Source: a virus. From it: a stretch of 64,000 nucleotides of DNA. Of the stretch, positions 1 through 64,000 are shown piece after piece. Made by a program: the position numbers and the translations under genes. Positions within the stretch are counted from its first letter, which is position 1. Each line of letters starts with the position of its first letter. The notes below the pieces were generated by a model, which ran no database searches, had not been told where the DNA came from, and worked only from the letters and a program-made list of their open reading frames with translations. The stretch covers positions 25,012 through 89,011 of the IMG/VR virus record IMGVR_UViG_3300010397_000042; one strand, written 5' to 3'.

Positions 1-2
1 CT

Positions 3-251
3 GAGTGGCAGGCTGAGTACGAGGCCGACCTAGCCAACGGTATCCCAAAGGAGCTGGCTCGAGGAGGAATGCCTGTCGAGCATTACACTCGCATGCGGGC
101 CAGTGCCAACCTCCGCAATTGGCTTTCATTTCTCACGCTACGACAGGATCCGGCAGCGCAATGGGAAATCAGACAATACGCCAATGCGCTAAACGAAGAC
201 ATCCTCTCCACTTCCTTCCCTCGTACCTTATCCCTCTTCAACAAGGTGTAA
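3..251 (+). CDS. thyX: FAD-dependent thymidylate synthase, C-terminal fragment (5' truncated by window)
   Basis: Frame 3 reads EWQAEYEADLANGIPKELARGGMP...NLRNWLSFLTLR..AAQWEIRQYA; the G-I-x-K-E-x-A-R, NLR-x-W and AQWEIR motifs are typical of ThyX. Confidence 0.88.
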   Translation, partial: EWQAEYEADLANGIPKELARGGMPVEHYTRMRASANLRNWLSFLTLRQDPAAQWEIRQYANALNEDILSTSFPRTLSLFNKV

Positions 252-2156
252 ATGCTTAGTCGTGACTTCCTCGCTCCATACTACAAAGCTGGCGACCCGT
301 TTCCCGATCTCCTTGCCCGATCAACCTACAAGGGAAAATACCAACGACCGGAAGACACATGTTGGACTGACACTATTAGAAGGGTCGTCCTTGGGAACGT
401 GGCACTCGATCCTGAAGTCACAACTCGCGAAGCCGAGTTCCTTTTCGATCTATTTTGGAGGGGGTACGCTCTTCCACCAGGTCGAGGGCTTTGGACTGGT
501 GGAGTTCCAGGTATCCCTGTAGACGCTCGCTACAACTGCCACTACGGCACGCTTCGCAGCATCGACGACTGGTGCTGGGCGGCCAACATGCTGATGTGCG
601 GTGGCGGTGTTGGCATCGGCTTGCAGCACATCGACGAGCTTCCTCGAGTCCAGTATGCGCGAAATGCGCGTCTCTATATCTTGTGCTCGAAGTCTCATCC
701 GAACGAGGGTGAGGTTGTGCCCGATGAACTCATCTACGACCGCGATAATGTGGAGTGGGTTGTCGTTGAAGATTCGCGCTTGGGTTGGGTAGAAGCGCTG
801 AGGTCGGTGCTTACTGCTGCCTTTGAAGGTCGAAGCATCGTCGTCAACGTCAGCTCCATCCGTCAGCGAGGAGCGCTGATCAAGACGTTCGGTGGGATTG
901 CTTGCGGTCCGGCACCGCTTGCGACGCTACTCCGAGAAGTCTGGACCATCGTTCGAAGTGCTGTAGGTCACAAGCTAACTAGCGTTGACTGTCTGGACAT
1001 CACGAATCACATCGGAGTGTGTATCAAGAGCGGCAACGTTAGGCGTTCCGCGCTGATCGTCCTCGGTAACGCCGACGATTGGGAATTCCGTCAGGCTAAG
1101 CAGGACTGGAAGGCGGTGACAACACACCGCCATTCCAGCAACAACTCGATCGTATTCGAGCACGAATGGCAGATCGATAACTTCAATTGGACCGACCTCA
1201 TTGAGGATAACGCGGTATTTGGTGAACCAGGGATCTTGAACCTCTGGAAGATCCGCAAGACGGACCCGGGCGTCGAAGGCGTCAATCCATGCGGTGAAAT
1301 CCCGCTTTACGATCGCGAGGCGTGCTGCCTCTCTGAGATCTATCCAGCGAAGTTCTTGAATCGCGGTAACGATATCGCGAGGATATTCAAAGCTGTAACT
1401 CGGTACACGATGCGACAGCGGCTCGAGCCGATGAGTGACCGTCGTGCGAACCTGGTTCGCGTAGCCAACATGCGGATCGGTGTCGGACTAGGCGGCATCT
1501 GCGATTTCGACTGGTGTGCGGACGATCTCACCTACTTCCGAAAGATCGTACAGAACGAGAGTATCGCCTACGCGAACGAGCTCGGGTGCATGTACCCCAT
1601 CGCAACTACGACGGTGAAGCCGAGCGGTACGATCAGTCTGCTGAACGGGAGCTCGCCAGGCATTCACGCTCCATTTGCACCGTATTACCTCCGGCGCACC
1701 AGGATTAGCGTCAACGAGCCGATGGCTCAGGCTTTGGTTCAGGCGGGCGTTCCCTACGAGCAATGCATCTACGACAGCACCGGTAACACGCTGGTGTTCT
1801 CGTTTCCGATGAAGTCGGAAGCGTACGTCACTCAGCAAGATCAGACCATCTTGGACCAGATCGGACGTCAAGTCGTCGTCCAGAAGAATTGGGCCGATAA
1901 CTCCGTTAGCTCAACAGTGTCATTCCATGAGGACGAGAAAACGGAGCTGGCTAGGATGCTCGCGTTCTACGCGAAGGACTTGAAGTCAATCAGCTGCCTA
2001 CCGGTCAAACACGGATACGAGCAACCACCGTACCAGGCCATCGAAGAGAGCGAATACGATTTCATGATGTCTGGAATCGATGGCAACCATCCTCTCACGC
2101 TGGGTGGGGAACTTGACACGATGGAATGTGAGAACGGCGTTTGTCCTATCAAATAG
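252..2156 (+). CDS. nrdJ: Class II (adenosylcobalamin-dependent) ribonucleotide reductase
   Basis: PPGRGLW, GNVRRSAL, catalytic NPCGEIPL, TTVKPSGT and C-terminal CENGVCPIK redox pair; no beta subunit gene nearby. Confidence 0.93.
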   Translation: MLSRDFLAPYYKAGDPFPDLLARSTYKGKYQRPEDTCWTDTIRRVVLGNVALDPEVTTREAEFLFDLFWRGYALPPGRGLWTGGVPGIPVDARYNCHYGTLRSIDDWCWAANMLMCGGGVGIGLQHIDELPRVQYARNARLYILCSKSHPNEGEVVPDELIYDRDNVEWVVVEDSRLGWVEALRSVLTAAFEGRSIVVNVSSIRQRGALIKTFGGIACGPAPLATLLREVWTIVRSAVGHKLTSVDCLDITNHIGVCIKSGNVRRSALIVLGNADDWEFRQAKQDWKAVTTHRHSSNNSIVFEHEWQIDNFNWTDLIEDNAVFGEPGILNLWKIRKTDPGVEGVNPCGEIPLYDREACCLSEIYPAKFLNRGNDIARIFKAVTRYTMRQRLEPMSDRRANLVRVANMRIGVGLGGICDFDWCADDLTYFRKIVQNESIAYANELGCMYPIATTTVKPSGTISLLNGSSPGIHAPFAPYYLRRTRISVNEPMAQALVQAGVPYEQCIYDSTGNTLVFSFPMKSEAYVTQQDQTILDQIGRQVVVQKNWADNSVSSTVSFHEDEKTELARMLAFYAKDLKSISCLPVKHGYEQPPYQAIEESEYDFMMSGIDGNHPLTLGGELDTMECENGVCPIK

Positions 2157-2180
2157 TGCTATACTCTGAGTGAGGTGACA

Positions 2181-3254
2181 ATGTCAGAATTCAAGATTCA
2201 AGTCGTGCGTCTGGGCAAGATCGGGAAGCATCCAAATGCAGATACTCTGAGTATTACTCAGGTATTGGGAAACTACCCGGTCGTCCTGAAGTCAGGGACG
2301 TTCCAACCAGGCGATCTCGCGGTTCACATTCCACCGGATTCGCTCGTACCGGTGGACCATCCGGCTTTCAGCTTCTTAGCTAATAAGGCGACTAATGGGT
2401 TCTGTCGGATTCGCTTCAGTAAGATCCGCAACGTACCGAGTTACGGATTCCTGGTTCCGCTGTCGGATGTGACTTTTCCCGAGCAGAGCGGACGAGATCT
2501 ATACGGGCAGGAAATCTACGAAGGCATGGATGTTCAGGAGCTTCTGGGCGTTCAGAAGTACGAACCTGGCCCCTGCTACCAGCTGGGCGGCGAGATCGCT
2601 GGTGAGCACATCAGCCTTCCGCAAGGCGGTGTTGTTCCTCACTACGACATCTTTGGACTCCGCAAGTACGAGCGGCTCTTCGAGGATGGCGAGCGAGTTA
2701 TCGTCACCGAGAAGATTCATGGTTCGAACGGTCGGTGGATCTTCCTGAATGACGAGCTCTACTGCGGGTCTCGTACCCGGTTCCGTCGCGACTCGGTTTG
2801 GAATCGCATGGCGGAGAAGTACGACCTCAAGGCGACCCTGGAGATGGTCCCGGGGATTGTTCTTTACGGTGAAGTCTATGGTAGCAAGATCCAAGATCTG
2901 ACCTACGGCATCGACGATCAGCGCGTTGTGTTCTTCGACATCTACGACACGCGCACCGGTACTTGGTGGGACTCCGATCGGTTCCGCATCTTCTGTCGCG
3001 CGTTCAATCTGCCAGCGGTACCGGTTCTGTACGACGGTCCATTCGAGCTCGACAGGATGTACGAGTACGCCGAAGGCGGCTCGATTCTTCACATGGACAA
3101 TTACGCAGCGCGAAAGCCCGGCTGCGCAGGCAACTTCCACGTGCGAGAGGGCATTGTCGTCAGGCCTGCCGAGGAGCGGTGGGATCAGCGATTGGGACGC
3201 GTGTTCTTGAAGCTTCCCGGGGAAGGTTACCTCCTCCGAAAGCAAGCAGCGTGA
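2181..3254 (+). CDS. ATP-dependent RNA ligase (DRB0094/Rnl5-like, N-terminal OB-type domain)
   Basis: N-terminal HPNADTL; nucleotidyltransferase motifs TEKIHGSN, LYGEVYG, FFDI, REGIVV, FLK. Confidence 0.88.
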   Translation: MSEFKIQVVRLGKIGKHPNADTLSITQVLGNYPVVLKSGTFQPGDLAVHIPPDSLVPVDHPAFSFLANKATNGFCRIRFSKIRNVPSYGFLVPLSDVTFPEQSGRDLYGQEIYEGMDVQELLGVQKYEPGPCYQLGGEIAGEHISLPQGGVVPHYDIFGLRKYERLFEDGERVIVTEKIHGSNGRWIFLNDELYCGSRTRFRRDSVWNRMAEKYDLKATLEMVPGIVLYGEVYGSKIQDLTYGIDDQRVVFFDIYDTRTGTWWDSDRFRIFCRAFNLPAVPVLYDGPFELDRMYEYAEGGSILHMDNYAARKPGCAGNFHVREGIVVRPAEERWDQRLGRVFLKLPGEGYLLRKQAA

Positions 3255-3523
3255 ATCGCGATTACTTCTTTCTTGCTTGCGCCAAGGCACTCGGAATCGC
3301 CGGAATGGGCTGCGCCTACGTCGGTTGGATGCAGCTTGGCGCTTTTCTTCTCTTTCTCGATGCGGTGTGTCTTGCGGTCCTCGTGAGCTCCTGCGTCCGG
3401 AGGTTGTTGCTTGAGTACAAGGAGTCACAAGAGACGCAAAGCTCGCGAGTGGATGACAAAGGAGCAAGAGCGACACGAGCAGATCCAGAAAGCTCAGCTC
3501 GAGAGTCATCGCCAGCAGGCTGA
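3251..3523 (+). CDS. Small membrane protein (two hydrophobic helices)
   Basis: GTG start overlaps ligase stop (GTGA); hydrophobic N-terminal half. Confidence 0.45.
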   Translation: MNRDYFFLACAKALGIAGMGCAYVGWMQLGAFLLFLDAVCLAVLVSSCVRRLLLEYKESQETQSSRVDDKGARATRADPESSARESSPAG

Positions 3524-3782
3524 ACGTATCCGACGCGAAGAGCGCGAGAAGTACATCAACGTCGTCTCGCCGGATGACGACAATGTCTGCTGTCCGCTCG
3601 GTAAGCCGGACTCGCTTTACTACAAGGTCGCTGTCAAGCCGGGAATCCCAACCCGGTTTATGAACCGGCACGACTACCGCTTCTATGATGTGAAAGAGCA
3701 TCTCTTTCGAGTCAGGCAGTACGCCCACCGTCTACCAGATGGAACTACAGTCATTTGGTACGGGTTGGAGCACTGCGGTTGA
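3411..3782 (+). CDS. Hypothetical protein
   Basis: GGAGG upstream of TTG; stop overlaps helicase start. Confidence 0.55.
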   Translation: MSTRSHKRRKAREWMTKEQERHEQIQKAQLESHRQQAERIRREEREKYINVVSPDDDNVCCPLGKPDSLYYKVAVKPGIPTRFMNRHDYRFYDVKEHLFRVRQYAHRLPDGTTVIWYGLEHCG

Positions 3783-5107
3783 GACTCTGGCCACATCAGG
3801 AAAAAGCCATTTCTATGACCGCAGCTCAATTCCGTCAGGGTAGACGGGCTGTATGCCTAGTGATGCCGACAGGGGCCGGCAAAACCACAACTGCGAGCGC
3901 AATCATCAAGCAGCACCTAAAGAAGAAGCCGGATGGATGTGTTCTATTCTGCGCCCATCGGGAAGAGCTCGTAGCGCAAGCTTACGATGACCTTCTGAGC
4001 TGGGGACTTCTCCCCAGCGTCATCCAGGCCAACCCCGATCCGCTACGCGTTCACAACCCCCATCGTAGGGTTCAGGTGGCATCTACGCAGACCATTCTCA
4101 GTCGAGAGATCTTTCCGAAGATTTCACTGCTGGTACTGGACGAATTTCACCACTACGCGAGCGACAAGTGGGAGGTGTTGGGATCCAAGTACAAGCAGAT
4201 GGGCGTTCCGATCATAGGTCTCACCGCTACTCCGATCCGTGGAGACGGACGTGGGTTCGAAGGATTGGTAGACGAGCTCATATGCCCGATCTCCATGCGC
4301 GAACTCATCGAGCAGGGCTTTCTCGTTCCGTACGAGTTGGTGGTACCGGACAAAACGCTACGTAGTGACCAGATCGTACAGTCACCGGTCGACGCCTACC
4401 TCGAACATGCGAAAGGTCGCAAAGCGATCGTTTTTGCGGGAAACGTCAAAGCCGCTTACGAGTTTGCTAGTCAATTCGAGAATGCGGGGATACGTTCATC
4501 TGTTGTTCATGGAGCCATGGACGCCGGGGAACGGCGTCGGGTTCTTGAAGACTATAAATCGGGGAAAATTCGCGTACTTGCGAATGTCGGCGTTCTCACG
4601 GAAGGATTTGATGACCCTTCGACATCTTGCGTCATCCTTGCACGCGCCATTGGAACGCTGGCCCTCTACCTGCAGATCTGTGGCCGAGCACTTCGTGTAG
4701 CCCCAGGTAAGACCGATGCCATCATCATCGACCTACATGGTAGTTCCAGGGTGCACGGCGAACCTGCCGAGGACCGAGAGTGGACCCTCGAGGGTCGGGG
4801 GATCGTCAAGAAGAACCTGGAGCAACCTACAGAGCGGTTCTGTCCGGTCTGCGGTGTGTACCTCGAATCGGGTGCCGGGAACATCTGTGAACTTTGCGGC
4901 ATCGCCAGGCCCGAAGCGGGCGCCCCAGAGGTGGTTGGAGGTAGGTTGGTCAGGTACGCGCGGAAGCTCCGCGAGTCGCCAGAGATACGTCGTGTTTACT
5001 TTGAAAAGCTCAAAGGAATCGCAAGGGTCAAGGGATACAACAAGTGGCAACCGCATGCGAAGTACAAGGCCATTTATGGGGAGAAACCCCCCCGAGAGTG
5101 GTGGTGA
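3779..5107 (+). CDS. Superfamily 2 DEAD/DEAH-box helicase (RadD/YejH-like) with C-terminal Zn finger
   Basis: Walker A MPTGAGKT, DEFHH, GLTATP, LTEGFDDP, QICGRALR, CPVC...CELC; TTG at 3779 overlaps the upstream TGA. Confidence 0.92.
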   Translation: MRLWPHQEKAISMTAAQFRQGRRAVCLVMPTGAGKTTTASAIIKQHLKKKPDGCVLFCAHREELVAQAYDDLLSWGLLPSVIQANPDPLRVHNPHRRVQVASTQTILSREIFPKISLLVLDEFHHYASDKWEVLGSKYKQMGVPIIGLTATPIRGDGRGFEGLVDELICPISMRELIEQGFLVPYELVVPDKTLRSDQIVQSPVDAYLEHAKGRKAIVFAGNVKAAYEFASQFENAGIRSSVVHGAMDAGERRRVLEDYKSGKIRVLANVGVLTEGFDDPSTSCVILARAIGTLALYLQICGRALRVAPGKTDAIIIDLHGSSRVHGEPAEDREWTLEGRGIVKKNLEQPTERFCPVCGVYLESGAGNICELCGIARPEAGAPEVVGGRLVRYARKLRESPEIRRVYFEKLKGIARVKGYNKWQPHAKYKAIYGEKPPREWW

Positions 5108-5137
5108 CTTTTGCCTCATGAAATAGTCTGGGACAGT

Positions 5138-5166
5138 TTGACACACGCTGTCTCCCATGGTATACT
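5138..5166 (+). promoter_or_regulatory. Sigma70-type promoter
   Basis: TTGACA-17 nt-TATACT. Confidence 0.75.
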
Positions 5167-5193
5167 TTCTCTATATTCTTCGAATTCCACGGA

Positions 5194-5538
5194 TTGATCT
5201 TGAGAGAAACGATTTTACAAGCAAAAATTCGGGCGGTTCTCTGCCATAGAGACAGCCCATGTAGGTTGTTCAGAAACAATGTCGGAGCACTGCCTGGAGC
5301 GGACGGGAAACCTATCCGTTTCGGTCTAGGAAAGGGGAGTGCTGACTTGATCGGCCTCATCATTCCAACTGGGCAGTTCCTCGCAGTCGAAGTGAAAACG
5401 CCCGTAGGCCGTTTGAGCAAGGAGCAAAAAGCGTGGTTGAGAACGATCAACAAAATGGGCGGAAGAGCATTGGTGATCAGGTCGGTCGAAGAGGCTCGAC
5501 AACTTGTCGAGTCCCTAAAGGTGAAAAAAGCAGCATGA
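5194..5538 (+). CDS. VRR-NUC domain nuclease (Holliday junction resolvase-like)
   Basis: LFRNNVG...GSADLIG...AVEVKTPVGRLSKEQKAW...RSVEEA, PD-(D/E)xK VRR-NUC signature. Confidence 0.92.
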   Translation: MILRETILQAKIRAVLCHRDSPCRLFRNNVGALPGADGKPIRFGLGKGSADLIGLIIPTGQFLAVEVKTPVGRLSKEQKAWLRTINKMGGRALVIRSVEEARQLVESLKVKKAA

Positions 5539-5729
5539 ATAACATGGCGATCGCTGATCTGATCGATGATCTCGGGGGTAAGTACTACGACCGAGGTTGC
5601 CAGTGGCTCGTGAAGCTGGACGAGAAAGGCGAGGGAGGCGTCTTTTTGCGAAAGCTAGCGATCAGGATTCTCAATGGCGAAAAGGAGGAACGCGCACTAT
5701 TCGAAATGCTGAAGGAATTGAATGACTGA
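5535..5729 (+). CDS. Hypothetical protein
   Basis: ATGA overlap with VRR-NUC stop. Confidence 0.55.
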   Translation: MNNMAIADLIDDLGGKYYDRGCQWLVKLDEKGEGGVFLRKLAIRILNGEKEERALFEMLKELND

Positions 5730-5871
5730 AGACGAGAAAATTGACTTACTTATCGAGCTCTTCGGATGGGACAACTCGGAGCTCTCCCGATACTCGGCTC
5801 TGAGATTGCTTAGACTGGCACGAAAGGAACCAGTTCCTGCTTATGATGACTTCCTCGTACACCGGTATTGA
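5722..5871 (+). CDS. Hypothetical protein (49 aa)
   Basis: AAGGA RBS; fills the gap between neighbours; below ORF-track cutoff. Confidence 0.45.
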   Translation: MTEDEKIDLLIELFGWDNSELSRYSALRLLRLARKEPVPAYDDFLVHRY

Positions 5872-6238
5872 ACAAGCGGAGAGGGCGTTCGGTTGCAAAC
5901 TTAGCTACCGAAAAGAACCGGGTGGCGCGGACCGACTAGACGATCTCGCCCAAGCTTGGATCGATGGCGACCGCAAACGAGTGCGAGAATATGTGCTACA
6001 CTATGAGAAGGAGAAAAGGAGAGGATGGAATACAGGTTCGCGGAACAGCAAGAAGCGCTTAGAGGCGCGACGGACCCGGAGGGTCCTCCGGTTACGGTCT
6101 GGGGGTCTTACAACCCGCCAAATAGCAAAACGGTTGAAGGTGAGTCAAAGGACAGTGTTTCGGATCCTGTCGACCATCCGCGACACTACAACGTGCACCC
6201 CAGCGGTGTTGAGTGCATCACCGTTACCAAGCACATGA
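5843..6238 (+). CDS. Helix-turn-helix DNA-binding protein
   Basis: VLRLRSGGLTTRQIAKRLKVSQRTVFRIL is a classic HTH. Confidence 0.6.
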   Translation: MMTSSYTGIEQAERAFGCKLSYRKEPGGADRLDDLAQAWIDGDRKRVREYVLHYEKEKRRGWNTGSRNSKKRLEARRTRRVLRLRSGGLTTRQIAKRLKVSQRTVFRILSTIRDTTTCTPAVLSASPLPST

Positions 6239-6366
6239 ATTTCTGTTTGGGGAACGCGATGAAGTACATTTGGAGGGCTGGCGAGAAGGGTGACGCGATC
6301 GAAGACTTGAAGAAGGCAATTTGGTATTGTCAGTGTGAGATTGATAGACTACAAGGAATAAAATAA
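6025..6366 (+). CDS. DUF3310 (T7 gp1.7/SaV-like) protein
   Basis: DPVDHPRHY...ECI...NFCLGNAMKYIWRAGEKG..EDLKKAIWY; AGGAGAGG RBS before ATG. Confidence 0.88.
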   Translation: MEYRFAEQQEALRGATDPEGPPVTVWGSYNPPNSKTVEGESKDSVSDPVDHPRHYNVHPSGVECITVTKHMNFCLGNAMKYIWRAGEKGDAIEDLKKAIWYCQCEIDRLQGIK

Positions 6367-6569
6367 TGGCAAAAGCAAAGCGAACGGGTGGTGTGACGTT
6401 GACTCTTACGGGCACTGAGGCTAGCCAGTTGGCTGCGCTCCTCATGCAGCGTTCGGATTGGTTTGAGGAGGGTGAGGAGTTGTTTGAAGACATCTACAAC
6501 GCTCTTCAAGATGGTGCGGAGGTCGAGGAGGGCCACCTTGCGAAGCACTGGTCTGCCGACGACGACTGA
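6366..6569 (+). CDS. Hypothetical acidic protein
   Basis: TAATG coupling with the upstream gene. Confidence 0.6.
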   Translation: MAKAKRTGGVTLTLTGTEASQLAALLMQRSDWFEEGEELFEDIYNALQDGAEVEEGHLAKHWSADDD

Positions 6570-6592
6570 TGATACACTCTAAGGAAACAGAC

Positions 6593-6859
6593 ATGCAGCG
6601 CGTGGCTACGGCGTTCGGAGTTCTTGGGAAGATCCTCAAGGTCAATGGACGCCGCAAGGTGCGCGCTGAGTGCGAGATCAGGATGCGTCTGATTCGGGAC
6701 GATCAGGGTGCAGCTCGATTCGCTCCGATGGAGGATCGCAAGACGCGTCGCGCCATCGCAAGAAGGCTGAACATACCGTTCAGGCCTGTTTACTTCTACA
6801 AAGGATCAGGAGCTCCCGGAGCTCCAAAAACCATCCGGCATGGTATGGCAGGAGGCTAG
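6593..6859 (+). CDS. Hypothetical basic protein
   Basis: AAGGA RBS before ATG 6593 (alternative start 6569). Confidence 0.55.
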   Translation: MQRVATAFGVLGKILKVNGRRKVRAECEIRMRLIRDDQGAARFAPMEDRKTRRAIARRLNIPFRPVYFYKGSGAPGAPKTIRHGMAGG

Positions 6860-6860
6860 C

Positions 6861-7031
6861 GTGTATTACGTTATCACCTACGGGAATCAATATCTTAGCA
6901 AGTTCGGAACGGGTTGGACCTTTTGGTCGCAAGACGAAAAGGAGGCTCGCGTGTTCTCTTCCCTAACGATGGCAGAGGATATTGCGATTCTCGTAGGTGG
7001 TAACATCGAACTACGTTGTGCAGAGGAATAA
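6861..7031 (+). CDS. Hypothetical protein (YVI...W..D...A-x-F family)
   Basis: AGGAGG RBS before GTG. Confidence 0.6.
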   Translation: MYYVITYGNQYLSKFGTGWTFWSQDEKEARVFSSLTMAEDIAILVGGNIELRCAEE

Positions 7032-7226
7032 ATGGAACGATCTTATGTAATCGTAGACGCAAACAGTAATCTGTACTGCGGAATGGATCAATGGGAGCCC
7101 GATCTTTCGTTTGCGGCCCGATGGTCAACACTTCGAGGTGCCTGCCAAGCTCTGGACAGGCTTATCTCCGGTTCTGAGAACGACGCAAGACCTTTTCAAA
7201 TCACTAAGTACGTGCCCAAAGGATGA
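7032..7226 (+). CDS. Hypothetical protein, probable paralogue of the preceding gene
   Basis: GAGGA RBS; ATGA overlap with primase. Confidence 0.6.
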   Translation: MERSYVIVDANSNLYCGMDQWEPDLSFAARWSTLRGACQALDRLISGSENDARPFQITKYVPKG

Positions 7227-9532
7227 CAGCTACGGCAAACACCGCTCAAAATACATTCGAAATTCTACAACAATGTGTCCAATACCTCGGAGTGGCCATC
7301 CTTCCGCTTTGGGGTCTGGACAAGGAAGGCAACTGCCTCTGTCCAAAGGGGAAGCAGTGTAAGGAATCGCGTAACGCAGGGAAACATCCGTACTCCAAGC
7401 TCTGTCCGAACGGCGTAAAGAACGCCACTCGCGATCTGTCGATCATCCGTCAATGGGTTCGACAAGCGCCCAACTGCAACTGGGGCATTCGCTGCGGCGA
7501 GCCCATTCCCGATGGGGGCTTTCTAGGTGTGTTCGACTGGGATCCTCGTAATGGGTCTGAGGCGAGTCTTGCTGAGATCCGATCGCGCGGCGACATTCTT
7601 CCCGAGACAGTCACTCAGGTCAGTGGCGGTGGCGGCGGCCACCGCTTGTATCGGTTCCCGAAGTCCCCAGCGAGTCGATCCATCGCTCCTGGGTTGGACT
7701 TCCAGGGTGCGGGTAAGTACATCGTTATCAGCCCAAGTAAGCACTATACAGGCGGTGTTTATCTCTGGGAGCTCGGACAAGGTCCTGGTGAGATCAAGGT
7801 AGCCGATGCTCCCGAGTGGCTGATTACTGGCACTGAAGAGGCTCAGGCGCGTCCAGCAGGCGATGGTGGTACCGCTCGAGAGACGGTTTTAGGCGAGGCG
7901 TTCGCGCTCGCCGGTAGGGCAGGCGCCATCATGCCGACGGGCGAGATGTTCGTCGACTGCCCTCATAGCCATTTGCATTCCGATAGCCGAGGCCGAGGTC
8001 AGGACGCGTCGTGTGTGATTCTACCCCCAGCGGGCGGGTCCCGCTTCGGTGGCTTCAAGTGTCAGCATGGCCATTGCGCGAACCTGAAATGGCAAGACGT
8101 CATCAATAGCTTCACAAAGGAGATCCGTGAAGAGGCGTTCAAGAAGTATCCAAGGCTAGGTGCAGTTCCACCCCCTCCCGAAGGTGCACCGGATCAACCC
8201 GAAGAGGAGCTACCCGAAGACGAGCTCCGCGAGATCAAAGAGCGACTCGCCTTCAAGAACACAACCAAGGGATCGAAGATCATCCAGGACATCATCAACC
8301 TGGTGGTGATCCTGAAGTACGATCCCCGGTGGAAGGATGTTCTCAGGTTCGATGAGTTCTCGCAGGTTCTGAGGTTCACCAAAGAGCCCCCATGGCATCC
8401 CGACGACAAGAGCAAAGACCAGACGGACATCTGGACTGATGCCGACGTTACGCGTCTGGATCTCTGGCTTCGTCGAAACTGGGCCCTCGAGCTCCCGAAC
8501 CAGAAGATCCACGAGTGCGTCTACATCGTGGGCCGCGGAAACAGCATCAATCCTCTGAAGGACTACCTCAACGGTTTGGTCTGGGATGGCCAGCCCAGGA
8601 TCGATCGATGGCTCCCCACATACGCAGGCACCAAAGACACCGCCTACACCCAGAGTGCAGGGCGGAAATGGCTCATTTCGGCAGTGGCTCGAGCCTTGGA
8701 TCCCGGCTGTAAGGTCGACCAGCTGATCATTCTCGAGGGTCCCCAAGGGAAAGGAAAGAGTACTTTACTAAGGACTATTACAACCGGCTCTCCAACGACG
8801 GGAGATGGGCCACATGCCGAGTGGTTCAGCGATACGCCCATCCCGATCGGGGAGAAGGATTCTTATGTTGCTCTAAAGGGTAAGTGGATTATCGAGCTAC
8901 CCGAGCTCGCGAGCTTGAAGAAGGCTGACCTCGATCGCGCCAAGGCATTCTTCTCGGCACCGGTGGACTCGTACCGACCTCCCTACGGTCGGGAGAACGT
9001 GTCGGTCCCTCGTACCGCGGTGTTTGCAGGCACGGTCAACCTAGGTGAGTACCTGAATGACGTCACGGGAGCTAGGCGCTTCGTTCCCGTCTTGTGCGGT
9101 GCAATCGACATCGAAACTCTGGCTGCAGACCGAGATCAGATCTGGGCTGAGGCGGTGCACGTCTATAAGGACTGGGTAGCGCAGGGTCGAAAACAGAGTA
9201 GGTGCCTCTGGTGGCCATCGATGGAAGAGATCCCCATGTATGAGGAAGAGCAGCTACGCCGACAGGTGGCAGGCACTCAGCATCCTTGGACAGAAGCGAT
9301 CGCGCTCTGGTTGATGACCGAGAAGGCCCAGACGATGCTCGAGAAGAACGGTTACCTCACGCTTAGGGAGATCGGCATGCATGCGATCAATCTCAGCGAC
9401 AAGGAATGCGATCACAACACGCTGACAGGAATCGGCGGAGTCATGTCAAGGGAGATGAAATGGACGAAGTTGCAAGTACCGAAGGGCGGAGCGAAAGCGT
9501 GGGGCTACAAACCCCCCACCGCAGGCTCCTAG
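7223..9532 (+). CDS. Bifunctional primase-polymerase fused to a Zn finger and VapE/VirE-type helicase
   Basis: Prim-Pol motifs GKHP, NWGI, FDWDPRNG, SGGGGGHRLY, YIVISPSKH; CP..H...FKCQHGHC; VapE motifs PGCKVD, LEGPQGKGKST, DSYRPPYGR, FAGTVN, DVTGARRF. Confidence 0.92.
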   Translation: MTATANTAQNTFEILQQCVQYLGVAILPLWGLDKEGNCLCPKGKQCKESRNAGKHPYSKLCPNGVKNATRDLSIIRQWVRQAPNCNWGIRCGEPIPDGGFLGVFDWDPRNGSEASLAEIRSRGDILPETVTQVSGGGGGHRLYRFPKSPASRSIAPGLDFQGAGKYIVISPSKHYTGGVYLWELGQGPGEIKVADAPEWLITGTEEAQARPAGDGGTARETVLGEAFALAGRAGAIMPTGEMFVDCPHSHLHSDSRGRGQDASCVILPPAGGSRFGGFKCQHGHCANLKWQDVINSFTKEIREEAFKKYPRLGAVPPPPEGAPDQPEEELPEDELREIKERLAFKNTTKGSKIIQDIINLVVILKYDPRWKDVLRFDEFSQVLRFTKEPPWHPDDKSKDQTDIWTDADVTRLDLWLRRNWALELPNQKIHECVYIVGRGNSINPLKDYLNGLVWDGQPRIDRWLPTYAGTKDTAYTQSAGRKWLISAVARALDPGCKVDQLIILEGPQGKGKSTLLRTITTGSPTTGDGPHAEWFSDTPIPIGEKDSYVALKGKWIIELPELASLKKADLDRAKAFFSAPVDSYRPPYGRENVSVPRTAVFAGTVNLGEYLNDVTGARRFVPVLCGAIDIETLAADRDQIWAEAVHVYKDWVAQGRKQSRCLWWPSMEEIPMYEEEQLRRQVAGTQHPWTEAIALWLMTEKAQTMLEKNGYLTLREIGMHAINLSDKECDHNTLTGIGGVMSREMKWTKLQVPKGGAKAWGYKPPTAGS

Positions 9533-9765
9533 ACCTGCTAGCCGGCTGGGAACAGTATGTTGATTTTATTGGTAGCCCCAACGAAGCGAACGCCATCGCG
9601 GAGCTCTATCAGCAGGCAGGTCGAAAGGAGAACATGACGAGGACGGAGATCTACTTGATGCTCACTGGTCCGATCGTCGACATCCTTTGGACAGGTAAGA
9701 CTAATGGGGGCATCTAAAGGTAGCAAACGAGAACGCCGAAACGAACTCGAAAAGAAAAAGGAAAC

Positions 9766-9966
9766 GTGCTCCCGATGCCCTCCTCACGACAACGAAAACC
9801 GCGGAAGAAGACCCCGTACCGATCGCCACAAGAACCACCGATCCTAACACCAGAGGAATGCGAGCGTCTCTTGCAGGAGGGTCTAGAGCTACGCAAAGCG
9901 CTGGAAGAGCGTCTAAACCGTATGACTCGACTCACTGCTGAGGACTGGCATTTCAGGTGTAAGTGA
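9766..9966 (+). CDS. Hypothetical protein
   Basis: AAAGGA RBS; last plus-strand gene before the convergent junction. Confidence 0.5.
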   Translation: MLPMPSSRQRKPRKKTPYRSPQEPPILTPEECERLLQEGLELRKALEERLNRMTRLTAEDWHFRCK

Positions 9967-10174
9967 TCGGTTCCTTACAGAGAGCGCAATGATCGTCGCG
10001 GTTCTGTTCGCATGGGACCGCTTCCTTGTCGGTCTCGCATGCTCGGTTCCAAAGTGACTCTGGTATGTGCTCGTCTTGCCAGCAGAAGGCTAATAAGCGC
10101 ATACAATCGAGGCACCCAACGCCAAGCGTCTGGTCGCATACTTCAGTGATCAGACGTTCGTGTTTACAGCTCAT
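9953..10174 (-). CDS. Cys-rich hypothetical protein
   Basis: ATGA-coupled to upstream gene; CxH, CxxC motifs. Confidence 0.6.
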   Translation of the reverse strand: MSCKHERLITEVCDQTLGVGCLDCMRLLAFCWQDEHIPESLWNRACETDKEAVPCEQNRDDHCALCKEPITYT

Positions 10175-10458
10175 GGTGGAAACTCAACTCCTACGCAAAA
10201 AGCGCAAGCATCCTCGGTGGGGCAGTACCAGAAATCGCCTAGTTTGCGATTGCAGAGCCTGCACGTGAACTTCAGCTCGCAATAAGGGGCGATGCTAGCG
10301 GATGCCTCAAGGGCATCTAACGCGTCTACTTCTTCCTGGTCTGTTTCCGAGTCGATCTGTTCCTCTGCGATAGCTTCCCCCTCACGTTTCACGAGAGCAC
10401 GGGCGCTCTTGATTCGCGGTTCCGTGTCAAAACTTCGTTTGCTGCCGTAAGGTCTCAC
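10171..10458 (-). CDS. Hypothetical Zn-binding protein
   Basis: C-terminal CxxC...C...CxxC. Confidence 0.55.
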   Translation of the reverse strand: MRPYGSKRSFDTEPRIKSARALVKREGEAIAEEQIDSETDQEEVDALDALEASASIAPYCELKFTCRLCNRKLGDFWYCPTEDACAFCVGVEFPP

Positions 10459-10471
10459 GAGAGCTACGCCT

Positions 10472-10681
10472 TTATTCTCCGTGGGTCGAATCGAGCGGCC
10501 GTTGCCACCAACTCGCTTCGCAGTTCCGACACGTGCGGGCCATCAGGTCGAGATCTGATCGGTAGATGTACCTCACGCTATCTCCACCGCACTTCGGACA
10601 GGTGCACTCCTTTACGAAGGGTGGGTACTTGGGAGGAGGTTGGTCTGCTGGCTTTGCGTTCTGTCTAAAAGGATTCCACAT
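10472..10681 (-). CDS. Zn-ribbon protein
   Basis: CPKCGG...CRNCE. Confidence 0.6.
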   Translation of the reverse strand: MWNPFRQNAKPADQPPPKYPPFVKECTCPKCGGDSVRYIYRSDLDLMARTCRNCEASWWQRPLDSTHGE

Positions 10682-10691
10682 AGCTGCGCCC

Positions 10692-10910
10692 TTATCCTCC
10701 GTCGCTCAGTGCTCTGATGGCACACTCGACATCGCAGACGGATCGGATCAACTCACGAGTCGCCAAGTCGAGATCGATGTCCTCGTATGTTCGCTGAGAT
10801 TCAGCGTGCACGAGCGAGTGCGCACCGCGGAGCAGTGTGCAAGCCTGCTTTGCCAGTTCAACGGCCGCATCGATATTCGTCTTCGCGTTCTTCTCGATAC
10901 TGTTCAACAT
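10692..10910 (-). CDS. Hypothetical protein
   Basis: AGGAGG RBS before ATG 10910. Confidence 0.55.
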   Translation of the reverse strand: MLNSIEKNAKTNIDAAVELAKQACTLLRGAHSLVHAESQRTYEDIDLDLATRELIRSVCDVECAIRALSDGG

Positions 10911-11123
10911 AGCTGCGCCTCCTAACTCCGTCGCTCCTGGTAACCCAACCGCCCGTCTTCCACACCAGCCTCGTAAGCCTCGCGAAGCTTGGCCTCGACG
11001 TGCTGGCGGTACTTCTCGATACGGGAGGGCCACTGACACCCGCTCGGTACTCCGGGGTGACATCCGACGAGCCATCTTGATTCTAATCTGAAGTCCATGA
11101 TCTTCCTTCTCTCAGCTACGCTC

Positions 11124-11333
11124 CTAACATCCGTGACTTTTCACCCAACGAACGATCGCGGCATTCGAGACGGTCCACCATCGCCGCTTCTTTTCCGGAT
11201 CGAAGAATTCGGTCACAAGACGAACCACTCCCGTCTTGGTTGAGCAGCAGTACAGAGGCGCTCCCAAGGTCTTGGGGTAATGCTTTTGCTCGCACTTCTT
11301 ACACTGGACTTCCAACATCCTGACTTCCCTCAT
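11124..11333 (-). CDS. Hypothetical protein
   Basis: In operon-like run; AGGT RBS. Confidence 0.5.
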   Translation of the reverse strand: MREVRMLEVQCKKCEQKHYPKTLGAPLYCCSTKTGVVRLVTEFFDPEKKRRWWTVSNAAIVRWVKSHGC

Positions 11334-11360
11334 CGCACCTACGGAGTGGCGCTCCGTGGG

Positions 11361-11651
11361 TTATCGACAACCCTGACAACCCCGCGGTGTTGTGCACTCG
11401 GATGACGGATGTGTAAAATCGAGTGGTTTTGGTGTGACTGCGTCTCTACGGCGATCCAGTGCTTCATGAAATGCGGCGTTCTTCGCTGCCTCGATCAGAA
11501 GCGCTAGCGCTGATTCGCAAGCCGTTTTCAGGTAGACCTGAGAACATCGTTCGGCTTGTCCTGCCATTTTAGAGATGGTGTCGGACAGTTCGAGAATCTC
11601 GTCGGTTGTTATTTTTTGTTGTTTCATGTTCAAATCCAGATCGCAAACCAC
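11361..11651 (-). CDS. Hypothetical protein
   Basis: In operon-like run; start uncertain. Confidence 0.45.
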   Translation of the reverse strand: MVCDLDLNMKQQKITTDEILELSDTISKMAGQAERCSQVYLKTACESALALLIEAAKNAAFHEALDRRRDAVTPKPLDFTHPSSECTTPRGCQGCR

Positions 11652-11846
11652 TTACAGCTGATTACTAGGTAGACTCGAGATAGCTCGCCCCATTCAACGT
11701 AACCCCAGCTGATAGGACCCAGGCTTCCGCAGGAGCCTCGAAGGACGCAGCAATCTACCGGTACGTAAACGAACGGCTTTCCCTTCTCGTAGTCGAGATC
11801 GGTGTGGACCTGCCGGTAGGGAGGTCCCGCGATCGATGTTCCGCGA

Positions 11847-12074
11847 CTACCGCTCATGACCGCGTGCTCCGAGCAGATATCGAATTTCCTCGGATCGGGC
11901 TTTCTTGCCAGCCTCGTAGGCTCGCGCGAGCATGCGGAGGATGGTTTCATGCTCGAAAAGCCGGGTAGGGTGAAGGTGAACTCCGGGAGAACAACCGTGA
12001 TATCCAAGTCCGGGACCCCGAAATTCGTACTCTGTACCGATCGCGGTTTCATGTTCTTTTGCTGAATACGTCAT
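11847..12074 (-). CDS. Hypothetical protein
   Basis: ATGA overlap with upstream stop at 12071. Confidence 0.55.
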   Translation of the reverse strand: MTYSAKEHETAIGTEYEFRGPGLGYHGCSPGVHLHPTRLFEHETILRMLARAYEAGKKARSEEIRYLLGARGHER

Positions 12075-12268
12075 AGATAGCTCTTGAGCCAACCCACGGT
12101 GTTTTTCCAACGATACATCTCAGTCATGTCTTCGTGATTGTCGTCTTCCTCAAACAACTTCTTCGAATCGCGATAATACTTAGAAGCATCCGCGATTAGT
12201 AATTTGAGAAACGCCTGCTCTGCAGGTATCGCCTTGTAGCGAATTGCGCGTCGGGACTCATTTTTCAT
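12071..12268 (-). CDS. Hypothetical protein
   Basis: In operon-like run. Confidence 0.55.
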   Translation of the reverse strand: MKNESRRAIRYKAIPAEQAFLKLLIADASKYYRDSKKLFEEDDNHEDMTEMYRWKNTVGWLKSYL

Positions 12269-12312
12269 GCTGCTTCACCCATGGGACTAGATGTCGTGTT
12301 TTTGGAGCATGG

Positions 12313-12687
12313 TCATCCGCGCCACCCAGGTCTAATCGTGATCGAAACGTGGTTTGGTGCATAATTGTTGAGCAGTTTGAACATGTCGTTTCGGCCAACC
12401 GGATTCATCGTGTGAAGGATGATCTCCTCTGGCCACACATCGTTTTCGACCATCCAAAGCGCGACGTCGTAACCGGTAGGCTCTTTCAGCATCGGTCGAA
12501 TGTCTTCGTATCCGTAGAGGTCAACATGGTCGAATAGGGCTTGATCGTAATGCTCCTCGGCTAGGTCGTGATCGAGTGAGATCGCTTCCACGTCGCCGAT
12601 TCTGAGTTGCTCGATCGCGCCAGCAGCGGTGTAAACACGCTCCCAACCGAACGGAGCCGGTCGGACATCATCCAAGTAGACTTTCAT
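12313..12687 (-). CDS. Cyclic-phosphate processing receiver-domain protein
   Basis: KVYLDDVRPAP.GW...ISLDHDL...TGYDVALW...LHTMNPVGR signature. Confidence 0.82.
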   Translation of the reverse strand: MKVYLDDVRPAPFGWERVYTAAGAIEQLRIGDVEAISLDHDLAEEHYDQALFDHVDLYGYEDIRPMLKEPTGYDVALWMVENDVWPEEIILHTMNPVGRNDMFKLLNNYAPNHVSITIRPGWRG

Positions 12688-12893
12688 GATTCGAGGGGCA
12701 CCAAGCGAGAATAGGCGCCGAGAATTATTGGGTCGTGCTCACCGCCATTTTTGGCGTCGTACTTCAGGTGATCGTCACCCTCGCAGTGTACAAATCCTTT
12801 GGACACCTTGGCGATCGTGACGATCGAAGCCGTCTCGATGCCGGCGATCGAGAACAACTTCACAACCTTCTGACCCTTCTTGAACTTCTTCAT
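12684..12893 (-). CDS. Hypothetical protein
   Basis: ATGA overlaps at both ends. Confidence 0.6.
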   Translation of the reverse strand: MKKFKKGQKVVKLFSIAGIETASIVTIAKVSKGFVHCEGDDHLKYDAKNGGEHDPIILGAYSRLVPLES

Positions 12894-13987
12894 GCTGCCC
12901 AACCTTCTCCCCATAGGGTTTCAATCTGACCAAACCACTCCGCGTACATCGGTCTAACCGCATCTAGGCTGAAGTTCCGATTTGCGTAATCGGCAATTCG
13001 TTGCCTATCCAAGCCCATCGCCTCAATCACGGCTTGGCATCCTTGTTGTAGGGTCCGGAAGCGACGTCCAACCTGATGATTGATCGTTTCCGTAAACGCA
13101 CCCCAATCGCTGGCGACCACGGGGCAACCCGCCATCATCGCTTCGATGGCGACACCGCCGAATGGCTCGACATACAAGGTCGGCATGAGAACGCACGCGG
13201 CATTGCGTAGGAGCTGAGCTCGCTCGTGCTTGCTCGTAATCTCCCCCAGGTAGCGCACGTTGCCCTCAATGGTGCAACCGTCGCCCTGGATCGGTCCAAG
13301 GGCCTTCTGAGAGCCCCCAGGCCCGGCAATGAGTAGTTTCATTCCCAAGCGGGCAGCGATCTGACCTGCGATGTGAGGTCCCTTCCGAACGGTTACCCTG
13401 CCCAGGTAGAGTAGGTAGGAGTCAGGGTTATCGTTGACCGGTAGGAAATCTGCAGGGTCGAAGTAGTTGGGAATCACCTGATCGTAGGCACGACCGTTTC
13501 GCCACTTGTTCAGACCGTAGACGTGGTGCATCCACGAATAGCTCTCAAAGGCGCATGCGTTGGTGTAGATCCCCTCGTAACCGACACCCCACTCGACGGG
13601 ATAGAGCAACGGAACGGCATCCGAGATCGGTTTCTGCGCGTTACCCCCAATAATAAGGAGGAGATCACGAGTCTGAGCTCGTGCTTGCAACGCCGGGATC
13701 GCGCGAGACGCGAACAGCTGCCAGTAAGACATGTTCGAATCCCATACGAGCGGTGTCGAAACGGTGTTGAATCCGGGACCGAAGTGGAAGGTTCGTTCGC
13801 CTTCCGAGATGCACTCCACATGCTCCGCGTAACCCGAGGTACCGGAAACGTCAGCGCCCGCATAAAGGATAATGGGATAGGAGTTACCCATCATCTTGCA
13901 GAATTTCGCCACTTTCTGGGTGTATGCGCAGCTTAGGAAGCTTTCTGCAACCTGGGTATGCGGGAGAGCCAATAAGTGAAGTTTCAT
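12890..13987 (-). CDS. GT-B fold (GT4-like) glycosyltransferase
   Basis: LLYLGRVTVRKG, EPFGGVAIEAMMAGCPVVASDWGAFTE motif. Confidence 0.9.
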   Translation of the reverse strand: MKLHLLALPHTQVAESFLSCAYTQKVAKFCKMMGNSYPIILYAGADVSGTSGYAEHVECISEGERTFHFGPGFNTVSTPLVWDSNMSYWQLFASRAIPALQARAQTRDLLLIIGGNAQKPISDAVPLLYPVEWGVGYEGIYTNACAFESYSWMHHVYGLNKWRNGRAYDQVIPNYFDPADFLPVNDNPDSYLLYLGRVTVRKGPHIAGQIAARLGMKLLIAGPGGSQKALGPIQGDGCTIEGNVRYLGEITSKHERAQLLRNAACVLMPTLYVEPFGGVAIEAMMAGCPVVASDWGAFTETINHQVGRRFRTLQQGCQAVIEAMGLDRQRIADYANRNFSLDAVRPMYAEWFGQIETLWGEGWAA

Positions 13988-13992
13988 GACGT

Positions 13993-14021
13993 ACTATAGC
14001 ACGTTATTCAGAGTGTGTCAA
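13993..14021 (-). promoter_or_regulatory. Box-containing promoter, leaderless (GT4 gene)
   Basis: TTGACA CACTCTGAA-TAACGTGC TATAGT, ATG 5 nt later; TGA of -35 is the stop codon of the upstream ORF. Confidence 0.8.
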
Positions 14022-14194
14022 GCCGCGGCACGAAGTTTTGAGATTTCGTTCAGTTGCTTGTGGGCTAGGTCGCGGTAACGGCGCGATGCCGTTCCGTTGT
14101 TCTTGCCTTGATGGTAGGAGTGTTTTGATCCGCTGTACCAAAGGTGCAGTCGGATCGCTTCGCGGTATTGTTCGATGTAGTATGTTTCGGTCAT
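14018..14194 (-). CDS. Hypothetical protein (58 aa)
   Basis: ATGA overlap with upstream gene; MTETYYIEQYREAIRLHLWY... Confidence 0.5.
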   Translation of the reverse strand: MTETYYIEQYREAIRLHLWYSGSKHSYHQGKNNGTASRRYRDLAHKQLNEISKLRAAA

Positions 14195-14652
14195 TGTTCT
14201 AATAGGTACTGTAATGCGAGTCTTATCGGTTCGGGCATGTCTGGAAACTGTTCGCTGTTTACGAGCTGTAAGATCTGACGGTCCGGGATGGTTTGCTTGA
14301 TGCGTTTCAGGGTAGATGCGTTTGCTTTCGCGGCGTGCTCAGGCTTGCCGCCGTCTCTGAGCTCGCGTTGTATGGCCTCCCCTAGGATGAGTAGGGGGCG
14401 CACGTTCTTAGCGAGCGGTCTAGGCACGTCTGGGTTGTCCAGAGGGTTGTCTAGACCTTCAGTGTTACAGAATATTTCGAGTTTTTCGAGAGCATCATCG
14501 GGAAAGGATGCATGTCCGCGAATGGCCTTGGTGAATCCGGAAGTAGGAACGTTCGTCTCAGTCATCATGTCTAGGATCTCAGCTAATCCCTTAGCGGATC
14601 CAGCTGCACGGATAACCGGTAACCACGCGGGATGAACCCCAAGCTTTCTCAT
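14191..14652 (-). CDS. Hypothetical protein, possibly HTH-like at N-terminus
   Basis: 153 aa ORF; TTGCTG-17 nt-TATACT just upstream. Confidence 0.6.
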   Translation of the reverse strand: MRKLGVHPAWLPVIRAAGSAKGLAEILDMMTETNVPTSGFTKAIRGHASFPDDALEKLEIFCNTEGLDNPLDNPDVPRPLAKNVRPLLILGEAIQRELRDGGKPEHAAKANASTLKRIKQTIPDRQILQLVNSEQFPDMPEPIRLALQYLLEQ

Positions 14653-14698
14653 TTGGATCGGAGTATAGCAATCGCGATGCCGATCAGCAAAGCGAGGG

Positions 14699-14896
14699 TC
14701 ATAGCAGCGTCTCCTTTGGTTGTTTCCGTCCCCCTCCGTACACCCAAGTGAACGACCAGAAACGGGTTGGGGTTTCGATGGCGATCGAGCGTGTATCGAG
14801 CAATCCTGCTTCGCCTGGCCAGTAGGATAGGAACGTACTACCTAGGCCGATCCAATAGTATGGTGATCCATGTTTCTCTCCTCGTCCCCAGTTCAT
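14699..14896 (-). CDS. Hypothetical protein
   Basis: ATGA-coupled. Confidence 0.5.
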   Translation of the reverse strand: MNWGRGEKHGSPYYWIGLGSTFLSYWPGEAGLLDTRSIAIETPTRFWSFTWVYGGGRKQPKETLL

Positions 14897-15180
14897 GCGA
14901 TGGGCCTCCCTTCATCGTCGAACAACTCAGGGATCGGGAGCATGTCGACTAACTCACCTAATACCGTTTCGATTATTTCTCGGGCGCCTAAGGGCGGGTT
15001 ATGGTGCCACTGGATCGACTCGACCAGACGTCGCCTAGCCTGTTCCGGGTTGAGTCCGTCGAGTAGCGTTCCCTTCCCGTCAACCGAGGCGAGAGTGTAG
15101 TAACAACCCCCTAGTTGATCGTTGGCTTCTACCTCAGCGGTGCCCCACGCGTTGATGGTAACTCGGATACTAAATGCCAT
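14893..15180 (-). CDS. Hypothetical protein
   Basis: TAATG-coupled. Confidence 0.6.
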   Translation of the reverse strand: MAFSIRVTINAWGTAEVEANDQLGGCYYTLASVDGKGTLLDGLNPEQARRRLVESIQWHHNPPLGAREIIETVLGELVDMLPIPELFDDEGRPIA

Positions 15181-15485
15181 TATTGTCCCCTATGTCGTTT
15201 GAACCATTCACAATAGTCGTTTAGTGACATCGAACTGTAATAACTCGGTATGTGCAGCTCGACCGCGATCACGCAATCGTGATAATTCCAGTTGACGGCG
15301 CACATTTCGAGCTCATAGGTGAACGAGCGTTCGAATCCGAGAGGTCCGTCCGGTTTCTCGAATCGGAATACGATCCGGTCCCCTTCGCGTGGCACGTGAT
15401 CGACCAAATAATCACGTACCTTGTAGTTGAGATCCCGGACGTCGAGTTTCGCCTCGTCTAGGTTGGTGTGGAATGTGAGCTTCAT
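15180..15485 (-). CDS. Hypothetical protein
   Basis: TAATG-coupled, AGGAG RBS. Confidence 0.6.
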   Translation of the reverse strand: MKLTFHTNLDEAKLDVRDLNYKVRDYLVDHVPREGDRIVFRFEKPDGPLGFERSFTYELEMCAVNWNYHDCVIAVELHIPSYYSSMSLNDYCEWFKRHRGQ

Positions 15486-15799
15486 TACTTGCGCATCTCC
15501 TTACTCCAGCTACAGGAATCGAGCGCATAGCTCGCGGCCATGCGTGCACGTTGGCAGGCAGCACGGTGCATTGGTCCGCCGTGGAAGATGGCTAGATCGT
15601 CTGCCGATACGCTTACGCATATGCAAACTTCGGTAGAGGTGCTAATCATTTCCACGTAGGCCGCAGGCACTGCAATTAGAACCGCATCACGGATCTCTTG
15701 TGCGGATCTCTCGGCTAGGGCGCGATCGGCGACCGTACACAATCCGTAGATCCGAACTAAACAACCGTAACGATCACGCGTCCAGGAACAGCCTTTCAT
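15485..15799 (-). CDS. Hypothetical protein
   Basis: Coupled on both sides. Confidence 0.55.
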   Translation of the reverse strand: MKGCSWTRDRYGCLVRIYGLCTVADRALAERSAQEIRDAVLIAVPAAYVEMISTSTEVCICVSVSADDLAIFHGGPMHRAACQRARMAASYALDSCSWSKEMRK

Positions 15800-15972
15800 T
15801 CTGCACCTACGATGTGGAAACCTTCGGCAGCAAGTTCGTTTAGGAGTGTGTCACGGTCGCGACGTCATCGGAGCGAATCGCCTGTTTCCGCGTGATAGGC
15901 CTCCCAAACGTGATTTGGAATGGCGCTTGGGGTTCGAAGCTTCTTGACGATAACGGAAGGTTTAGAGCTCAT
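15796..15972 (-). pseudogene. 59-codon gene interrupted by an in-frame TGA
   Basis: ATGA overlaps at both ends in one frame; MSSKPSVIVKK...GDSLR*RRDRDTLLNELAAEGFHIVGAE; TGA at 15865-15867. Confidence 0.6.
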
Positions 15973-16223
15973 TCGGGTAGGTCCGGCGGGAATTCGCATC
16001 TCAGGATGTAATGACGTTTGATGATGAGATCGTGTTCAGTTTGGGCTTCGCTCTGCGATTGGTCGTTCTGTAGACACCCGATGTAGATGCGTTCGGCGTA
16101 GTTGTGGAGTGCTTTATAAGCATCCGAGTAATATGTGTATGGTCCGGCTTTGATCCCACCGTGATGGCCATCGGAGATCACCCAACGGCCAACCCATTCG
16201 AGGATGATGAATCGATCTCTCAC
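15969..16223 (-). CDS. Hypothetical protein (HGGI..GPY family, copy 1)
   Basis: Paralogous to 16468-16728. Confidence 0.65.
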   Translation of the reverse strand: MRDRFIILEWVGRWVISDGHHGGIKAGPYTYYSDAYKALHNYAERIYIGCLQNDQSQSEAQTEHDLIIKRHYILRCEFPPDLPE

Positions 16224-16471
16224 GACTGAGCCTCGACGATGCTGTTCTCGAGAGCATCCGAAACGCGGTGGAGTTGCGTCATACCCTTTTCCAGGATCTG
16301 GGTTAGCTTGGGGTTGAGGGCTGGCTTGACCTCAGTGAGGAGGGTCAAGGCGCGTTCAATGTTGCGGTGGGCTTCTTCCTCAACGTCAAGGTAATCCTTA
16401 TCGTCGGTCGTATCGTTGTCGTCGTATTCGTAGTACGACGGGACTTCCAGCTTGTAATGATCGTAACTCAT
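16220..16471 (-). CDS. Hypothetical protein with acidic N-terminus
   Basis: GAGGA RBS and ATGA overlap at 16471. Confidence 0.6.
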   Translation of the reverse strand: MSYDHYKLEVPSYYEYDDNDTTDDKDYLDVEEEAHRNIERALTLLTEVKPALNPKLTQILEKGMTQLHRVSDALENSIVEAQS

Positions 16472-16728
16472 GGTTCCTCTTCTGGAGTGTAGGTGGGCCA
16501 ATCGAGTCGAATGATGGTGTGGTAGGCTAGGAAGATCCGTTTCTCGCGTGCTGCGAATTCGGGGGTATGTCCGTCTCGGATCCAACCTTCCTCGATCGCA
16601 CGTGCGACGGCTTGTAGGTGATCGTTAGCGGTTCCCCAATGCTGGTATGGTCCTGGATCGATTCCGCCATGGTCGTGATCGGGAAGCACCCAATCACCAT
16701 TCCAGGCCACTATGAGCCAACGAGTCAT
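16468..16728 (-). CDS. Hypothetical protein (HGGI..GPY family, copy 2)
   Basis: Paralogous to 15969-16223. Confidence 0.65.
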   Translation of the reverse strand: MTRWLIVAWNGDWVLPDHDHGGIDPGPYQHWGTANDHLQAVARAIEEGWIRDGHTPEFAAREKRIFLAYHTIIRLDWPTYTPEEEP

Positions 16729-16797
16729 CGGATGAGGCCCAAGGTGAGTGCTAGTTGCAGACCGACCGAGACGAGCCAGCTGAGGTAGGCGAGCACG

Positions 16798-17259
16798 TTA
16801 CGCATTGCTGTCCTCCTCATTCGCGAGATGTACGTACCATGCGTTCAAAATGACCCCGGCAACTTGCTCGATCGCACATACCTGAATTATTTGAATGTGA
16901 TCCGTAATGTGCGAGCCCGTAGGTGTTTTGGATGGCTCGTAATATCCACTAGCGTTGTCTTCCGCATCGGTAAATAGCGGTGTACGGTGCATGTCGAGGC
17001 CCCACTGCCAGAGATCGTGGGAGTCAATGTCCTTCCGCGTTTCGGCGTAGCCTTGTAGATCGTCGATCACTTCTAGATCCCCTTCGTCAATTGCCTCGCA
17101 TGCGGCCTGGCATTCCGAGTAGATCCAATTTTGGGGTAGCGCACCATCATGGGCGTCTAGAACGGCTTTCATGAGCCAATCGGGACGATTGACCGTCAAG
17201 CCCCAGTAGAATTCCCCGTTACCCTTCGAGTGCTTCATCCAGAAATTTGCGAGCTTCAT
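16798..17259 (-). CDS. Acidic helical protein, possibly Ocr-like DNA mimic
   Basis: D/E-rich; loose resemblance to the T7 gp0.3 pattern; preceded by hairpin H1. Confidence 0.4.
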   Translation of the reverse strand: MKLANFWMKHSKGNGEFYWGLTVNRPDWLMKAVLDAHDGALPQNWIYSECQAACEAIDEGDLEVIDDLQGYAETRKDIDSHDLWQWGLDMHRTPLFTDAEDNASGYYEPSKTPTGSHITDHIQIIQVCAIEQVAGVILNAWYVHLANEEDSNA

Positions 17260-17260
17260 G

Positions 17261-17303
17261 ATCACCTAAAGCCCGCATCCCACGTGGGAGCGAGCTAGGT
17301 GAT
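17261..17303 (-). other. Intergenic RNA hairpin H1
   Basis: AUCACCUA-GCUCGC-UCCC ACGU GGGA-U-GCGGGC-UU-UAGGUGAU, then C-AUG. Confidence 0.75.
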
Positions 17304-17305
17304 AC

Positions 17306-17536
17306 TTAGCGCCAGCTTGATTCTTGCGCGCCTTCAATACGACTGAGGTTTACGCAAACCTCCCAATCGTCACTAGGTTCGCGTGCCAACAACAGATCAC
17401 CGATCCCGTATCGGTTCGGTAACTCACGCACTACGAACCACTCTCCTTCGAATCCGTCCGGACCGAAGCGACCCGATCCGTTGTAGCGAGACAGGACAGT
17501 GACCTTCAAGCCCTTTTCGTATCGTTCCGTCTTCAT
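17306..17536 (-). CDS. Hypothetical protein (SH3-like), leaderless
   Basis: ATG 6 nt after the -10 box. Confidence 0.65.
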   Translation of the reverse strand: MKTERYEKGLKVTVLSRYNGSGRFGPDGFEGEWFVVRELPNRYGIGDLLLAREPSDDWEVCVNLSRIEGAQESSWR

Positions 17537-17542
17537 ACCTAG

Positions 17543-17571
17543 ACTATAGCTCGGACCTCAGAGTCTGTCAA
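17543..17571 (-). promoter_or_regulatory. Box-containing promoter, leaderless
   Basis: TTGACA GACTCTGAG-GTCCGAGC TATAGT; the TGA is the RadC-like gene stop. Confidence 0.8.
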
Positions 17572-18038
17572 CCGAGACACGAACGAAATTTCATTTTTTC
17601 TGCAGTGACCACCAAGTGGTCAAGCATCGGGAGGCCCACGAGGTTAGCTGCAATGCCGATCGCGGCGGTGGTTTCGAGATCCTGGCGTGATGGTGTGGGA
17701 TCGTTGTTGGGGTGGTTGTGGATGAGAACGAACGCATCCGCGTGACCGATGAGAACAGCACGCAAGATATCCGGCACTTTCAGACTCGCCGAATGCGCTC
17801 CACCTTGGGAGAGCGTTGTAATGTTCGTGATGTCACCTCCCGAGTTGATGAGGATCGCGATCATGTATTCGATCGGCATGTGGCCAATGAGCTTGTGTCC
17901 GATGAGTGCAGCCTGAGCCGGATCGGAACACCTATCGATAGGGAGCGAAATGGTCTTCTCTTTGACCATTCGCAGGCCGACTTGCTTGATCTTGTACGAT
18001 TTCGTGCCAGCCAAAGATCCAACGTATTGGGAGTTCAT
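17568..18038 (-). CDS. RadC-like JAB/MPN domain protein
   Basis: E...HNHPNNDPTPSRQD...LDHLVV JAMM motif. Confidence 0.9.
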   Translation of the reverse strand: MNSQYVGSLAGTKSYKIKQVGLRMVKEKTISLPIDRCSDPAQAALIGHKLIGHMPIEYMIAILINSGGDITNITTLSQGGAHSASLKVPDILRAVLIGHADAFVLIHNHPNNDPTPSRQDLETTAAIGIAANLVGLPMLDHLVVTAEKMKFRSCLG

Positions 18039-18136
18039 GTGTGTCTGATACCTCGTGGAAAACGCCAGCGTGTGGCCATTGTTCGATTAGAACGAATCGT
18101 GATTGCGGTGGGAAATTGTAGTGGTCGTGATTGAGC

Positions 18137-18445
18137 CTAAAGTGTGAGTGTGACATGTTGGGTGGAAACTACCTTCCCAGATCTAGAGTATTCGCGCACG
18201 ATGGCTGATATCTGAGTGTCGCCACGTTCGCGGGCAACGGTTAGACGATGTCTGCCGTCGGTCAAGATCGGCGCTTTGCCGGGCCACACTTCGACTACGA
18301 TCGGGCGCATGGCTTTCCCGGATGCTCGTTCCCCTCGCACGATATCCAGGCTTTCTGGACGCATTCCCGAGTAGTCGATAGTTACCTCACGAATAGATGT
18401 CACCCGTGATTGTGGTGTGCTCGCGCTCGATCCTCTGCCGCCCAT
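18137..18445 (-). CDS. ParB/Srx-like N-terminal domain protein
   Basis: PIVV...ILTDGRHRL..ARERG...I; starts MGGRG. Confidence 0.75.
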   Translation of the reverse strand: MGGRGSSASTPQSRVTSIREVTIDYSGMRPESLDIVRGERASGKAMRPIVVEVWPGKAPILTDGRHRLTVARERGDTQISAIVREYSRSGKVVSTQHVTLTL

Positions 18446-19070
18446 GATGTAACCTCTCAACGTGTAGTGATGGGTAATACGTAACGTGTGGTGCTAGCCA
18501 TTCGGGTAGCTTGCCCCCAATGCATACGATGCGTGTGGGGTGGAGTGCTGCGCGCATTGCCTCGAAACCCTCGCGATACTCGACAGGGTTGCGGCTCGCG
18601 CCATAGGCGGAAATCGCGATCGTGGAGTCTTGTGGGAGCCCTAGAAAGCAGTATTTCCAGCTTTCAGGATCCGCCCACGAGACCGAAGGGATAACGTGGG
18701 CTCCACGTACCTGTAATGCACGCGCGAGCCAACGTGAGCGGAATACCTGCCATTGCTTCGCAGCTAGAGGCCATTCCGGATAGATCGAAAAATCTGGACT
18801 GCAGATAATACGATCGTTGATCTTATATCGATCGGGAGAGCGCCAAAGTGGCTCGAATCGATAATCATCTGTAAAACAGTGGATGCCCTCGAGAGGAGTA
18901 GCGCGCTTTCGGTCGGGCCAAGCATGCCAACGATTTGGGAGTGTATCATCGTACCTCAAAACGTAGGGGATACCTAATAGATTGTCGCTCGCGTAGTATT
19001 CGCGTAGGTTTAGCGGATCGAAGCGCGCGGTACGTTGGTCAGTATTGATTCTGCGAAGCGGATTAGTCAT
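18387..19070 (-). CDS. DUF4417 domain protein
   Basis: IHCFTDDYRFE.LW..P, SPDFSIY, RSRW, VIPSVSW, CF.GLP..S.IAIS. Confidence 0.85.
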   Translation of the reverse strand: MTNPLRRINTDQRTARFDPLNLREYYASDNLLGIPYVLRYDDTLPNRWHAWPDRKRATPLEGIHCFTDDYRFEPLWRSPDRYKINDRIICSPDFSIYPEWPLAAKQWQVFRSRWLARALQVRGAHVIPSVSWADPESWKYCFLGLPQDSTIAISAYGASRNPVEYREGFEAMRAALHPTRIVCIGGKLPEWLAPHVTYYPSLHVERLHHGRQRIEREHTTITGDIYS

Positions 19071-19269
19071 CGGGTTGCCCCGTTCGGTAGCAGCCATCGA
19101 GTGTGCAACCCTCGTGACGTGCTTCCAACGCGTGCTCTTCGCAGGCGTACCATTCGGGGTAGTGACGTTGGGAGATCTCAGCTACGGCAGGCTTACCGCA
19201 CGGCACGTAGGTGACGTGGGAACCGCAGTCTTCGTAGGGATCGGTTAGGTTGCGTTGACATGTGTTCAT
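19063..19269 (-). CDS. Cys/His-rich hypothetical protein
   Basis: ATGA-coupled; CG...ACEEH. Confidence 0.55.
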   Translation of the reverse strand: MNTCQRNLTDPYEDCGSHVTYVPCGKPAVAEISQRHYPEWYACEEHALEARHEGCTLDGCYRTGQPDD

Positions 19270-19568
19270 GATTCCTCTATCAAATCAGCCCAATCGATTC
19301 CTTCGTGGATCAGTTGGGCCGTTTGGGGTTCAAGAATAGTGATCGCATCGAGTAGCAGACCGATAGGACCGCGCGAGTCGACCTTGTGACCACTATATAA
19401 CCATACGATCTTGAGAAGAGTTTGCACCGCGTCATACCGAATCGATGCATTAGTTATTAGTTCGGTCTCGGTCGCCTTCACACGCGCTGCTAACTCGCGT
19501 ACCGCTTTCCTACGATCCACGTCACTAAAGGCGTGGACCATGCATAAAACTTCGTCCGATAGACTCAT
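19266..19568 (-). CDS. Hypothetical protein
   Basis: ATGA-coupled. Confidence 0.55.
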   Translation of the reverse strand: MSLSDEVLCMVHAFSDVDRRKAVRELAARVKATETELITNASIRYDAVQTLLKIVWLYSGHKVDSRGPIGLLLDAITILEPQTAQLIHEGIDWADLIEES

Positions 19569-20362
19569 GATGCCGCCTTTACTTGGTTGATACGTTCGGC
19601 GATCCAGCGCGTTGGTTCCTTTACGATCGTGTCCGTGAGGTAGACCTCAGGGACGAGCACGTCGGTTGGGAGCATTTCGGTAACCTTGCGTAGGTAGTTG
19701 CGATATTGCTCGGTACCCATCGCGTGATATGAACGAGGCCATGCGCCATAGAAGCCGTATTTCTCAGCGTGGCCGTAGCAGACGTTGCGGGAGAATGACG
19801 GATGTGCGAGCGCGAATGCGGCCGACGAGATGTCCAAGGGTTTGGACTCGACGCGGATAACCTGAAACAGATCCCCGTCATCTCCGCCATTGGTGCAGCA
19901 CATGAGGAACAGATCAACGCCTACTTGGTTGCGCTGGAGCTGTTCCAGGAATCCGAGGATCGTGATCCCGCGCTTCAGCATGACGGATGCGTCGATGCCA
20001 GCTGAGCACGTCATGTCCACGTAGACCGAGACGTGACGTGTGACTTGCTCGGTTCGCTTGCGCTGGCGCATGCACATGGGATTACCCGCGAGGTATGCAG
20101 GCACGCATACGCGCGAGCCGGCGACCGAGGGCATGAACGCGAGCTTCAGAGTCTCGTCACATTCGATGTCCAAGTTTTCGAGGGCTTTCATTGCTTTCGA
20201 GGCGATTTCGATGTCACCCGAAAGGGCGCGCTTACGTGCCTCAGGACCTCGCACATTGAGATCCCACTGAGTGCTAGAACAGCCCTCGATTTGGTCCCAC
20301 GTGCTGCTTTTCTTGCTGGCTTCGAGAAATTCGGCGACGGAATCGAAACGGAGGATCGTCAT
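19565..20362 (-). CDS. vWA-like protein (partner of MoxR-type AAA+ ATPase)
   Basis: G-x-R-V-x-V-P-A-Y-L-A-G-x-P motif, strand VSVYVDMTCS (degenerate MIDAS), AHPSFSR; adjacent to AAA gene. Confidence 0.65.
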   Translation of the reverse strand: MTILRFDSVAEFLEASKKSSTWDQIEGCSSTQWDLNVRGPEARKRALSGDIEIASKAMKALENLDIECDETLKLAFMPSVAGSRVCVPAYLAGNPMCMRQRKRTEQVTRHVSVYVDMTCSAGIDASVMLKRGITILGFLEQLQRNQVGVDLFLMCCTNGGDDGDLFQVIRVESKPLDISSAAFALAHPSFSRNVCYGHAEKYGFYGAWPRSYHAMGTEQYRNYLRKVTEMLPTDVLVPEVYLTDTIVKEPTRWIAERINQVKAAS

Positions 20363-20365
20363 GGT

Positions 20366-20602
20366 TTAGGTGTAGCTCGATTCTGAGAGTATGTCAAACG
20401 GTTTTTTGAGAGCGCGCGCCATATCTCGCGCTTCCCACCGTGTGCCGTAGTACCAGAACGATGGGGCCTCCATTTGCGACGATTGCCACTGCACGCACCA
20501 TGCATGCTTGCCGCGTTCGATGTAGCTGCGGTGCGTACGGCTATCCGTGAGAAGGATCCCCCAATGGGATCGTGGATTGATCTTGCGAACAATAGCTTTC
20601 AT
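20366..20602 (-). CDS. Hypothetical Trp-rich protein
   Basis: ATG directly follows hairpin H2. Confidence 0.55.
   Translation of the reverse strand: MKAIVRKINPRSHWGILLTDSRTHRSYIERGKHAWCVQWQSSQMEAPSFWYYGTRWEARDMARALKKPFDILSESSYT
20369..20397 (-). promoter_or_regulatory. Box-containing promoter, leaderless (vWA gene)
   Basis: TTGACA TACTCTCAG-AATCGAGC TACACC; ATG 6 nt later. Confidence 0.7.
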
Positions 20603-20603
20603 G

Positions 20604-20647
20604 ATCGCCGAAAGCCCGCGATCCGTTAGGATGCAAGCTAGGGCGAT
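20604..20647 (-). other. Intergenic RNA hairpin H2
   Basis: AUCGCC-CUAGCUUGC-AUCC UAAC GGAU-C-GCGGGCUUUC-GGCGAU, then C-AUG. Confidence 0.72.
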
Positions 20648-20664
20648 AATATCCGAGTGTGTCG

Positions 20665-21726
20665 TTATGCTGCGCTCTTCACGCTATCCCATTGTTCGGG
20701 AGTCATGGCGCTGGCCATGGTCATCTCCTCAACCGTGCTTTGATCCAGACCTTGGGACAGCAGGTCCGCGCCATCGAACGATGCACGTGGTGTAACGAGC
20801 ACGCGCAACCCCTTGGACATAACAGCCTTGCGGATCGCCTGCACACGCTTAGTCCACGTCATGTTGGGCGCAACAGCCAATTCCAGATCCAGATCGTACG
20901 GCCACGCGACGCGAACGAACCGATCCAGAAACGCGCCGTCCAGCTTGTTTCGGCCCACGTACTCATGGGTAGCGCCATGCCCCCATGTGTTGGCCGCAGC
21001 GATGATCACGCAATCGGGGTGACGCGTAACCATACCATCGGGGAAGGCTGCTACGCCGTTTGCCAAGAGGGCATTGAACGCAACGAGCGCGGTGGGATCG
21101 GATCCGTCGACCTCATCCCACAAGAACACCCCACCATGTTCGTATGCCTCACGCAACATGGTGCGCTTATAGTTCCCGTTCGCGTCAATGAAGCCTAGGA
21201 GAGCGTAGGGATCCGAGACTGCACCCGTGTAGTAGAATTTCAAGCCGAGGGCTTTCGCCACGTTCTCAGCAGCGGTGGTCTTGCCCGATCCTGCAGGACC
21301 TGCAACCCATGCGTTACGCTTGCGCGTGTTGCAAGCGGCGAGCAAGCGGGGAAAATGCTTGTGCTGTAGGCCTACGTCGATCGTGCTCAGATCCGGCCGA
21401 ACCACGTTGATCGTGACGGCCTTGATCGAGCTCATGGCTTGCTGGATTGACTCCAGATCAAGCCGTTCCTCGATCATGGGGTAGAGTACTTCTGCGAGGC
21501 TTTCGAGCGCGTTGGAGTGAGCCTTGGGCGTTTCGGTAGATGAGGTATTGACCTGCATGTTCTCGGACGTTTCACCGCCCCATTTCCCCCTGCGGGTCCA
21601 CGAAATCATATCGCCCGCGTGAATGCGATCCGAGCACAAGTCGCACGGACCATCAAACTTTGCAGGAAACGCGCGCTTGACTGATTTGCCGTTCTTTTCT
21701 TCCCAGCACTTGGCATGAAATGGCAT
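20665..21726 (-). CDS. MoxR/CbbQ/CobS-type AAA+ ATPase with N-terminal Zn finger
   Basis: GPAGSGKT, FLWDEVD, IAAANTWG, YVGRNKLDGAFLDRF, TPRAS; AGGAGAG RBS. Confidence 0.9.
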   Translation of the reverse strand: MPFHAKCWEEKNGKSVKRAFPAKFDGPCDLCSDRIHAGDMISWTRRGKWGGETSENMQVNTSSTETPKAHSNALESLAEVLYPMIEERLDLESIQQAMSSIKAVTINVVRPDLSTIDVGLQHKHFPRLLAACNTRKRNAWVAGPAGSGKTTAAENVAKALGLKFYYTGAVSDPYALLGFIDANGNYKRTMLREAYEHGGVFLWDEVDGSDPTALVAFNALLANGVAAFPDGMVTRHPDCVIIAAANTWGHGATHEYVGRNKLDGAFLDRFVRVAWPYDLDLELAVAPNMTWTKRVQAIRKAVMSKGLRVLVTPRASFDGADLLSQGLDQSTVEEMTMASAMTPEQWDSVKSAA

Positions 21727-21768
21727 GGTCTCTCTCCTGTTTTACGTCTGTTCCGACGCTCGTGATTA

Positions 21769-21797
21769 TGTGTAGCGCGAATCTAAGAGTCTGTCAA
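21769..21797 (-). promoter_or_regulatory. Box-containing promoter (leadered, AAA gene)
   Basis: TTGACA GACTCTTAG-ATTCGCGC TACACA. Confidence 0.7.
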
Positions 21798-21988
21798 TCA
21801 ATTATCTATCGATCGAGGTTACACGTGGGTGCGCGTGTTTCCCTACATTTATTTCACTTGAATCGAACAACACCAACCTGGTTGCCAGCGCCAGTGTGTC
21901 CCGCATACTGGACACGTCCAATTCGGTCCTTTGCGCTTGGTCGTGCAGACATCACACCAACAATCAATCCCGTGTTTGGTTTTACTCA

Positions 21989-22213
21989 TCATGTGCGTTC
22001 CTTTCGGATCACTAGCGAGCCATCGAGTGTCGCGTAGGCGACTCCACGGCAGATCCCGGTCACGTATGGCACGTCACATTTGGCGCCTTGCCAATACACG
22101 TTGCCGTCGATTTGACCTCGAACGTCATCCGTTGAGATCATGCGAATCGCTTGGATCGCTAGATCCATATTGGATAGTTCCGCAAACGACCAAATCAGCG
22201 TGCCTTTACTCAT
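21989..22213 (-). CDS. Hypothetical protein
   Basis: ATG directly follows hairpin H3. Confidence 0.55.
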   Translation of the reverse strand: MSKGTLIWSFAELSNMDLAIQAIRMISTDDVRGQIDGNVYWQGAKCDVPYVTGICRGVAYATLDGSLVIRKERT

Positions 22214-22214
22214 G

Positions 22215-22258
22215 ACGCCCTAAGCCTCGATCCAACGTGGGACCGAGGCTTAGGGCAT
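22215..22258 (-). other. Intergenic RNA hairpin H3
   Basis: AUGCCCUAAGCCUCG-GUCC CACGUU GGAU-CGAGGCUUAGGGCGU, then C-AUG; 13-bp perfect stem. Confidence 0.8.
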
Positions 22259-22491
22259 GAATCTCTGAGTCTATCACTCTAGGATGTAGCGAGCTCGACG
22301 TGTGAGCGGTGGACGAGCGATCATGCCGCGGCTCAGCTCAGCGCGAGCACGTGCGATGATGTTGTAAACGGTCGTGAGATCAACGAGGATTTGCTTACTT
22401 GGGTGCATGTGGGCCTCCTTCAGATGAAATGGTGTAGGACGATCGCTGCGAAACCAACGTAGGCGAGTAGGGTTCTCATCGGGGTGTTGGG

Positions 22492-22520
22492 AGTATGGTG
22501 CTGTTCTCAGAGTCTGTCAA
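22492..22520 (-). promoter_or_regulatory. Box-containing promoter
   Basis: TTGACA GACTCTGAG-AACAGCAC CATACT. Confidence 0.72.
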
Positions 22521-22678
22521 TCTGTTTTTATCCGCCAGCGCGACGATCGCGATTGGGTTGTGCATGCGAGCGCGATACCAGCGGATGAAATGCTCATGAC
22601 ACCGCCTGCATTGGAGCACGGTCGGTGTCACCTGATGACCCGTTGCCGGATGCGCAGGTCCGCCGCAGAAAAAACAGC

Positions 22679-22888
22679 TCATGATACCTCCACATTGAAC
22701 CATGCCGCATCGGTGCTCATGACGCGCGAGATGATGCGGGCGTACTGACTGCGATCCATCTCACGGCCGATCGTGAGTGAGAACATCTCGCACACACGAC
22801 GGGCCGTTGCGATACGAGACTTCGTGGTCTCGATCGTAAACTTGTGTGCACCTTGTGTCGTGAGGATCGTGACGTTCCGGGTAGCCAT
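22679..22888 (-). CDS. Hypothetical protein, leaderless
   Basis: ATG 6 nt after -10. Confidence 0.6.
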   Translation of the reverse strand: MATRNVTILTTQGAHKFTIETTKSRIATARRVCEMFSLTIGREMDRSQYARIISRVMSTDAAWFNVEVS

Positions 22889-22894
22889 GACCAG

Positions 22895-22923
22895 AGTATG
22901 GCCGCTACCTCAGAGTCTGTCAA
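22895..22923 (-). promoter_or_regulatory. Box-containing promoter, leaderless
   Basis: TTGACA GACTCTGAG-GTAGCGGC CATACT. Confidence 0.78.
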
Positions 22924-23265
22924 GACTTCACTTGAGAATAGTTCGTACCTGGCGGTACGTATGCCCAAAAATACGTGCCATCCCGGCGTTTGATCTGGAT
23001 CTTGTGCCATCCCAATTGTATTAGTTCGCGTGGTGTTATCTTGATTTTCCTAGGGTTAGATTGTTGCGATTCGTTTCAATTTGAAGCGCGCCCAATTTCG
23101 TGAGTCGTAAGACCACGTGGCCTTGATTCGACGCAACCGAGATCCACCGCTGTTTGATTGCTTCCCAATAGAGAGCGAGCTGGTCAGGCGAGTCAATTCG
23201 AAGCTCAGTGATCACACGTTCGAGCACTGCTATCTGTTGCCGTAGATCGGCTATCGTCTGGCGAC

Positions 23266-23571
23266 TCATAGCTCGTCCACCAAAGAGCGGAGATCTTCCT
23301 TGCTCATTTGCTCCAGGATGCGCCGTAGCGTCCGTTTGACACCTGCAACGTACGTAGACCTCCCGTTGTGCATCGATGCCGTGCGGCGCCACGTGCGATC
23401 GTTCGTCTGGTCGGGATCGCGCTCGAGACGAGCTTCCGGGTAGTCCCGGTACCAGCGTTTGAGGTACGGGCCGTATAGACTCTCGTGGTAGTCGAATGCT
23501 GGATGAGTCGTGACCATACGTCCGATGATTTGGAAACCATGCTTGACGAGAAAGTATGTAATGTCTGACAT
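23266..23571 (-). CDS. Hypothetical protein, leaderless (first leftward gene)
   Basis: ATG 7 nt after -10. Confidence 0.6.
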   Translation of the reverse strand: MSDITYFLVKHGFQIIGRMVTTHPAFDYHESLYGPYLKRWYRDYPEARLERDPDQTNDRTWRRTASMHNGRSTYVAGVKRTLRRILEQMSKEDLRSLVDEL

Positions 23572-23578
23572 GACCTAT

Positions 23579-23607
23579 AGTGTAGCAGAAAGCTTGTAGT
23601 ATGTCAA
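23579..23607 (-). promoter_or_regulatory. Promoter with degenerate box, leaderless
   Basis: TTGACA TACTACAAG-CTTTCTGC TACACT. Confidence 0.75.
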
Positions 23608-23609
23608 GA

Positions 23610-23910
23610 GACGGTAGGATACGGGGGTAGTCGAGAGGGGTATCCTCGGGAACTTCAATGATTCCAATGACTCTATACCCTAGAAACCCTAAAACACCCT
23701 AGATTTGAAAAGTCAAAAGATTATTTACGTCACCTAATAGGTTTTGCTATAGACCTATATGCGGAGAGGGTATAGACGGTATCTACAGATTCGTGAATGA
23801 TTTCATAGGCAATTTGACCAAAATCGGAAAACCATAGGGTGTCGAAGGCTTACCGCGCTTTTTTGAGTGATTTCGAGGGCTACCAGAAATCGACACAACT
23901 ATCCCAATCG
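23610..23910. other. Non-coding divergent centre, candidate replication origin or genome end
   Basis: AT-richer; ACCCTA x3 (23677, 23686, 23696); inverted repeat TCTATACCCT/AGGGTATAGA. Confidence 0.4.
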
Positions 23911-23914
23911 GTAT

Positions 23915-23943
23915 TGGACACACTCTAAGATCCGATCCATACT
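23915..23943 (+). promoter_or_regulatory. Box-containing promoter, leaderless
   Basis: TGGACA CACTCTAAG-ATCCGATC CATACT; ATG 6 nt later. Confidence 0.68.
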
Positions 23944-23949
23944 ATCAGC

Positions 23950-24096
23950 ATGTACACGCTCAACAATCAAAACACGTTCGGCAGCTTCTCTGATGCAATC
24001 GAGGCCTCGCGCGACTTGCGCGACGCTGGTTATCGCGGGGTCATTGTGATCCACGACGAGAATGGCGAAGTCTGTTACTACCACGCCGCGCTGTAA
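23950..24096 (+). CDS. Small hypothetical protein (48 aa), leaderless
   Basis: MYTLNNQNTFGSFSDAIEASRDLRDAGYRGVIVIHDENGEVCYYHAAL; not in ORF track. Confidence 0.6.
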   Translation: MYTLNNQNTFGSFSDAIEASRDLRDAGYRGVIVIHDENGEVCYYHAAL

Positions 24097-24289
24097 GGCT
24101 CGACGACATAACCCGCAGGGGATAACCGCTAACGCGGTGTCTCTTGCGGGGGCAGGGGGAGCCGCTAAGCACTGCGGGGCGATGAATGCGTAGTGTGTTA
24201 GCTAATAACACCTACATCTCTCACTTATTATCAATCATTAGCGCTATTAGACATCGACACACTCTAAGAAATCGAGTCATGCTCTAGTT

Positions 24290-24487
24290 ATGTACACGGT
24301 CATCATCATCCACGCACCGATCCTCGGTAACTACAGCGCTAGCAACGTGCTCTGCTACGTCCGTTCGCGCAAGGCAGCGGACAAGATGGTGCGCGAGCTT
24401 AGCGCTAAGAACGCGGGCAACGGTTACGTCGCAGGCTACATGTTTTGCGAGGGAAAGCTCGCAAGTACGATTTCTCAGATTTCTTGA
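24290..24487 (+). CDS. Small hypothetical protein, leaderless
   Basis: TCGACA CACTCTAAG...CATGCT (24254-24283), then ATG 6 nt later. Confidence 0.6.
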   Translation: MYTVIIIHAPILGNYSASNVLCYVRSRKAADKMVRELSAKNAGNGYVAGYMFCEGKLASTISQIS

Positions 24488-24516
24488 TTGACATACTCTG
24501 AGGCCCACGCTATAGT
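24488..24516 (+). promoter_or_regulatory. Box-containing promoter, leaderless
   Basis: TTGACA TACTCTGAG-GCCCACGC TATAGT; ATG 6 nt later. Confidence 0.8.
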
Positions 24517-24522
24517 CTACTC

Positions 24523-24681
24523 ATGTTCGACGCCGCAAAAAAGCACGATGCCCGACGCGCCGAAGTCTACGCGCGTTTGCTCGCCGCTACGGCCGCTCTT
24601 GAGGCCTCGATCGCAACGTCCGTCAAGTACGTCAGCACCACGGCCGACACCACGGCCGCCACTGTTCGCCCCTCGCGCTGA
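24523..24681 (+). CDS. Small hypothetical protein (52 aa), leaderless
   Basis: MFDAAKKHDARRAEVYARLLAATAALEAS...; not in ORF track. Confidence 0.55.
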   Translation: MFDAAKKHDARRAEVYARLLAATAALEASIATSVKYVSTTADTTAATVRPSR

Positions 24682-24707
24682 TACACTCTAAGAAAGGCGA
24701 TAATCCC

Positions 24708-25043
24708 ATGGTCACCCTATCGTTCATTGTACTCGCGCTGTTCCCCATCGTGCTCCCGTCGGTACTTGCCCTCGTTGGGCTCGTCCTGCTCGTGTGCGTC
24801 CCCACGCGCTCGTTTGAGCGTGAGGAGACTGCTCTGTACGTTGCCGAACAAGCGGCACTCTGGTCGGCCGTACGGGACGCGTACAATGCGGATGCGTTAG
24901 AGCTTGGGCTCGCTGTCGTGGAAGCGCAGCACACACCTGTACCTACAGAGCCTACCATGGCGGATGCGCTCTTCGCTGGGATGGCGGTTTACAGTAGGAT
25001 TAGAACTTCTAATGTCACTGTAATCGATGAGTCGAGGGCCTGA
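24708..25043 (+). CDS. Hypothetical membrane protein
   Basis: Hydrophobic N-terminal 30 aa. Confidence 0.55.
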   Translation: MVTLSFIVLALFPIVLPSVLALVGLVLLVCVPTRSFEREETALYVAEQAALWSAVRDAYNADALELGLAVVEAQHTPVPTEPTMADALFAGMAVYSRIRTSNVTVIDESRA

Positions 25044-25421
25044 GTATCCCGTTCGGGATGTAGTACACTCGATAGGGATAGCATTAGCGCGATAATCGCT
25101 ATCCCAACTCGGATATTACGCGATGCGTTATCCGCGCGATATTACTCATGATTTCGCACTGGGGGCCGATACCCCCTCCCCACCCCCCTCGTAGGAACGC
25201 AGGACTGGTCCCCCTACAACAAGAAACGATACTAGCATTAGGTGTAGACTACACCTTATTCCTACGATAATGGCACCCGTCGTGGTCTTTGCACTTCCAT
25301 GTGCCCTCGCCGAAGATCTGTCTCGGGTATGAGTTATTGTCACATAACTCACACGGCCTCAGGTATCCACGCATCCACAAGCAACCCCCACCGAATCCAA
25401 TCAAAGCAAAGATAATAGCTA

Positions 25422-25931
25422 CTAGAAGCACTTATTTTCCCCATTCTGACCTGCGTTATCGCAGTGTTCTTTGATCCATCGTTTGTAATACCAAACGCTT
25501 CGATCGAGCTGCAGATACTTCCCGGTGATCGGCACATCAACGAGCTGTCCATCGCAGATCCATGCGCTCTCCGTGCGTCCAACCAGGACCTCGTTCCCAC
25601 GTAGATCATGCCCTACGTGATGCTTGAGGGTCCCAGTACAGTGAGATTTCGCCCACTCGTTCATGCGAACCTCTTCGGCATCGAGCTCGCGTTTTTTATC
25701 GGCTAGCTTCGCCTCGTAGTCGTCGCACTGAGGACACCTCACACGTTTGGCAATGTCGGTCCGAGGTGGCGGATCTGGCTGCGCAGGCGGTGGTCTGTTC
25801 GCAACTTCGATTTGCCGTGCCTGATCAGCCTGCTCAGCAGGAGTTGGAGGTCTCCACGATTTGTCCTCCGCATGACTCGCAGCACATCCCGTCGCTATCA
25901 GTACCAGCCCAAAAAAATAAAATTTTCTCAT
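25422..25931 (-). CDS. Predicted lipoprotein
   Basis: MRKFYFFGLVLIATGC signal peptide II/lipobox. Confidence 0.65.
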   Translation of the reverse strand: MRKFYFFGLVLIATGCAASHAEDKSWRPPTPAEQADQARQIEVANRPPPAQPDPPPRTDIAKRVRCPQCDDYEAKLADKKRELDAEEVRMNEWAKSHCTGTLKHHVGHDLRGNEVLVGRTESAWICDGQLVDVPITGKYLQLDRSVWYYKRWIKEHCDNAGQNGENKCF

Positions 25932-25970
25932 TTCGGAATGGTAATAATCGAAGAGTGTGTCGTCAAGAGC

Positions 25971-26507
25971 TCATGTTCGAGGTCCCTGCAGGCTCTCAAG
26001 TGCAACGCGTAGATCCACCTCGCGATCCCTAATGAAGGCAGCTACATACTTGCTCTGAGCAGGATCGTTTCGTTGTGGGTCAGTACACCAATTGATGAGG
26101 CCTCTGGCCGCCACGATGACTCGCCACATCCCATCGATCTTTTTCTGCGCTGCCTGAGGTCCCTTGACACCCAAATCCCGCTCTACGTCTTCCCAACTCA
26201 TTTGTTTATCCTCTGACCATCGGTGTTCGCCATCCGAGTGGTAGTCGAGAAGGTGATTCTTCCCAAAGACGCACTCGTATCCGTTGTAAGTCGCTCCACA
26301 TTGTAAGTCCGGTCGTTCGATCGTGAATGGCGACTTGAATCCCATCTCGCGAGCAATCTCCTCGAGTCGCTCATCGCTGGCATCGATCGCAGGTCCGTGG
26401 ATCTGCTGATACGCGAGCAATCGCTTCGCCGGATTAGGCGATATACACCATCCCAACCGGATGCCGCCAACATCTCCCCACCAGATCAGAGCCGAGTCCT
26501 GCTTCAT
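25971..26507 (-). CDS. Hypothetical protein
   Basis: AAAGGAG RBS before ATG 26507. Confidence 0.55.
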   Translation of the reverse strand: MKQDSALIWWGDVGGIRLGWCISPNPAKRLLAYQQIHGPAIDASDERLEEIAREMGFKSPFTIERPDLQCGATYNGYECVFGKNHLLDYHSDGEHRWSEDKQMSWEDVERDLGVKGPQAAQKKIDGMWRVIVAARGLINWCTDPQRNDPAQSKYVAAFIRDREVDLRVALESLQGPRT

Positions 26508-26609
26508 CGAGTCTCCTTTGCGCCGCAGCGCGAGCAGCGGTAGTAGTCGAACGGCCCCAGGAGGAATCCAGCCGCCACAGGTGGCCAAACATCATGCACA
26601 TCCAAGCGA

Positions 26610-27431
26610 TCATGTGCCCTCCTGCGTTGCCTTGGCCGAGGCTCGCCACGCCTCGAGCGCGTTTGAGAGGACCACGTAGGTCCCGAACCCTACCTGCGTC
26701 TCCCGGATGTCATTCTTCCCGAGGGTCTCGCGGACTCTTTCTGCAACCTCGGCGACCTTCCGGAGCGCGGCGAGCTCGATGTGCAACGCTTCGAGCTTCG
26801 ATGCGTCGCCAGAATTGAGCACCCGGATATCGCCGACCCGGGGGGCCGTGCGATCGAATTCAGCGCAAGGACCATCGCACGGCGTTGCCCTCTCTCGGCG
26901 TCGCAGCGCACGGAAAGTCTCGACGAGATGGTGCTCGATATGGCCGTTGCTCACGTCGCGCTCGACGATGGCCACGCATGCCTCAATGGCGTTGTCCCAC
27001 GTCGCGTCCAGCGATGCAGTCCAGCTCGGCTGCGCCTCGTTGGAGCAATACCCTGGCACATCGCGCCGAAGATTCTCGGGCATGCGACGCCACACGAAGG
27101 GGTCAATCCCTGACCCTACGGGCGGGTCATCGGCGGAGTCCCGCTCATCTACCTGCTCCCAAAACCCGCACTCCTCGGGATGACCTGAGGGGCGATGACA
27201 ACGCCTCAGAAACGGGATATCGGACTGAACGGCGAACGTACCCGTGCACCTCGGTTCGGCGGAGCAAAGCGGGATCCGCTCCCCATCCTCGCTTACATAC
27301 GTGTCTGCAGGTCCTGGTACGATGGCGATAGTTGTCTCGCTCTCTCCTCGTCCTTGAGCAGTATTCACCAGACGGCTTTTCGGCTTTGCCGTGCCATCCT
27401 CATCTAAACGAGCAAACTCATCATTCGACAT
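26610..27431 (-). CDS. Hypothetical protein
   Basis: AAGGAG RBS; 273 aa. Confidence 0.6.
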   Translation of the reverse strand: MSNDEFARLDEDGTAKPKSRLVNTAQGRGESETTIAIVPGPADTYVSEDGERIPLCSAEPRCTGTFAVQSDIPFLRRCHRPSGHPEECGFWEQVDERDSADDPPVGSGIDPFVWRRMPENLRRDVPGYCSNEAQPSWTASLDATWDNAIEACVAIVERDVSNGHIEHHLVETFRALRRRERATPCDGPCAEFDRTAPRVGDIRVLNSGDASKLEALHIELAALRKVAEVAERVRETLGKNDIRETQVGFGTYVVLSNALEAWRASAKATQEGT

Positions 27432-27441
27432 AGCTAACTCC

Positions 27442-27897
27442 TTATGCCCATTCGACGTAGTCTGCTTCGAGTTGCGCTAGCGTGCGTGTTTCATCGTTGA
27501 TCCGACGTGTCAGACTAGCGATCGTGCTCTGGATCGATTCACGTCGCTTCTCGAGCACGCTGGGTACCGGCTTACCGAGGTACCGACGGAAGAAATCGGT
27601 AGCCGTGAAGCGCCGTCCATCCATGGTTTCCAGTCCCTCAATACTCTCATTCCGGCCTGAGAAGGATCGAAGTACCCAGCACTGCTTTCCGACCATGTCA
27701 TCGAGCTTGTTCACTCGAAACAGAGCGCAGATCTCTCTGGTCCACTGCTCTCGGAATTCGTTCAGTACATAGCCACCGAAGGCTTGAAAGCACCCTTCGG
27801 TGAGTCTGATTCCGATAAACATGGTATCGAACCGTCCATCGCAGTCGTCATCTTTGATGTAATCGATGGTTCCGTGCTCACGATGTTGCTTTTTCAT
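27442..27897 (-). CDS. Hypothetical protein with C-terminal coiled coil
   Basis: ATGA-coupled. Confidence 0.65.
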   Translation of the reverse strand: MKKQHREHGTIDYIKDDDCDGRFDTMFIGIRLTEGCFQAFGGYVLNEFREQWTREICALFRVNKLDDMVGKQCWVLRSFSGRNESIEGLETMDGRRFTATDFFRRYLGKPVPSVLEKRRESIQSTIASLTRRINDETRTLAQLEADYVEWA

Positions 27898-28289
27898 GAT
27901 CCGAACTCCACAAGTCGAACGGGAATGCCCTTCTCTCGAGCCTTCTTGACGGTGTCCATGGTGCCTCCTGTCTTTCCATCCCAGAACGCGAGCACGTAAT
28001 CGACCCCCGAGTTCACCATCTGAGTGTTCCTCATCGGGCCGGCTTTCTTCCCGTAGGTGTTCCAGTCGGCAAGAAAGACCTCCGTTGAGAACCCCATTTC
28101 CTTAGCCACACCGTCGGCAAACATGTCCGCACCGCTCTCCAGTACCTGCTTTCTTCGAACCATCTTGTACTTTCCCTGTCCTCCATGGACGATCGTGACG
28201 CCCTCTTCAGGAAGCGTTTCGAACTCACGCCTCATGACGGGTAGATGCTTCTCGCGGAACGTTCGGGACCCGCAAACAAGTACTCTCAT
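27894..28289 (-). CDS. YspA/DUF2493-type SLOG domain protein
   Basis: RVLVCGSR, IVHGG, GAD..A, ADW..YGKKAGPMRN..M, AFWDG..GGT. Confidence 0.88.
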   Translation of the reverse strand: MRVLVCGSRTFREKHLPVMRREFETLPEEGVTIVHGGQGKYKMVRRKQVLESGADMFADGVAKEMGFSTEVFLADWNTYGKKAGPMRNTQMVNSGVDYVLAFWDGKTGGTMDTVKKAREKGIPVRLVEFGS

Positions 28290-28537
28290 GCTCGAGCCAG
28301 CCGATCGAAGTGAATTTGAGCCTCATCCAGAGCGAATTTGGCCTTCTTCAACAACTCAACTCGAAGTCGCGCCACTGCTTCCTCAGGCGAATCGGCCACG
28401 ACGACCTTGTGAACTGCCCCAGGAAGCACCGTTCCAGCACTCCACTTGCCCCCGTTGATGCAAAAAGTGACCGTACTCGCCGGAAAAGCATTCAAAATAG
28501 CCCTAATATCGTCGTTCATGCTTGGTACTCGGGGCAC
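28286..28537 (-). CDS. Hypothetical protein
   Basis: Coupled to neighbours; start probably 28519. Confidence 0.55.
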   Translation of the reverse strand: MPRVPSMNDDIRAILNAFPASTVTFCINGGKWSAGTVLPGAVHKVVVADSPEEAVARLRVELLKKAKFALDEAQIHFDRLARA

Positions 28538-28725
28538 ATCGACATTGCCTTCTTCGCGTAGAAGCAGGCTTCTTCCATCTTCGTTCGACAGAGACTCAGC
28601 TCCCTCGACTCCACGGTAAGAGCTCGTAGAAGTCCTTCCAGCATCAGATCGAACCCTTGTGCGATTTGCTTGGCTCGTTCTTGCCCTTGCTCATTCAACA
28701 TGTGTACTTCAAATTCCTTATTCAT
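28516..28725 (-). CDS. Acb2/Tad1-like helical hairpin protein (candidate immune-signal sponge)
   Basis: F.VH.L...G...A..I...F...L....SRELSLCRTKMEEACFYAKKAM. Confidence 0.6.
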   Translation of the reverse strand: MNKEFEVHMLNEQGQERAKQIAQGFDLMLEGLLRALTVESRELSLCRTKMEEACFYAKKAMSMCPEYQA

Positions 28726-28913
28726 TTAGCAGGCACCTCTCCGTTCCCATCACACCAATCGCAGTCAATCCATCCGAAACCCTGACACTCCTCGCACTCC
28801 CCAACCTCTTCGTCGTCAGGATGCGTGTCCGCGTCACCCGAGCCCCCGCAGTTCCAGCAGATGATGGTCCCATCGCCATCGCACTCTGGGCATTCATCGT
28901 AAATCTCGTCCAT
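28722..28913 (-). CDS. Stand-alone DnaJ-type cysteine-rich Zn finger
   Basis: Four CxxCxGxG repeats. Confidence 0.8.
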   Translation of the reverse strand: MDEIYDECPECDGDGTIICWNCGGSGDADTHPDDEEVGECEECQGFGWIDCDWCDGNGEVPAK

Positions 28914-29103
28914 TTCTCATAAGCTCCATAATGTCTTGTTCAAGCTCCCCGATCTTGCGATCTAAAACACGAATAATCCGAGCCAAATCTCGAGATTTGG
29001 GTGGAATCTTGTCGTTCCAAGCAGACTCGATCTCCAATTCCCGTGCTCGCTTGACGATGTCTTCCCAATCCCAGTCATCAACCGGATCCCAACGCTCGGT
29101 CAT
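28894..29103 (-). CDS. Hypothetical protein
   Basis: ATGA-coupled. Confidence 0.55.
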   Translation of the reverse strand: MTERWDPVDDWDWEDIVKRARELEIESAWNDKIPPKSRDLARIIRVLDRKIGELEQDIMELMRNGRDLR

Positions 29104-29498
29104 TCGAAGAACACCGAGGGGGTCGGATTGCCGTTTTGGATCCGAATCCAGCTCAAAAGCTCCCGCTTCCGGTCGCTCCCCAGCGCCGCCTGAAGCAGAA
29201 TCCGCTCCTCATGGGAGCGCACCGGTCGATTGAGATACACAATGACGTGTCGATGTGGGAGTCCGCTTTTGGAAGGAATGGCGCCGTATCCAAACACGTA
29301 TCCAGCTTGGCTCAGTACCGTGTAGTGTCTCAAAAACACCCCGAAGTCCTCTTCCGTATCGATATCGATGAAGAGTTCGTGCTCTGCTGGTTCCACAACC
29401 TGCTGTCCGGCTCCGGCAGCACACACCTTTTGAAAATCCTGACTGAAGTAGTCATCCAACGACGGTGCCTTGCGCACTTCCATGCAGAGTTTAGTCAT
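29100..29498 (-). CDS. Hypothetical protein with AEP-like motifs
   Basis: LFIDID, SKSG..HRH, GSD. Confidence 0.5.
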   Translation of the reverse strand: MTKLCMEVRKAPSLDDYFSQDFQKVCAAGAGQQVVEPAEHELFIDIDTEEDFGVFLRHYTVLSQAGYVFGYGAIPSKSGLPHRHVIVYLNRPVRSHEERILLQAALGSDRKRELLSWIRIQNGNPTPSVFFE

Positions 29499-29728
29499 AA
29501 TGTCCTCTTAGCTTTGAGCTTGGTAAGCCGGCATTCCAGATCTGCAATCTGCTTTTCGATCTCACCGCATTTGAAACAAGTCCAGACACCATCTACCTCG
29601 ATTTCCGATTTCGTAGCGTCATCTAGACCCTCCTCGTAAGAACCAATCGCCTTATGTCCACACGAGAGCACGGGAAACCACTGACGTGGCGGCTGATAAT
29701 CGGCCCAGTCTATGATCTTGACCTTCAT
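29495..29728 (-). CDS. Hypothetical Zn-binding protein
   Basis: LSCGH...CFKC. Confidence 0.55.
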   Translation of the reverse strand: MKVKIIDWADYQPPRQWFPVLSCGHKAIGSYEEGLDDATKSEIEVDGVWTCFKCGEIEKQIADLECRLTKLKAKRTL

Positions 29729-30087
29729 AGAAAACGCTCCACTCGACGCTGTTCTGGCGTCACTAGATCCCCATACCAAATCTCAACCTCATCGAGTGCC
29801 ACCCAGTGCTCGATTCCGTGAACTGGCACTCGTAATCCAGGCACCTGACTGTGAACATCGTAGGAATGCCCATGGTCGTAGACCCTACGGGTCTCAGTTC
29901 GGATGGAGATCAGTTCGAAGGTTGCGACTCCATTCGGCCATTGCACCATAACGACATCCCCATCCTCGAAGATGAGTCCGTATCGAACGTTGGCCGTCTT
30001 GTCCGGACCCAGCCCGAATCCTGGAAGGGAGAAGTAGATGTTTCCCCAGTCATCATGCCGCTCAAGTTTGATGTATTGATGGCTCAT
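29725..30087 (-). CDS. Hypothetical protein
   Basis: ATGA-coupled. Confidence 0.55.
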   Translation of the reverse strand: MSHQYIKLERHDDWGNIYFSLPGFGLGPDKTANVRYGLIFEDGDVVMVQWPNGVATFELISIRTETRRVYDHGHSYDVHSQVPGLRVPVHGIEHWVALDEVEIWYGDLVTPEQRRVERFL

Positions 30088-30383
30088 CGACCATCCCATC
30101 GGAAGCGTTCCATGACCGTCCTAGCCTTTGAAATGGAACCCCATACGATCAGGTTGTAGACGTCGCTAATGAGTTCCTGCGCTCGCCAACGCATTAGCGC
30201 CAGCTCATCGCGTTCTTTCCGCAGCTCCTCATTCTCAGCCCTCAGAACCTCGAGCTCCTGCTCGTAGGAGGCCTTGATTGACGAAACAGCAGCTCCGGCC
30301 ACCGCTCCAACAGCCTCATTGAGATCCTTCCACGGATCCTGCTGGGGCTGCCTCCAGTTTGAAATCCAATCTCTAATACTCAC
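30084..30383 (-). CDS. Hypothetical coiled-coil protein
   Basis: GTGA-coupled. Confidence 0.55.
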   Translation of the reverse strand: MSIRDWISNWRQPQQDPWKDLNEAVGAVAGAAVSSIKASYEQELEVLRAENEELRKERDELALMRWRAQELISDVYNLIVWGSISKARTVMERFRWDGR

Positions 30384-30610
30384 GACTGAGATCTCCAGGA
30401 CTGAAGGGCGTCTCGCATGGCCACCAAGTAGGCCTCAACGGCTACGACCTCGGCCTCGAACATCGTCTCACACGGAACCCAGTTTCTCGCCGTCTGTACC
30501 AAGACTCGAGCCTGAGCGAGCTCCTCCGGTGAGGTTCGCCAGAACCTGAACGTGAGCGATAACTCACCCGGTTGCTCGGCGTCATCATCATGCCAATCGA
30601 TCCGAATCAT
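30380..30610 (-). CDS. Hypothetical protein
   Basis: ATGA-coupled. Confidence 0.55.
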   Translation of the reverse strand: MIRIDWHDDDAEQPGELSLTFRFWRTSPEELAQARVLVQTARNWVPCETMFEAEVVAVEAYLVAMRDALQSWRSQS

Positions 30611-30825
30611 CGTCCGTATTCTGCCTCCTCGGCAGCTTGTTGGAGTTGCTCACCAAGCATTCGAGCGATGTCGCACGTGAGAGTTTGACCGGTTCCTCCG
30701 ATGCTCAGGTGAACCTGTTTTCCCTCCTCATTCCACGTGAGCTTGATATCTTCGAACATCCAAACAGCGCTTCTTTCCATTGCAGGCACCCTCTCTATTT
30801 CTCCCGGCGTTCGATATGCACTCAT
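30607..30825 (-). CDS. Hypothetical protein
   Basis: ATGA-coupled. Confidence 0.55.
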   Translation of the reverse strand: MSAYRTPGEIERVPAMERSAVWMFEDIKLTWNEEGKQVHLSIGGTGQTLTCDIARMLGEQLQQAAEEAEYGR

Positions 30826-31073
30826 AGCTTCAGAACCTCCTCAGCTTCCTCCGCGATGTCGGAGAGCTCGAGGATGATTTCTGCGGCATCATCGCCATGC
30901 CAACTCAGATGGACCAACCTCTCCAGAATCTCTTCCATCGCTTCGTATTTCTCTCGGTTCATTTCGTAGTCCTTATAAAACGGGTCCCCGGAGCCGTAGC
31001 TCCGGGAAATCCCTAATCTGAAGAAGAGAAGAACCCATAAGGCCAAAAGAGAGACATTGAGAACCTTGTCCAC
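30822..31073 (-). CDS. Hypothetical membrane-anchored protein
   Basis: N-terminal hydrophobic helix. Confidence 0.5.
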   Translation of the reverse strand: MDKVLNVSLLALWVLLFFRLGISRSYGSGDPFYKDYEMNREKYEAMEEILERLVHLSWHGDDAAEIILELSDIAEEAEEVLKL

Positions 31074-31244
31074 GCTTGCATGACCTCGGGACTGGACTTC
31101 AGCCCCTTGAACTGCTCGAGGACTTCAGCTCCCACAAGATTCCAGACATCCTCCCAGGAATCCCATCGTCCCATCATCCAAAGAGGACAGAACCATGTGA
31201 GTACCGACAGTCCGGAATAGAAGAAGATAAGCGAAGCGATAAAG

Positions 31245-31604
31245 CTAACCATTGATAAGCTCCAACAGGTCACCCATCGCCACGTCACGATCCAAACAAC
31301 GAAACTCGATCTTCAGGCCGTATTCCATCGCCGTTCGAAACGCATACCTCATCCCACCACTCACGCCTCGATCGAGATAGAACGCCACCACGTCGGCAAA
31401 CTCACGCCACGCGAATCCAGCCTGGATGCCCTGCTGTCGCTCATCAAACACCGCGTCATTGAGAATACCCTGTTGCGTGTACAGTAGATGACTCGCAAAC
31501 GGTGCTTCCTTGCGGTTGAGGCAATCCTTCATACACTTTCGAGCGTATGCGACGTTTGCCGTAACCTCGCCCTCATACGGAGATTCGATAACTACCAGCC
31601 GCAC
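31245..31604 (-). CDS. Nucleoside 2-deoxyribosyltransferase-like (DUF4406-like) protein
   Basis: VVIESPYEG...N..YAR......EAPFASHLLY...ER..G...G..W...AD....Y.D.G.S.GM. Confidence 0.7.
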   Translation of the reverse strand: MRLVVIESPYEGEVTANVAYARKCMKDCLNRKEAPFASHLLYTQQGILNDAVFDERQQGIQAGFAWREFADVVAFYLDRGVSGGMRYAFRTAMEYGLKIEFRCLDRDVAMGDLLELING

Positions 31605-31984
31605 TTCTCGGACTCCTCGATCTCCATGTCCATGAGCTTGCGACAGAACTTGAGATCCGTTGTGCATCTGAAGTCGGTAAACTGACGACGAGCCTCGAAC
31701 TCGGCGACCGGTCCGTCGTCGTAGTGACTCAGGATGACGGCCTGGTTTGCGTTCGCCGTGACGTCGTCGGTAAGCAAGACCTTGCGGATGTCCTCGGCGA
31801 GCTTGAGTACCTGCTCGAGACGAGCCATCTTCTCATCCTCGTTCCAGAGTTCGGAAGTCGCCCAGAGCAACATGTGTCCAAGCTGCTTCTTGAGGATTCG
31901 TGATCTCAAGTCGTGAACTTGCTGATCCTCTTCCAGCTTCAGCAACGCACCCGACCAACCCTCTACGTACTTCGGCTCAGACAT
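31592..31984 (-). CDS. Hypothetical protein
   Basis: GGAGGAG RBS before ATG 31984. Confidence 0.6.
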   Translation of the reverse strand: MSEPKYVEGWSGALLKLEEDQQVHDLRSRILKKQLGHMLLWATSELWNEDEKMARLEQVLKLAEDIRKVLLTDDVTANANQAVILSHYDDGPVAEFEARRQFTDFRCTTDLKFCRKLMDMEIEESEKCGW

Positions 31985-32369
31985 TCTGCTCCTCCACGAA
32001 CTTCCTAATGTGAGCCGCGACCTCACGAGCGGTCGCATCCTCACCGAGTCGGCCGTCGGCGTAGTTGTTTGGAATGAAGAGCCGCAAGTACTCACTTATT
32101 GAGAGTCCAAAGATCCTCTCTGCGACCTCTACAGCTCCGGAATTCTCGTTGTCTGCCATCCTGGGCATGACTCCTCTGAACTCGTCTGGAACCAGAGTGG
32201 CACCCAGCTTCTGGAACTCTGGCATCGAGCAAGCCCAACCCAGTGCACAAGCGGTGGTCCCGCAACCACCCTCGAACCAGTCATCGGACGCCCAACTCGC
32301 GTAATTGAACCTCTCTGGTGGAAGATCATCCAGAAAGTCAGCCAATCTAAGCAATCGTTCTTTATTCAT
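31977..32369 (-). CDS. Hypothetical phage protein (CGTTAC..GWA family)
   Basis: ERLL.LADFL...F...W...CGTTACALGWA. Confidence 0.65.
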   Translation of the reverse strand: MNKERLLRLADFLDDLPPERFNYASWASDDWFEGGCGTTACALGWACSMPEFQKLGATLVPDEFRGVMPRMADNENSGAVEVAERIFGLSISEYLRLFIPNNYADGRLGEDATAREVAAHIRKFVEEQNV

Positions 32370-32692
32370 TCCCAGCTCCTACACGGTCCACATCGGAACC
32401 CCTCTTTGACCTCGGCAAATTCGTTGTAGTCTCCACATTTGCTGCAAACAGCTCCGTAGACTGGAGGTGCAGCTTTGAACGTTTGAATCGTGGGCACCCC
32501 GAAGCGCCGCCACTTGTAGGCACCCCGCTGGTGATAGGTGATGTAGAAGTCCAACCCATCAAGATTCAACTTGACGTAACTTCCACTTATTTGGGTGACA
32601 GTCCCTTCACCAAGAGGGATACCGCTGTAATCGACCTCAATGATATCGCCTACTATGAGATCCTCAGGACAGTCCCAATCAGTCATCATCAT
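32366..32692 (-). CDS. Hypothetical protein with C-terminal Zn finger
   Basis: GAGGA RBS; CSKC...CGPC. Confidence 0.55.
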   Translation of the reverse strand: MMMTDWDCPEDLIVGDIIEVDYSGIPLGEGTVTQISGSYVKLNLDGLDFYITYHQRGAYKWRRFGVPTIQTFKAAPPVYGAVCSKCGDYNEFAEVKEGFRCGPCRSWE

Positions 32693-32915
32693 CTTCCTCA
32701 GGTACACTTGGTAATCCTCGATTAGCTCGCAGGCGTCGGAGAGCTCCATGGGTATTTCGAAATGCGTGGTCTCGACCTGGCCATTCACCAAGATCTCGAA
32801 TTCCACCCTGGAAGTAGACGGCGTTTCGCCAGAACTCACCCTCCAGCCACACAAGTGCATAGTAATCTCCGTCCTCGAATTCATAGTTGCCTTCTCCGAG
32901 ACGCTTCCAGCTCAC
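32679..32915 (-). CDS. Hypothetical protein
   Basis: GTGA-coupled to upstream gene. Confidence 0.55.
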   Translation of the reverse strand: MSWKRLGEGNYEFEDGDYYALVWLEGEFWRNAVYFQGGIRDLGEWPGRDHAFRNTHGALRRLRANRGLPSVPEEDDDD

Positions 32916-33151
32916 TTCTCAACGAGTTCTCCACTCGGCGTCACCTTGAAGTTCGCTCGAATCTTGGCTTCGGGGATAATCGTGTATCCCATCTCGTCTT
33001 CCTCGGTCACATGGTCGATGAGCCCATCGACGTCACCAGGGACCCACTCCGGGTTCTCCTCGAGAAAGTGGTAAACGTCGTCCTCTTCCTCAGCATCGAC
33101 GAAGAAGGTCACTAAGCGCTCCATCACCATATCGACTCGGTAAGTGTTCAT
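32912..33151 (-). CDS. Highly acidic small protein, leaderless
   Basis: ATG 7 nt after -10; D/E-rich. Confidence 0.65.
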   Translation of the reverse strand: MNTYRVDMVMERLVTFFVDAEEEDDVYHFLEENPEWVPGDVDGLIDHVTEEDEMGYTIIPEAKIRANFKVTPSGELVEK

Positions 33152-33158
33152 AGTCTGT

Positions 33159-33187
33159 ATTCTAGCACTAAACTCAGAGTGTGTCAA
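33159..33187 (-). promoter_or_regulatory. Box-containing promoter, leaderless
   Basis: TTGACA CACTCTGAG-TTTAGTGC TAGAAT. Confidence 0.82.
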
Positions 33188-33195
33188 ACGGTTTC

Positions 33196-33225
33196 AAAAG
33201 AAAAGGCGCCACTACCGACGCCTGT
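33196..33225 (-). terminator. Intrinsic terminator
   Basis: AGGCGTC-GGTAGT-GGCGCCT followed by TTTCTTTT. Confidence 0.7.
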
Positions 33226-33228
33226 TCT

Positions 33229-33684
33229 TCAGAGGACGAAGTACCGTCCCTCGATCTTGGTGATCACGCCACGAGACTTGAGCTCATCGAGGGCCGAATA
33301 CAACCGATCGCGGTGTTGCTGGTCGTCGAGCCCGTAGAGCTTACGAACGAGCACACCGTTGTCGATGTGGCCATTGCCCTCTTTGATGGCTTGGATGATG
33401 AGTTTCTGGACACGACTCGAGCCGCGAGGCTTGTTCCTAGGGGGTCCAGCATTACGGATAAGCCCAAGGTTTTCGAGATCGTCCCAAAGATTCAAGGACT
33501 TGATCTCTCGGTTGATGGTGCTGAGGCTAACCTCGAGGGCTTCCGCAGCCTCTTCGCGGTTTCCATCATGCTTCTTCATCGTATCAAGGATGAGCTTTCG
33601 GCGCTCTTCCTCTGTGAATCTGCGTCGCATTCCACTTCCTGCGGGTTCAGATTGGAATTTCTTAGCTCCCGCCCTGTTCTTCAT
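33229..33684 (-). CDS. Transcription regulator with Fis-type HTH plus winged helix
   Basis: HDGNREEAAEALEVSLSTINREIK; LYSALDELKSRGVITKIEGRYFV. Confidence 0.78.
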   Translation of the reverse strand: MKNRAGAKKFQSEPAGSGMRRRFTEEERRKLILDTMKKHDGNREEAAEALEVSLSTINREIKSLNLWDDLENLGLIRNAGPPRNKPRGSSRVQKLIIQAIKEGNGHIDNGVLVRKLYGLDDQQHRDRLYSALDELKSRGVITKIEGRYFVL

Positions 33685-33691
33685 GAGCTCT

Positions 33692-33719
33692 ATTTTAGGA
33701 CAATTTGAGAGTATGTCAA
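33692..33719 (-). promoter_or_regulatory. Box-containing promoter, leaderless (regulator gene)
   Basis: TTGACA TACTCTCAA-ATTGTCC TAAAAT (16-nt spacer); ATG 7 nt later. Confidence 0.7.
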
Positions 33720-33734
33720 TGTCATAGGTGAAAA

Positions 33735-34001
33735 ATGTCTAATCGTGCGAAAGAAGCTCAGAAAAAAGTCATCGAAGAGAAGCTGAAGGAGATGCTGATT
33801 TACTACGCCAGCATCAGCGGTGGGAAGTTCCCAGAGAATATCTGTGAGGATGAGAAGACCTACAAAGGTTTGGTGCTGCGATGGATGGAACCCATCATCC
33901 CGGGCGTCGACAACGTCATTCTGATCGAGGAGTGCTTGGGCGACAATTGGTCACTCCGGTTCGACAGGATTCGGGAGCAGATCAAAATTTTCACTCCGTA
34001 A
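33735..34001 (+). CDS. Hypothetical protein
   Basis: AGGTG RBS; first gene of rightward arm. Confidence 0.6.
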   Translation: MSNRAKEAQKKVIEEKLKEMLIYYASISGGKFPENICEDEKTYKGLVLRWMEPIIPGVDNVILIEECLGDNWSLRFDRIREQIKIFTP

Positions 34002-34031
34002 TGTGCTATACTCTTAGAAAAAGGAAATATT

Positions 34032-34703
34032 GTGGTTCAGGTTAGTGACGTCTTAGATTTTTTTGTAACCAGGTACGCGAACGCCCCCTCTGCGATGGGG
34101 GCATCGATGGAAATAGCCGAGAGTAACTTCGGAAAACGTAAAGAAGAAAGGCAGCACCGAAACTCCGATCAGATGGAGGAGGATCCTCCGAAGACGGGTC
34201 CGAACGAAGAGATAGTAGGACAATACATGCGGGTAGGTAACGATTTCGCCCGCGTCGACACGAATCAGGAAGTCCGGATGATGCGGCAAGCAAGAATCTT
34301 GCGCTGCATCCAAGAGTTCCAGAGTACAGCTGAGTTCAAAGACCGGTATGTGGACGGTGCGGCTGTCCTTCGCAAGGAAGCGCGGTTCAAGACGCTGTCC
34401 AAACTGAGGAAGTCAACCGCCTACCCCGAGGGGCTAATAGCGGTGGGCATTCTTCGGGCTTACCAAGAATGGGGGACGCAGAGCGTCGAGCGTGGACTCT
34501 TGGAAGTCTACAATTACCTGAAGAATATTGCACCTGAAAAGGTGCCTCATACCTCGAAGACGCATGCGGATCTGTTGCAGGCCTTCCGCGAGGGCGCCGA
34601 AAAACGAGCTCGGAATGCAGCGTGCGAAGCGTACGCGGATGCGCTCCTGGCCCTTCGAGATCACGTAATCGAGTTCAATCGCGAAGAAGCAAAACGGAAA
34701 TGA
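34032..34703 (+). CDS. Hypothetical protein
   Basis: Extended -10 TGCTATACT and AAAGGA upstream. Confidence 0.65.
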   Translation: MVQVSDVLDFFVTRYANAPSAMGASMEIAESNFGKRKEERQHRNSDQMEEDPPKTGPNEEIVGQYMRVGNDFARVDTNQEVRMMRQARILRCIQEFQSTAEFKDRYVDGAAVLRKEARFKTLSKLRKSTAYPEGLIAVGILRAYQEWGTQSVERGLLEVYNYLKNIAPEKVPHTSKTHADLLQAFREGAEKRARNAACEAYADALLALRDHVIEFNREEAKRK

Positions 34704-35665
34704 ATCATCACTTAGCCGACCATCGACATCATCACGAGCTCCAAACCGACAGCACGTTGCATGTCGTCGGAGTCTTGAGCAATCCAGTTCGCTGGCACAC
34801 GCGCTACCGCCTGGCGAGACAGTGGCTTTCTGAGATGGAGAAGCACCCGAACGTGCGGGCCTACATGGTGGAGGCCGCTTTCGGCGATCGCCATCATGAG
34901 GTGACGATGATGGACGATCACTGTCACCTACAATTGAGGACGAACACCGAGATCTGGATCAAAGAAAACATGATCAATCTCGGCGTCCGCTATCTGCTTC
35001 CTCGAGACTGGAAGTACATGGCGTGGGTCGATGCCGACATCACTTTCCGGAATCCGAACTGGGCGCTCGAGACCATCCATCAGTTGCAGCACTGGCCCGT
35101 CGTCCAGCCGTGGCAGCAGTGCTCGGACCTGGGCCCTCACGGAAACGTGATGCAGCTCCATCAGAGCTTCGGCTGGATGCACCAGCAGGAGAAGCCCAAA
35201 AAGAAGCATCCGGACGACTACTACGGATTCGCTCACCCCGGTTACGCGTGGGCGTGTACTCGGAAGTTTTGGGAACAGGCCAATGGTTTGATGGACTTCT
35301 GTATCCTCGGCTCTGCCGACCGTCATATGGCATGGGCGATGATTGGTGACAGTGAGTGGTCGGTGAATTCCGAACTGCGCCCCGGCTACCACCGCCGAGT
35401 GAAGGAGTGGCAAGATCGAGCCGTTCGAATCACCCACAAGCAGGTGGGATTCACCCACGGTCGCATCGAACACAACTTCCATGGCAGTAAAAGCGATCGT
35501 AATTACCAGTCCCGATGGCAGATCCTCATTGACCACAAGTACGATCCGGACACGGACCTGATGTACGACGAGCAGGGCCTCATCTACCTCGCCGGCAAGC
35601 CGGACTTCGAGCAAGCCATCCGTCAGTACAACCGAGCTCGCAATGAGGATAGCGGCGATGAGTGA
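34700..35665 (+). CDS. GT-A fold glycosyltransferase-like protein
   Basis: WIKENMINLG, YMAWVDADITF (DxD), HPGYAWA, LGSAD, H.FHG. Confidence 0.7.
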   Translation: MNHHLADHRHHHELQTDSTLHVVGVLSNPVRWHTRYRLARQWLSEMEKHPNVRAYMVEAAFGDRHHEVTMMDDHCHLQLRTNTEIWIKENMINLGVRYLLPRDWKYMAWVDADITFRNPNWALETIHQLQHWPVVQPWQQCSDLGPHGNVMQLHQSFGWMHQQEKPKKKHPDDYYGFAHPGYAWACTRKFWEQANGLMDFCILGSADRHMAWAMIGDSEWSVNSELRPGYHRRVKEWQDRAVRITHKQVGFTHGRIEHNFHGSKSDRNYQSRWQILIDHKYDPDTDLMYDEQGLIYLAGKPDFEQAIRQYNRARNEDSGDE

Positions 35666-35858
35666 TGCTGTCGTTCCTAGTTACTGTCCTTGTGAGTTTT
35701 GTCGGATACACGGGAGTTTCAATGCCTGCTCTGTACGCGAGATGATCCTCCGGATAACGCAACTCGAGCTCGCCATCAAAGACGCCCTCAAGGCGAACTC
35801 AGTTGCCGAGTGTGCAGCGGCGTTACACATCTTCCGAATCCTGATGGAGGCACCCTGA
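35658..35858 (+). CDS. Hypothetical Cys-rich protein
   Basis: CPCEFC. Confidence 0.5.
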   Translation: MSDAVVPSYCPCEFCRIHGSFNACSVREMILRITQLELAIKDALKANSVAECAAALHIFRILMEAP

Positions 35859-36223
35859 AACCCATCAAAGCAGCATGGCTTGCAAAACATCTTGGGATCC
35901 CAGAACGCGCAGTTCGACGGTGGGCCTCACGAGTCGGTAAACAGTTGGACGGTGCCTGGTACGTCTCGATCGACGAGCTCGCGAAGTGTGACGGCATCGG
36001 CGGACTAACTGGAGCCTTACTCCTAATGAACGGTCCGCCCCGGAAGTGGCAGGAGGCGGTGCCGCTGGTGACAGGAGCACTCGGAGTTTCCTCGAGAACC
36101 GTCGAGGAGTGGTGTCAGAATCGACAAGGATTCGCCAAGCGTCTTGGGGACGTTTGGTACATCGATCTGGAAGAGATGAAGGAAAATTGGACCAACGAGG
36201 AAGACTGTGAAACTGCTGGATAA
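35855..36223 (+). CDS. Tandem excisionase/MerR-like winged-helix protein
   Basis: Two repeats LGIPERAVRRW..GK.L.G.WYV and LGVSSRTVEEW..AK.LG.VWYI; start uncertain (CTG 35855 or GTG 35810). Confidence 0.65.
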   Translation: MKPIKAAWLAKHLGIPERAVRRWASRVGKQLDGAWYVSIDELAKCDGIGGLTGALLLMNGPPRKWQEAVPLVTGALGVSSRTVEEWCQNRQGFAKRLGDVWYIDLEEMKENWTNEEDCETAG

Positions 36224-36283
36224 TATGAGAAGTACCGGTCACTACCGCAACGAAATGTTGCTTATATTATGAGAGGGTAAGAG

Positions 36284-36517
36284 ATGAATATCATTGATCA
36301 GCCCCTCTTCCCGTGGCCACCCGCGACGCCGGTGATTCCGGACTATTCTTGGGTGCTCGGTAAAGCACTCGAACCACAGTCTACCTCGCAGCTTGTGGCT
36401 CAGCTGAAGGCTCGTCGAGACCACATCAAGCGCGAACTAGAGTCACACTCGATGCTACTCAAAGAGCTCGAGTACCTGGAATATCTTCTTGAAAAAGAAG
36501 AACAATTTCACAAGTGA
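36284..36517 (+). CDS. Hypothetical coiled-coil protein
   Basis: Stop overlaps terminase small subunit start. Confidence 0.55.
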   Translation: MNIIDQPLFPWPPATPVIPDYSWVLGKALEPQSTSQLVAQLKARRDHIKRELESHSMLLKELEYLEYLLEKEEQFHK

Positions 36518-37119
36518 AACCTAGTGAATCCCTCAAGGAACAGCGCCCTGCGCTGGTCCATAATGAGGACTTGATGCATGGGTACGACGATCGTACCCCT
36601 CTCGGCCCGCCACCCGCGAAGTACACGGCAGCGGTTCACGAGAAGATTTGTGACGAACTGAAGAAGGGTCAGAGCAAGCGGGCAGCCGCAGCTCGCGCCG
36701 GCATTACCGAGGCCACTCTACATGACTGGCTCAAGCGGGGCCGGGACGGCGATCCTCACCTCTGGCAGTTTGCCGAGGATGTCGAGATTGCCCAGCATCT
36801 GTTCGAGGCAGGAGCGGTGGAAACCATCACCGCAAGTGCTCTGAGTCAGGAACCTGACAAGCAGAGTTCCGAAGATGCGAAGTGGATGCTCGAACGCACA
36901 CGATCTGATGCGTTCTCGAAGCAGGTGAAAACCACCGTTGAAAACCAAATCAGAGACTTCATGATTAGGCTCGAGGCTGCACTCGACGAGCGCACCTTCG
37001 CCAAGGTCCTAGCTGTCTACCTGGGCCAGGCACTGCCGGCCGAGTTGGAAGTAGTAGGGATTCTGCCCGAAAATGGCAGCACGGAAGAGACAGACGAAAA
37101 CGCCGAAGAACTCGGCTGA
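36514..37119 (+). CDS. Terminase small subunit (HTH)
   Basis: P.KYT....KIC..L..G.S...AAA.AGI...T...W; A.W.LER; directly upstream of TerL. Confidence 0.8.
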   Translation: MKPSESLKEQRPALVHNEDLMHGYDDRTPLGPPPAKYTAAVHEKICDELKKGQSKRAAAARAGITEATLHDWLKRGRDGDPHLWQFAEDVEIAQHLFEAGAVETITASALSQEPDKQSSEDAKWMLERTRSDAFSKQVKTTVENQIRDFMIRLEAALDERTFAKVLAVYLGQALPAELEVVGILPENGSTEETDENAEELG

Positions 37120-38476
37120 GAGCGCTCTCGCTCGCTACGCAAAAGAAAGATACGCAGCATTACAGGATAAGACGAGAGGGAATCTAGCAGACCTCCCGCT
37201 CTTCGACTTCCTGACGACGACCTCGCCACATCTTTGTCGTCCGGAGCATCTGGTCTCAGTCGTTCCGTACATGGAGGCACTCGACGAGTCGCCTCAGGCC
37301 TTCGCGCTGTCGGCGCCACCGCGGCACGGTAAGAGCGTTCTGGTCAATCATCTCTGCGCTCGGCAGATGATTCGACATCCGGGACTCAAGGTCGCTTACG
37401 GGTGCTACTCTCTCGACCTCGCAGGCTTCAACAGCCTCGAAGTCAAAGACATCCTTATCGCGAACAACGTCGAGCTCGACCGGAACCAGAATTCCAAGGA
37501 AGAGTGGCGACTCGAGAACGGAAGCGTCTTCAAGTGCGTCGCCCCCGGATCAGGCTTCACGGGTCGCGGAGCAGACCTCATCATCATCGATGACCCTTAC
37601 AAGGGTCGAACCGAAGCCGAGTCAGGACGCATCCGAGATGCCACGTGGTCCTGGTTCACCGCCGTCGCTATTACGCGACGTAGTCCTAACGCTTCCGTCA
37701 TAGTCACTCACACTCGATGGACGGTTGACGATCTCATCGGAAAGGTCACCAAAGAACACGGGTGGCCCTACGTGAATCTGCAGGCCATCAATGATCAGAG
37801 CGATGCGCTCTGGCCCAACGAATGGCCGCTCGATAAGCTTCTCGAGATCAAGTCCCTCATCGGTCCTTACGAGTGGCACTCGCTCTACATGGGCGAACCC
37901 AGACCTCGTGGCGGAGCGGTGTTCGGGGATCCCAGTCCTTGCTCAAAGGAAGACTGGCCGACGGCGTTCGACAAGATCGTCATCGGAATCGACTGCGCGT
38001 ACACGAAGAAGACCCACTCAGACTGGTCAGTCGCCGTTGTACTCGGAGTCAAAGACGGTATTCACTACATCCTCGAAGTTGTTCGCAAGCAGTGCGAGGC
38101 TCCCGAGTTCGAGAGCATTCTTCGAGGTCTTCGATTCAAGTACGGCAACCCGCCGATCTACTGGTACGTGGGTGGTCAAGAAAAAGTCATCGCTGACTTC
38201 TTCATCAACCGCGGTGTTCCGGTCAAGGCGATTCCCGCCAAGGACGACAAGTTCGTTCGTGCACAAGCGGTGGCTGCAGCATGGAATGCACACCGTGTAA
38301 TGGTTCCTGCGGAAGACCAGCGATGGAGCCGCGACTTTCTTTCTGAGGTCTTATTGTTCACGGGTCTCGATGACCCTCACGACGACCAGGTTGACGCTCT
38401 CGCTTCGGCCTTCATTCCTTCGGCTTCTAAGCGCGTTGTTCGCGGCAACCTGACGACTCAGCTTCTTTCGTACTGA
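37073..38476 (+). CDS. terL: Terminase large subunit
   Basis: APPRHGKS, TGRGADLIIIDDPYK, TRW..DDL, IGIDCA, HDDQVDA. Confidence 0.95.
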   Translation: MAARKRQTKTPKNSAESALARYAKERYAALQDKTRGNLADLPLFDFLTTTSPHLCRPEHLVSVVPYMEALDESPQAFALSAPPRHGKSVLVNHLCARQMIRHPGLKVAYGCYSLDLAGFNSLEVKDILIANNVELDRNQNSKEEWRLENGSVFKCVAPGSGFTGRGADLIIIDDPYKGRTEAESGRIRDATWSWFTAVAITRRSPNASVIVTHTRWTVDDLIGKVTKEHGWPYVNLQAINDQSDALWPNEWPLDKLLEIKSLIGPYEWHSLYMGEPRPRGGAVFGDPSPCSKEDWPTAFDKIVIGIDCAYTKKTHSDWSVAVVLGVKDGIHYILEVVRKQCEAPEFESILRGLRFKYGNPPIYWYVGGQEKVIADFFINRGVPVKAIPAKDDKFVRAQAVAAAWNAHRVMVPAEDQRWSRDFLSEVLLFTGLDDPHDDQVDALASAFIPSASKRVVRGNLTTQLLSY

Positions 38477-38484
38477 TAGACTCT

Positions 38485-40086
38485 ATGAAACTTGGAACAT
38501 TAGATCAGAAGCATAGCTCCTATGATGCTGATCGCTGGTGCCAAGTAGAGGCTCTTGCGAAGGGTGGCAAGAAGTTCCGAGAACATATCGGCTGCTTTCT
38601 TCCGCAGAACCCTGTCGAGCCGGAAGAGATCTACTTCCAACGACGATCGCAGGCTCACTACCGATCGTACATGGGAAGTATTATCAACCTGTATGTAGGT
38701 TGGCTCTTTGCTTCCTCGTTTAGCGTCAAGCCCTACGAGCGTGGAACCGAGACTCCCGTCGCGGAAGTCGACAAGTTCTACGGCTTCTTTCAAGAAGACG
38801 TGGGTAACGAGACTCAGCTCAATGCGTTCATGCAGGAGCGCTTTCGAGGCGCCCTGACGAATCACAAATCGTACTGGCTGATCGAGTTGCCCAGCAACGA
38901 TGGTCAAGAAGCTGAGGATGCTGCGGACTACGAGCTTCGTGGTCTTGGTCGAGCAACTCTCAAGGCGATTGAACGCCATGAGATGTACGACTGGCAGGAA
39001 AACGAAGAGGGCGAGCTCCAGTGGGCAATCATCCATACGTGTTACGACGTACGCGAAAACTGGGCAGCTGATCGCGACACAACGGTCGAAACTTGGCGTG
39101 TCTACGATGACACTTACGTCTACACGTTCCAGCTGACATACAAGAAGGATGAGCGCCCGAAGGACGAGAATTTCGAAGTCCCTCAGGTCGGGGAGCCAGC
39201 AACTCACGGATTCAAGCGAGTCCCCATCGTCTGCATGCACATCCCGATGGAACTCACCATCGGCGAAGCGACATTCGATACTCAACTCGAGCATTTTCGA
39301 ATCGACAACGCGCTCTCCTGGTTGATTCGGCGTACCTGTTACGCACAACCGGTCTTCAACCTAGCCGACGGTGACGCACCCCCAAGGATGGGTGCTGGCT
39401 ACGCCATCTTGCTAGGCCCTGACGACAAGATTGGTTGGACGTCTCCCCCCGTTGCTCCATTCGATGTTCTTCAGAGCAACCTCGATAACAAGAGAGATGA
39501 GATCTACCGCATCGTCCACCAGATGGCTCAGGGGATGGACAACAACGCGGAGACGGTAGGACGTTCGGCAGACAGCAAAGAGATCGATGCTGCGGCCACA
39601 CGAATCATGCTCAACACGTACGGTGGATTCGTTAGCAAGACTATCGAAGAAACCTACGAGTTGATTAGCGAAGCACGCGGTGAGAAGAACTACGAATGGA
39701 GCGTAGAAGGCTTCTCCGGATACGACACAGCAACGGTGTCGACCCTCATCGCGAACGCAGGTCTCGCACGAGAGTTGGGAATTCCTAGCCAGACATTCCA
39801 AAAAGAGTTGTGTACGAAAGTAGCACTGGCGCTTCATCCCGAAGCTGACCAGCGCGTCAAGGACACCATCCGAGACGAGATCAACAACGCTAAGTTTGTC
39901 GTGAGTAGTACTCCGGCGAGCTCGCTGTTGGACGACGCTCAAACCGCGAAGGCTGAACTTGATCGAGCGAAGGCTGCCTCCGAGCCAGTCAAAGCCAAAG
40001 CGGCAATGACTACGGCTAATGCGTCTATGACGACGGCAAAGAAGCCTACGCCCAAGCCCGCATCACGACCTGGATCTCCCAGGTAA
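38485..40086 (+). CDS. Portal protein
   Basis: Position after TerL; FLPQ...E....Y..R; 533 aa. Confidence 0.85.
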   Translation: MKLGTLDQKHSSYDADRWCQVEALAKGGKKFREHIGCFLPQNPVEPEEIYFQRRSQAHYRSYMGSIINLYVGWLFASSFSVKPYERGTETPVAEVDKFYGFFQEDVGNETQLNAFMQERFRGALTNHKSYWLIELPSNDGQEAEDAADYELRGLGRATLKAIERHEMYDWQENEEGELQWAIIHTCYDVRENWAADRDTTVETWRVYDDTYVYTFQLTYKKDERPKDENFEVPQVGEPATHGFKRVPIVCMHIPMELTIGEATFDTQLEHFRIDNALSWLIRRTCYAQPVFNLADGDAPPRMGAGYAILLGPDDKIGWTSPPVAPFDVLQSNLDNKRDEIYRIVHQMAQGMDNNAETVGRSADSKEIDAAATRIMLNTYGGFVSKTIEETYELISEARGEKNYEWSVEGFSGYDTATVSTLIANAGLARELGIPSQTFQKELCTKVALALHPEADQRVKDTIRDEINNAKFVVSSTPASSLLDDAQTAKAELDRAKAASEPVKAKAAMTTANASMTTAKKPTPKPASRPGSPR

Positions 40087-40165
40087 AACCAGCACACGGC
40101 GCACTGGTTTCAAAGCGCTGCACCTCAATCGGTAGTCCACGGCGGACAACCGAAAAGGAGTTCAC

Positions 40166-40894
40166 ATGCCGAACGAGAACGACGACGGCTCGCAGAATCC
40201 GTCAGAACCTAGATACGTTACCGAAGATCAAATCGGTAATATCGTAAACTCCGCTCTTACTGCACGCTTTCCAAAGCTGCTTGGTCCGGCACTCGATGCT
40301 GCGCTCAAGCCGATTCTGGACAAGCTGAGTGCCCCTCCGCCAGCACCTCCGTCTGATGACGAGGGAACGACGAAGAAGGGAAAGCAAAACCCCGAGCTTC
40401 TTGCCATGGCGCAGAAACTCGAGGAGATGCAAAAGGAACTGAAAGTACGCGACGAACGCGTAGCCGCGGCCGAAAAGAAAGGTCGTGAAGACAAGGCATT
40501 TGCAGATTTGCGTGCCGGTCTCGAAGGCAAGGTTCGACCCGAGCTGCTTGGCATGCTCGTCGAAAACCTCTTTCACGTTCAGAAGCGAGTCGAATTCGAC
40601 GACCAGGGAACACCGCTCTTCAAGACGAGTCGAGTGCCGTATACCGGCGCAGACCCCGAAGAGTTGAGACTTCCTCTCGGTGCTGGAGTCGAGGACTTCC
40701 TCAAGAGCGAAGCCGCCAAACCATTTTTGCCCGCACCTAATCCTGGTGCTGGAGCAGGCCCACTTCCGAAACGCGGTCCATCTCCCAATCCGGGGGGAAC
40801 CGACTTTTCAAAACCCGCCACGACCGAAGCCGAAAAGACTCGTCGCGCAATGGAGCGCGAACGAATCGCAAAAGAACGACTCGGTCAACGATAA
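40166..40894 (+). CDS. Capsid scaffolding protein
   Basis: Charged coiled coil, Pro/Gly tail, directly upstream of capsid gene; AAGGAG RBS. Confidence 0.75.
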   Translation: MPNENDDGSQNPSEPRYVTEDQIGNIVNSALTARFPKLLGPALDAALKPILDKLSAPPPAPPSDDEGTTKKGKQNPELLAMAQKLEEMQKELKVRDERVAAAEKKGREDKAFADLRAGLEGKVRPELLGMLVENLFHVQKRVEFDDQGTPLFKTSRVPYTGADPEELRLPLGAGVEDFLKSEAAKPFLPAPNPGAGAGPLPKRGPSPNPGGTDFSKPATTEAEKTRRAMERERIAKERLGQR

Positions 40895-40949
40895 TTCGGG
40901 GTCTCAAACCCCATAACAACACCCATATGGGGATTACCTAACTTATAAA

Positions 40950-41984
40950 ATGAGTACTGATTCCGTTACCACGCTTTCTTTGGTTACGCTCGCCCAGGAG
41001 TACCGCGGCGATGTCGTCAAGCAGATCAACCGTACCTGTGCGTCTCTGCGGATGCTCCGGATCGTTCCCGGTGCCGGCAAGAACATTGCCTGGGCACCCG
41101 AGGGCGACGGTGCGCTCGCTGAGAACTACAACGAGGGTGACGACGCTGAGAACTTCGCGCAGGACTCGCAGGCAGCTGCGTATCTTCCGTGGGGACTCTA
41201 TCGGTCGAACATCCACATCACGTCGCTCGCGATGGACGGTGCCGTCACGACGATGACGCCAGAGGGCAACCGCCAGCTCTGGGCGCGCGCGGTCACGAAC
41301 AACTCCGCGAAGCTCGCTAGCAAGATCAACTTGGAGTGCTTCGTGGGCCCCGGTACCGGGACGCGCATGGCGGGTCTCGAGGTTGCCATCGCTGACGACA
41401 ACACGTACGCCACGATGGACCGCACCAGCACGGACCCCGACCTGTCGTACTTCCAGTCGACGGTTGTGGATCCCGGTTCGGACACGCAGATCAGCTTCAA
41501 GCTGATTCGTGACGACCTCCGCAAGATCTTCGAGAAGTGCGGTATGCAGCCTGACATGGCGCCATGCAGTCCGGCGGTCTTCGCCGAGATTGGTGCGCTG
41601 TTCGATAACACGCGGCGTCAGGTTCAGTCGGTGACTGGTCCGCGCGGCGAGATCACGCTCGACTTCGGCTTCCAGGCTCTCGAGGTTGACGGCTGCGTCT
41701 TCTATCGCGACAAGGACTGCACGGCGAAAGCGGTTTACTACCTCAACAGCGCGCATGTTGAGATCCAGTACCTCCCGAGCGCATCGCAAGCGATGCTGAT
41801 CGAGGCGGCTGGTGGTGAGGTCACGGCGGACGACGGCTTCGGCTCGGTTCCCCTCGGCTTCAAGTACGAGATGCTCGCAAAGACGGGCCCCTCCGAGAAG
41901 GCTGAGATCCTCTGGACGGGTAACCTCGTGGTTGACCGCCCGAACACCTGCGGCAAGCGCCTTCACGTTGCGGTGGCGAGCTAA
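40950..41984 (+). CDS. Major capsid protein
   Basis: Position, size, strongest codon bias, HK97-fold-like C-terminus (GNLVVDRPN). Confidence 0.85.
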   Translation: MSTDSVTTLSLVTLAQEYRGDVVKQINRTCASLRMLRIVPGAGKNIAWAPEGDGALAENYNEGDDAENFAQDSQAAAYLPWGLYRSNIHITSLAMDGAVTTMTPEGNRQLWARAVTNNSAKLASKINLECFVGPGTGTRMAGLEVAIADDNTYATMDRTSTDPDLSYFQSTVVDPGSDTQISFKLIRDDLRKIFEKCGMQPDMAPCSPAVFAEIGALFDNTRRQVQSVTGPRGEITLDFGFQALEVDGCVFYRDKDCTAKAVYYLNSAHVEIQYLPSASQAMLIEAAGGEVTADDGFGSVPLGFKYEMLAKTGPSEKAEILWTGNLVVDRPNTCGKRLHVAVAS

Positions 41985-41989
41985 TTCAC

Positions 41990-42568
41990 ATGGCAACTGT
42001 TATCCGTAACACTGCGCCCGAGCTGACTCAGCTTGCGGACGCACACAATCAGATGAAGGACAGCCTCGTCGCGGAACTCCGCGGTGTGCTGACCGACCTC
42101 GCCGCCGTTGCAGCAGACGGTGATGTCAACGTAACGACGACCTTCACCGCCTTCGGGTCGCACAACGACAAGAGCGAAGTTCTTGTCACTGGCGACGACG
42201 CAGACGGTGGTGCTGAGGACGACGGCCTCCAAGGCTGCATCGACCTCGCGAATGAGCTCAAGGCTGTCTACAACTTCCATGTTGCAGACACGCTGGCCCA
42301 CAAGGTCGCCGGTTCTCCGGTGACCACGGCAAAGGCACACGACCTCGATACGGTGAAGACGCTCGCGGCTGCGATCCGTACAGCATACGAGGCACATCGT
42401 CAGTCGACGACTTACCACTATGTGGCGGACTCGACGAACACGATCTCGGCTTCCTCGACGTCGACGCTCGCTGATGTGGTCACTCTCGTGAACGAGCTCA
42501 AGGCAGATCTCAATGCTCACATGGGCTCAGGTCCAACCATGAAGTCCATTCGATTGGTGGGTGCCTAA
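41990..42568 (+). CDS. Virion protein (decoration-like) with internal repeat
   Basis: Strong codon bias; repeats LANELKAVYNFH / LAAAIRTAYEAH / LVNELKADLNAH. Confidence 0.6.
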   Translation: MATVIRNTAPELTQLADAHNQMKDSLVAELRGVLTDLAAVAADGDVNVTTTFTAFGSHNDKSEVLVTGDDADGGAEDDGLQGCIDLANELKAVYNFHVADTLAHKVAGSPVTTAKAHDLDTVKTLAAAIRTAYEAHRQSTTYHYVADSTNTISASSTSTLADVVTLVNELKADLNAHMGSGPTMKSIRLVGA

Positions 42569-42783
42569 TGGATAACCAAGCTCGTCTCGACTTCATCTTC
42601 GACGCGGTCGATGCTCTCGAACTCGAGGAAGATGAGAAGACCGCCCTGATGTACGTTCTGAGCTCGATCCCGAGTGTCTCGATCGACGTCGATGGTGTGA
42701 TGTCGTTCACCGACGCTGCCATCGCGGTCTGTCCCGACCTCTCGTCGACGTCCCAGACCATGCCCATCTTCACAGGCGGTTGA
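42568..42783 (+). CDS. Small acidic protein
   Basis: TAATG-coupled. Confidence 0.6.
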   Translation: MDNQARLDFIFDAVDALELEEDEKTALMYVLSSIPSVSIDVDGVMSFTDAAIAVCPDLSSTSQTMPIFTGG

Positions 42784-42808
42784 CACACTCTGAGTAACGG
42801 GTTATACT
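42780..42808 (+). promoter_or_regulatory. Box-containing promoter, leaderless (endonuclease gene)
   Basis: TTGACA CACTCTGAG-TAACGGGT TATACT; GTG 6 nt later; TGA is the upstream stop. Confidence 0.8.
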
Positions 42809-42814
42809 TATAGT

Positions 42815-43432
42815 GTGACCCTTACCTGTCCTATTTGTAGTGCTCAATTTGAGCGTGGCTTCAAAGCCTATCGCCAAAAATATTGTTGTCGATGTGGTCC
42901 TAAAAAGCGTGCCATCGATGAGTCTTGTTATCATCAAACTCATCGACAAGAAGCAAACCTAAGGGCGACTCAATGGCGAGACGCTAATCCAGAACGCTAC
43001 AAAACTGGACAAAAAGATTACTATCTGCGTTCAAAAGGCACGATAGCGGAACGTGCCCGTGAATGGCAGAGACACGAAAGAAATTGGGCAGGCAATCTTT
43101 GCAAGAATGCCAAATCAAGATCGAAGCGTGACAACTGTCCCTTCGATCTTGACCCTGAATTTCTAAGACAACTGTTTGAGAATCAAAATGGTATTTGTTA
43201 CTGGACCGGATTGCGGATGGTCCCTTCGAGGGAACCCAATGGTCCATGCAAGCCATCGATTGACAAACTGTCTCCAGAACATGGTTACACAAAAGGAAAT
43301 ATCGTACTAACCACGTGGTTCGCTAATCGAGCCCGAAATAATCTTCCGGTTGAGCAATTCCGCTCGCTTCTCCGGGAGCTTAGAGGGGCACTAGCAAATC
43401 ATGTTTACAGAGATGGAGAAGGCCCAAATTAG
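42815..43432 (+). CDS. Free-standing HNH/His-Me finger endonuclease-like protein
   Basis: CPIC...KYCCRC; Q.G.CYWTG; PSIDK..P..GY..GNI......N; visibly lower GC than flanks. Confidence 0.75.
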   Translation: MTLTCPICSAQFERGFKAYRQKYCCRCGPKKRAIDESCYHQTHRQEANLRATQWRDANPERYKTGQKDYYLRSKGTIAERAREWQRHERNWAGNLCKNAKSRSKRDNCPFDLDPEFLRQLFENQNGICYWTGLRMVPSREPNGPCKPSIDKLSPEHGYTKGNIVLTTWFANRARNNLPVEQFRSLLRELRGALANHVYRDGEGPN

Positions 43433-43802
43433 GCTATATTTGGGATATCCTGATCATTTTAGATATCGCCACACGCGACTCGAAAGCGTGCTTACCCGAC
43501 TCTCTCCCGAGTCGGAAGTTCTGGTTCAGAAGGCACTTGAAAATCTCGCTACAATCGAGAGTACGCTTCTCACCGCCGGTGGAGACGAAGCAGGCGTCAA
43601 ACGAGTCGATGAGATCTGGTTTGACAACGGCTGGCGACGAGCATCCGAGATCCGAAAGTCCGGACGAATGTACGTCACCAGAATCAGCATTATCACCGGT
43701 GTCCCAATCTACTCAGACGTCTTCGGACGGTCGGGATACCTCGGTGACAGTTTCACCAACGGCGGTTCGCGATACGGCGATGGATTCTTTGGCCTTGGAT
43801 GA
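43401..43802 (+). CDS. Head-tail adaptor protein
   Basis: FT..EK..IR.YLGYP motif; position after capsid genes. Confidence 0.7.
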   Translation: MFTEMEKAQIRLYLGYPDHFRYRHTRLESVLTRLSPESEVLVQKALENLATIESTLLTAGGDEAGVKRVDEIWFDNGWRRASEIRKSGRMYVTRISIITGVPIYSDVFGRSGYLGDSFTNGGSRYGDGFFGLG

Positions 43803-44239
43803 GCATTCGAACATCTCTGATCAAACTGGTAGATCGCTATCGAGCACTCACCGGACCTGACCATTTCGACCTTCGAACGAATCAGCTCACAATCCGCACT
43901 CGTAGATGGAGCGGTGGTCAGGTCGAGCTCGGCGATCCTATCGATTCCGATCTCGTCCTTCCTGCGATTTATCCGGTTAGGTATCTGACAGCCCATGAGT
44001 TGCGAACCGCTGCTGGTCGTTATGAGCTTGTCGATATTCTTGTTGATCACATCACTCCTTCGGATGGCAACGGCACGGGTTACACGCAAGAGCAACTCTA
44101 CCCGACGGTAACAGATAACGGGACCGAGATTATCTACATCCTGACCGGAACCCATGCAGGTGAATACCGATGCATGGATATCCGGACTTATCGGCCGTTT
44201 ACGTACCAGCTCGTCATTCGTCGTAGAGACCTCTCGTGA
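43799..44239 (+). CDS. Head closure/neck protein
   Basis: Position and size. Confidence 0.55.
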   Translation: MSIRTSLIKLVDRYRALTGPDHFDLRTNQLTIRTRRWSGGQVELGDPIDSDLVLPAIYPVRYLTAHELRTAAGRYELVDILVDHITPSDGNGTGYTQEQLYPTVTDNGTEIIYILTGTHAGEYRCMDIRTYRPFTYQLVIRRRDLS

Positions 44240-44844
44240 GCGAAAATAATATTCGCTGCACTCTTGAGGAACTTCCGAAACTGATTCAACAGCGTCTAGA
44301 CAACATTCAAAAGGCGGTGAATGTTGGGATGCGCTGGACAGCCGAGGATGCTGTTCCAATTGTTTCCGAAGCAGCTCCTAAAGCGTTTGGAGATCTTCGG
44401 GACTCGGTTCACGCGGTCCCGGGAGCTGTCCCAAAGCTTGTAGTCGATGCTCCACATGCAGCGGCCGTTGAGGTTGGTAGCTCTCCGCACACACCGGATA
44501 TCGAAGCTCTGATCGCTTGGGTGAAGCTTCGAGGTATGCAGTACCAGCGCGGACTGAACAAGATCAGTTCTCGTCGAGATGGGCCGACTACAAAGTATCA
44601 AGCGGCCAAAATAGGACGACAGCTCAACGCGAAAGTCATCAGGGCTTTCAATCTGGACGGAGTCGGTCCTGGCGGCGGTAAGGGACGTGTAAGTCCGATC
44701 GACGCGCCAACGGAATTAGCTCTCGAGATTGCCCATGCCATAGAAACCTATGGCACTCCGCCACACTGGTTCGTCCGAGGTTCATTACCTGCAATTGCGA
44801 AGATTCTCGATCGCGACATTCGTAAAGCACTGAAAGCCCTGTAA
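44236..44844 (+). CDS. HK97 gp10-like tail completion protein
   Basis: AP...G.LR.S, APHAA.VE.G, GTPPHWF. Confidence 0.75.
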   Translation: MSENNIRCTLEELPKLIQQRLDNIQKAVNVGMRWTAEDAVPIVSEAAPKAFGDLRDSVHAVPGAVPKLVVDAPHAAAVEVGSSPHTPDIEALIAWVKLRGMQYQRGLNKISSRRDGPTTKYQAAKIGRQLNAKVIRAFNLDGVGPGGGKGRVSPIDAPTELALEIAHAIETYGTPPHWFVRGSLPAIAKILDRDIRKALKAL

Positions 44845-45485
44845 TGGCGGATCTTAGAGTTTCAATCCAGCAGGCAGGTGCCAACGCTCTCGCGACCTTT
44901 CTTACTACGAAACTGTCGTCAGATATCGTAATTGAATCGCGGTGGCCTTCTCCCGATAGGGTCAAGCCTTCTAAGATCATTACGATCTACCCTGCAGGTC
45001 GTCGAGTCGATACTCCGATCGATCTCCGAATCATTAGTAAGGAGAACGTTGGTGATCATGACGTGAGCGCAGTATGGCAGCTTGCAGCTTGTAAGCAGCC
45101 ATTTCAGATGGACGTCTGGGCCACTGCTGACGTTCTGCGCGATGACATGATGGCTCAGCTAGATGATGCACTTCATTCTGGCGAGTCTTCTCTTGGCGGA
45201 CTGTTTGCTCCTACGCCTGTAGGCATCGGAAGCCTTCTTCGTCTCGGAGATGGTTGGGAGAATGCAGGCACCATCGCGGACTTCGTATTCGAAGAACCGG
45301 ACTACATCATTGAATCAGATGCGGTCGGTCGATCCGTGTATCGCGCTCTGTTCAAAGGCAATGCCTACTTCATGCTGACGGTGACCACGCAAACGGCACG
45401 TCAGAAGGTTATCAACTTCAATCTTCGGCTTTCCGAAACGGACGAGATGTCTGATTTCGGCACTTACTCAACTCCTGAGGCTTAG
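44844..45485 (+). CDS. Tail terminator-like protein
   Basis: Position between gp10-like gene and sheath. Confidence 0.55.
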   Translation: MADLRVSIQQAGANALATFLTTKLSSDIVIESRWPSPDRVKPSKIITIYPAGRRVDTPIDLRIISKENVGDHDVSAVWQLAACKQPFQMDVWATADVLRDDMMAQLDDALHSGESSLGGLFAPTPVGIGSLLRLGDGWENAGTIADFVFEEPDYIIESDAVGRSVYRALFKGNAYFMLTVTTQTARQKVINFNLRLSETDEMSDFGTYSTPEA

Positions 45486-45488
45486 AGA

Positions 45489-46973
45489 ATGTCGCTTTTC
45501 ATCACGTCCACCGCGCAAGCAACGCGGCACGCAGTGTATGCGATCGAGCGGAACCCCCCGGCGACCATTAGGGCGACGGGTGCAACGCAGGTCGCCATCG
45601 TCGAGCAGTTCCCGTGGGGACCCGATGGTGAGGTCTACGCGATCGAATCGATCAGGGACTTCATCGACAAGTTCGCTACCGGCGGCATGGATCGCACTGG
45701 CCCGGGCTACATGTCCGTTATCGGCAAGGCATGGCCGGTTCTGAAGGTCGTCCGCGTTCTCGGTGACGACGCTGCGAAGGCAGTGGCAACTGTCGACAAT
45801 CTTGGTCTCGAGCTGAAGTACAAGGGCGTGGCCGGTAACGATGTCACGTGGACGGTCGAAGACGCATCGGACGGTGACTCGAACCACTTCAACCTGACGA
45901 TCTCGCTCTCGAGTACCTTCGGTACGACCCAGGACAAGTTTTCAAACCTCAATTACTCCGGTACCGGGGACGACAGCGTTCCAACTTTCACCGGAACGAA
46001 ATTGCTTGGTGCTATCACCAAGAGCGCCGACGGTCGGCCTTCGAATGGAACCGGCTCGTTTGGCACCGGCTCGGATGGGACGATCACTTCGAGCGAGTAT
46101 GTTGGAACGCAGGGCTCTGCAGATGTCGGTGTCGCTCTTCTGGAAACGGATAGGGCTATCGACCTTATTCTAACGGGCGACCCGGGCGACTCGCTTCGCG
46201 CTGCGGTGAACACCGGTCTCGCGGCTCACGCAGACTACACGACGGACCGAATCGCCTTCATCAACGGTGATAGCGACTTCGATGGCGCGGATGTGCGATC
46301 GGATGTGTCGGACTATAGAAGCCTCCGAGTCTGTTACATCGACGTCTGGGCATACCAGCGCGACGACGTTGACGGGACCGAGCGGTTGGTTGCTCCGGCT
46401 ACGTTCGCTGCTTCGGCCGCAGCAAACTTGTCGCCTTCGACGAGCTTCTCGTGGAAGAGCACCACCGTCCAGCGTCTGTTGAGCTCGATCTCGCGTCTCG
46501 CCGCTGCACGCGGCGACGGTGCGTACCTCAACGAACAGCAAGGCATCTGCACCCTCCAGCGCGAGGACAACGGCGGGTTCACGTTCGAGGCAGCGGTCGT
46601 TACGGCGGCTCCTCAAGCTCCGAGCAAGCGTCTCTACAAGCGCACACGAATGGGACACTACATCGCCAAGGCGGTGGTTCAGTCCCTGCGTGAGTACGTC
46701 GACAGCCCGAACGTGGCGTTCAACCAGCAAGATGAAATCCTGGCGGTGTCGCACTTCCTGGATGGCCTCAAGCGAAACGCTTCGACGGATCCGAACAACC
46801 TCCCACACATCGTCGATTTCGGAATGCGTCCAGTGGGCGACTTCAACACGTTCGACAGCATTGCAGACGGCGCATTCACGATCGCCTCGGATGTCCAGAT
46901 CTCGAGCGACCAGGAAAAGATCTTCTTCAGCCTGCAGATTGGCACCAACGTCCGAATCCAGACGACGCTCTAA
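45489..46973 (+). CDS. Contractile tail sheath protein
   Basis: N-terminal VY.IE....I....T...AIV..FPWGP; KYKG..GN; C-terminal R.R...YI...L. Confidence 0.88.
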   Translation: MSLFITSTAQATRHAVYAIERNPPATIRATGATQVAIVEQFPWGPDGEVYAIESIRDFIDKFATGGMDRTGPGYMSVIGKAWPVLKVVRVLGDDAAKAVATVDNLGLELKYKGVAGNDVTWTVEDASDGDSNHFNLTISLSSTFGTTQDKFSNLNYSGTGDDSVPTFTGTKLLGAITKSADGRPSNGTGSFGTGSDGTITSSEYVGTQGSADVGVALLETDRAIDLILTGDPGDSLRAAVNTGLAAHADYTTDRIAFINGDSDFDGADVRSDVSDYRSLRVCYIDVWAYQRDDVDGTERLVAPATFAASAAANLSPSTSFSWKSTTVQRLLSSISRLAAARGDGAYLNEQQGICTLQREDNGGFTFEAAVVTAAPQAPSKRLYKRTRMGHYIAKAVVQSLREYVDSPNVAFNQQDEILAVSHFLDGLKRNASTDPNNLPHIVDFGMRPVGDFNTFDSIADGAFTIASDVQISSDQEKIFFSLQIGTNVRIQTTL

Positions 46974-46982
46974 AGGACTACG

Positions 46983-47747
46983 ATGGCTAATAAATCAGCA
47001 GTCGTCAAAACCAGTATCGACTACGTCTCTCCTTCGGGGGTCGCGTCGAAGTGGCCGACCACTACTCCACATTCGGTTACGTGTGCCTATCAAGCGAGCG
47101 TATACGGATCGCTTGACGTCCCCGATAGCGAAGCTGCGGACACGAGGCATGACGTACCATTCGGAGACATCTCTGCTGCGACCGGCTTTGTGGTTGTGAA
47201 CCGCACCGGCCAAGAGCTGAAGATGATCATCAACGGTGAGGAAGCCACGGATGAAGAGACTCCGGAGCTTACTGCACTTCAAACTGCGATCACGAACGAA
47301 GACAGCGCAGTTACTGCGCTCGATGGCGCCGTAACGACGCTCCACACTGCGGTGAGTAATATCGATTCGACTCTGACTACGCAGCTCGGAATTCTCAACG
47401 CGTTCGACAACATGGACAACATCGACGACATTATCGCTGCGATTGCAACTGCAAGCACGGCGATTGGCACGGTGCAAACCGCGCTCACGACCGATGATAC
47501 AGCTGTCGACACGGAGGGCCTCCTGACTGCTACGACTGCGCTCGACGATGCGGAAGCAGCGTTGCAGGCTCCGTTGTTCGGTCTCGAATCGCCATCTACG
47601 CACATGATTCCGATCGGAGGCTCCATGAGCTTCTCCGCTCCGGATGTCGCTTCTACGAAGAAGATCTCCAAGCTCTGGTTCCGAACGACTGCGGAACAGT
47701 CGGGTGAAGGTCTCATCGAATTCATTCTCTTCGGGGACCCGGTCTAA
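46983..47747 (+). CDS. Virion protein with inserted Ala/Thr/Asp helical segment
   Basis: Between sheath and tube; heptad-like central region. Confidence 0.55.
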   Translation: MANKSAVVKTSIDYVSPSGVASKWPTTTPHSVTCAYQASVYGSLDVPDSEAADTRHDVPFGDISAATGFVVVNRTGQELKMIINGEEATDEETPELTALQTAITNEDSAVTALDGAVTTLHTAVSNIDSTLTTQLGILNAFDNMDNIDDIIAAIATASTAIGTVQTALTTDDTAVDTEGLLTATTALDDAEAALQAPLFGLESPSTHMIPIGGSMSFSAPDVASTKKISKLWFRTTAEQSGEGLIEFILFGDPV

Positions 47748-48157
47748 TGTCCGACTCATCCGATAGGGCTCTTGTCCAAGCTGCTCGCGTCAGGCCTCCA
47801 CGCCGAGGTCAGGTTGCGGCGCTTGAAGTAGACGGAACAGCTCGCGCCTACGATCTCACCGGTCTCTCGATCGGTGGGGCAGATGAGACCACGTCCGTAC
47901 ACGTCTTTCTCGCTCTCCAAGCGGATGGTGGAGCGATCTACTACTATTTCGCCGATTCGGATGAGACCGTCGATCTCGATGAGAGTGATGTCATCTCCGC
48001 AGGCGATCCCCTTGTCTGGTCCAACGCTCAATGCGCAATGATCGCGAACGGGGCTGTTCATGAGCTCATGATCGAACGCAACAAGGACGTCTTCCTTGTT
48101 GTGAAGACGACGAGCTCGGCCACTCTGCGAGTCTTCGCGGCATCGGACGTTCTCTAA
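47747..48157 (+). CDS. Hypothetical beta-rich virion protein
   Basis: TAATG-coupled. Confidence 0.55.
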   Translation: MSDSSDRALVQAARVRPPRRGQVAALEVDGTARAYDLTGLSIGGADETTSVHVFLALQADGGAIYYYFADSDETVDLDESDVISAGDPLVWSNAQCAMIANGAVHELMIERNKDVFLVVKTTSSATLRVFAASDVL

Positions 48158-49068
48158 TGCCTCGCGGGTTCGGAAGTAGTAACGGTGGTGCCTCGGGCAC
48201 TCCCGGTACAAACGGTAAGACTGTCAGGAACGGCAGCGGTGTGCCCGACAATGGGATGGGCGCCAACGGCGACTTCTACATCGACGTCGACGTCTACGAC
48301 ATCTACGGGCCGAAGACTGATGACGATTGGGGCACTGCCACCACTCTGATCGGTCCGACCGGGTTGACTGGAACCAGCATTCTGTCTGGATCGGTTGCTC
48401 CTGGGGCTGAAGATGGAAATGACGGTGACTTCTGGATTGATGTCACCGAGTCTGATCTGTACGGCCCCAAAACCTCCGGGTCATGGCCTCCGCCAGTCAG
48501 TTTGATTGGTCCGCAGGGTGATCCTGGAGACAACGGAACGAACGGCACCGACGGGAAGACTGTCCTCAGCGGCGACGGCCCGCCTGCAGACGAACTCGGT
48601 CAAGACGGCGACTTCTACGTTGACACAACCAACTGGATCTTCTGGGGTCCCAAGGCGAGTGGAACGTGGGCCGAGGTTCCTACCGTTCCGATTACACCGG
48701 TGAGTGTGGAGTCGGAATTGGTATCCGACGAAACGACGACCAGCACGGACTTCGCCGAACTCATCTCCGTTACGCTCACTACGATTGCCGATGCACTGGA
48801 CGTCTTCGCTACGTTCAGCGGTCGAGTCGATACCGGCGACGTCGGTAAGTTTCGACTGACGTTGGATGGCGACCCCGTCGCGAACGGCGGAGCAGCTCTA
48901 ACCGGAATCTCCTCCGGTGCTCTTTGCAAACGTCTGGGTGGACTCGCCCCAGGCGAACACACCATCGCTCTTGAATGGGGCAGTACCTCAGGCGACGGAG
49001 TCCATATCGCTCCGGCTGCTCACGTTGGTACCGAGCACGCAACTCTTCTTGTGAAACCTTCGAATTAG
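48157..49068 (+). CDS. Fibre-like protein with three G.DGDF(Y/W)(I/V)D...GPK repeats and short collagen segments
   Basis: Repeats visible in the translation. Confidence 0.7.
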   Translation: MPRGFGSSNGGASGTPGTNGKTVRNGSGVPDNGMGANGDFYIDVDVYDIYGPKTDDDWGTATTLIGPTGLTGTSILSGSVAPGAEDGNDGDFWIDVTESDLYGPKTSGSWPPPVSLIGPQGDPGDNGTNGTDGKTVLSGDGPPADELGQDGDFYVDTTNWIFWGPKASGTWAEVPTVPITPVSVESELVSDETTTSTDFAELISVTLTTIADALDVFATFSGRVDTGDVGKFRLTLDGDPVANGGAALTGISSGALCKRLGGLAPGEHTIALEWGSTSGDGVHIAPAAHVGTEHATLLVKPSN

Positions 49069-49080
49069 GAACTTCCTTAG

Positions 49081-49521
49081 ATGTCGGCGAACATTCCGTT
49101 TTTCCGCGGCCAAAACGCGGTCCTCAAGCTTTATCAGGAAAACAAACCAATCTACATCGCGTGCAAGACGTGGGACGTCGATGAGAACGCCACGGATATT
49201 GCAGACGGTGTGAATGGTGAGAACCGCGATCGTCTTGACAAGGTCACGAACTACTTCACGGTAACCGTGCATATCTTCCAGACCGATCAGTCGGTTGTGG
49301 AGAAGTACATGGAAGCGCAGGAAGAGGACGACAACGCGAATCTTCCCAAGGTCCAAACCGGTGCGATTCAGATTCATCACCGCGATGGAACGCGCGCTTG
49401 CTACTTGCTCAGCGAGATGAAGGTCGGTCCGATGAAGATCACCATGTCGTCGCGTCAAGAGGCGGTCATGCTGCAGCTCAAGCTGCGCTTCCGCTACTTC
49501 AAGAGCATCCCGAGCATCTGA
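49081..49521 (+). CDS. Tail tube protein
   Basis: 146 aa beta-rich, G-x-N start motif, precedes frameshifted chaperone. Confidence 0.72.
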   Translation: MSANIPFFRGQNAVLKLYQENKPIYIACKTWDVDENATDIADGVNGENRDRLDKVTNYFTVTVHIFQTDQSVVEKYMEAQEEDDNANLPKVQTGAIQIHHRDGTRACYLLSEMKVGPMKITMSSRQEAVMLQLKLRFRYFKSIPSI

Positions 49522-49546
49522 AACGACACACTCTGAGGAGGAATGA

Positions 49547-49933
49547 TTGCTTACACAGTACCATTTGAAAGGTAAAGGCTTCTCTGGGCGAGCAGTTCGC
49601 GTTCGCGAACTTGACCCTCTCGATGTCGAAAAGAATCTGACGGCAGCAGCAAAGACTGTTGGTGCAAATGCCACCGTAATTGAGCTCAAAAAGACTGAGT
49701 GGCGTAATGGCGTGAAGTTGATGATCGCCGAGCTCAGTGAGCCATGTGAAGATCCGCTTGCAGCCAATGTAAAGTGGAAGAAGGTCGATCTGGCAACTCT
49801 CGAGGACCTCGGATCACTCTTCAAGGTCAAGGATGTCCTCGCTCTCGAGCAGATCTACCGAGAGAGTTATGAGGTCACCCAGACCGACCTCGATGCCATC
49901 ACGGGAAAAGCCCTACCGGTTGCCGAGGGCTGA
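49547..49933 (+). CDS. Tail assembly chaperone (gpG-like)
   Basis: GAGGAGG RBS; ends ...TGKA with slippery site. Confidence 0.78.
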   Translation: MLTQYHLKGKGFSGRAVRVRELDPLDVEKNLTAAAKTVGANATVIELKKTEWRNGVKLMIAELSEPCEDPLAANVKWKKVDLATLEDLGSLFKVKDVLALEQIYRESYEVTQTDLDAITGKALPVAEG

Positions 49934-50118
49934 GCTCGGTATACTGGGAGATCACGTGGAATAAGATTCAGCGATACGCATACATCTGTAGATTCGGACG
50001 CCAGAGTCTTTGCGAATTGCTGGGACGTCGACCCAGTGCACTCGAACTAGCATTATTTGAAGAAGCCATAGCGCAGCTTCTTGAGAAGGAATACGCGCCG
50101 ATCCCCCAAGAGGACTGA
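49903..50118 (+). CDS. Tail assembly chaperone -1 frameshift extension (gpGT-like)
   Basis: G GGA AAA heptamer at 49903-49909; -1 frame open for 71 codons (…IQRYAYICRFGRQSLCELL…PQED*) up to the terminator. Confidence 0.82.
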   Translation, partial: GKSPTGCRGLSSVYWEITWNKIQRYAYICRFGRQSLCELLGRRPSALELALFEEAIAQLLEKEYAPIPQED

Positions 50119-50121
50119 CAT

Positions 50122-50152
50122 AGCCCACTCGTAACCACCCGAGTGGGCTTTT
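50122..50152 (+). terminator. Intrinsic terminator
   Basis: AGCCCACTCG-8 nt-CGAGTGGGCT followed by TTT. Confidence 0.85.
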
Positions 50153-50166
50153 CGTGCGTTTATTAG

Positions 50167-51369
50167 ATGTCCGACGAAATCATCATCCCGAAAGCCGACG
50201 TAGTCATTACGGAGGTTCTCGAAAAGCTGTACGAGCTACGGCCTAACGCGTTTCGGCACTGCAATTACCGCACGGGTGTGTATTGGCATCCCATCCAGGG
50301 CTATCGCGCTCAGGTGGCCAAGATGCTCCAACGCCTAGCTGATCTTGCAGGCGCTCGTAGGTTGAAGACATCAACAGGTACTGATCTTCTCGAGTACGTC
50401 GCAAGTGAGTTCGGAGCGCTTCCTGCCACGAACCCCACGTTCGCCGAAGGTACCGTCACCCTGGGGCGTACCGATCTTACCAAGCCCCTCTTAGGCGGTG
50501 TATACCCGAAAGGGACCAAGGTTACGCGAGAACAGTACACCGATCTCGGTGTCACGTTCCCGGCGACCGAGTACGAAACACTCACCGATGCTCACCTCGA
50601 GTTCGGTTCAGAAGTCACGGTTACAGTTCCTATCCGAGCTTCGAGGACGGGCCCCGACGCCAATGCGCCGATTCTGATTGGTTCCGATCCGAGCTCGCAT
50701 CTCCAGGTTCCCAACATTATCGAGGGCGCCGGAGTTGTTGCTTATGAAGCAGGTGGCGGAGCGGACAAGCCGGAAGATCCCTTCGTCCGCATCTTCGCTC
50801 AGATCTTCGCGGCAGGGCAGTTCGGTCCGACATCAGCTGCATCCAAGTACGGTGCTCTGAACGCAGCCGGCGTCCGAGACTTCCTGGTTTACGATCACGT
50901 GTCAACCGGCACTCAGACGATTCTCGTTGCAGATGGCAACTGGGGCTCGAGTGCTCGTTGGGCAGGTCTGGTTCAGAAGAGCATCTACGACAACGACCTC
51001 GTTGGCTTCGGCTGTAAGGTTGGTGTCTTCAAGCTTCGTAATCGAGTCATCACTGTAGACGCTACGGTGGCTCTTCGAGATGGAACCTTCCTCGCCGAGA
51101 CCACGGACATCGATCAAGCCATCCAGGCAGCGGTGCGATCGTACTTCGATGACCGACAGGACTGGAATATCTGGAACGAACTGTCGCTCCGAGGCACCAT
51201 CTCTAAAGCACACTCTAAAGTCTATTCGTGTCCTTCAGTAACGGTGAAGGATTCGGCTACTGGATCTGCGTTGAGTGAAATCATCACTCCTGATTACACC
51301 GCCGAACAAGTTCACTTTCTTCTCGCATCTAACGCAATGCGAATCACTTACGTAGGACCCTCGCCCTAA
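50167..51369 (+). CDS. Baseplate J/gp47-like protein (paralogue 1)
   Basis: TSTGTDL, A.GTVT, PKGT.V, YET, V.V...A...G...N, GGAD. Confidence 0.78.
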   Translation: MSDEIIIPKADVVITEVLEKLYELRPNAFRHCNYRTGVYWHPIQGYRAQVAKMLQRLADLAGARRLKTSTGTDLLEYVASEFGALPATNPTFAEGTVTLGRTDLTKPLLGGVYPKGTKVTREQYTDLGVTFPATEYETLTDAHLEFGSEVTVTVPIRASRTGPDANAPILIGSDPSSHLQVPNIIEGAGVVAYEAGGGADKPEDPFVRIFAQIFAAGQFGPTSAASKYGALNAAGVRDFLVYDHVSTGTQTILVADGNWGSSARWAGLVQKSIYDNDLVGFGCKVGVFKLRNRVITVDATVALRDGTFLAETTDIDQAIQAAVRSYFDDRQDWNIWNELSLRGTISKAHSKVYSCPSVTVKDSATGSALSEIITPDYTAEQVHFLLASNAMRITYVGPSP

Positions 51370-53234
51370 TGGCTGACGTAACCTATTCAGTCGAAGTTGA
51401 ATTCTTGCAGAAGGGTGGCCTCAATGCGCCAGCTGCAAGCATCGCAGACCTGAAGAGTAAAACAGACGGCTGGATGTCGTCGATGATGAGCAGCACCCAG
51501 TCGTGGGCTGGGTCATTCAATAGCGCGTTGGATTCCATTGGTGGGAAGGTATTCGATGTTGGCGCTAAGGCAACTATGGCCTTTACAGGCGCTCTCGCTG
51601 TCGGCTTAGGCGCTGCGGTCAAAGAGTCATTTCGTCTCAATGAGGAAATGGAAAACACCGCGCTTTCCATTGCTGCCATTGCTAGTGCCAACGGCACGGT
51701 TGCGAACTTCGGCGGTGGAATGCGCATCGCGGGCGATGTCATAAAGGAGATGCGTGCCGATGCAGCCAAGCTACCCGGTACGTTTCAAGACCTGAGCCAC
51801 ATCATGGCGACCATCTCTTCTGCTACGGCGCAACAGGGGATCGGTATGCACGGCACTGAGAAGATGGCTGCCGACATCATGATGGCGAGCCAGATTCTTG
51901 GCGTTCGAAATGAAGTTGCAGCGCGGGAAGCCGCGATGATTCTCGAGGGTAATGCACGGCACTCGATGCCGTTCTTCAACCGACTCGGGATGGAGATGTC
52001 GCCGAAGGATCTGAACGCTTTAGCTCCCGAGAAACGTTTGGAGAAGATGCGTGAAGCTCTCGCCAGACTCAACACTCCGGAGATGCGCGACGCGGCTGCA
52101 AACAACTGGCAGGGCGTTACGACGACTGCAATCGACAATATCCGATTGGCTATTACGCTTGTTGGGGGACCCCTCTTCCAGTCGGTGAAGGAAACCATCA
52201 AAGCCTTCAACGGTCTGGGAAAAGACGAAGGCGCCAAAGAGCACCTTCGAGACATCGGTATTGCGTTCGGTCAACATCTCGACAACGCGTTCCATCAAGG
52301 TATCGACGCCATCAAGCATTGGTACCCCATTGTTCAGACCTTCGGTCAGAACCTCTACCATCACATCGTAACCGCTTTCACCTCGGTACAGCCCATCATC
52401 CAGTCGATTCTCGGGCACATCGAGAACTTTATGCTCGACCCGAAGGGGATCGACAAGCTTCTCGAAGTAGCTCGAATCATGATCGGACTTCGACTCGGAG
52501 GAGCAGTTGTCGAGAAGGGCGCTGGAATAGCTGGCAGCTTGCTACCCGCCTTGGGCGGGACAGGTGGTGCAGGAGCCGCCGTCGCCGCTGCTGCTGGTCC
52601 CGCTGCTGCTGCGGTTGGAGGACTTGCGTTCGCAGCCTATGGAGCGTTCGACATCCTTACGGACAGCAGCAACAGGTTCCATGGCGTTGCTATGGAGCTG
52701 GCGAGGAACATCGAATTTCACTCGAAGGAAACTGTAAGCCAGTTCTCCAAACTCGGGGATGCGCTGATGCCTCTGGTTGACCTACTGGGGTTGGGCTTGC
52801 TCCAAGCGGTTCGAGAGATCATTCCATTTTTTGAAGCACTGGGTTGGGCTGCCAATTCACTTGTCGAAGGTTTTCACTCGGCTACAAACGCCGGTATTGC
52901 CTTCGGTGAATGGGTTCGAGAAAAGGTCGGACTTGGCAAGAAGCTAGACGACAATTCTCAGATGAAGTGGGACACCATCGACACCGTAGGTTACGGCGGC
53001 GTAGGTAGCGATCTAGGTATTGCGGTGAAGTCACTCGATACGACCATCACCGCTGAGAAGGAACGCAATCGCAAGATCCCTCAGCACACTACGCACATCA
53101 ACAAGGTTGAGATCAAGGTCGAAGGAAACCAAGACCCGAACCGCGTTGCTCGTAAGACCGTCGACTTCGTCGCAGACCTTGCACGTCATCCCAAGATCGC
53201 TGGCAACAGCGGCGTACCGAACTTTCAACGCTAA
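51369..53234 (+). CDS. Tape measure protein
   Basis: Ala/Gly-rich helical, AAKLPGTFQDL motif, hydrophobic stretches. Confidence 0.85.
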   Translation: MADVTYSVEVEFLQKGGLNAPAASIADLKSKTDGWMSSMMSSTQSWAGSFNSALDSIGGKVFDVGAKATMAFTGALAVGLGAAVKESFRLNEEMENTALSIAAIASANGTVANFGGGMRIAGDVIKEMRADAAKLPGTFQDLSHIMATISSATAQQGIGMHGTEKMAADIMMASQILGVRNEVAAREAAMILEGNARHSMPFFNRLGMEMSPKDLNALAPEKRLEKMREALARLNTPEMRDAAANNWQGVTTTAIDNIRLAITLVGGPLFQSVKETIKAFNGLGKDEGAKEHLRDIGIAFGQHLDNAFHQGIDAIKHWYPIVQTFGQNLYHHIVTAFTSVQPIIQSILGHIENFMLDPKGIDKLLEVARIMIGLRLGGAVVEKGAGIAGSLLPALGGTGGAGAAVAAAAGPAAAAVGGLAFAAYGAFDILTDSSNRFHGVAMELARNIEFHSKETVSQFSKLGDALMPLVDLLGLGLLQAVREIIPFFEALGWAANSLVEGFHSATNAGIAFGEWVREKVGLGKKLDDNSQMKWDTIDTVGYGGVGSDLGIAVKSLDTTITAEKERNRKIPQHTTHINKVEIKVEGNQDPNRVARKTVDFVADLARHPKIAGNSGVPNFQR

Positions 53235-54289
53235 TGGCAGTAAAGCCTAACCCCGTCGGACAGAAATGGACTTTCGTACAACTCGAAGGTCCTCCTGGCG
53301 ATCGTCGAATGCTTGAGCTCGACGGGTGGAATGCGCCTTTCGGTCGACCTCGCAAAGAGCCCGTCATCAAGGAAACCATCAAGTCGCGTATCCAAACGAC
53401 TAGGTATCCTGGTGCCTCACTCCAAACTCGTCACGCGTTTGGAACGAACTTCGAATCCACTGAACTCAAAGGGCGGTGGATGACGAAGGCGACCGGTCAG
53501 ACTGCTGTTCAGATTGCGGACAACTGGATTCAGTTCGTACAGGATGAACGAACGTGTCGTATCGCCTGGGGAACGATCGTCAGTTACACCGGCTACATCG
53601 AGGAGCTGGAGCTAGCACGCGAGAGCGAACACGAGATCGCCTGGAAGATGAAACTCCAGATCGATACTCGAGACGATCTTAGAAATCGCTCTCCTATCAA
53701 ACCATCCCGTCAGCCCATCGAAGACATTGCAGCCCTTCAAACCTGGGTCAATTTCTCCGAGAAGCAACGGAAAGATCTCGAAGAGAACATCGAACCGGAC
53801 TTCTTCGATCAGCTTGACGGCATCATGGCTGAGTTGAACAAGCCCTCTGCCGAGCTTGCAAAACTCGTCGGGCGAGTCGACGACATCCACAAAGCAACGT
53901 TCTCGGCACTGCAACACTTCCGCGGTGCGATCACTGGAATCCGAACGTCCCTCTTGCAGCTTCGCGAGATCGTCGTGAACACCGGTGTTGATGTAGCGAT
54001 GCTCATTCGCACGGCCGAGAGTGATATCGCATGGGTGAAGTATCAATACAACATTGAGAACCAGGTCAACATCACCTTAGATCAGCTTGCCATTCAAGAC
54101 CGACAAGCTGAGCTCCGTCAGAAGACGATCGCTACGAAATTCGTGACGGCAAAGGAAGGCGATACCTGGGAGAGCATCAGCACTCGAGCCACGGGCTCTC
54201 CAGGTAAGGCCGGAGAGATCCGCAGTCTGAACGGAGCTCGTTACGGCGAGAAGCCCACCCCAGGCGAAGACTACCTAGTGAACGGATGA
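53234..54289 (+). CDS. Tail tube initiator with C-terminal LysM-like domain (P2 gpU/gpX-like)
   Basis: C-terminal K.GDTWESIS....G......I..LN.......PG. Confidence 0.75.
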   Translation: MAVKPNPVGQKWTFVQLEGPPGDRRMLELDGWNAPFGRPRKEPVIKETIKSRIQTTRYPGASLQTRHAFGTNFESTELKGRWMTKATGQTAVQIADNWIQFVQDERTCRIAWGTIVSYTGYIEELELARESEHEIAWKMKLQIDTRDDLRNRSPIKPSRQPIEDIAALQTWVNFSEKQRKDLEENIEPDFFDQLDGIMAELNKPSAELAKLVGRVDDIHKATFSALQHFRGAITGIRTSLLQLREIVVNTGVDVAMLIRTAESDIAWVKYQYNIENQVNITLDQLAIQDRQAELRQKTIATKFVTAKEGDTWESISTRATGSPGKAGEIRSLNGARYGEKPTPGEDYLVNG

Positions 54290-55689
54290 CGTATAAGCCG
54301 CGTGCACGAGTACAGATAAATACTCTCAAGGGTGGGAGTCGAACCGAAGGCGTTACGATCGAGATAATCCCTATCGAACTGCGGTGGAGGAAAAACAACC
54401 ATCACATCGCAGACGAATTGGACATCACCATCGATTGGGCGATGTCCGGAATTGATCCGCGAATCATCAAGAACGCCCGCGTGTCGATGTACCTCTGGGA
54501 TGCAAACCAGGATGGCGAAGAGCCGGATCCTGACAAGCATCTCAGGTTTACCGGGATGGTTGTAACTGCGCATCGGCGCTTGAGTGAATCAGGATGGGTC
54601 GTCGAGCTGAAGTGTCACGACCACACCACCCTGTTCATCCACAACAAGCCGCTGCGCACCGCTGGAATGCCGGAATGGACGGACTCACTCAAGACCATCT
54701 GGACGCGCATCTGCGACAACACGGGTTGGAAAGATCCTAAGAACGGTAAGATCCTTTCTAGCGTCGAGGCTCTGAAGGATCAGCTGAAGTTCATTCCTGA
54801 GGAGTTGGGATCGACTCCGCTAGGAAAGCTAGCTCCCTCGCGATTTGGTCGAGTTGGAAAACCTACCCCCAAGCGAGGGGCGAGCTCCTGGGATGTTTGG
54901 CGATGGTGCGTCGAGTGTCTCGGCCTGATCACGTATATCGAGAAGGATACGTGTGTTGTAACCACGACGACCGAGCACTACACCGCTAAGACAGCTGCTC
55001 GCATGCTGTATGGACACAACATCCATACCTTCGAGGAGAGTGCCGATTGTGAGATGGCTACGAAGGGCATTCTTCTGAAGTCCTTCGATCATAACACAGG
55101 ACGCGTTATCGAAGCACACTGGCCGCCCCCTGGCGACGAGCGGTTGAAGCAGAGACGAGCCGCGGTGGGCAAGAAGTCAGATGGCGGCACCACCGTAACT
55201 GCGAACGAGCAGTCGGGCGATTACGACGAGTTCAACATGTACTCGATCCAAGACCAAGCAGCCTTGGATAACTTTGCTCAATACGCGTATGAGGAACGGT
55301 CGCGTCAGGAAGTCAAGGGCTCGTTCCATACATCAGAGATGATTGTCCAGGATAAGGACAATAACGATATCGATATACTTTCCCTCCGAGCCGGCGACGC
55401 AATCGCTATCGAGATGGAAGTCGACATCAACCGCGACTTGCTGATGGCTCTTCCGGATGAGGATCAGCGAGCTGATTTCCTAGTCGATAAGTACGGCTAC
55501 GCTCAAAGCGTTGCAACTCTCATTGCTCAGAACCTGAACGCCAATCAGTTGGACGTCATTATATATCACATCGAAACCATGGATGTGGAACTCAAGCCGG
55601 AAGTCTTCAATATAGAGATCAAGTTCCACAACCTGATCACGCTCGATGACAACGGCGGCGTCAAATCGGGGTTCTCAGACAAAGTATGA
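54286..55689 (+). CDS. Baseplate hub (gpD/gp27-like)
   Basis: AD...I.I, RFTG.V, L.C.D.T; position. Confidence 0.72.
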   Translation: MTYKPRARVQINTLKGGSRTEGVTIEIIPIELRWRKNNHHIADELDITIDWAMSGIDPRIIKNARVSMYLWDANQDGEEPDPDKHLRFTGMVVTAHRRLSESGWVVELKCHDHTTLFIHNKPLRTAGMPEWTDSLKTIWTRICDNTGWKDPKNGKILSSVEALKDQLKFIPEELGSTPLGKLAPSRFGRVGKPTPKRGASSWDVWRWCVECLGLITYIEKDTCVVTTTTEHYTAKTAARMLYGHNIHTFEESADCEMATKGILLKSFDHNTGRVIEAHWPPPGDERLKQRRAAVGKKSDGGTTVTANEQSGDYDEFNMYSIQDQAALDNFAQYAYEERSRQEVKGSFHTSEMIVQDKDNNDIDILSLRAGDAIAIEMEVDINRDLLMALPDEDQRADFLVDKYGYAQSVATLIAQNLNANQLDVIIYHIETMDVELKPEVFNIEIKFHNLITLDDNGGVKSGFSDKV

Positions 55690-56474
55690 TCCCGAACGCA
55701 TCCAACAATTTCGCCCCTGAAAGCTCGGGCGCTCAGATCGTAACCGGTACTGTCGGCTGGGAAGGTGACGCCGAGTTCGTTGATTTCGGTACGGACGAAA
55801 ACAAGGGCTACACGTTCGTCAAGGTCCAGCTCTTCGACGGGATGCGAGACACCACGAAGCCGCTGACTCCCGAACTAGGCCAAGGGACGAAGATCATCTG
55901 TCATCTGTCCGGCAGTCTTTTTCGTATTCCGAAGAAGGGCACTCGAGTCTTCGTTGCCATCCCAGATGGTATGGAGAACGTTACCGGAGCAGGTGTTATC
56001 TTCGCGACAATCGAGAAGAGTCCGACGTCTCAGTTCGCCAAGGATCGCGTCGTCGTCGACTATGGATCCGATGTTCACGTAGTGATTCGAGGTAAGAGCG
56101 TAGCGCTGCAAAGCACAGAGAATGACTTCGTATCTGTTGGAACACCGCGATCGGGGGGAGCTGCCGGAGTTACTATCTCTTGTAGTTCTGGAACCGGCGC
56201 TGTTTTTCAAGCCAAGGTTGCAAGCCTCTTCGTTGCAAGCGGTGGAGCTGCAAAGACCTGTCTACAGATGACCGACTCACACGTCGAATGCATGTCTGAT
56301 TCCGGCGGCATGTGGAAACTCGATGGTGACTTCTACACTCTTGGAGCGAATGTCACCCTCGCTGGCGGTGCAGTGTATCTCGGAAAGACTCCCAATGCAG
56401 CGTCACCAGCTCTTTGGGGTCCAACCGGTATCGCCGGTGTGGCTTCTACCTCTGTCTTTATCTCACCAATCTAG
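55686..56474 (+). CDS. Baseplate central spike (gpV/gp45-like)
   Basis: OB-fold motif IP.KG..V.V..P.G followed by beta-repeat region. Confidence 0.72.
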   Translation: MIPNASNNFAPESSGAQIVTGTVGWEGDAEFVDFGTDENKGYTFVKVQLFDGMRDTTKPLTPELGQGTKIICHLSGSLFRIPKKGTRVFVAIPDGMENVTGAGVIFATIEKSPTSQFAKDRVVVDYGSDVHVVIRGKSVALQSTENDFVSVGTPRSGGAAGVTISCSSGTGAVFQAKVASLFVASGGAAKTCLQMTDSHVECMSDSGGMWKLDGDFYTLGANVTLAGGAVYLGKTPNAASPALWGPTGIAGVASTSVFISPI

Positions 56475-57073
56475 TGCCGCTCGCTGGTAGTGCCCTCGTC
56501 CTCAGTGCAGCTATGATTATAGCTGGCGGTATCACGGACCCGGTTGCGATTCCGTATGTGAACAGCTTGGGAAACGCGATTGCGACATGGATGGTCTCAA
56601 ACACCATCGTGGAGAACATTCCTCCGACAATGATAGCCGCGGGCTCCGGCGTGAGCGGATTCGGGAACATCGATTTTACAGGTGGCGCTGGAGCGGGTGA
56701 TTCATTCGGAGCTGCCATGGCAGCTTCAATTCCTGCTGTTGATACTCCGGGTATTGCCAAATGGAAAGCCATCGGCAACGCACTCGTCGATCACATGAAG
56801 TCGAAAGGTTTCATCAACCCGACAACATTTGTAGCCAATCCATTAGGTGGTGCCGTAACAGGAACTGGCTTGATCGCATTCACATCCATGACCTTCAGTC
56901 CAACCATAGGAAGCGTGGTTTTTCCAATCTTCGACACGGCGGGTTACGCAAGCATGGCATCTATCGGATCAACCATTCTAACTCACATTGCAGCCAACGC
57001 CTTGGTGAACAGCCTCGGCTTCACGAGTCCATCAGGCGGTGGACCTCTAGTTGGCGTCAGCACAATTGCTTAG
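56474..57073 (+). CDS. Gly/Ala-rich baseplate-associated protein with internal duplication
   Basis: GTG overlapping spike stop; repeats LGNAIATWM / IGNALVDHM / IGSTILTHI. Confidence 0.6.
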   Translation: MPLAGSALVLSAAMIIAGGITDPVAIPYVNSLGNAIATWMVSNTIVENIPPTMIAAGSGVSGFGNIDFTGGAGAGDSFGAAMAASIPAVDTPGIAKWKAIGNALVDHMKSKGFINPTTFVANPLGGAVTGTGLIAFTSMTFSPTIGSVVFPIFDTAGYASMASIGSTILTHIAANALVNSLGFTSPSGGGPLVGVSTIA

Positions 57074-57081
57074 GTGACTTT

Positions 57082-57207
57082 ATGGCATCGCGCTGCAACT
57101 TTCCCAGCTTCAATTTCAGTTTTGCACTTCCGGGGTTCCCCGGATTTAGTCTTCCTTCAATCCCGACGTTTTCGTTGGCATTCAGTCTTCCATGTCCTCT
57201 TGACTGA
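57082..57207 (+). CDS. 41-aa Phe/Pro/Ser-rich peptide
   Basis: AGGTG RBS; MASRCNFPSF...LPCPLD. Confidence 0.55.
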   Translation: MASRCNFPSFNFSFALPGFPGFSLPSIPTFSLAFSLPCPLD

Positions 57208-57219
57208 CTTAGCTTAGCT

Positions 57220-57945
57220 TTGAGTATTCTTCTTCAATCGGTAGTAATCCGCCATGAACAGCGGATCCGTCTTATCTTTACGAACACCTTGGATGCAGGT
57301 GCGTTCGGTGCGCCAGCGCCTGCCTATTACACGGTAACGTGTAATACGGGAGGCGGTGTTGATCCCGACGTACAAGCTGCGTTCGTTGTTCCAAACAGTC
57401 CTACGGTTGTCGAGCTCGGACTGCAGAACCCGCTCGTCAAAGGCGCACTGTACACGGTCAAGGCTGAAGGCGTACCAGCAACCGACGCATCAACTACGGC
57501 ATCCGGAACCCAGCTCCAATTCCGTTGGGCCATCACCGCTCCAAAAACAAACGTCGAAGTAACAATCTCCGACCGAAAGCGTCTTCTCTACGGAGTGGAC
57601 ATCATTTGGAACGGCGAAGATTTTCAAGAAGCGGCCAATGGCGACTTGGATCAGATTGATGGTCCCGCCAATGTATCGAAGGCGTTGAATCGCGCAGTGG
57701 AGTCGAATGGTGTCCCGTGGGATCCGACATACGGTGCGAAGTCGCGAGAACACGTGGACAGCCCTTCCGTTCTAGGTGGCACTCTGAAGGGTTCAATCTC
57801 CTCGCAGATCCTCAAAGACCCGCGTGTCCAATCGGTGAAGATGAGCCATCTCATCGAGGATGAGAAGACATTCATCTTTGCGGACCCCGTTCTCATTTCG
57901 GGTGAGTCCGTCGAACAAGTTTCCATCTCGGTCCCGAACCAATGA
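57220..57945 (+). CDS. Baseplate wedge (gp25/gpW-like) with N-terminal Ig-like domain
   Basis: GDL..I.G..N...AL, P.YG, DPRV..V. Confidence 0.8.
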   Translation: MSILLQSVVIRHEQRIRLIFTNTLDAGAFGAPAPAYYTVTCNTGGGVDPDVQAAFVVPNSPTVVELGLQNPLVKGALYTVKAEGVPATDASTTASGTQLQFRWAITAPKTNVEVTISDRKRLLYGVDIIWNGEDFQEAANGDLDQIDGPANVSKALNRAVESNGVPWDPTYGAKSREHVDSPSVLGGTLKGSISSQILKDPRVQSVKMSHLIEDEKTFIFADPVLISGESVEQVSISVPNQ

Positions 57946-59066
57946 TCGCAGAACCTTCAATCCAAGACATGATCGACGTTGCTTCGAAGTCGATTCGAGG
58001 TGAGAAGGAGAAGAACGCCGACTTTCAGCGTGGCTCTGATTACGAAGCTCTGACGGGGCCATGTGCGATCATCTGGACTCGAGAAGCTGCTCGAGACACT
58101 GACCTATTCAACTCGGTCAACTTCCATTCCGCAGACGGTGAAGACCTCACCGACATGGTGTTCTTTCGTTATGCGAAAGAGCGAATCATGGACACGCACG
58201 GACAGGGTTCGGTCCGCCTGACTCGTTCGACTGCAGGAGTTGCAGAGACAATCTGGTCCGGGACACACTTCACGGTACTGGGATCTCAACCCCGGACGTA
58301 TCGAGTAACGGAAGATACTCCCGTTGGGTCCACTGTAACAGCGGTGGAAATTCCAATCGAAGCTGTCGACGTCGGCTCGGGGGTGGCTATCTCTACAGTC
58401 GATGTCAGGATCGACGATGAACTCGAAGATCCGAACTGGCGAGTGAGTAATCTCGAATGCCGGAACGGTACAGTATTCGAAAAGTCTGAGGCGTTTCGAA
58501 CGCGAATCCGCGCGGAACAGGTCAACGAACGCCCGGGTCAAAGCGCTTTTATTATCCAGACCTGTAAAGATGCTGGTGCTGGTCAGGTCATCTTGTTTCG
58601 CAGTGACTACGCGGGAGACTCCTACGACTACGGACTAAACGTCTGCTACGTCGGCGACCTGGGATTCTCTGGGTCCGATGAGTTAGTAAGAGACTGCGCC
58701 ATCGCCCTCTGGGGAGGACGAGTTCTAGGAGATAACCTCCAAGTTCTCCCGATGGCTCGAGTCGAACTCGACATCATCGCTGATGTACATCTACGAGCCG
58801 CACCAGCTCAGTTTGACCTTGAGCGTTTCAAGCGAATTCAGATCGCTTCACTACAACACTACCTGAACGGGAAGTCTGGACGCTTTGCCTACTCCATGGA
58901 CGGACTCATCGGCGCTCTCGCGGTGCATGTCCCGGAGGTTCAGCGAGTCAACATCACGACTCCTAGTGTGGGGGCTGATGTTGTTTACGGTGCTTACAAA
59001 AACTTCCCCGATGTCTTGAATCGCTACGTGATGGGTCAAGTCACGCTTCGTTACCTGGGTCCGTAA
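57942..59066 (+). CDS. Baseplate J/gp47-like protein (paralogue 2)
   Basis: SADGEDL, G.V.LTR, I..GT, IEA...G, G...E..E.FR.R. Confidence 0.85.
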   Translation: MIAEPSIQDMIDVASKSIRGEKEKNADFQRGSDYEALTGPCAIIWTREAARDTDLFNSVNFHSADGEDLTDMVFFRYAKERIMDTHGQGSVRLTRSTAGVAETIWSGTHFTVLGSQPRTYRVTEDTPVGSTVTAVEIPIEAVDVGSGVAISTVDVRIDDELEDPNWRVSNLECRNGTVFEKSEAFRTRIRAEQVNERPGQSAFIIQTCKDAGAGQVILFRSDYAGDSYDYGLNVCYVGDLGFSGSDELVRDCAIALWGGRVLGDNLQVLPMARVELDIIADVHLRAAPAQFDLERFKRIQIASLQHYLNGKSGRFAYSMDGLIGALAVHVPEVQRVNITTPSVGADVVYGAYKNFPDVLNRYVMGQVTLRYLGP

Positions 59067-59854
59067 TGCCTCTTCTTCCATTACCTGAAGGTGACTCCCA
59101 CCTGATTGGTGGCGACGTTCCTGTCAATACAGCTGAGGACGTTCTTGTAGAGTTCTCTCGGCCTCATCGGAATCCAGCAGCCGCGCCCGTGCGCGATGCT
59201 TTTGCAGCCGCTTTCGCCGAGGGGTTCAAGAAGTATCAAAACATCGCATCTCGAGCGACGGCGCAAACCAATCCGCTCACGGCAACGGGGGACTACCTCA
59301 AAGCATTTGCTGAAGAGCGGGGTATCGTTCCGAAGTTTGAAGAGACCGAGGAGTCACTTCGAGAAAGACTCTTTTCAGCCCCCGCGATTGTCACGCCGCA
59401 AGCCATCGTTGATCAGATCAATGAGATCTTGGCTCCCTATTCCAACGGGACGTGTCGCATTGCCGAGATCGAAATGGATGGCTGGTTCGTTCATGACGGG
59501 ACGGCGACGTGGGATTCGTTCGTTGGTGCGTCTCCCGAGTACCCCGATCGCTACTACGACTACCTACCCGATCTGGATCCCGGTGGTGCGATCCCGTCGT
59601 GGGGCTACCTTCGAAGCTTCCTGATTCGCATTCCACCGCTAGAGCAGAACGACGAAACCATCTCGTATGTTCTGAACGACTCGGACGATGGACTCTTCGT
59701 CGATAACGGTACGAGTCTCTATCCGTCCTTCTTTCTCTTCACAAACCCCCAGCTATCCGAAGATCTCTACAACCAAATCATCGGTCTGGTGGACAACATC
59801 AAAGGGCAGGGGATGACGTACACCTTGCTCGTCGATCCCTCTCTTATTCCTTGA
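59066..59854 (+). CDS. Baseplate wedge gpI/gp48-like protein
   Basis: TATGDYL...A..RG.....ET.E.LR.R, T..AI; K..G C-terminus. Confidence 0.78.
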   Translation: MPLLPLPEGDSHLIGGDVPVNTAEDVLVEFSRPHRNPAAAPVRDAFAAAFAEGFKKYQNIASRATAQTNPLTATGDYLKAFAEERGIVPKFEETEESLRERLFSAPAIVTPQAIVDQINEILAPYSNGTCRIAEIEMDGWFVHDGTATWDSFVGASPEYPDRYYDYLPDLDPGGAIPSWGYLRSFLIRIPPLEQNDETISYVLNDSDDGLFVDNGTSLYPSFFLFTNPQLSEDLYNQIIGLVDNIKGQGMTYTLLVDPSLIP

Positions 59855-59861
59855 GTGTGTT

Positions 59862-61178
59862 ATGGCCGAAGAACGATTTCAACTGACTTACAACGGACAG
59901 CAGGTTCAGGAGCAAGACCTGGATCTTTTGGGTACGACCTCGGGTCTCGCCGACGATCGAGTGTTCGCCGAGCTCCTCCGAATGACCCCCTACGACGGGA
60001 GCACCGTTCTGAAGGGCGTACTTCCATTTGGACATCAGAGCTCTGCAAACGATGGTATCGTGATGCCGAGTGGTGCTGATGGCAGCGTGGTCATCAATCC
60101 GTTCCGGGCGGTGGTAGGACCCCGAACGGCGGTGGGTGACGATCCTAAGGAGAACTGGAGGGACATCCGGTCGGCAATTGCTGTCGGGTCTACAACGCTT
60201 TCGCAGGTGTTGGCGATCTCTGCGAACAGCTCGGGCGATCCGCGATGGGATCTTGTCTACGCATCAGTCTCAGTTGAGACGAACGGACCCAGCGTCACGC
60301 GCAAGGTGAAAGATCCCACCACTGGTGTCGTTACATCGACGTCTGTTCCCGAATCTCAGATCACAACGGTTTCTGTTTCGGTCCAGCCTGGAACTGCGTC
60401 TTCGACGCCTGAATTCGCCGACCCCCCGACGGATGCAGGTGGTGTGTATTACATTCCGCTAGCGTACGTTCGGGTTCCCGACGGGTTCAATGGGACGTCG
60501 ACAGTCGGTTTGACGGATATCGCAACTCAGGCACCAGTGCTTTCGCTCGCCCGAGCAACTGGTGGAAAGAGCATTCGACCTGCTTCTTCGAACAATAGTG
60601 TTTCGACGACGCAGCAACATAGCTGGGGATCGACGGGCACGCGACGCAAGGTTTTGCTCCCACGCGACATGACCGGTGGAGAGACGTTGCTCTTGGCGAT
60701 GGACTTGAAGAGCAACACTGTCGGCGACCATAGCCATCTCGATGGCGATGTTCTCGATGAGGGTAACTGGGCTGGTCGTATCTGTAAGTGGCATTGTGTC
60801 TTCGCGACCGGAGCCGGTACGGCCTCCTTCTTCCCATTCTCGAGTGTTTATTTCGACATCCTCGCAGGCGATGGTTCGCCGTTGTTTCAGTCTTACGGTG
60901 CATTCTATGACGGCAACGACAATCCTCCCACTTGGGGCATCGGAGATACTCTCCAACCGTATCGACCAGGTGGCTTGAGCGCTAACAACTGGTCATACCC
61001 CGTCAACTTGGCGAACCAAAGCGGTGACGGTAACGCACCCGGTCTGAATGCCGACGTGTCGATTATTTGCGATCACGACGACGACGGGAAGCTCAAGCTT
61101 CACATCGCAGGTGGGGGCAACCCGAAGGCTCTCATCTTCTTGTGGCTGGAATTCTCCGGTCCTTACACGAACCTCTAA
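59862..61178 (+). CDS. Tail fibre (proximal) protein
   Basis: GQ.V...DL start; NSSG.PR.DLV; G......P..P......PLA.V.VP. Confidence 0.72.
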   Translation: MAEERFQLTYNGQQVQEQDLDLLGTTSGLADDRVFAELLRMTPYDGSTVLKGVLPFGHQSSANDGIVMPSGADGSVVINPFRAVVGPRTAVGDDPKENWRDIRSAIAVGSTTLSQVLAISANSSGDPRWDLVYASVSVETNGPSVTRKVKDPTTGVVTSTSVPESQITTVSVSVQPGTASSTPEFADPPTDAGGVYYIPLAYVRVPDGFNGTSTVGLTDIATQAPVLSLARATGGKSIRPASSNNSVSTTQQHSWGSTGTRRKVLLPRDMTGGETLLLAMDLKSNTVGDHSHLDGDVLDEGNWAGRICKWHCVFATGAGTASFFPFSSVYFDILAGDGSPLFQSYGAFYDGNDNPPTWGIGDTLQPYRPGGLSANNWSYPVNLANQSGDGNAPGLNADVSIICDHDDDGKLKLHIAGGGNPKALIFLWLEFSGPYTNL

Positions 61179-61197
61179 TAATAGACTCTTAGATTAG

Positions 61198-63681
61198 ATG
61201 CCTACTCATCTTGGAGACGATCTCGAGGTCGATCCACCGTTGACGATGGACGCGAACTACAGGTTCGGTCCTGTAGATCGACGGCTTATCGACGACCAGA
61301 TCCGAGAAATTCAGAAACAGCTCGTCCGTGCCCTCCTCAAGGGCAAGATGGGGACTTACCAGACTCTCGATTTCGGGTCTGTAGCGGTTCAACCGGGACA
61401 GGTTGTCTGCCTCGCAAGCACCAGATTCGGCACCGTTACGCTTGTCACACCGGAGGCCATTGCCAACGCCAAAGGACACAGCGGCCTCGTCATCGTTGGT
61501 GCCTCTCCTGGGGGACGTGTGTTCGTCGCCCATCAGGGTATCATTCCACCCGAGCTCACGCTCTTCGCGTCTGGCTCATCCGGTTATGCGCGTGTCGACA
61601 CATCGACGGGCTACCTCGAGCACGTATCGAGCCTCCTGGATACCGACATCGCGATCGGTACGATCGACAACGCTGGTTATCTTCAGCTCGGCATTCCGTT
61701 CGGAACTGCCTTCGAACTCACCGAAGGACTGACCGGCGGTGCAGACACGCAGCTCCTCTTCAACAACGATGGCACTGAAGACGGATGTGCCTCGCTTATC
61801 TACAACAAGGCGACAGAGACGGCGACATTCGTTGAGCCAATCATCACCGATCCCACGGTGACAGATGGAACGTTCGATAACCCGGCGGTAACGGACGGTA
61901 CGTTCGACGACCCAACGGTCACCGATGGAGATTTCACCACTCCAACTATTCATGACCCGACGGTCAGCGATGGCGATTTCGATGGCGTTCCCGTCTTCGA
62001 TACGGACTACAACGAGTTCGTACCTCAAGGCTCCTCGGGAACGAACGGAATAGCCTTTACTCAGACGAACAAGCTCGAGACGACGACCACGACGGCGGAT
62101 CAGCATCTCGCTGAGTACACGATCGACGACTCCTACGGCGATTGCTTTGTCACGCTAACGGTCGAGGTCGGATCCTCGTTCATCGGCGATGGCGTGTGCG
62201 GTGGCAAGTACCCGCTAGCGGCCACGTTCTCCCGACGATCTGGGACGATGGCCCTCGTTTCCAACACCGACTTCACGGACGACACCCTGGCGAAGGGTCA
62301 AGTGCTGACGCACCCAACCCTAGCGGTTGTCGACCACGACACCATCGCCCTGCAGGTCACGGGACCTGACGTCACTTGTGAATGGCTCGCCTCAGCGCAT
62401 CTGCAGATTGTCCCGGCCCCTACGTCCGACGTTCTCTATGACTTCGACTTCACGTCGCTGTCCATGGGGTTCTACAGCGCCACGAGCTTCCTGAACCGGA
62501 CAGGCCTGACGTTCTCTCGATCCGTCGACCCCGGAGGCACGGTTCAGACTTCGGCCACGACCATCATCGACGGTGGTTCGGCAAACCAGGCAGCGATCGG
62601 CAACCTAGGATCGACTCTTGCCAAGCGCGGACTCGTCCTCCAGACGAACACCTACAACTGGGTCGTCGACACTGGCTCGAACAACGTTCGCAATTTCGGC
62701 GCGGGCACGGGTTCCGTTTGGCAGGCGGGATCGGGTCACACCGAATCGTGGCCGAGCGACTCACCAAACCAGTCCAACTCCGGTGGCACGTTGGTCGGCT
62801 GCTCAAGCGGCGGCTGGGGCAACTACATCGACTGGGGTGCAGACAACAACGGCTCGCAGACCTGGAGCGTCTGGCAGAAGAAGAACACGTCGGACATCCA
62901 GATGGGCTGGCACGACGCTGCTGGCACCGCCTTCACCGGCTGGGAGGTGACTACTGGTTCGGCAACTACATGGAACCGTTACCAGCTGTCGCGCCTCTCC
63001 GGCAACCGCCGCTACTACGACGTTACGGACGGCCGCAACCTAACGGCCACCGCCACCGGCGGGCAAACGGCGCGGGCACGAAGCGTCTACGCGGACTGCG
63101 CGCAGCTTGAGGATGGCCCGAACCCAACGGAAGCCATCGTGGGCCTGGGTGGCGCACGCGGAGCCGATCTCCTGTCCCGAGCCACGGGTTCGAGCTTCAT
63201 CTCGTCGACTGGTCAGTTCCGGTTCTACGCCAAGTTCAGCCCCAAGCACGCGACGACGCAGCACGTGTACTGGCGAAGGTCCAGCTCCGACGCGAACACG
63301 GCGACGGCCTGGTACCTCTGGAGCTGGGGCGGCGCGGGCACGAGCTACGCGAAGATCAAGGACAGCGACAAGAAGCTGTACTGCAAGGTCCAGGGCGGGA
63401 CAGAGTACGTCTCCACTAACGCGATCAGCTGGGCCTACAACGATACGGTGGAGATCTACATCGCTGTCGGCAACAACGTTGCGAGCAAGGCGAAGTACCG
63501 CATCAACGGCGGCAGTTGGACGGACATGGTGCTCTCGACCGTGCCCGATGTACCAAACCCAGCCTCCGGAGCGATCCGCCTCTTCTCGGACGACTCTACG
63601 GCCACCGGGGACGCAGGCTCACTGCAGTCGTGGGTTCACCGCGTCACGGTGATGGACACCGCTCACTACCCGGGGACTTGA
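61198..63681 (+). CDS. Tail fibre / receptor-binding protein
   Basis: GGADTQL.FN linker, DPTVTDGTF repeats, carbohydrate-binding-like (AQLE.G..PT..I...R.AD) and LamG-like C-terminal part. Confidence 0.68.
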   Translation: MPTHLGDDLEVDPPLTMDANYRFGPVDRRLIDDQIREIQKQLVRALLKGKMGTYQTLDFGSVAVQPGQVVCLASTRFGTVTLVTPEAIANAKGHSGLVIVGASPGGRVFVAHQGIIPPELTLFASGSSGYARVDTSTGYLEHVSSLLDTDIAIGTIDNAGYLQLGIPFGTAFELTEGLTGGADTQLLFNNDGTEDGCASLIYNKATETATFVEPIITDPTVTDGTFDNPAVTDGTFDDPTVTDGDFTTPTIHDPTVSDGDFDGVPVFDTDYNEFVPQGSSGTNGIAFTQTNKLETTTTTADQHLAEYTIDDSYGDCFVTLTVEVGSSFIGDGVCGGKYPLAATFSRRSGTMALVSNTDFTDDTLAKGQVLTHPTLAVVDHDTIALQVTGPDVTCEWLASAHLQIVPAPTSDVLYDFDFTSLSMGFYSATSFLNRTGLTFSRSVDPGGTVQTSATTIIDGGSANQAAIGNLGSTLAKRGLVLQTNTYNWVVDTGSNNVRNFGAGTGSVWQAGSGHTESWPSDSPNQSNSGGTLVGCSSGGWGNYIDWGADNNGSQTWSVWQKKNTSDIQMGWHDAAGTAFTGWEVTTGSATTWNRYQLSRLSGNRRYYDVTDGRNLTATATGGQTARARSVYADCAQLEDGPNPTEAIVGLGGARGADLLSRATGSSFISSTGQFRFYAKFSPKHATTQHVYWRRSSSDANTATAWYLWSWGGAGTSYAKIKDSDKKLYCKVQGGTEYVSTNAISWAYNDTVEIYIAVGNNVASKAKYRINGGSWTDMVLSTVPDVPNPASGAIRLFSDDSTATGDAGSLQSWVHRVTVMDTAHYPGT

Positions 63682-63682
63682 C

Positions 63683-64000
63683 ATGCCCTACCATCTTGGA
63701 GCGCCGTTTCCAAACCCGTTGTTTGAGGTCACCGCGTCGCTTGCCGATCTCAACTGGCGTCTGGCCTTCACCGGTCCGGATGTTAGCGGTCACTGTACGT
63801 GCACCCCAACGTTCCAGACTCAGGCCACCATGGGCGGTCGCGCGGGCACCAGCTATGACGTTACCTTTCACTTCCAGGGTGTAGTCGAGCAGAAGACGTA
63901 TACGGGAGGGACGCGGGACGGTTATTGGCAGGTCGGCGGAGCGCCTGCAGCCGACCCGTTCAACGTCTACATGCTGTCGGTATCCAGTCCGGCGCAGAAG
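63683..64000 (+). CDS. Virion-associated protein, 3' truncated by window
   Basis: Open from ATG 63683 to end: MPYHLGAPFPNP...YDVTFHFQGVVEQKTYTGG...WQVGG...FNVYMLSVSSPAQK. Confidence 0.65.
   Translation, partial: MPYHLGAPFPNPLFEVTASLADLNWRLAFTGPDVSGHCTCTPTFQTQATMGGRAGTSYDVTFHFQGVVEQKTYTGGTRDGYWQVGGAPAADPFNVYMLSVSSPAQK

What the first reader, a model, noticed from the sequence alone, without database searches (positions are those of the whole stretch)
17259..22258. Family of three related long hairpins each ending exactly at an AUG
Seen in sequence (minus strand): H1 17261-17303, H2 20604-20647 and H3 22215-22258 are about 44-nt stems with shared sequence (CCUAGC..UCC-loop-GGAU..G(C/A)GG(G)CUU..GG(U/C)G(A)UC-AUG) and compensatory differences. 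They have no U-tract, so they are not intrinsic terminators, and each is followed by one base and the start codon, leaving no free RBS. Established analogy: T7 early RNase III sites. Inference: they are processing sites that convert internal cistrons into near-leaderless mRNAs, matching the promoter design, or they form an undescribed translational-control RNA motif.
Basis: partly seen in the sequence, partly recalled or inferred. Interest (0 to 1): 0.75.

Follow-up and report, generated by a model that had tools for sequence, protein, structure and literature searches.

The report
Three RNA hairpins masking gene starts
An uncultured soil phage carries three related RNA hairpins that each bury the ribosome-landing region of an internal early gene and end one base before its start codon, most likely as cut-to-activate or lock-type control points, a new variant of a familiar kind of phage gene-boundary signal.

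Summary
H1 (17261-17303), H2 (20604-20647) and H3 (22215-22258) are minus-strand hairpins of 43-44 nt, each followed by C and ATG.

- **Rank:** of 168 ORF starts on the 89-kb contig, they have the three most structured upstream regions.
- **Copies:** a covariance model finds only these three, and it prefers the sense strand.
- **Pairing:** it is kept through compensatory changes, with five G-U pairs on the sense strand only, so the structure works as RNA.
- **Not terminators:** they have no U-tract, unlike the phage's real terminators.
- **Ribosome site:** the only Shine-Dalgarno-like purines, (A/C)GG five bases before ATG, lie inside the 3' arm, so the ribosome site is masked.
- **Origin:** H2 and H3 sit in decayed copies of the phage's own leaderless-promoter module.
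- **Insertion:** the H2 gene is inserted between two genes that are adjacent in relatives.

My best reading (confidence about 0.4) is that these are processing or unmasking sites. This resembles T7 early RNase III sites and adhE-type RBS unmasking, but is not homologous to them. No close relative, no RNA data and no host were available, so the mechanism is inferred.

Unchecked earlier notes of this scan describe similar hairpin-to-start cassettes in other soil phages. I class this as a new variant of a known kind, of moderate interest.

The parts
17261..17303 (-). H1 RNA hairpin: 7-bp lower stem, UU bulge on the 3' side, 7-bp middle stem, 1-nt bulge, 4-bp apical stem, tetraloop. The 3' arm is the best anti-SD match of the three.
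   Evidence: Anti-SD duplex energy is -12.9 kcal/mol, rank 3 of 168 starts.
16798..17260 (-). Linker C (17260), ATG (17259-17257) and the 153-aa ORF P0001 that H1 precedes.
   Evidence: The coding score of 0.30 is the best of six frames. The near-length search found no homologue besides itself.
17306..17536 (-). Upstream 76-aa cistron. It is leaderless from the box promoter at 17571-17543, and its TAA stop lies 2 nt before H1.
20604..20647 (-). H2 RNA hairpin: 6-bp lower stem, 2x3 internal loop, 7-bp middle stem, 1-nt bulge, 4-bp apical stem, tetraloop.
20366..20603 (-). Linker C, ATG (20602-20600) and the 78-aa ORF P0002. Its 3' end contains the next box promoter (20397).
   Evidence: The coding score of 0.08 is the best of six frames. 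It belongs to a small-protein family (26 hits at E<=1e-3, best 2e-10), and its N-terminus aligns within 2 residues of P0126.
20651..20665 (-). Relic of the promoter -35 plus box, 5' of H2 (4 mismatches of 13 specified positions). It overlaps the TAA stop of the CobS-like gene.
20665..21726 (-). Upstream cistron: a CobS-like AAA ATPase whose stop lies 17 nt before H2.
22215..22258 (-). H3 RNA hairpin: 19 contiguous base pairs and a 6-nt loop. An alternative extended fold also pairs the box remnant with the UG of the AUG and the next three bases.
21989..22214 (-). Linker C, ATG (22213-22211) and the 74-aa ORF P0003.
   Evidence: The coding score of 0.19 is the best of six frames. Two homologues (67% and 60% identity) share the N-terminus, and one begins with the same first four residues.
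22263..22277 (-). Relic of the promoter -35 plus box, 5' of H3 (3 mismatches of 13), at the same offset from the hairpin as in H2. It overlaps the tandem TGA-TAG stops of the 44-aa ORF.
22274..22408 (-). Upstream 44-aa cistron with a free AGGAGG SD. It is preceded by a leaderless 19-codon mini-ORF (22420-22479) from the promoter at 22520-22492. Its stop lies 15 nt before H3.

Best explanation
**What they are.** H1-H3 are three paralogous structured elements of the sense-strand early mRNA. Each folds the 43-44 nt directly in front of an internal cistron into a stable hairpin. The 3' arm of that hairpin is the cistron's own ribosome-binding region: (A/C)GG, five bases, then AUG. On the intact polycistronic RNA the start is therefore masked.

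**Proposed mechanism (inferred).** The hairpins are endonucleolytic processing sites, with two candidate enzymes.
- Host RNase III could cut in or at the 3'-side bulge of the stem, as at the T7 early sites and in adhE-type RBS unmasking.
- Alternatively, an RNase E-type enzyme could cut at the stem-U|C-AUG junction.

Either cut would leave the upper hairpin as a protective 3' end on the upstream message. It would also release the downstream cistron with a free, very short leader: about 8-10 nt carrying the mini-SD, or 1 nt. This suits a phage whose promoter-proximal genes are almost all leaderless.

**What is shown.** The structure, its strand specificity and its paralogy are shown. So are its exact apposition to real start codons, the absence of terminator features, the masking of the only SD-like bases, and the origin of H2 and H3 inside decayed copies of the phage's promoter module.

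**What is inferred.** The cleavage itself, the enzyme and the effect on translation are all inferred.
For: **Structure and uniqueness:**

**RNA level.** The sense fold beats the antisense fold in 3 of 3 (-27.0/-23.1, -22.9/-18.7, -36.3/-32.0). All 5 G-U pairs are on the sense strand.

**Masked RBS.**
- Other genes of the same arm start leaderless from box promoters, by ATGA overlap, or with a free SD such as AGGAGG at 22408 or AAGGAG at 27431. The three hairpin genes have none of these.
- The 3' arms pair with a generic anti-SD tail at -12.9, -7.2 and -7.7 kcal/mol, against a random 20-mer mean of -4.5 (sd 2.6).

**Real genes with these starts:**

**Not terminators.** None is listed by the scan. 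The phage's real terminators carry runs of four U or more directly after the stem (folds near 33200 and 50140 printed).

**T7-like architecture.** Five T7 early intercistronic hairpins folded here show an upper stem of 9-13 bp. In four of them it sits on an internal loop and a lower stem of 4-8 bp, as in H1 and H2.

**Literature precedent.** Passages of PMC5371410 state that RNase III cleavage can unmask an occluded RBS (adhE, lambda cIII) and can leave stabilising hairpins.

**Junction motif.** It fits the mycobacterial RNase E motif RN|CNU in 3 of 3 (sequence; motif from a passage of PMC10641625).

**Slot.** H2 and H3 occupy the place of the -10 in relic promoter modules. The hairpin module therefore sits where this phage otherwise restarts expression.
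Against: - There is no RNA evidence at all. The only run holding the phage is the source DNA run, and its contigs show no variants.
- No homologous hairpin was found anywhere. That covers 25 IMG/VR loci, 56 metagenome loci, three pattern scans of IMG/VR and Rfam. Conservation across phages is therefore untested.
- Three P0002-family genes in other viral contigs use a free SD (2) or an ATGA overlap (1), with unremarkable upstream folds.
- The stems have 17-19 bp. As I recall, that is at the short end for RNase III.
- The T7-site model does not recognise them.
- The contig encodes no RNase III or dsRBD protein of its own, and the host is unknown.
- The SD-likeness of H2 and H3 is within the ordinary range (ranks 38 and 31 of 168).
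- The RN|CNU fit is weak evidence. AUG itself fixes two of the five positions, and the copies are paralogues.
- Three sequences give little statistical power for covariation.
Confidence: 0.4

Rival explanations
1. The hairpin is a translational lock that works without cleavage. It simply occludes the RBS, so the downstream accessory protein is made at a very low level. It may also be made only when the stem is opened, either by a ribosome terminating on the upstream cistron (translational coupling) or by a phage or host RNA-binding factor that recognises the conserved apical GGA/UCC pairs and bulges.
For: - The RBS is masked, and the stabilities of -23 to -36 kcal/mol should by themselves block 30S binding.
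- In H1 the upstream stop lies 2 nt before the stem, so a terminating ribosome would melt the lower stem and free the strong SD-like 3' arm.
- Sequence is conserved in the apical stem and at the bulge positions across the three copies.
- An extended H3 fold also pairs part of the AUG.
Against: - In H2 and H3 the upstream stops lie 17 and 15 nt before the stem. From general knowledge of ribosome footprints, that is too far for a terminating ribosome to open it. Coupling therefore cannot be the common mechanism.
- No candidate binding protein was identified.
- H3 has no bulge or internal loop, so any protein-recognition feature based on these is not shared.
Confidence: 0.25
2. They are boundary modules of PeSL-like cassettes. 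In this reading the hairpins are the stem-loop half of degenerate promoter/stem-loop cassettes. They attenuate read-through transcription or protect the upstream message's 3' end, and they serve as homology patches for swapping small accessory genes. The contact with the ATG is inherited from the promoter module, which also ends ...TC-ATG, and is not itself functional.
For: - H2 and H3 carry a relic -35 plus box at the same offset, with the hairpin where the -10 would be.
- True promoters in this phage also end in (G/C)TC-ATG.
- H2, P0002 and the next promoter are interposed between the CobS-like and DUF7192 genes. In two relatives (L004, L005) those genes are adjacent or overlapping.
- The three downstream genes are rare accessory genes.
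- PeSLs are described as sigma70-like promoters plus stem-loops, often overlapping the -10. They end in an SD and a start codon, are associated with ORFans, and act as terminators and recombination sites (passages of PMC2839356; abstract of PMC4122927).
Against: - No functional promoter remains. The -10 slot reads CCTAGC or CCTAAG, without the conserved A2 and T6, and neither site is listed by the promoter scan.
- H1 has no box at all (12 mismatches).
- There is no U-tract.
- An efficient terminator would silence the downstream genes, which have no promoter of their own.
- Compensatory changes and sense-strand G-U pairs indicate selection on RNA pairing, not only on DNA homology.
- No close relatives exist in which to see cassette exchange.
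Confidence: 0.2
3. They act at the DNA level, as palindromic binding sites for a dimeric regulator or as cruciform or hairpin DNA signals of the operator, origin or hairpin-promoter type.
For: They are inverted repeats. H1's centre is a perfect 10-bp palindrome. Phages do carry dispersed palindromic operators, and ESAS inverted repeats next to starts were judged to be DNA sites (passages of PMC3203893).
Against: - The arm sequences differ between copies while staying complementary. That is the opposite of what a protein operator requires.
- The bulges are asymmetric.
- All five non-Watson-Crick pairs are G-U on the sense strand.
- Covariance-model scores are strongly strand-specific.
- With DNA parameters the folds are weak, at -11 to -19 kcal/mol.
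Confidence: 0.05
4. The start codon is helix-capped. The blunt end of a stable helix one base before the AUG stands in for an mRNA 5' end, or for the SD:anti-SD helix. Ribosomes of a leaderless-proficient host then initiate internally without an SD and without cleavage.
For: - The phage's promoter-proximal genes are leaderless. In one search, 11 of the 13 box promoters listed have ATG or GTG 5-7 nt after the -10.
- All three stems end with weak A-U and U-A or U-G pairs next to the AUG.
- The lower stem of H1 is a literal SD:anti-SD-like duplex.
- Unchecked notes of this scan report hairpin-to-start designs without an RBS in other soil phages and in an archaeal virus.
Against: No precedent is known to me. 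From general knowledge, a helix 1 nt from the P-site codon would clash with the E-site mRNA path unless it frays.
Confidence: 0.1

Closest known systems
Phage T7 early intercistronic RNase III sites. Site names and cleavage are recalled from Dunn and Studier; the RefSeq record read does not annotate them.
   Same: Both are families of related hairpins of about 45-50 nt between cistrons of an early polycistronic RNA. Both have an upper stem of about 10-13 bp and no U-tract. In most T7 sites there is also a 3'-side internal loop and a short lower stem.
   Different: - They are not homologous: the models do not cross-detect.
- The four T7 hairpins folded leave 13-22 free nt with a strong SD before the AUG. 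Here 1 nt is left and the SD-like bases are inside the stem.
- Cleavage is proven for T7 and untested here.
RNase III-dependent unmasking of an occluded RBS (E. coli adhE, lambda cIII), as stated in passages of PMC5371410.
   Same: The ribosome-binding site is buried in a stable secondary structure, so translation would need the structure to be removed.
   Different: Those are single 5'-UTR structures of individual genes. This is a repeated module at internal cistrons, and dependence on RNase III is not shown here.
PeSL (promoter-early stem-loop) cassettes of T4-type phages (PMC2839356 passages; PMC4122927 abstract).
   Same: Both are repeated intergenic modules that combine a promoter-type sequence with a stem-loop lying over the -10 region. 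Both end at the start codon of small, rare accessory genes. One copy here (H2) marks an insertion relative to related phages.
   Different: Here the promoter part is decayed (H2, H3) or absent (H1). There is no free SD. The stem-loop abuts the ATG and shows RNA-type compensatory changes. There are only three copies. Terminator activity and recombination are untested.
Start-Associated Sequences and Extended SAS of Cluster K mycobacteriophages (PMC3203893 passages).
   Same: Both are repeats locked within a few bases of start codons (mostly ATG) of non-structural genes. Both lie in one orientation, include inverted repeats, and have unknown function with a suspected role in translation initiation.
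   Different: SAS is a 13-bp asymmetric box containing AGGAG, 3-7 bp from the start. The ESAS arms do not support RNA pairing, and the authors favour DNA-binding proteins. Here there is no SAS-like box, and the arms covary as RNA.

Membership tests
T7-type RNase III processing site | Intercistronic hairpin of about 45-60 nt with an upper stem of about 10 bp, an internal loop or bulge, and a short lower stem | tested here: met
   H1 has 7 + 7 + 4 bp with UU and U bulges. H2 has 6 + 7 + 4 bp with a 2x3 loop. H3 has 19 bp and, as in the T7 hairpin before gene 1.3, almost no internal loop.
T7-type RNase III processing site | Sequence-plus-structure similarity to the T7 sites | tested here: not met
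   A model of five T7 hairpins gives no match at H1-H3 at E<=10. The model of H1-H3 scores T7 hairpins at 7.8 and 5.2 bits, E>1.
T7-type RNase III processing site | A free leader with an SD between the hairpin and the next AUG | tested here: not met
   The four T7 hairpins folded leave 13, 17, 22 and 22 nt. Here 1 nt is left in 3 of 3.
T7-type RNase III processing site | Cleavage by RNase III in vivo or in vitro | not testable with these tools
   No RNA run holds the phage. The contig encodes no RNase III or dsRBD protein. The host is unknown.
RBS-occluding hairpin (adhE / lambda cIII type) | SD-like bases and the region 5' of the AUG are base-paired in a stable structure | tested here: met
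   (A/C)GG at -8..-6 lies in the lower stem in 3 of 3. Fold energies are -23 to -36 kcal/mol.
Intrinsic (Rho-independent) terminator | G+C-rich stem followed directly by a U-tract | tested here: not met
   The scan requiring at least 5 T in 8 lists none of the three. The phage's own terminators near 33200 and 50140 have runs of four U or more directly after the stem.
PeSL cassette | A functional sigma70-type promoter within the module | tested here: not met
   The relic -35 plus box has 4 (H2) and 3 (H3) mismatches of 13. The -10 slot lacks the conserved A2 and T6. Neither site is listed by the promoter scan. H1 has 12 mismatches.
PeSL cassette | Stem-loop between the -35 and -10 or over the -10, with the start codon at the 3' end of the module | tested here: met
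   This holds for H2 and H3. It does not apply to H1.
PeSL cassette | Association with ORFans and with indels between related phages | tested here: inconclusive
   The H2 gene is interposed between genes that are adjacent in L004 and L005. P0001 has no homologue. No close relatives exist for testing H1 and H3.
SAS/ESAS of Cluster K mycobacteriophages | A 13-bp asymmetric box with AGGAG 3-7 bp before the start, and inverted repeats whose differences do not support RNA pairing | tested here: not met
   No such box is present. The arms here keep pairing through double changes and G-U pairs (definition from PMC3203893 passages).
Any Rfam 15 family | A match at the gathering score | tested here: not met
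   There are 0 matches at gathering thresholds in the window. At E<=5, only miRNA-precursor chance matches overlap H3, with 25.9 bits against a gathering score of 74.
Mycobacterial RNase E cleavage motif RN|CNU | Purine at -2, C at +1 and U at +3 in a single-stranded stretch | tested here: inconclusive
   The motif fits 3 of 3 junctions (AU|CAU, AU|CAU, GU|CAU; motif from PMC10641625). However, the AUG fixes two positions, the -2 and -1 bases are paired in the stem, and the host phylum is unknown.

The most novel reading that the evidence does not exclude
The hairpin-C-AUG module is a punctuation mark for internal leaderless initiation. The foot of a stable helix, directly or after a precise cut at the stem-U|C junction, presents the AUG to ribosomes as if it were at an mRNA 5' end. 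A phage of a leaderless-proficient host could then restart translation inside an operon without an SD and without a promoter. That would be a bacterial-virus counterpart of mitochondrial tRNA punctuation. It may be shared with the hairpin-to-start designs noted elsewhere in this scan, which are unchecked.
Probability: 0.15. Interest if true: 0.8.

Novelty: new variant of a known kind. Interest (0 to 1): 0.5.

Why it matters
If the hairpins are cut or opened to activate translation, this phage uses two interchangeable modules to start a gene. One is a promoter that begins the RNA at the AUG. The other is an RNA hairpin that ends at the AUG. That would give a compact, testable system for asking how internal cistrons are translated in hosts that rely on leaderless or SD-poor initiation.

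The conversion of promoter modules into hairpin modules (H2, H3) also shows how phage accessory-gene cassettes can swap their expression signals. If the hairpins are only attenuators or stabilisers, the finding is an ordinary member of the large class of phage intercistronic stem-loops.

Tried and rejected
**Searches for relatives**
- Megablast of 8 kb against GenBank phages found nothing.
- tblastn of the CobS-like protein against phages gave at best 46.6% identity. tblastn of P0003 found nothing.
- The CobS-like protein was used as a query against IMG/VR (25 loci, at most 51% identity), metagenome contigs (56 loci) and GTDB genomes (2 distant loci).
- The protein database gave at best 57-59% full-length identity for the CobS-like protein.
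- The covariance model R1 found no member in any of these loci.
- Three DNA-pattern scans of IMG/VR were run: the H1/H2 3' arm (0 hits); a whole-hairpin pattern (1 hit, which reading and model score show to be chance); and the promoter box (31 contigs with one match each, about chance level).
- P0003-family and P0002-family scans of IMG/VR gave 0 and 3 loci. The 3 loci have conventional starts.

**RNA evidence.** No RNA holder was listed. Laying the source run's contigs showed no variants at the hairpins.

**Readings considered and rejected**
- Terminators (no U-tract).
- A palindromic DNA operator (the arms covary and the bulges are asymmetric).
- N4-type hairpin promoters and single-strand promoters (no -10 or -35 in the arms; my own reading).
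- attC-like or MITE-like elements (three copies, no target duplication, no recombination core seen).
- An RNA thermometer (far too stable).
- A functional promoter in H2 or H3 (the -10 slot is not a -10).
- In-frame stop codons in the 5' arms as a read-through device (in frame in 2 of 3, which is chance level).
- The 13-base identity with T7 as evidence of homology (the models do not support it).

**Function of the downstream proteins.** Pfam and PHROGs gave no hit for the three downstream proteins. The protein-atlas look-ups of P0001 and P0003 were uninformative.

**Papers.** PMC4681348 passages held nothing on processing to leaderless mRNAs. I did not open any supplementary files. The PeSL and SAS alignment figures and supplements could refine the comparison.

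Full report
**Setting**

The window is bases 25012-89011 of an 89-kb linear IMG/VR virus contig, with CheckV completeness of 60%. The three hairpins lie in a leftward (minus-strand) arm of early, accessory and replication genes. These include a CobS-like AAA ATPase, DUF7192, DUF4417, RadC and a glycosyltransferase. I found no close relative of this phage.
- Megablast against 50,697 GenBank phage records gave nothing.
- The best full-length relatives of the CobS-like protein among 5.8 billion proteins are 57-59% identical.
- The only public run that holds the DNA is a soil-metagenome DNA run.

**The observation**

Read on the minus strand, H1 spans 17303-17261, H2 spans 20647-20604 and H3 spans 22258-22215. 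Each is followed by one C and ATG, and all three junctions read TCATGA.
- H1 has a 7-bp lower stem, a UU bulge on the 3' side, a 7-bp middle stem, a 1-nt bulge, a 4-bp apical stem and a tetraloop.
- H2 has the same plan, with a 6-bp lower stem and a 2x3 internal loop.
- H3 has 19 uninterrupted pairs and a 6-nt loop.

Several tests show this is more than chance.
- The energies are -27.0, -22.9 and -36.3 kcal/mol for the bare hairpins. In 66-67-nt context the z-scores against shuffles are -4.6, -2.9 and -9.1.
- Among 168 greedily chosen ORF starts on the whole contig, the 50 nt upstream of these three starts are the three most stable. They score -36.9, -27.5 and -23.4, against a mean of -10.1 (sd 4.9).
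- A covariance model built from the three finds them and nothing else in the window. They score 64.9, 64.3 and 50.4 bits. Their reverse complements score 23.6, 19.0 and 14.9. The best unrelated hit scores 15.7 bits at E 0.15. The model finds nothing in the first 25 kb of the contig.
- That test is circular, so I also built a model from H1+H2 only. It retrieves H3 as the best non-training hit in 128 kb of both strands, at 21.5 bits and a rough E of 0.008. The next unrelated hit scores 15.9 bits. H3 is therefore a real but more distant member.

**RNA rather than DNA**

- When each hairpin's own fold is lined up helix by helix (pairs printed), I count 18 pair positions. Seven change on both sides while staying paired, two change on one side through G-U, and one cell (H2, top of the lower stem) is unpaired.
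- On the alignment forced by the model, 89.8% of cells pair, against 32-49% when partners are slid by 1-3 columns. Four pairs change on both sides, a value that 25 of 500 shuffles also reach. With three sequences this is suggestive, not statistically strong.
- All five non-Watson-Crick pairs are G-U on the sense strand. The sense RNA folds about 4 kcal/mol better than the antisense in all three.
- An operator for a dimeric protein would conserve arm sequence rather than complementarity, so I regard a DNA-level role as unlikely.

**Not terminators**

The terminator scan of 12000-26000 lists seven sites, none of them at H1-H3. The 3' arms hold only 2-3 U, and these lie inside the structure. The phage's evident terminators, near 33200 and 50140 and visible in the folds, have runs of four U or more directly after the stem.

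**Gene starts**

On the leftward arm, genes start in one of three ways.
- Leaderless from a conserved promoter module: -35, an ACTCTnAG box, GC, a -10, then 5-7 nt to ATG. Of the 13 promoters listed, 11 fit this.
- By ATGA stop/start overlap.
- With a free SD, for example AGGAGG before 22408 and AAGGAG before 27431.

The three hairpin genes have none of these. The downstream ORFs are real genes.
- Each is the best of its six frames by a codon-usage score: 0.30, 0.08 and 0.19. The training genes score 0.23 +/- 0.09, and rejected overlapping ORFs score -0.12 +/- 0.20.
- P0003 has two homologues (67% and 60% identity). They share the N-terminus, and one begins with the same first four residues.
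- P0002 belongs to a family of small proteins: 26 hits at E<=1e-3 among 1.84 billion representatives, the best at 2e-10. Its N-terminus aligns within two residues of the best hit.
- P0001 has no homologue in the near-length search.

**A masked ribosome site**

All three 3' arms read (A/C)GG, five bases, then ATG.
- H2 and H3 give -7.2 and -7.7, ranks 38 and 31.
- Random 20-mers of the contig average -4.5 (sd 2.6), and 2.9% reach -10.

H1 therefore hides a strong SD-like sequence whose partner arm imitates the anti-SD. H2 and H3 hide only weak ones. A related contig (L071) shows what looks like a free SD of the same AGGTGA type three bases before the ATG that follows its CobS gene. That SD type may therefore be in use in this phage group.

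The upstream stop codons lie 2 nt (H1), 17 nt (H2) and 15 nt (H3) before the stems. A terminating ribosome could open only H1.

**Origin**

H2 and H3, but not H1, carry a decayed copy of the promoter's -35 plus box at the same offset. It starts 23 nt 5' of the CCTAR in the 5' arm. H2 has 4 mismatches and H3 has 3, out of 13 specified positions. The per-position chance is about 8e-4 and 1e-4 by shuffles. H1 has 12 mismatches.

The hairpin thus lies where the -10 would be, and that slot (CCTAGC, CCTAAG) is no -10. True promoters also end in ...TC-ATG.

In two relatives (L004, L005) the CobS-like gene is followed by the DUF7192 homologue, after a 1-nt gap or with an ATGA overlap (BLASTP E 4e-16 and 7e-19). 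In this phage, H2, the P0002 gene and a fresh promoter are interposed between them.

Three P0002-family genes in other IMG/VR contigs start with a free SD (2) or an ATGA overlap (1). Their upstream folds are unremarkable, with z-scores of -0.2, +0.4 and +1.5. The hairpin therefore belongs to this phage's way of expressing genes, not to the gene family.

**Comparison with T7**

I fetched T7 bases 400-7000. The record does not annotate RNase III sites, so their names are recalled. I folded five early intercistronic regions.
- They show upper stems of 9-13 bp. In four of them the upper stem sits on an internal loop and a 4-8-bp lower stem, at -21 to -26 kcal/mol, which is the plan of H1 and H2.
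- The four folded leave 13, 17, 22 and 22 free nucleotides with a strong SD before the AUG.
- The families are not homologous. My model scores the T7 hairpins at 7.8 and 5.2 bits, E>1. A model of the five T7 hairpins gives no hit at H1-H3.
- Rfam has nothing at gathering scores. At E<=5 it gives only chance miRNA-precursor matches.
- The contig encodes no RNase III or dsRBD domain.

**Mechanism**

What is shown is a strand-specific RNA structure that masks the ribosome-binding region of three real internal cistrons. My preferred explanation (0.4) is endonucleolytic unmasking.
- An RNase III cut at the 3'-side bulge or loop (H1, H2), or a double cut (H3), would leave the upper hairpin on the upstream message. 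It would free a leader of 8-10 nt carrying the mini-SD. This follows the principle stated for adhE and lambda cIII, and for stabilising hairpins, in PMC5371410 (passages).
- A variant is a cut at the foot of the stem. The junctions AU|CAU, AU|CAU and GU|CAU fit the RN|CNU motif reported for mycobacterial RNase E. That paper also reports enrichment of cleavage in intergenic regions and cites stem-loops as directing RNase E cuts (PMC10641625 passages). Such a cut would give a 1-nt leader, truly near-leaderless. However, the host is unknown and the fit is weak evidence.

The rivals are these.
- A lock without cleavage, through coupling or a trans-acting factor (0.25).
- A PeSL-like attenuator or recombination module whose contact with the ATG is inherited (0.2).
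- A helix-capped start codon for internal leaderless-type initiation (0.1).
- A DNA-level site (0.05).

The PeSL-like origin is compatible with any of the RNA-level functions.

**Known kinds and novelty**

The closest described systems are the following.
- T7 early RNase III sites: an analogy of architecture and position, with membership not met.
- adhE/cIII-type RBS unmasking: an analogy of principle.
- PeSL cassettes (PMC2839356 passages; PMC4122927 abstract): the module layout and the link to rare genes fit, but there is no functional promoter.
- SAS/ESAS of Cluster K mycobacteriophages (PMC3203893 passages): both are locked to starts, but ESAS arms do not pair as RNA.

Earlier notes of this scan, which are unchecked AI notes, describe hairpins fused to start codons without an RBS in another soil phage. 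They also describe promoter-hairpin cassettes in a further one, and a helix-plus-stop punctuation in an archaeal virus. I did not test those.

I class the finding as a new variant of a known kind. The new feature is the fusion of a covarying RNA hairpin to the start codon with one base between them, in the slot of a leaderless promoter. Interest is moderate (0.5). The anatomy is clean and the hypothesis is directly testable. Against that, there are three copies in one uncultured, 60%-complete contig, with no relatives, no host and no RNA data.

Noticed in passing
window 22266-22278 (minus) and L120 1030-1042 (T7 record 1429-1441): An identical 13-base string occurs once in each sequence. It consists of tandem TGA-TAG stops of the upstream gene followed by ACTCA. 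In both it lies immediately 5' of an intercistronic hairpin: in T7, in the lower stem of the hairpin between genes 0.4 and 0.5. The covariance models do not support homology, so this is probably chance.
   Followed up: partly
window 20366-20665: The relic box, H2, the 78-aa P0002 gene and a fresh box promoter (20397) are interposed between the CobS-like and DUF7192 genes. In relatives L004 and L005 those two genes are adjacent or overlapping.
   Followed up: yes
window 22420-22520 (minus): The box promoter at 22520-22492 is followed by a near-leaderless 19-codon hydrophobic mini-ORF (22479-22420). A perfect AGGAGG SD and a 44-aa ORF follow, and all of this lies upstream of H3. The arrangement resembles a leader peptide, and its function is unknown.
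   Followed up: no
window 21989-22213 and 20366-20602: P0003 and P0002 are members of small, rare, uncharacterised protein families with strongly conserved cores. P0003 has 2 homologues. P0002 has 26 distant hits, some of which appear as repeats inside very large proteins. Pfam, PHROGs and the protein atlas assign no function.
   Followed up: partly
L029 1803-2145 (contig bases 14702-15044, outside the window): The phage carries a one-piece tmRNA gene with the tag peptide ANDNAIPELQAAA. It might help to identify the host.
   Followed up: no
window 24110-24165: This is the second most stable 56-nt window on the plus strand in my scan (-34.3 kcal/mol). It has no U-tract and folds on both strands. 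It lies among the tiny divergently transcribed genes and may be a bidirectional transcript end.
   Followed up: no
window 22250-22258 (minus): The 5' arm of H3 begins with ATG-CCC-TAA, a two-codon mini-ORF in frame with the upstream 44-aa ORF. H1 has a sense-sense-stop triplet series at the same place, but H2 does not. I judge this to be chance.
   Followed up: partly
L071 330-356: In a related metagenome contig, the CobS gene's stop is followed by what looks like a free AGGTGA-type SD three bases before the next ATG. H1 hides the same SD type in its 3' arm.
   Followed up: partly
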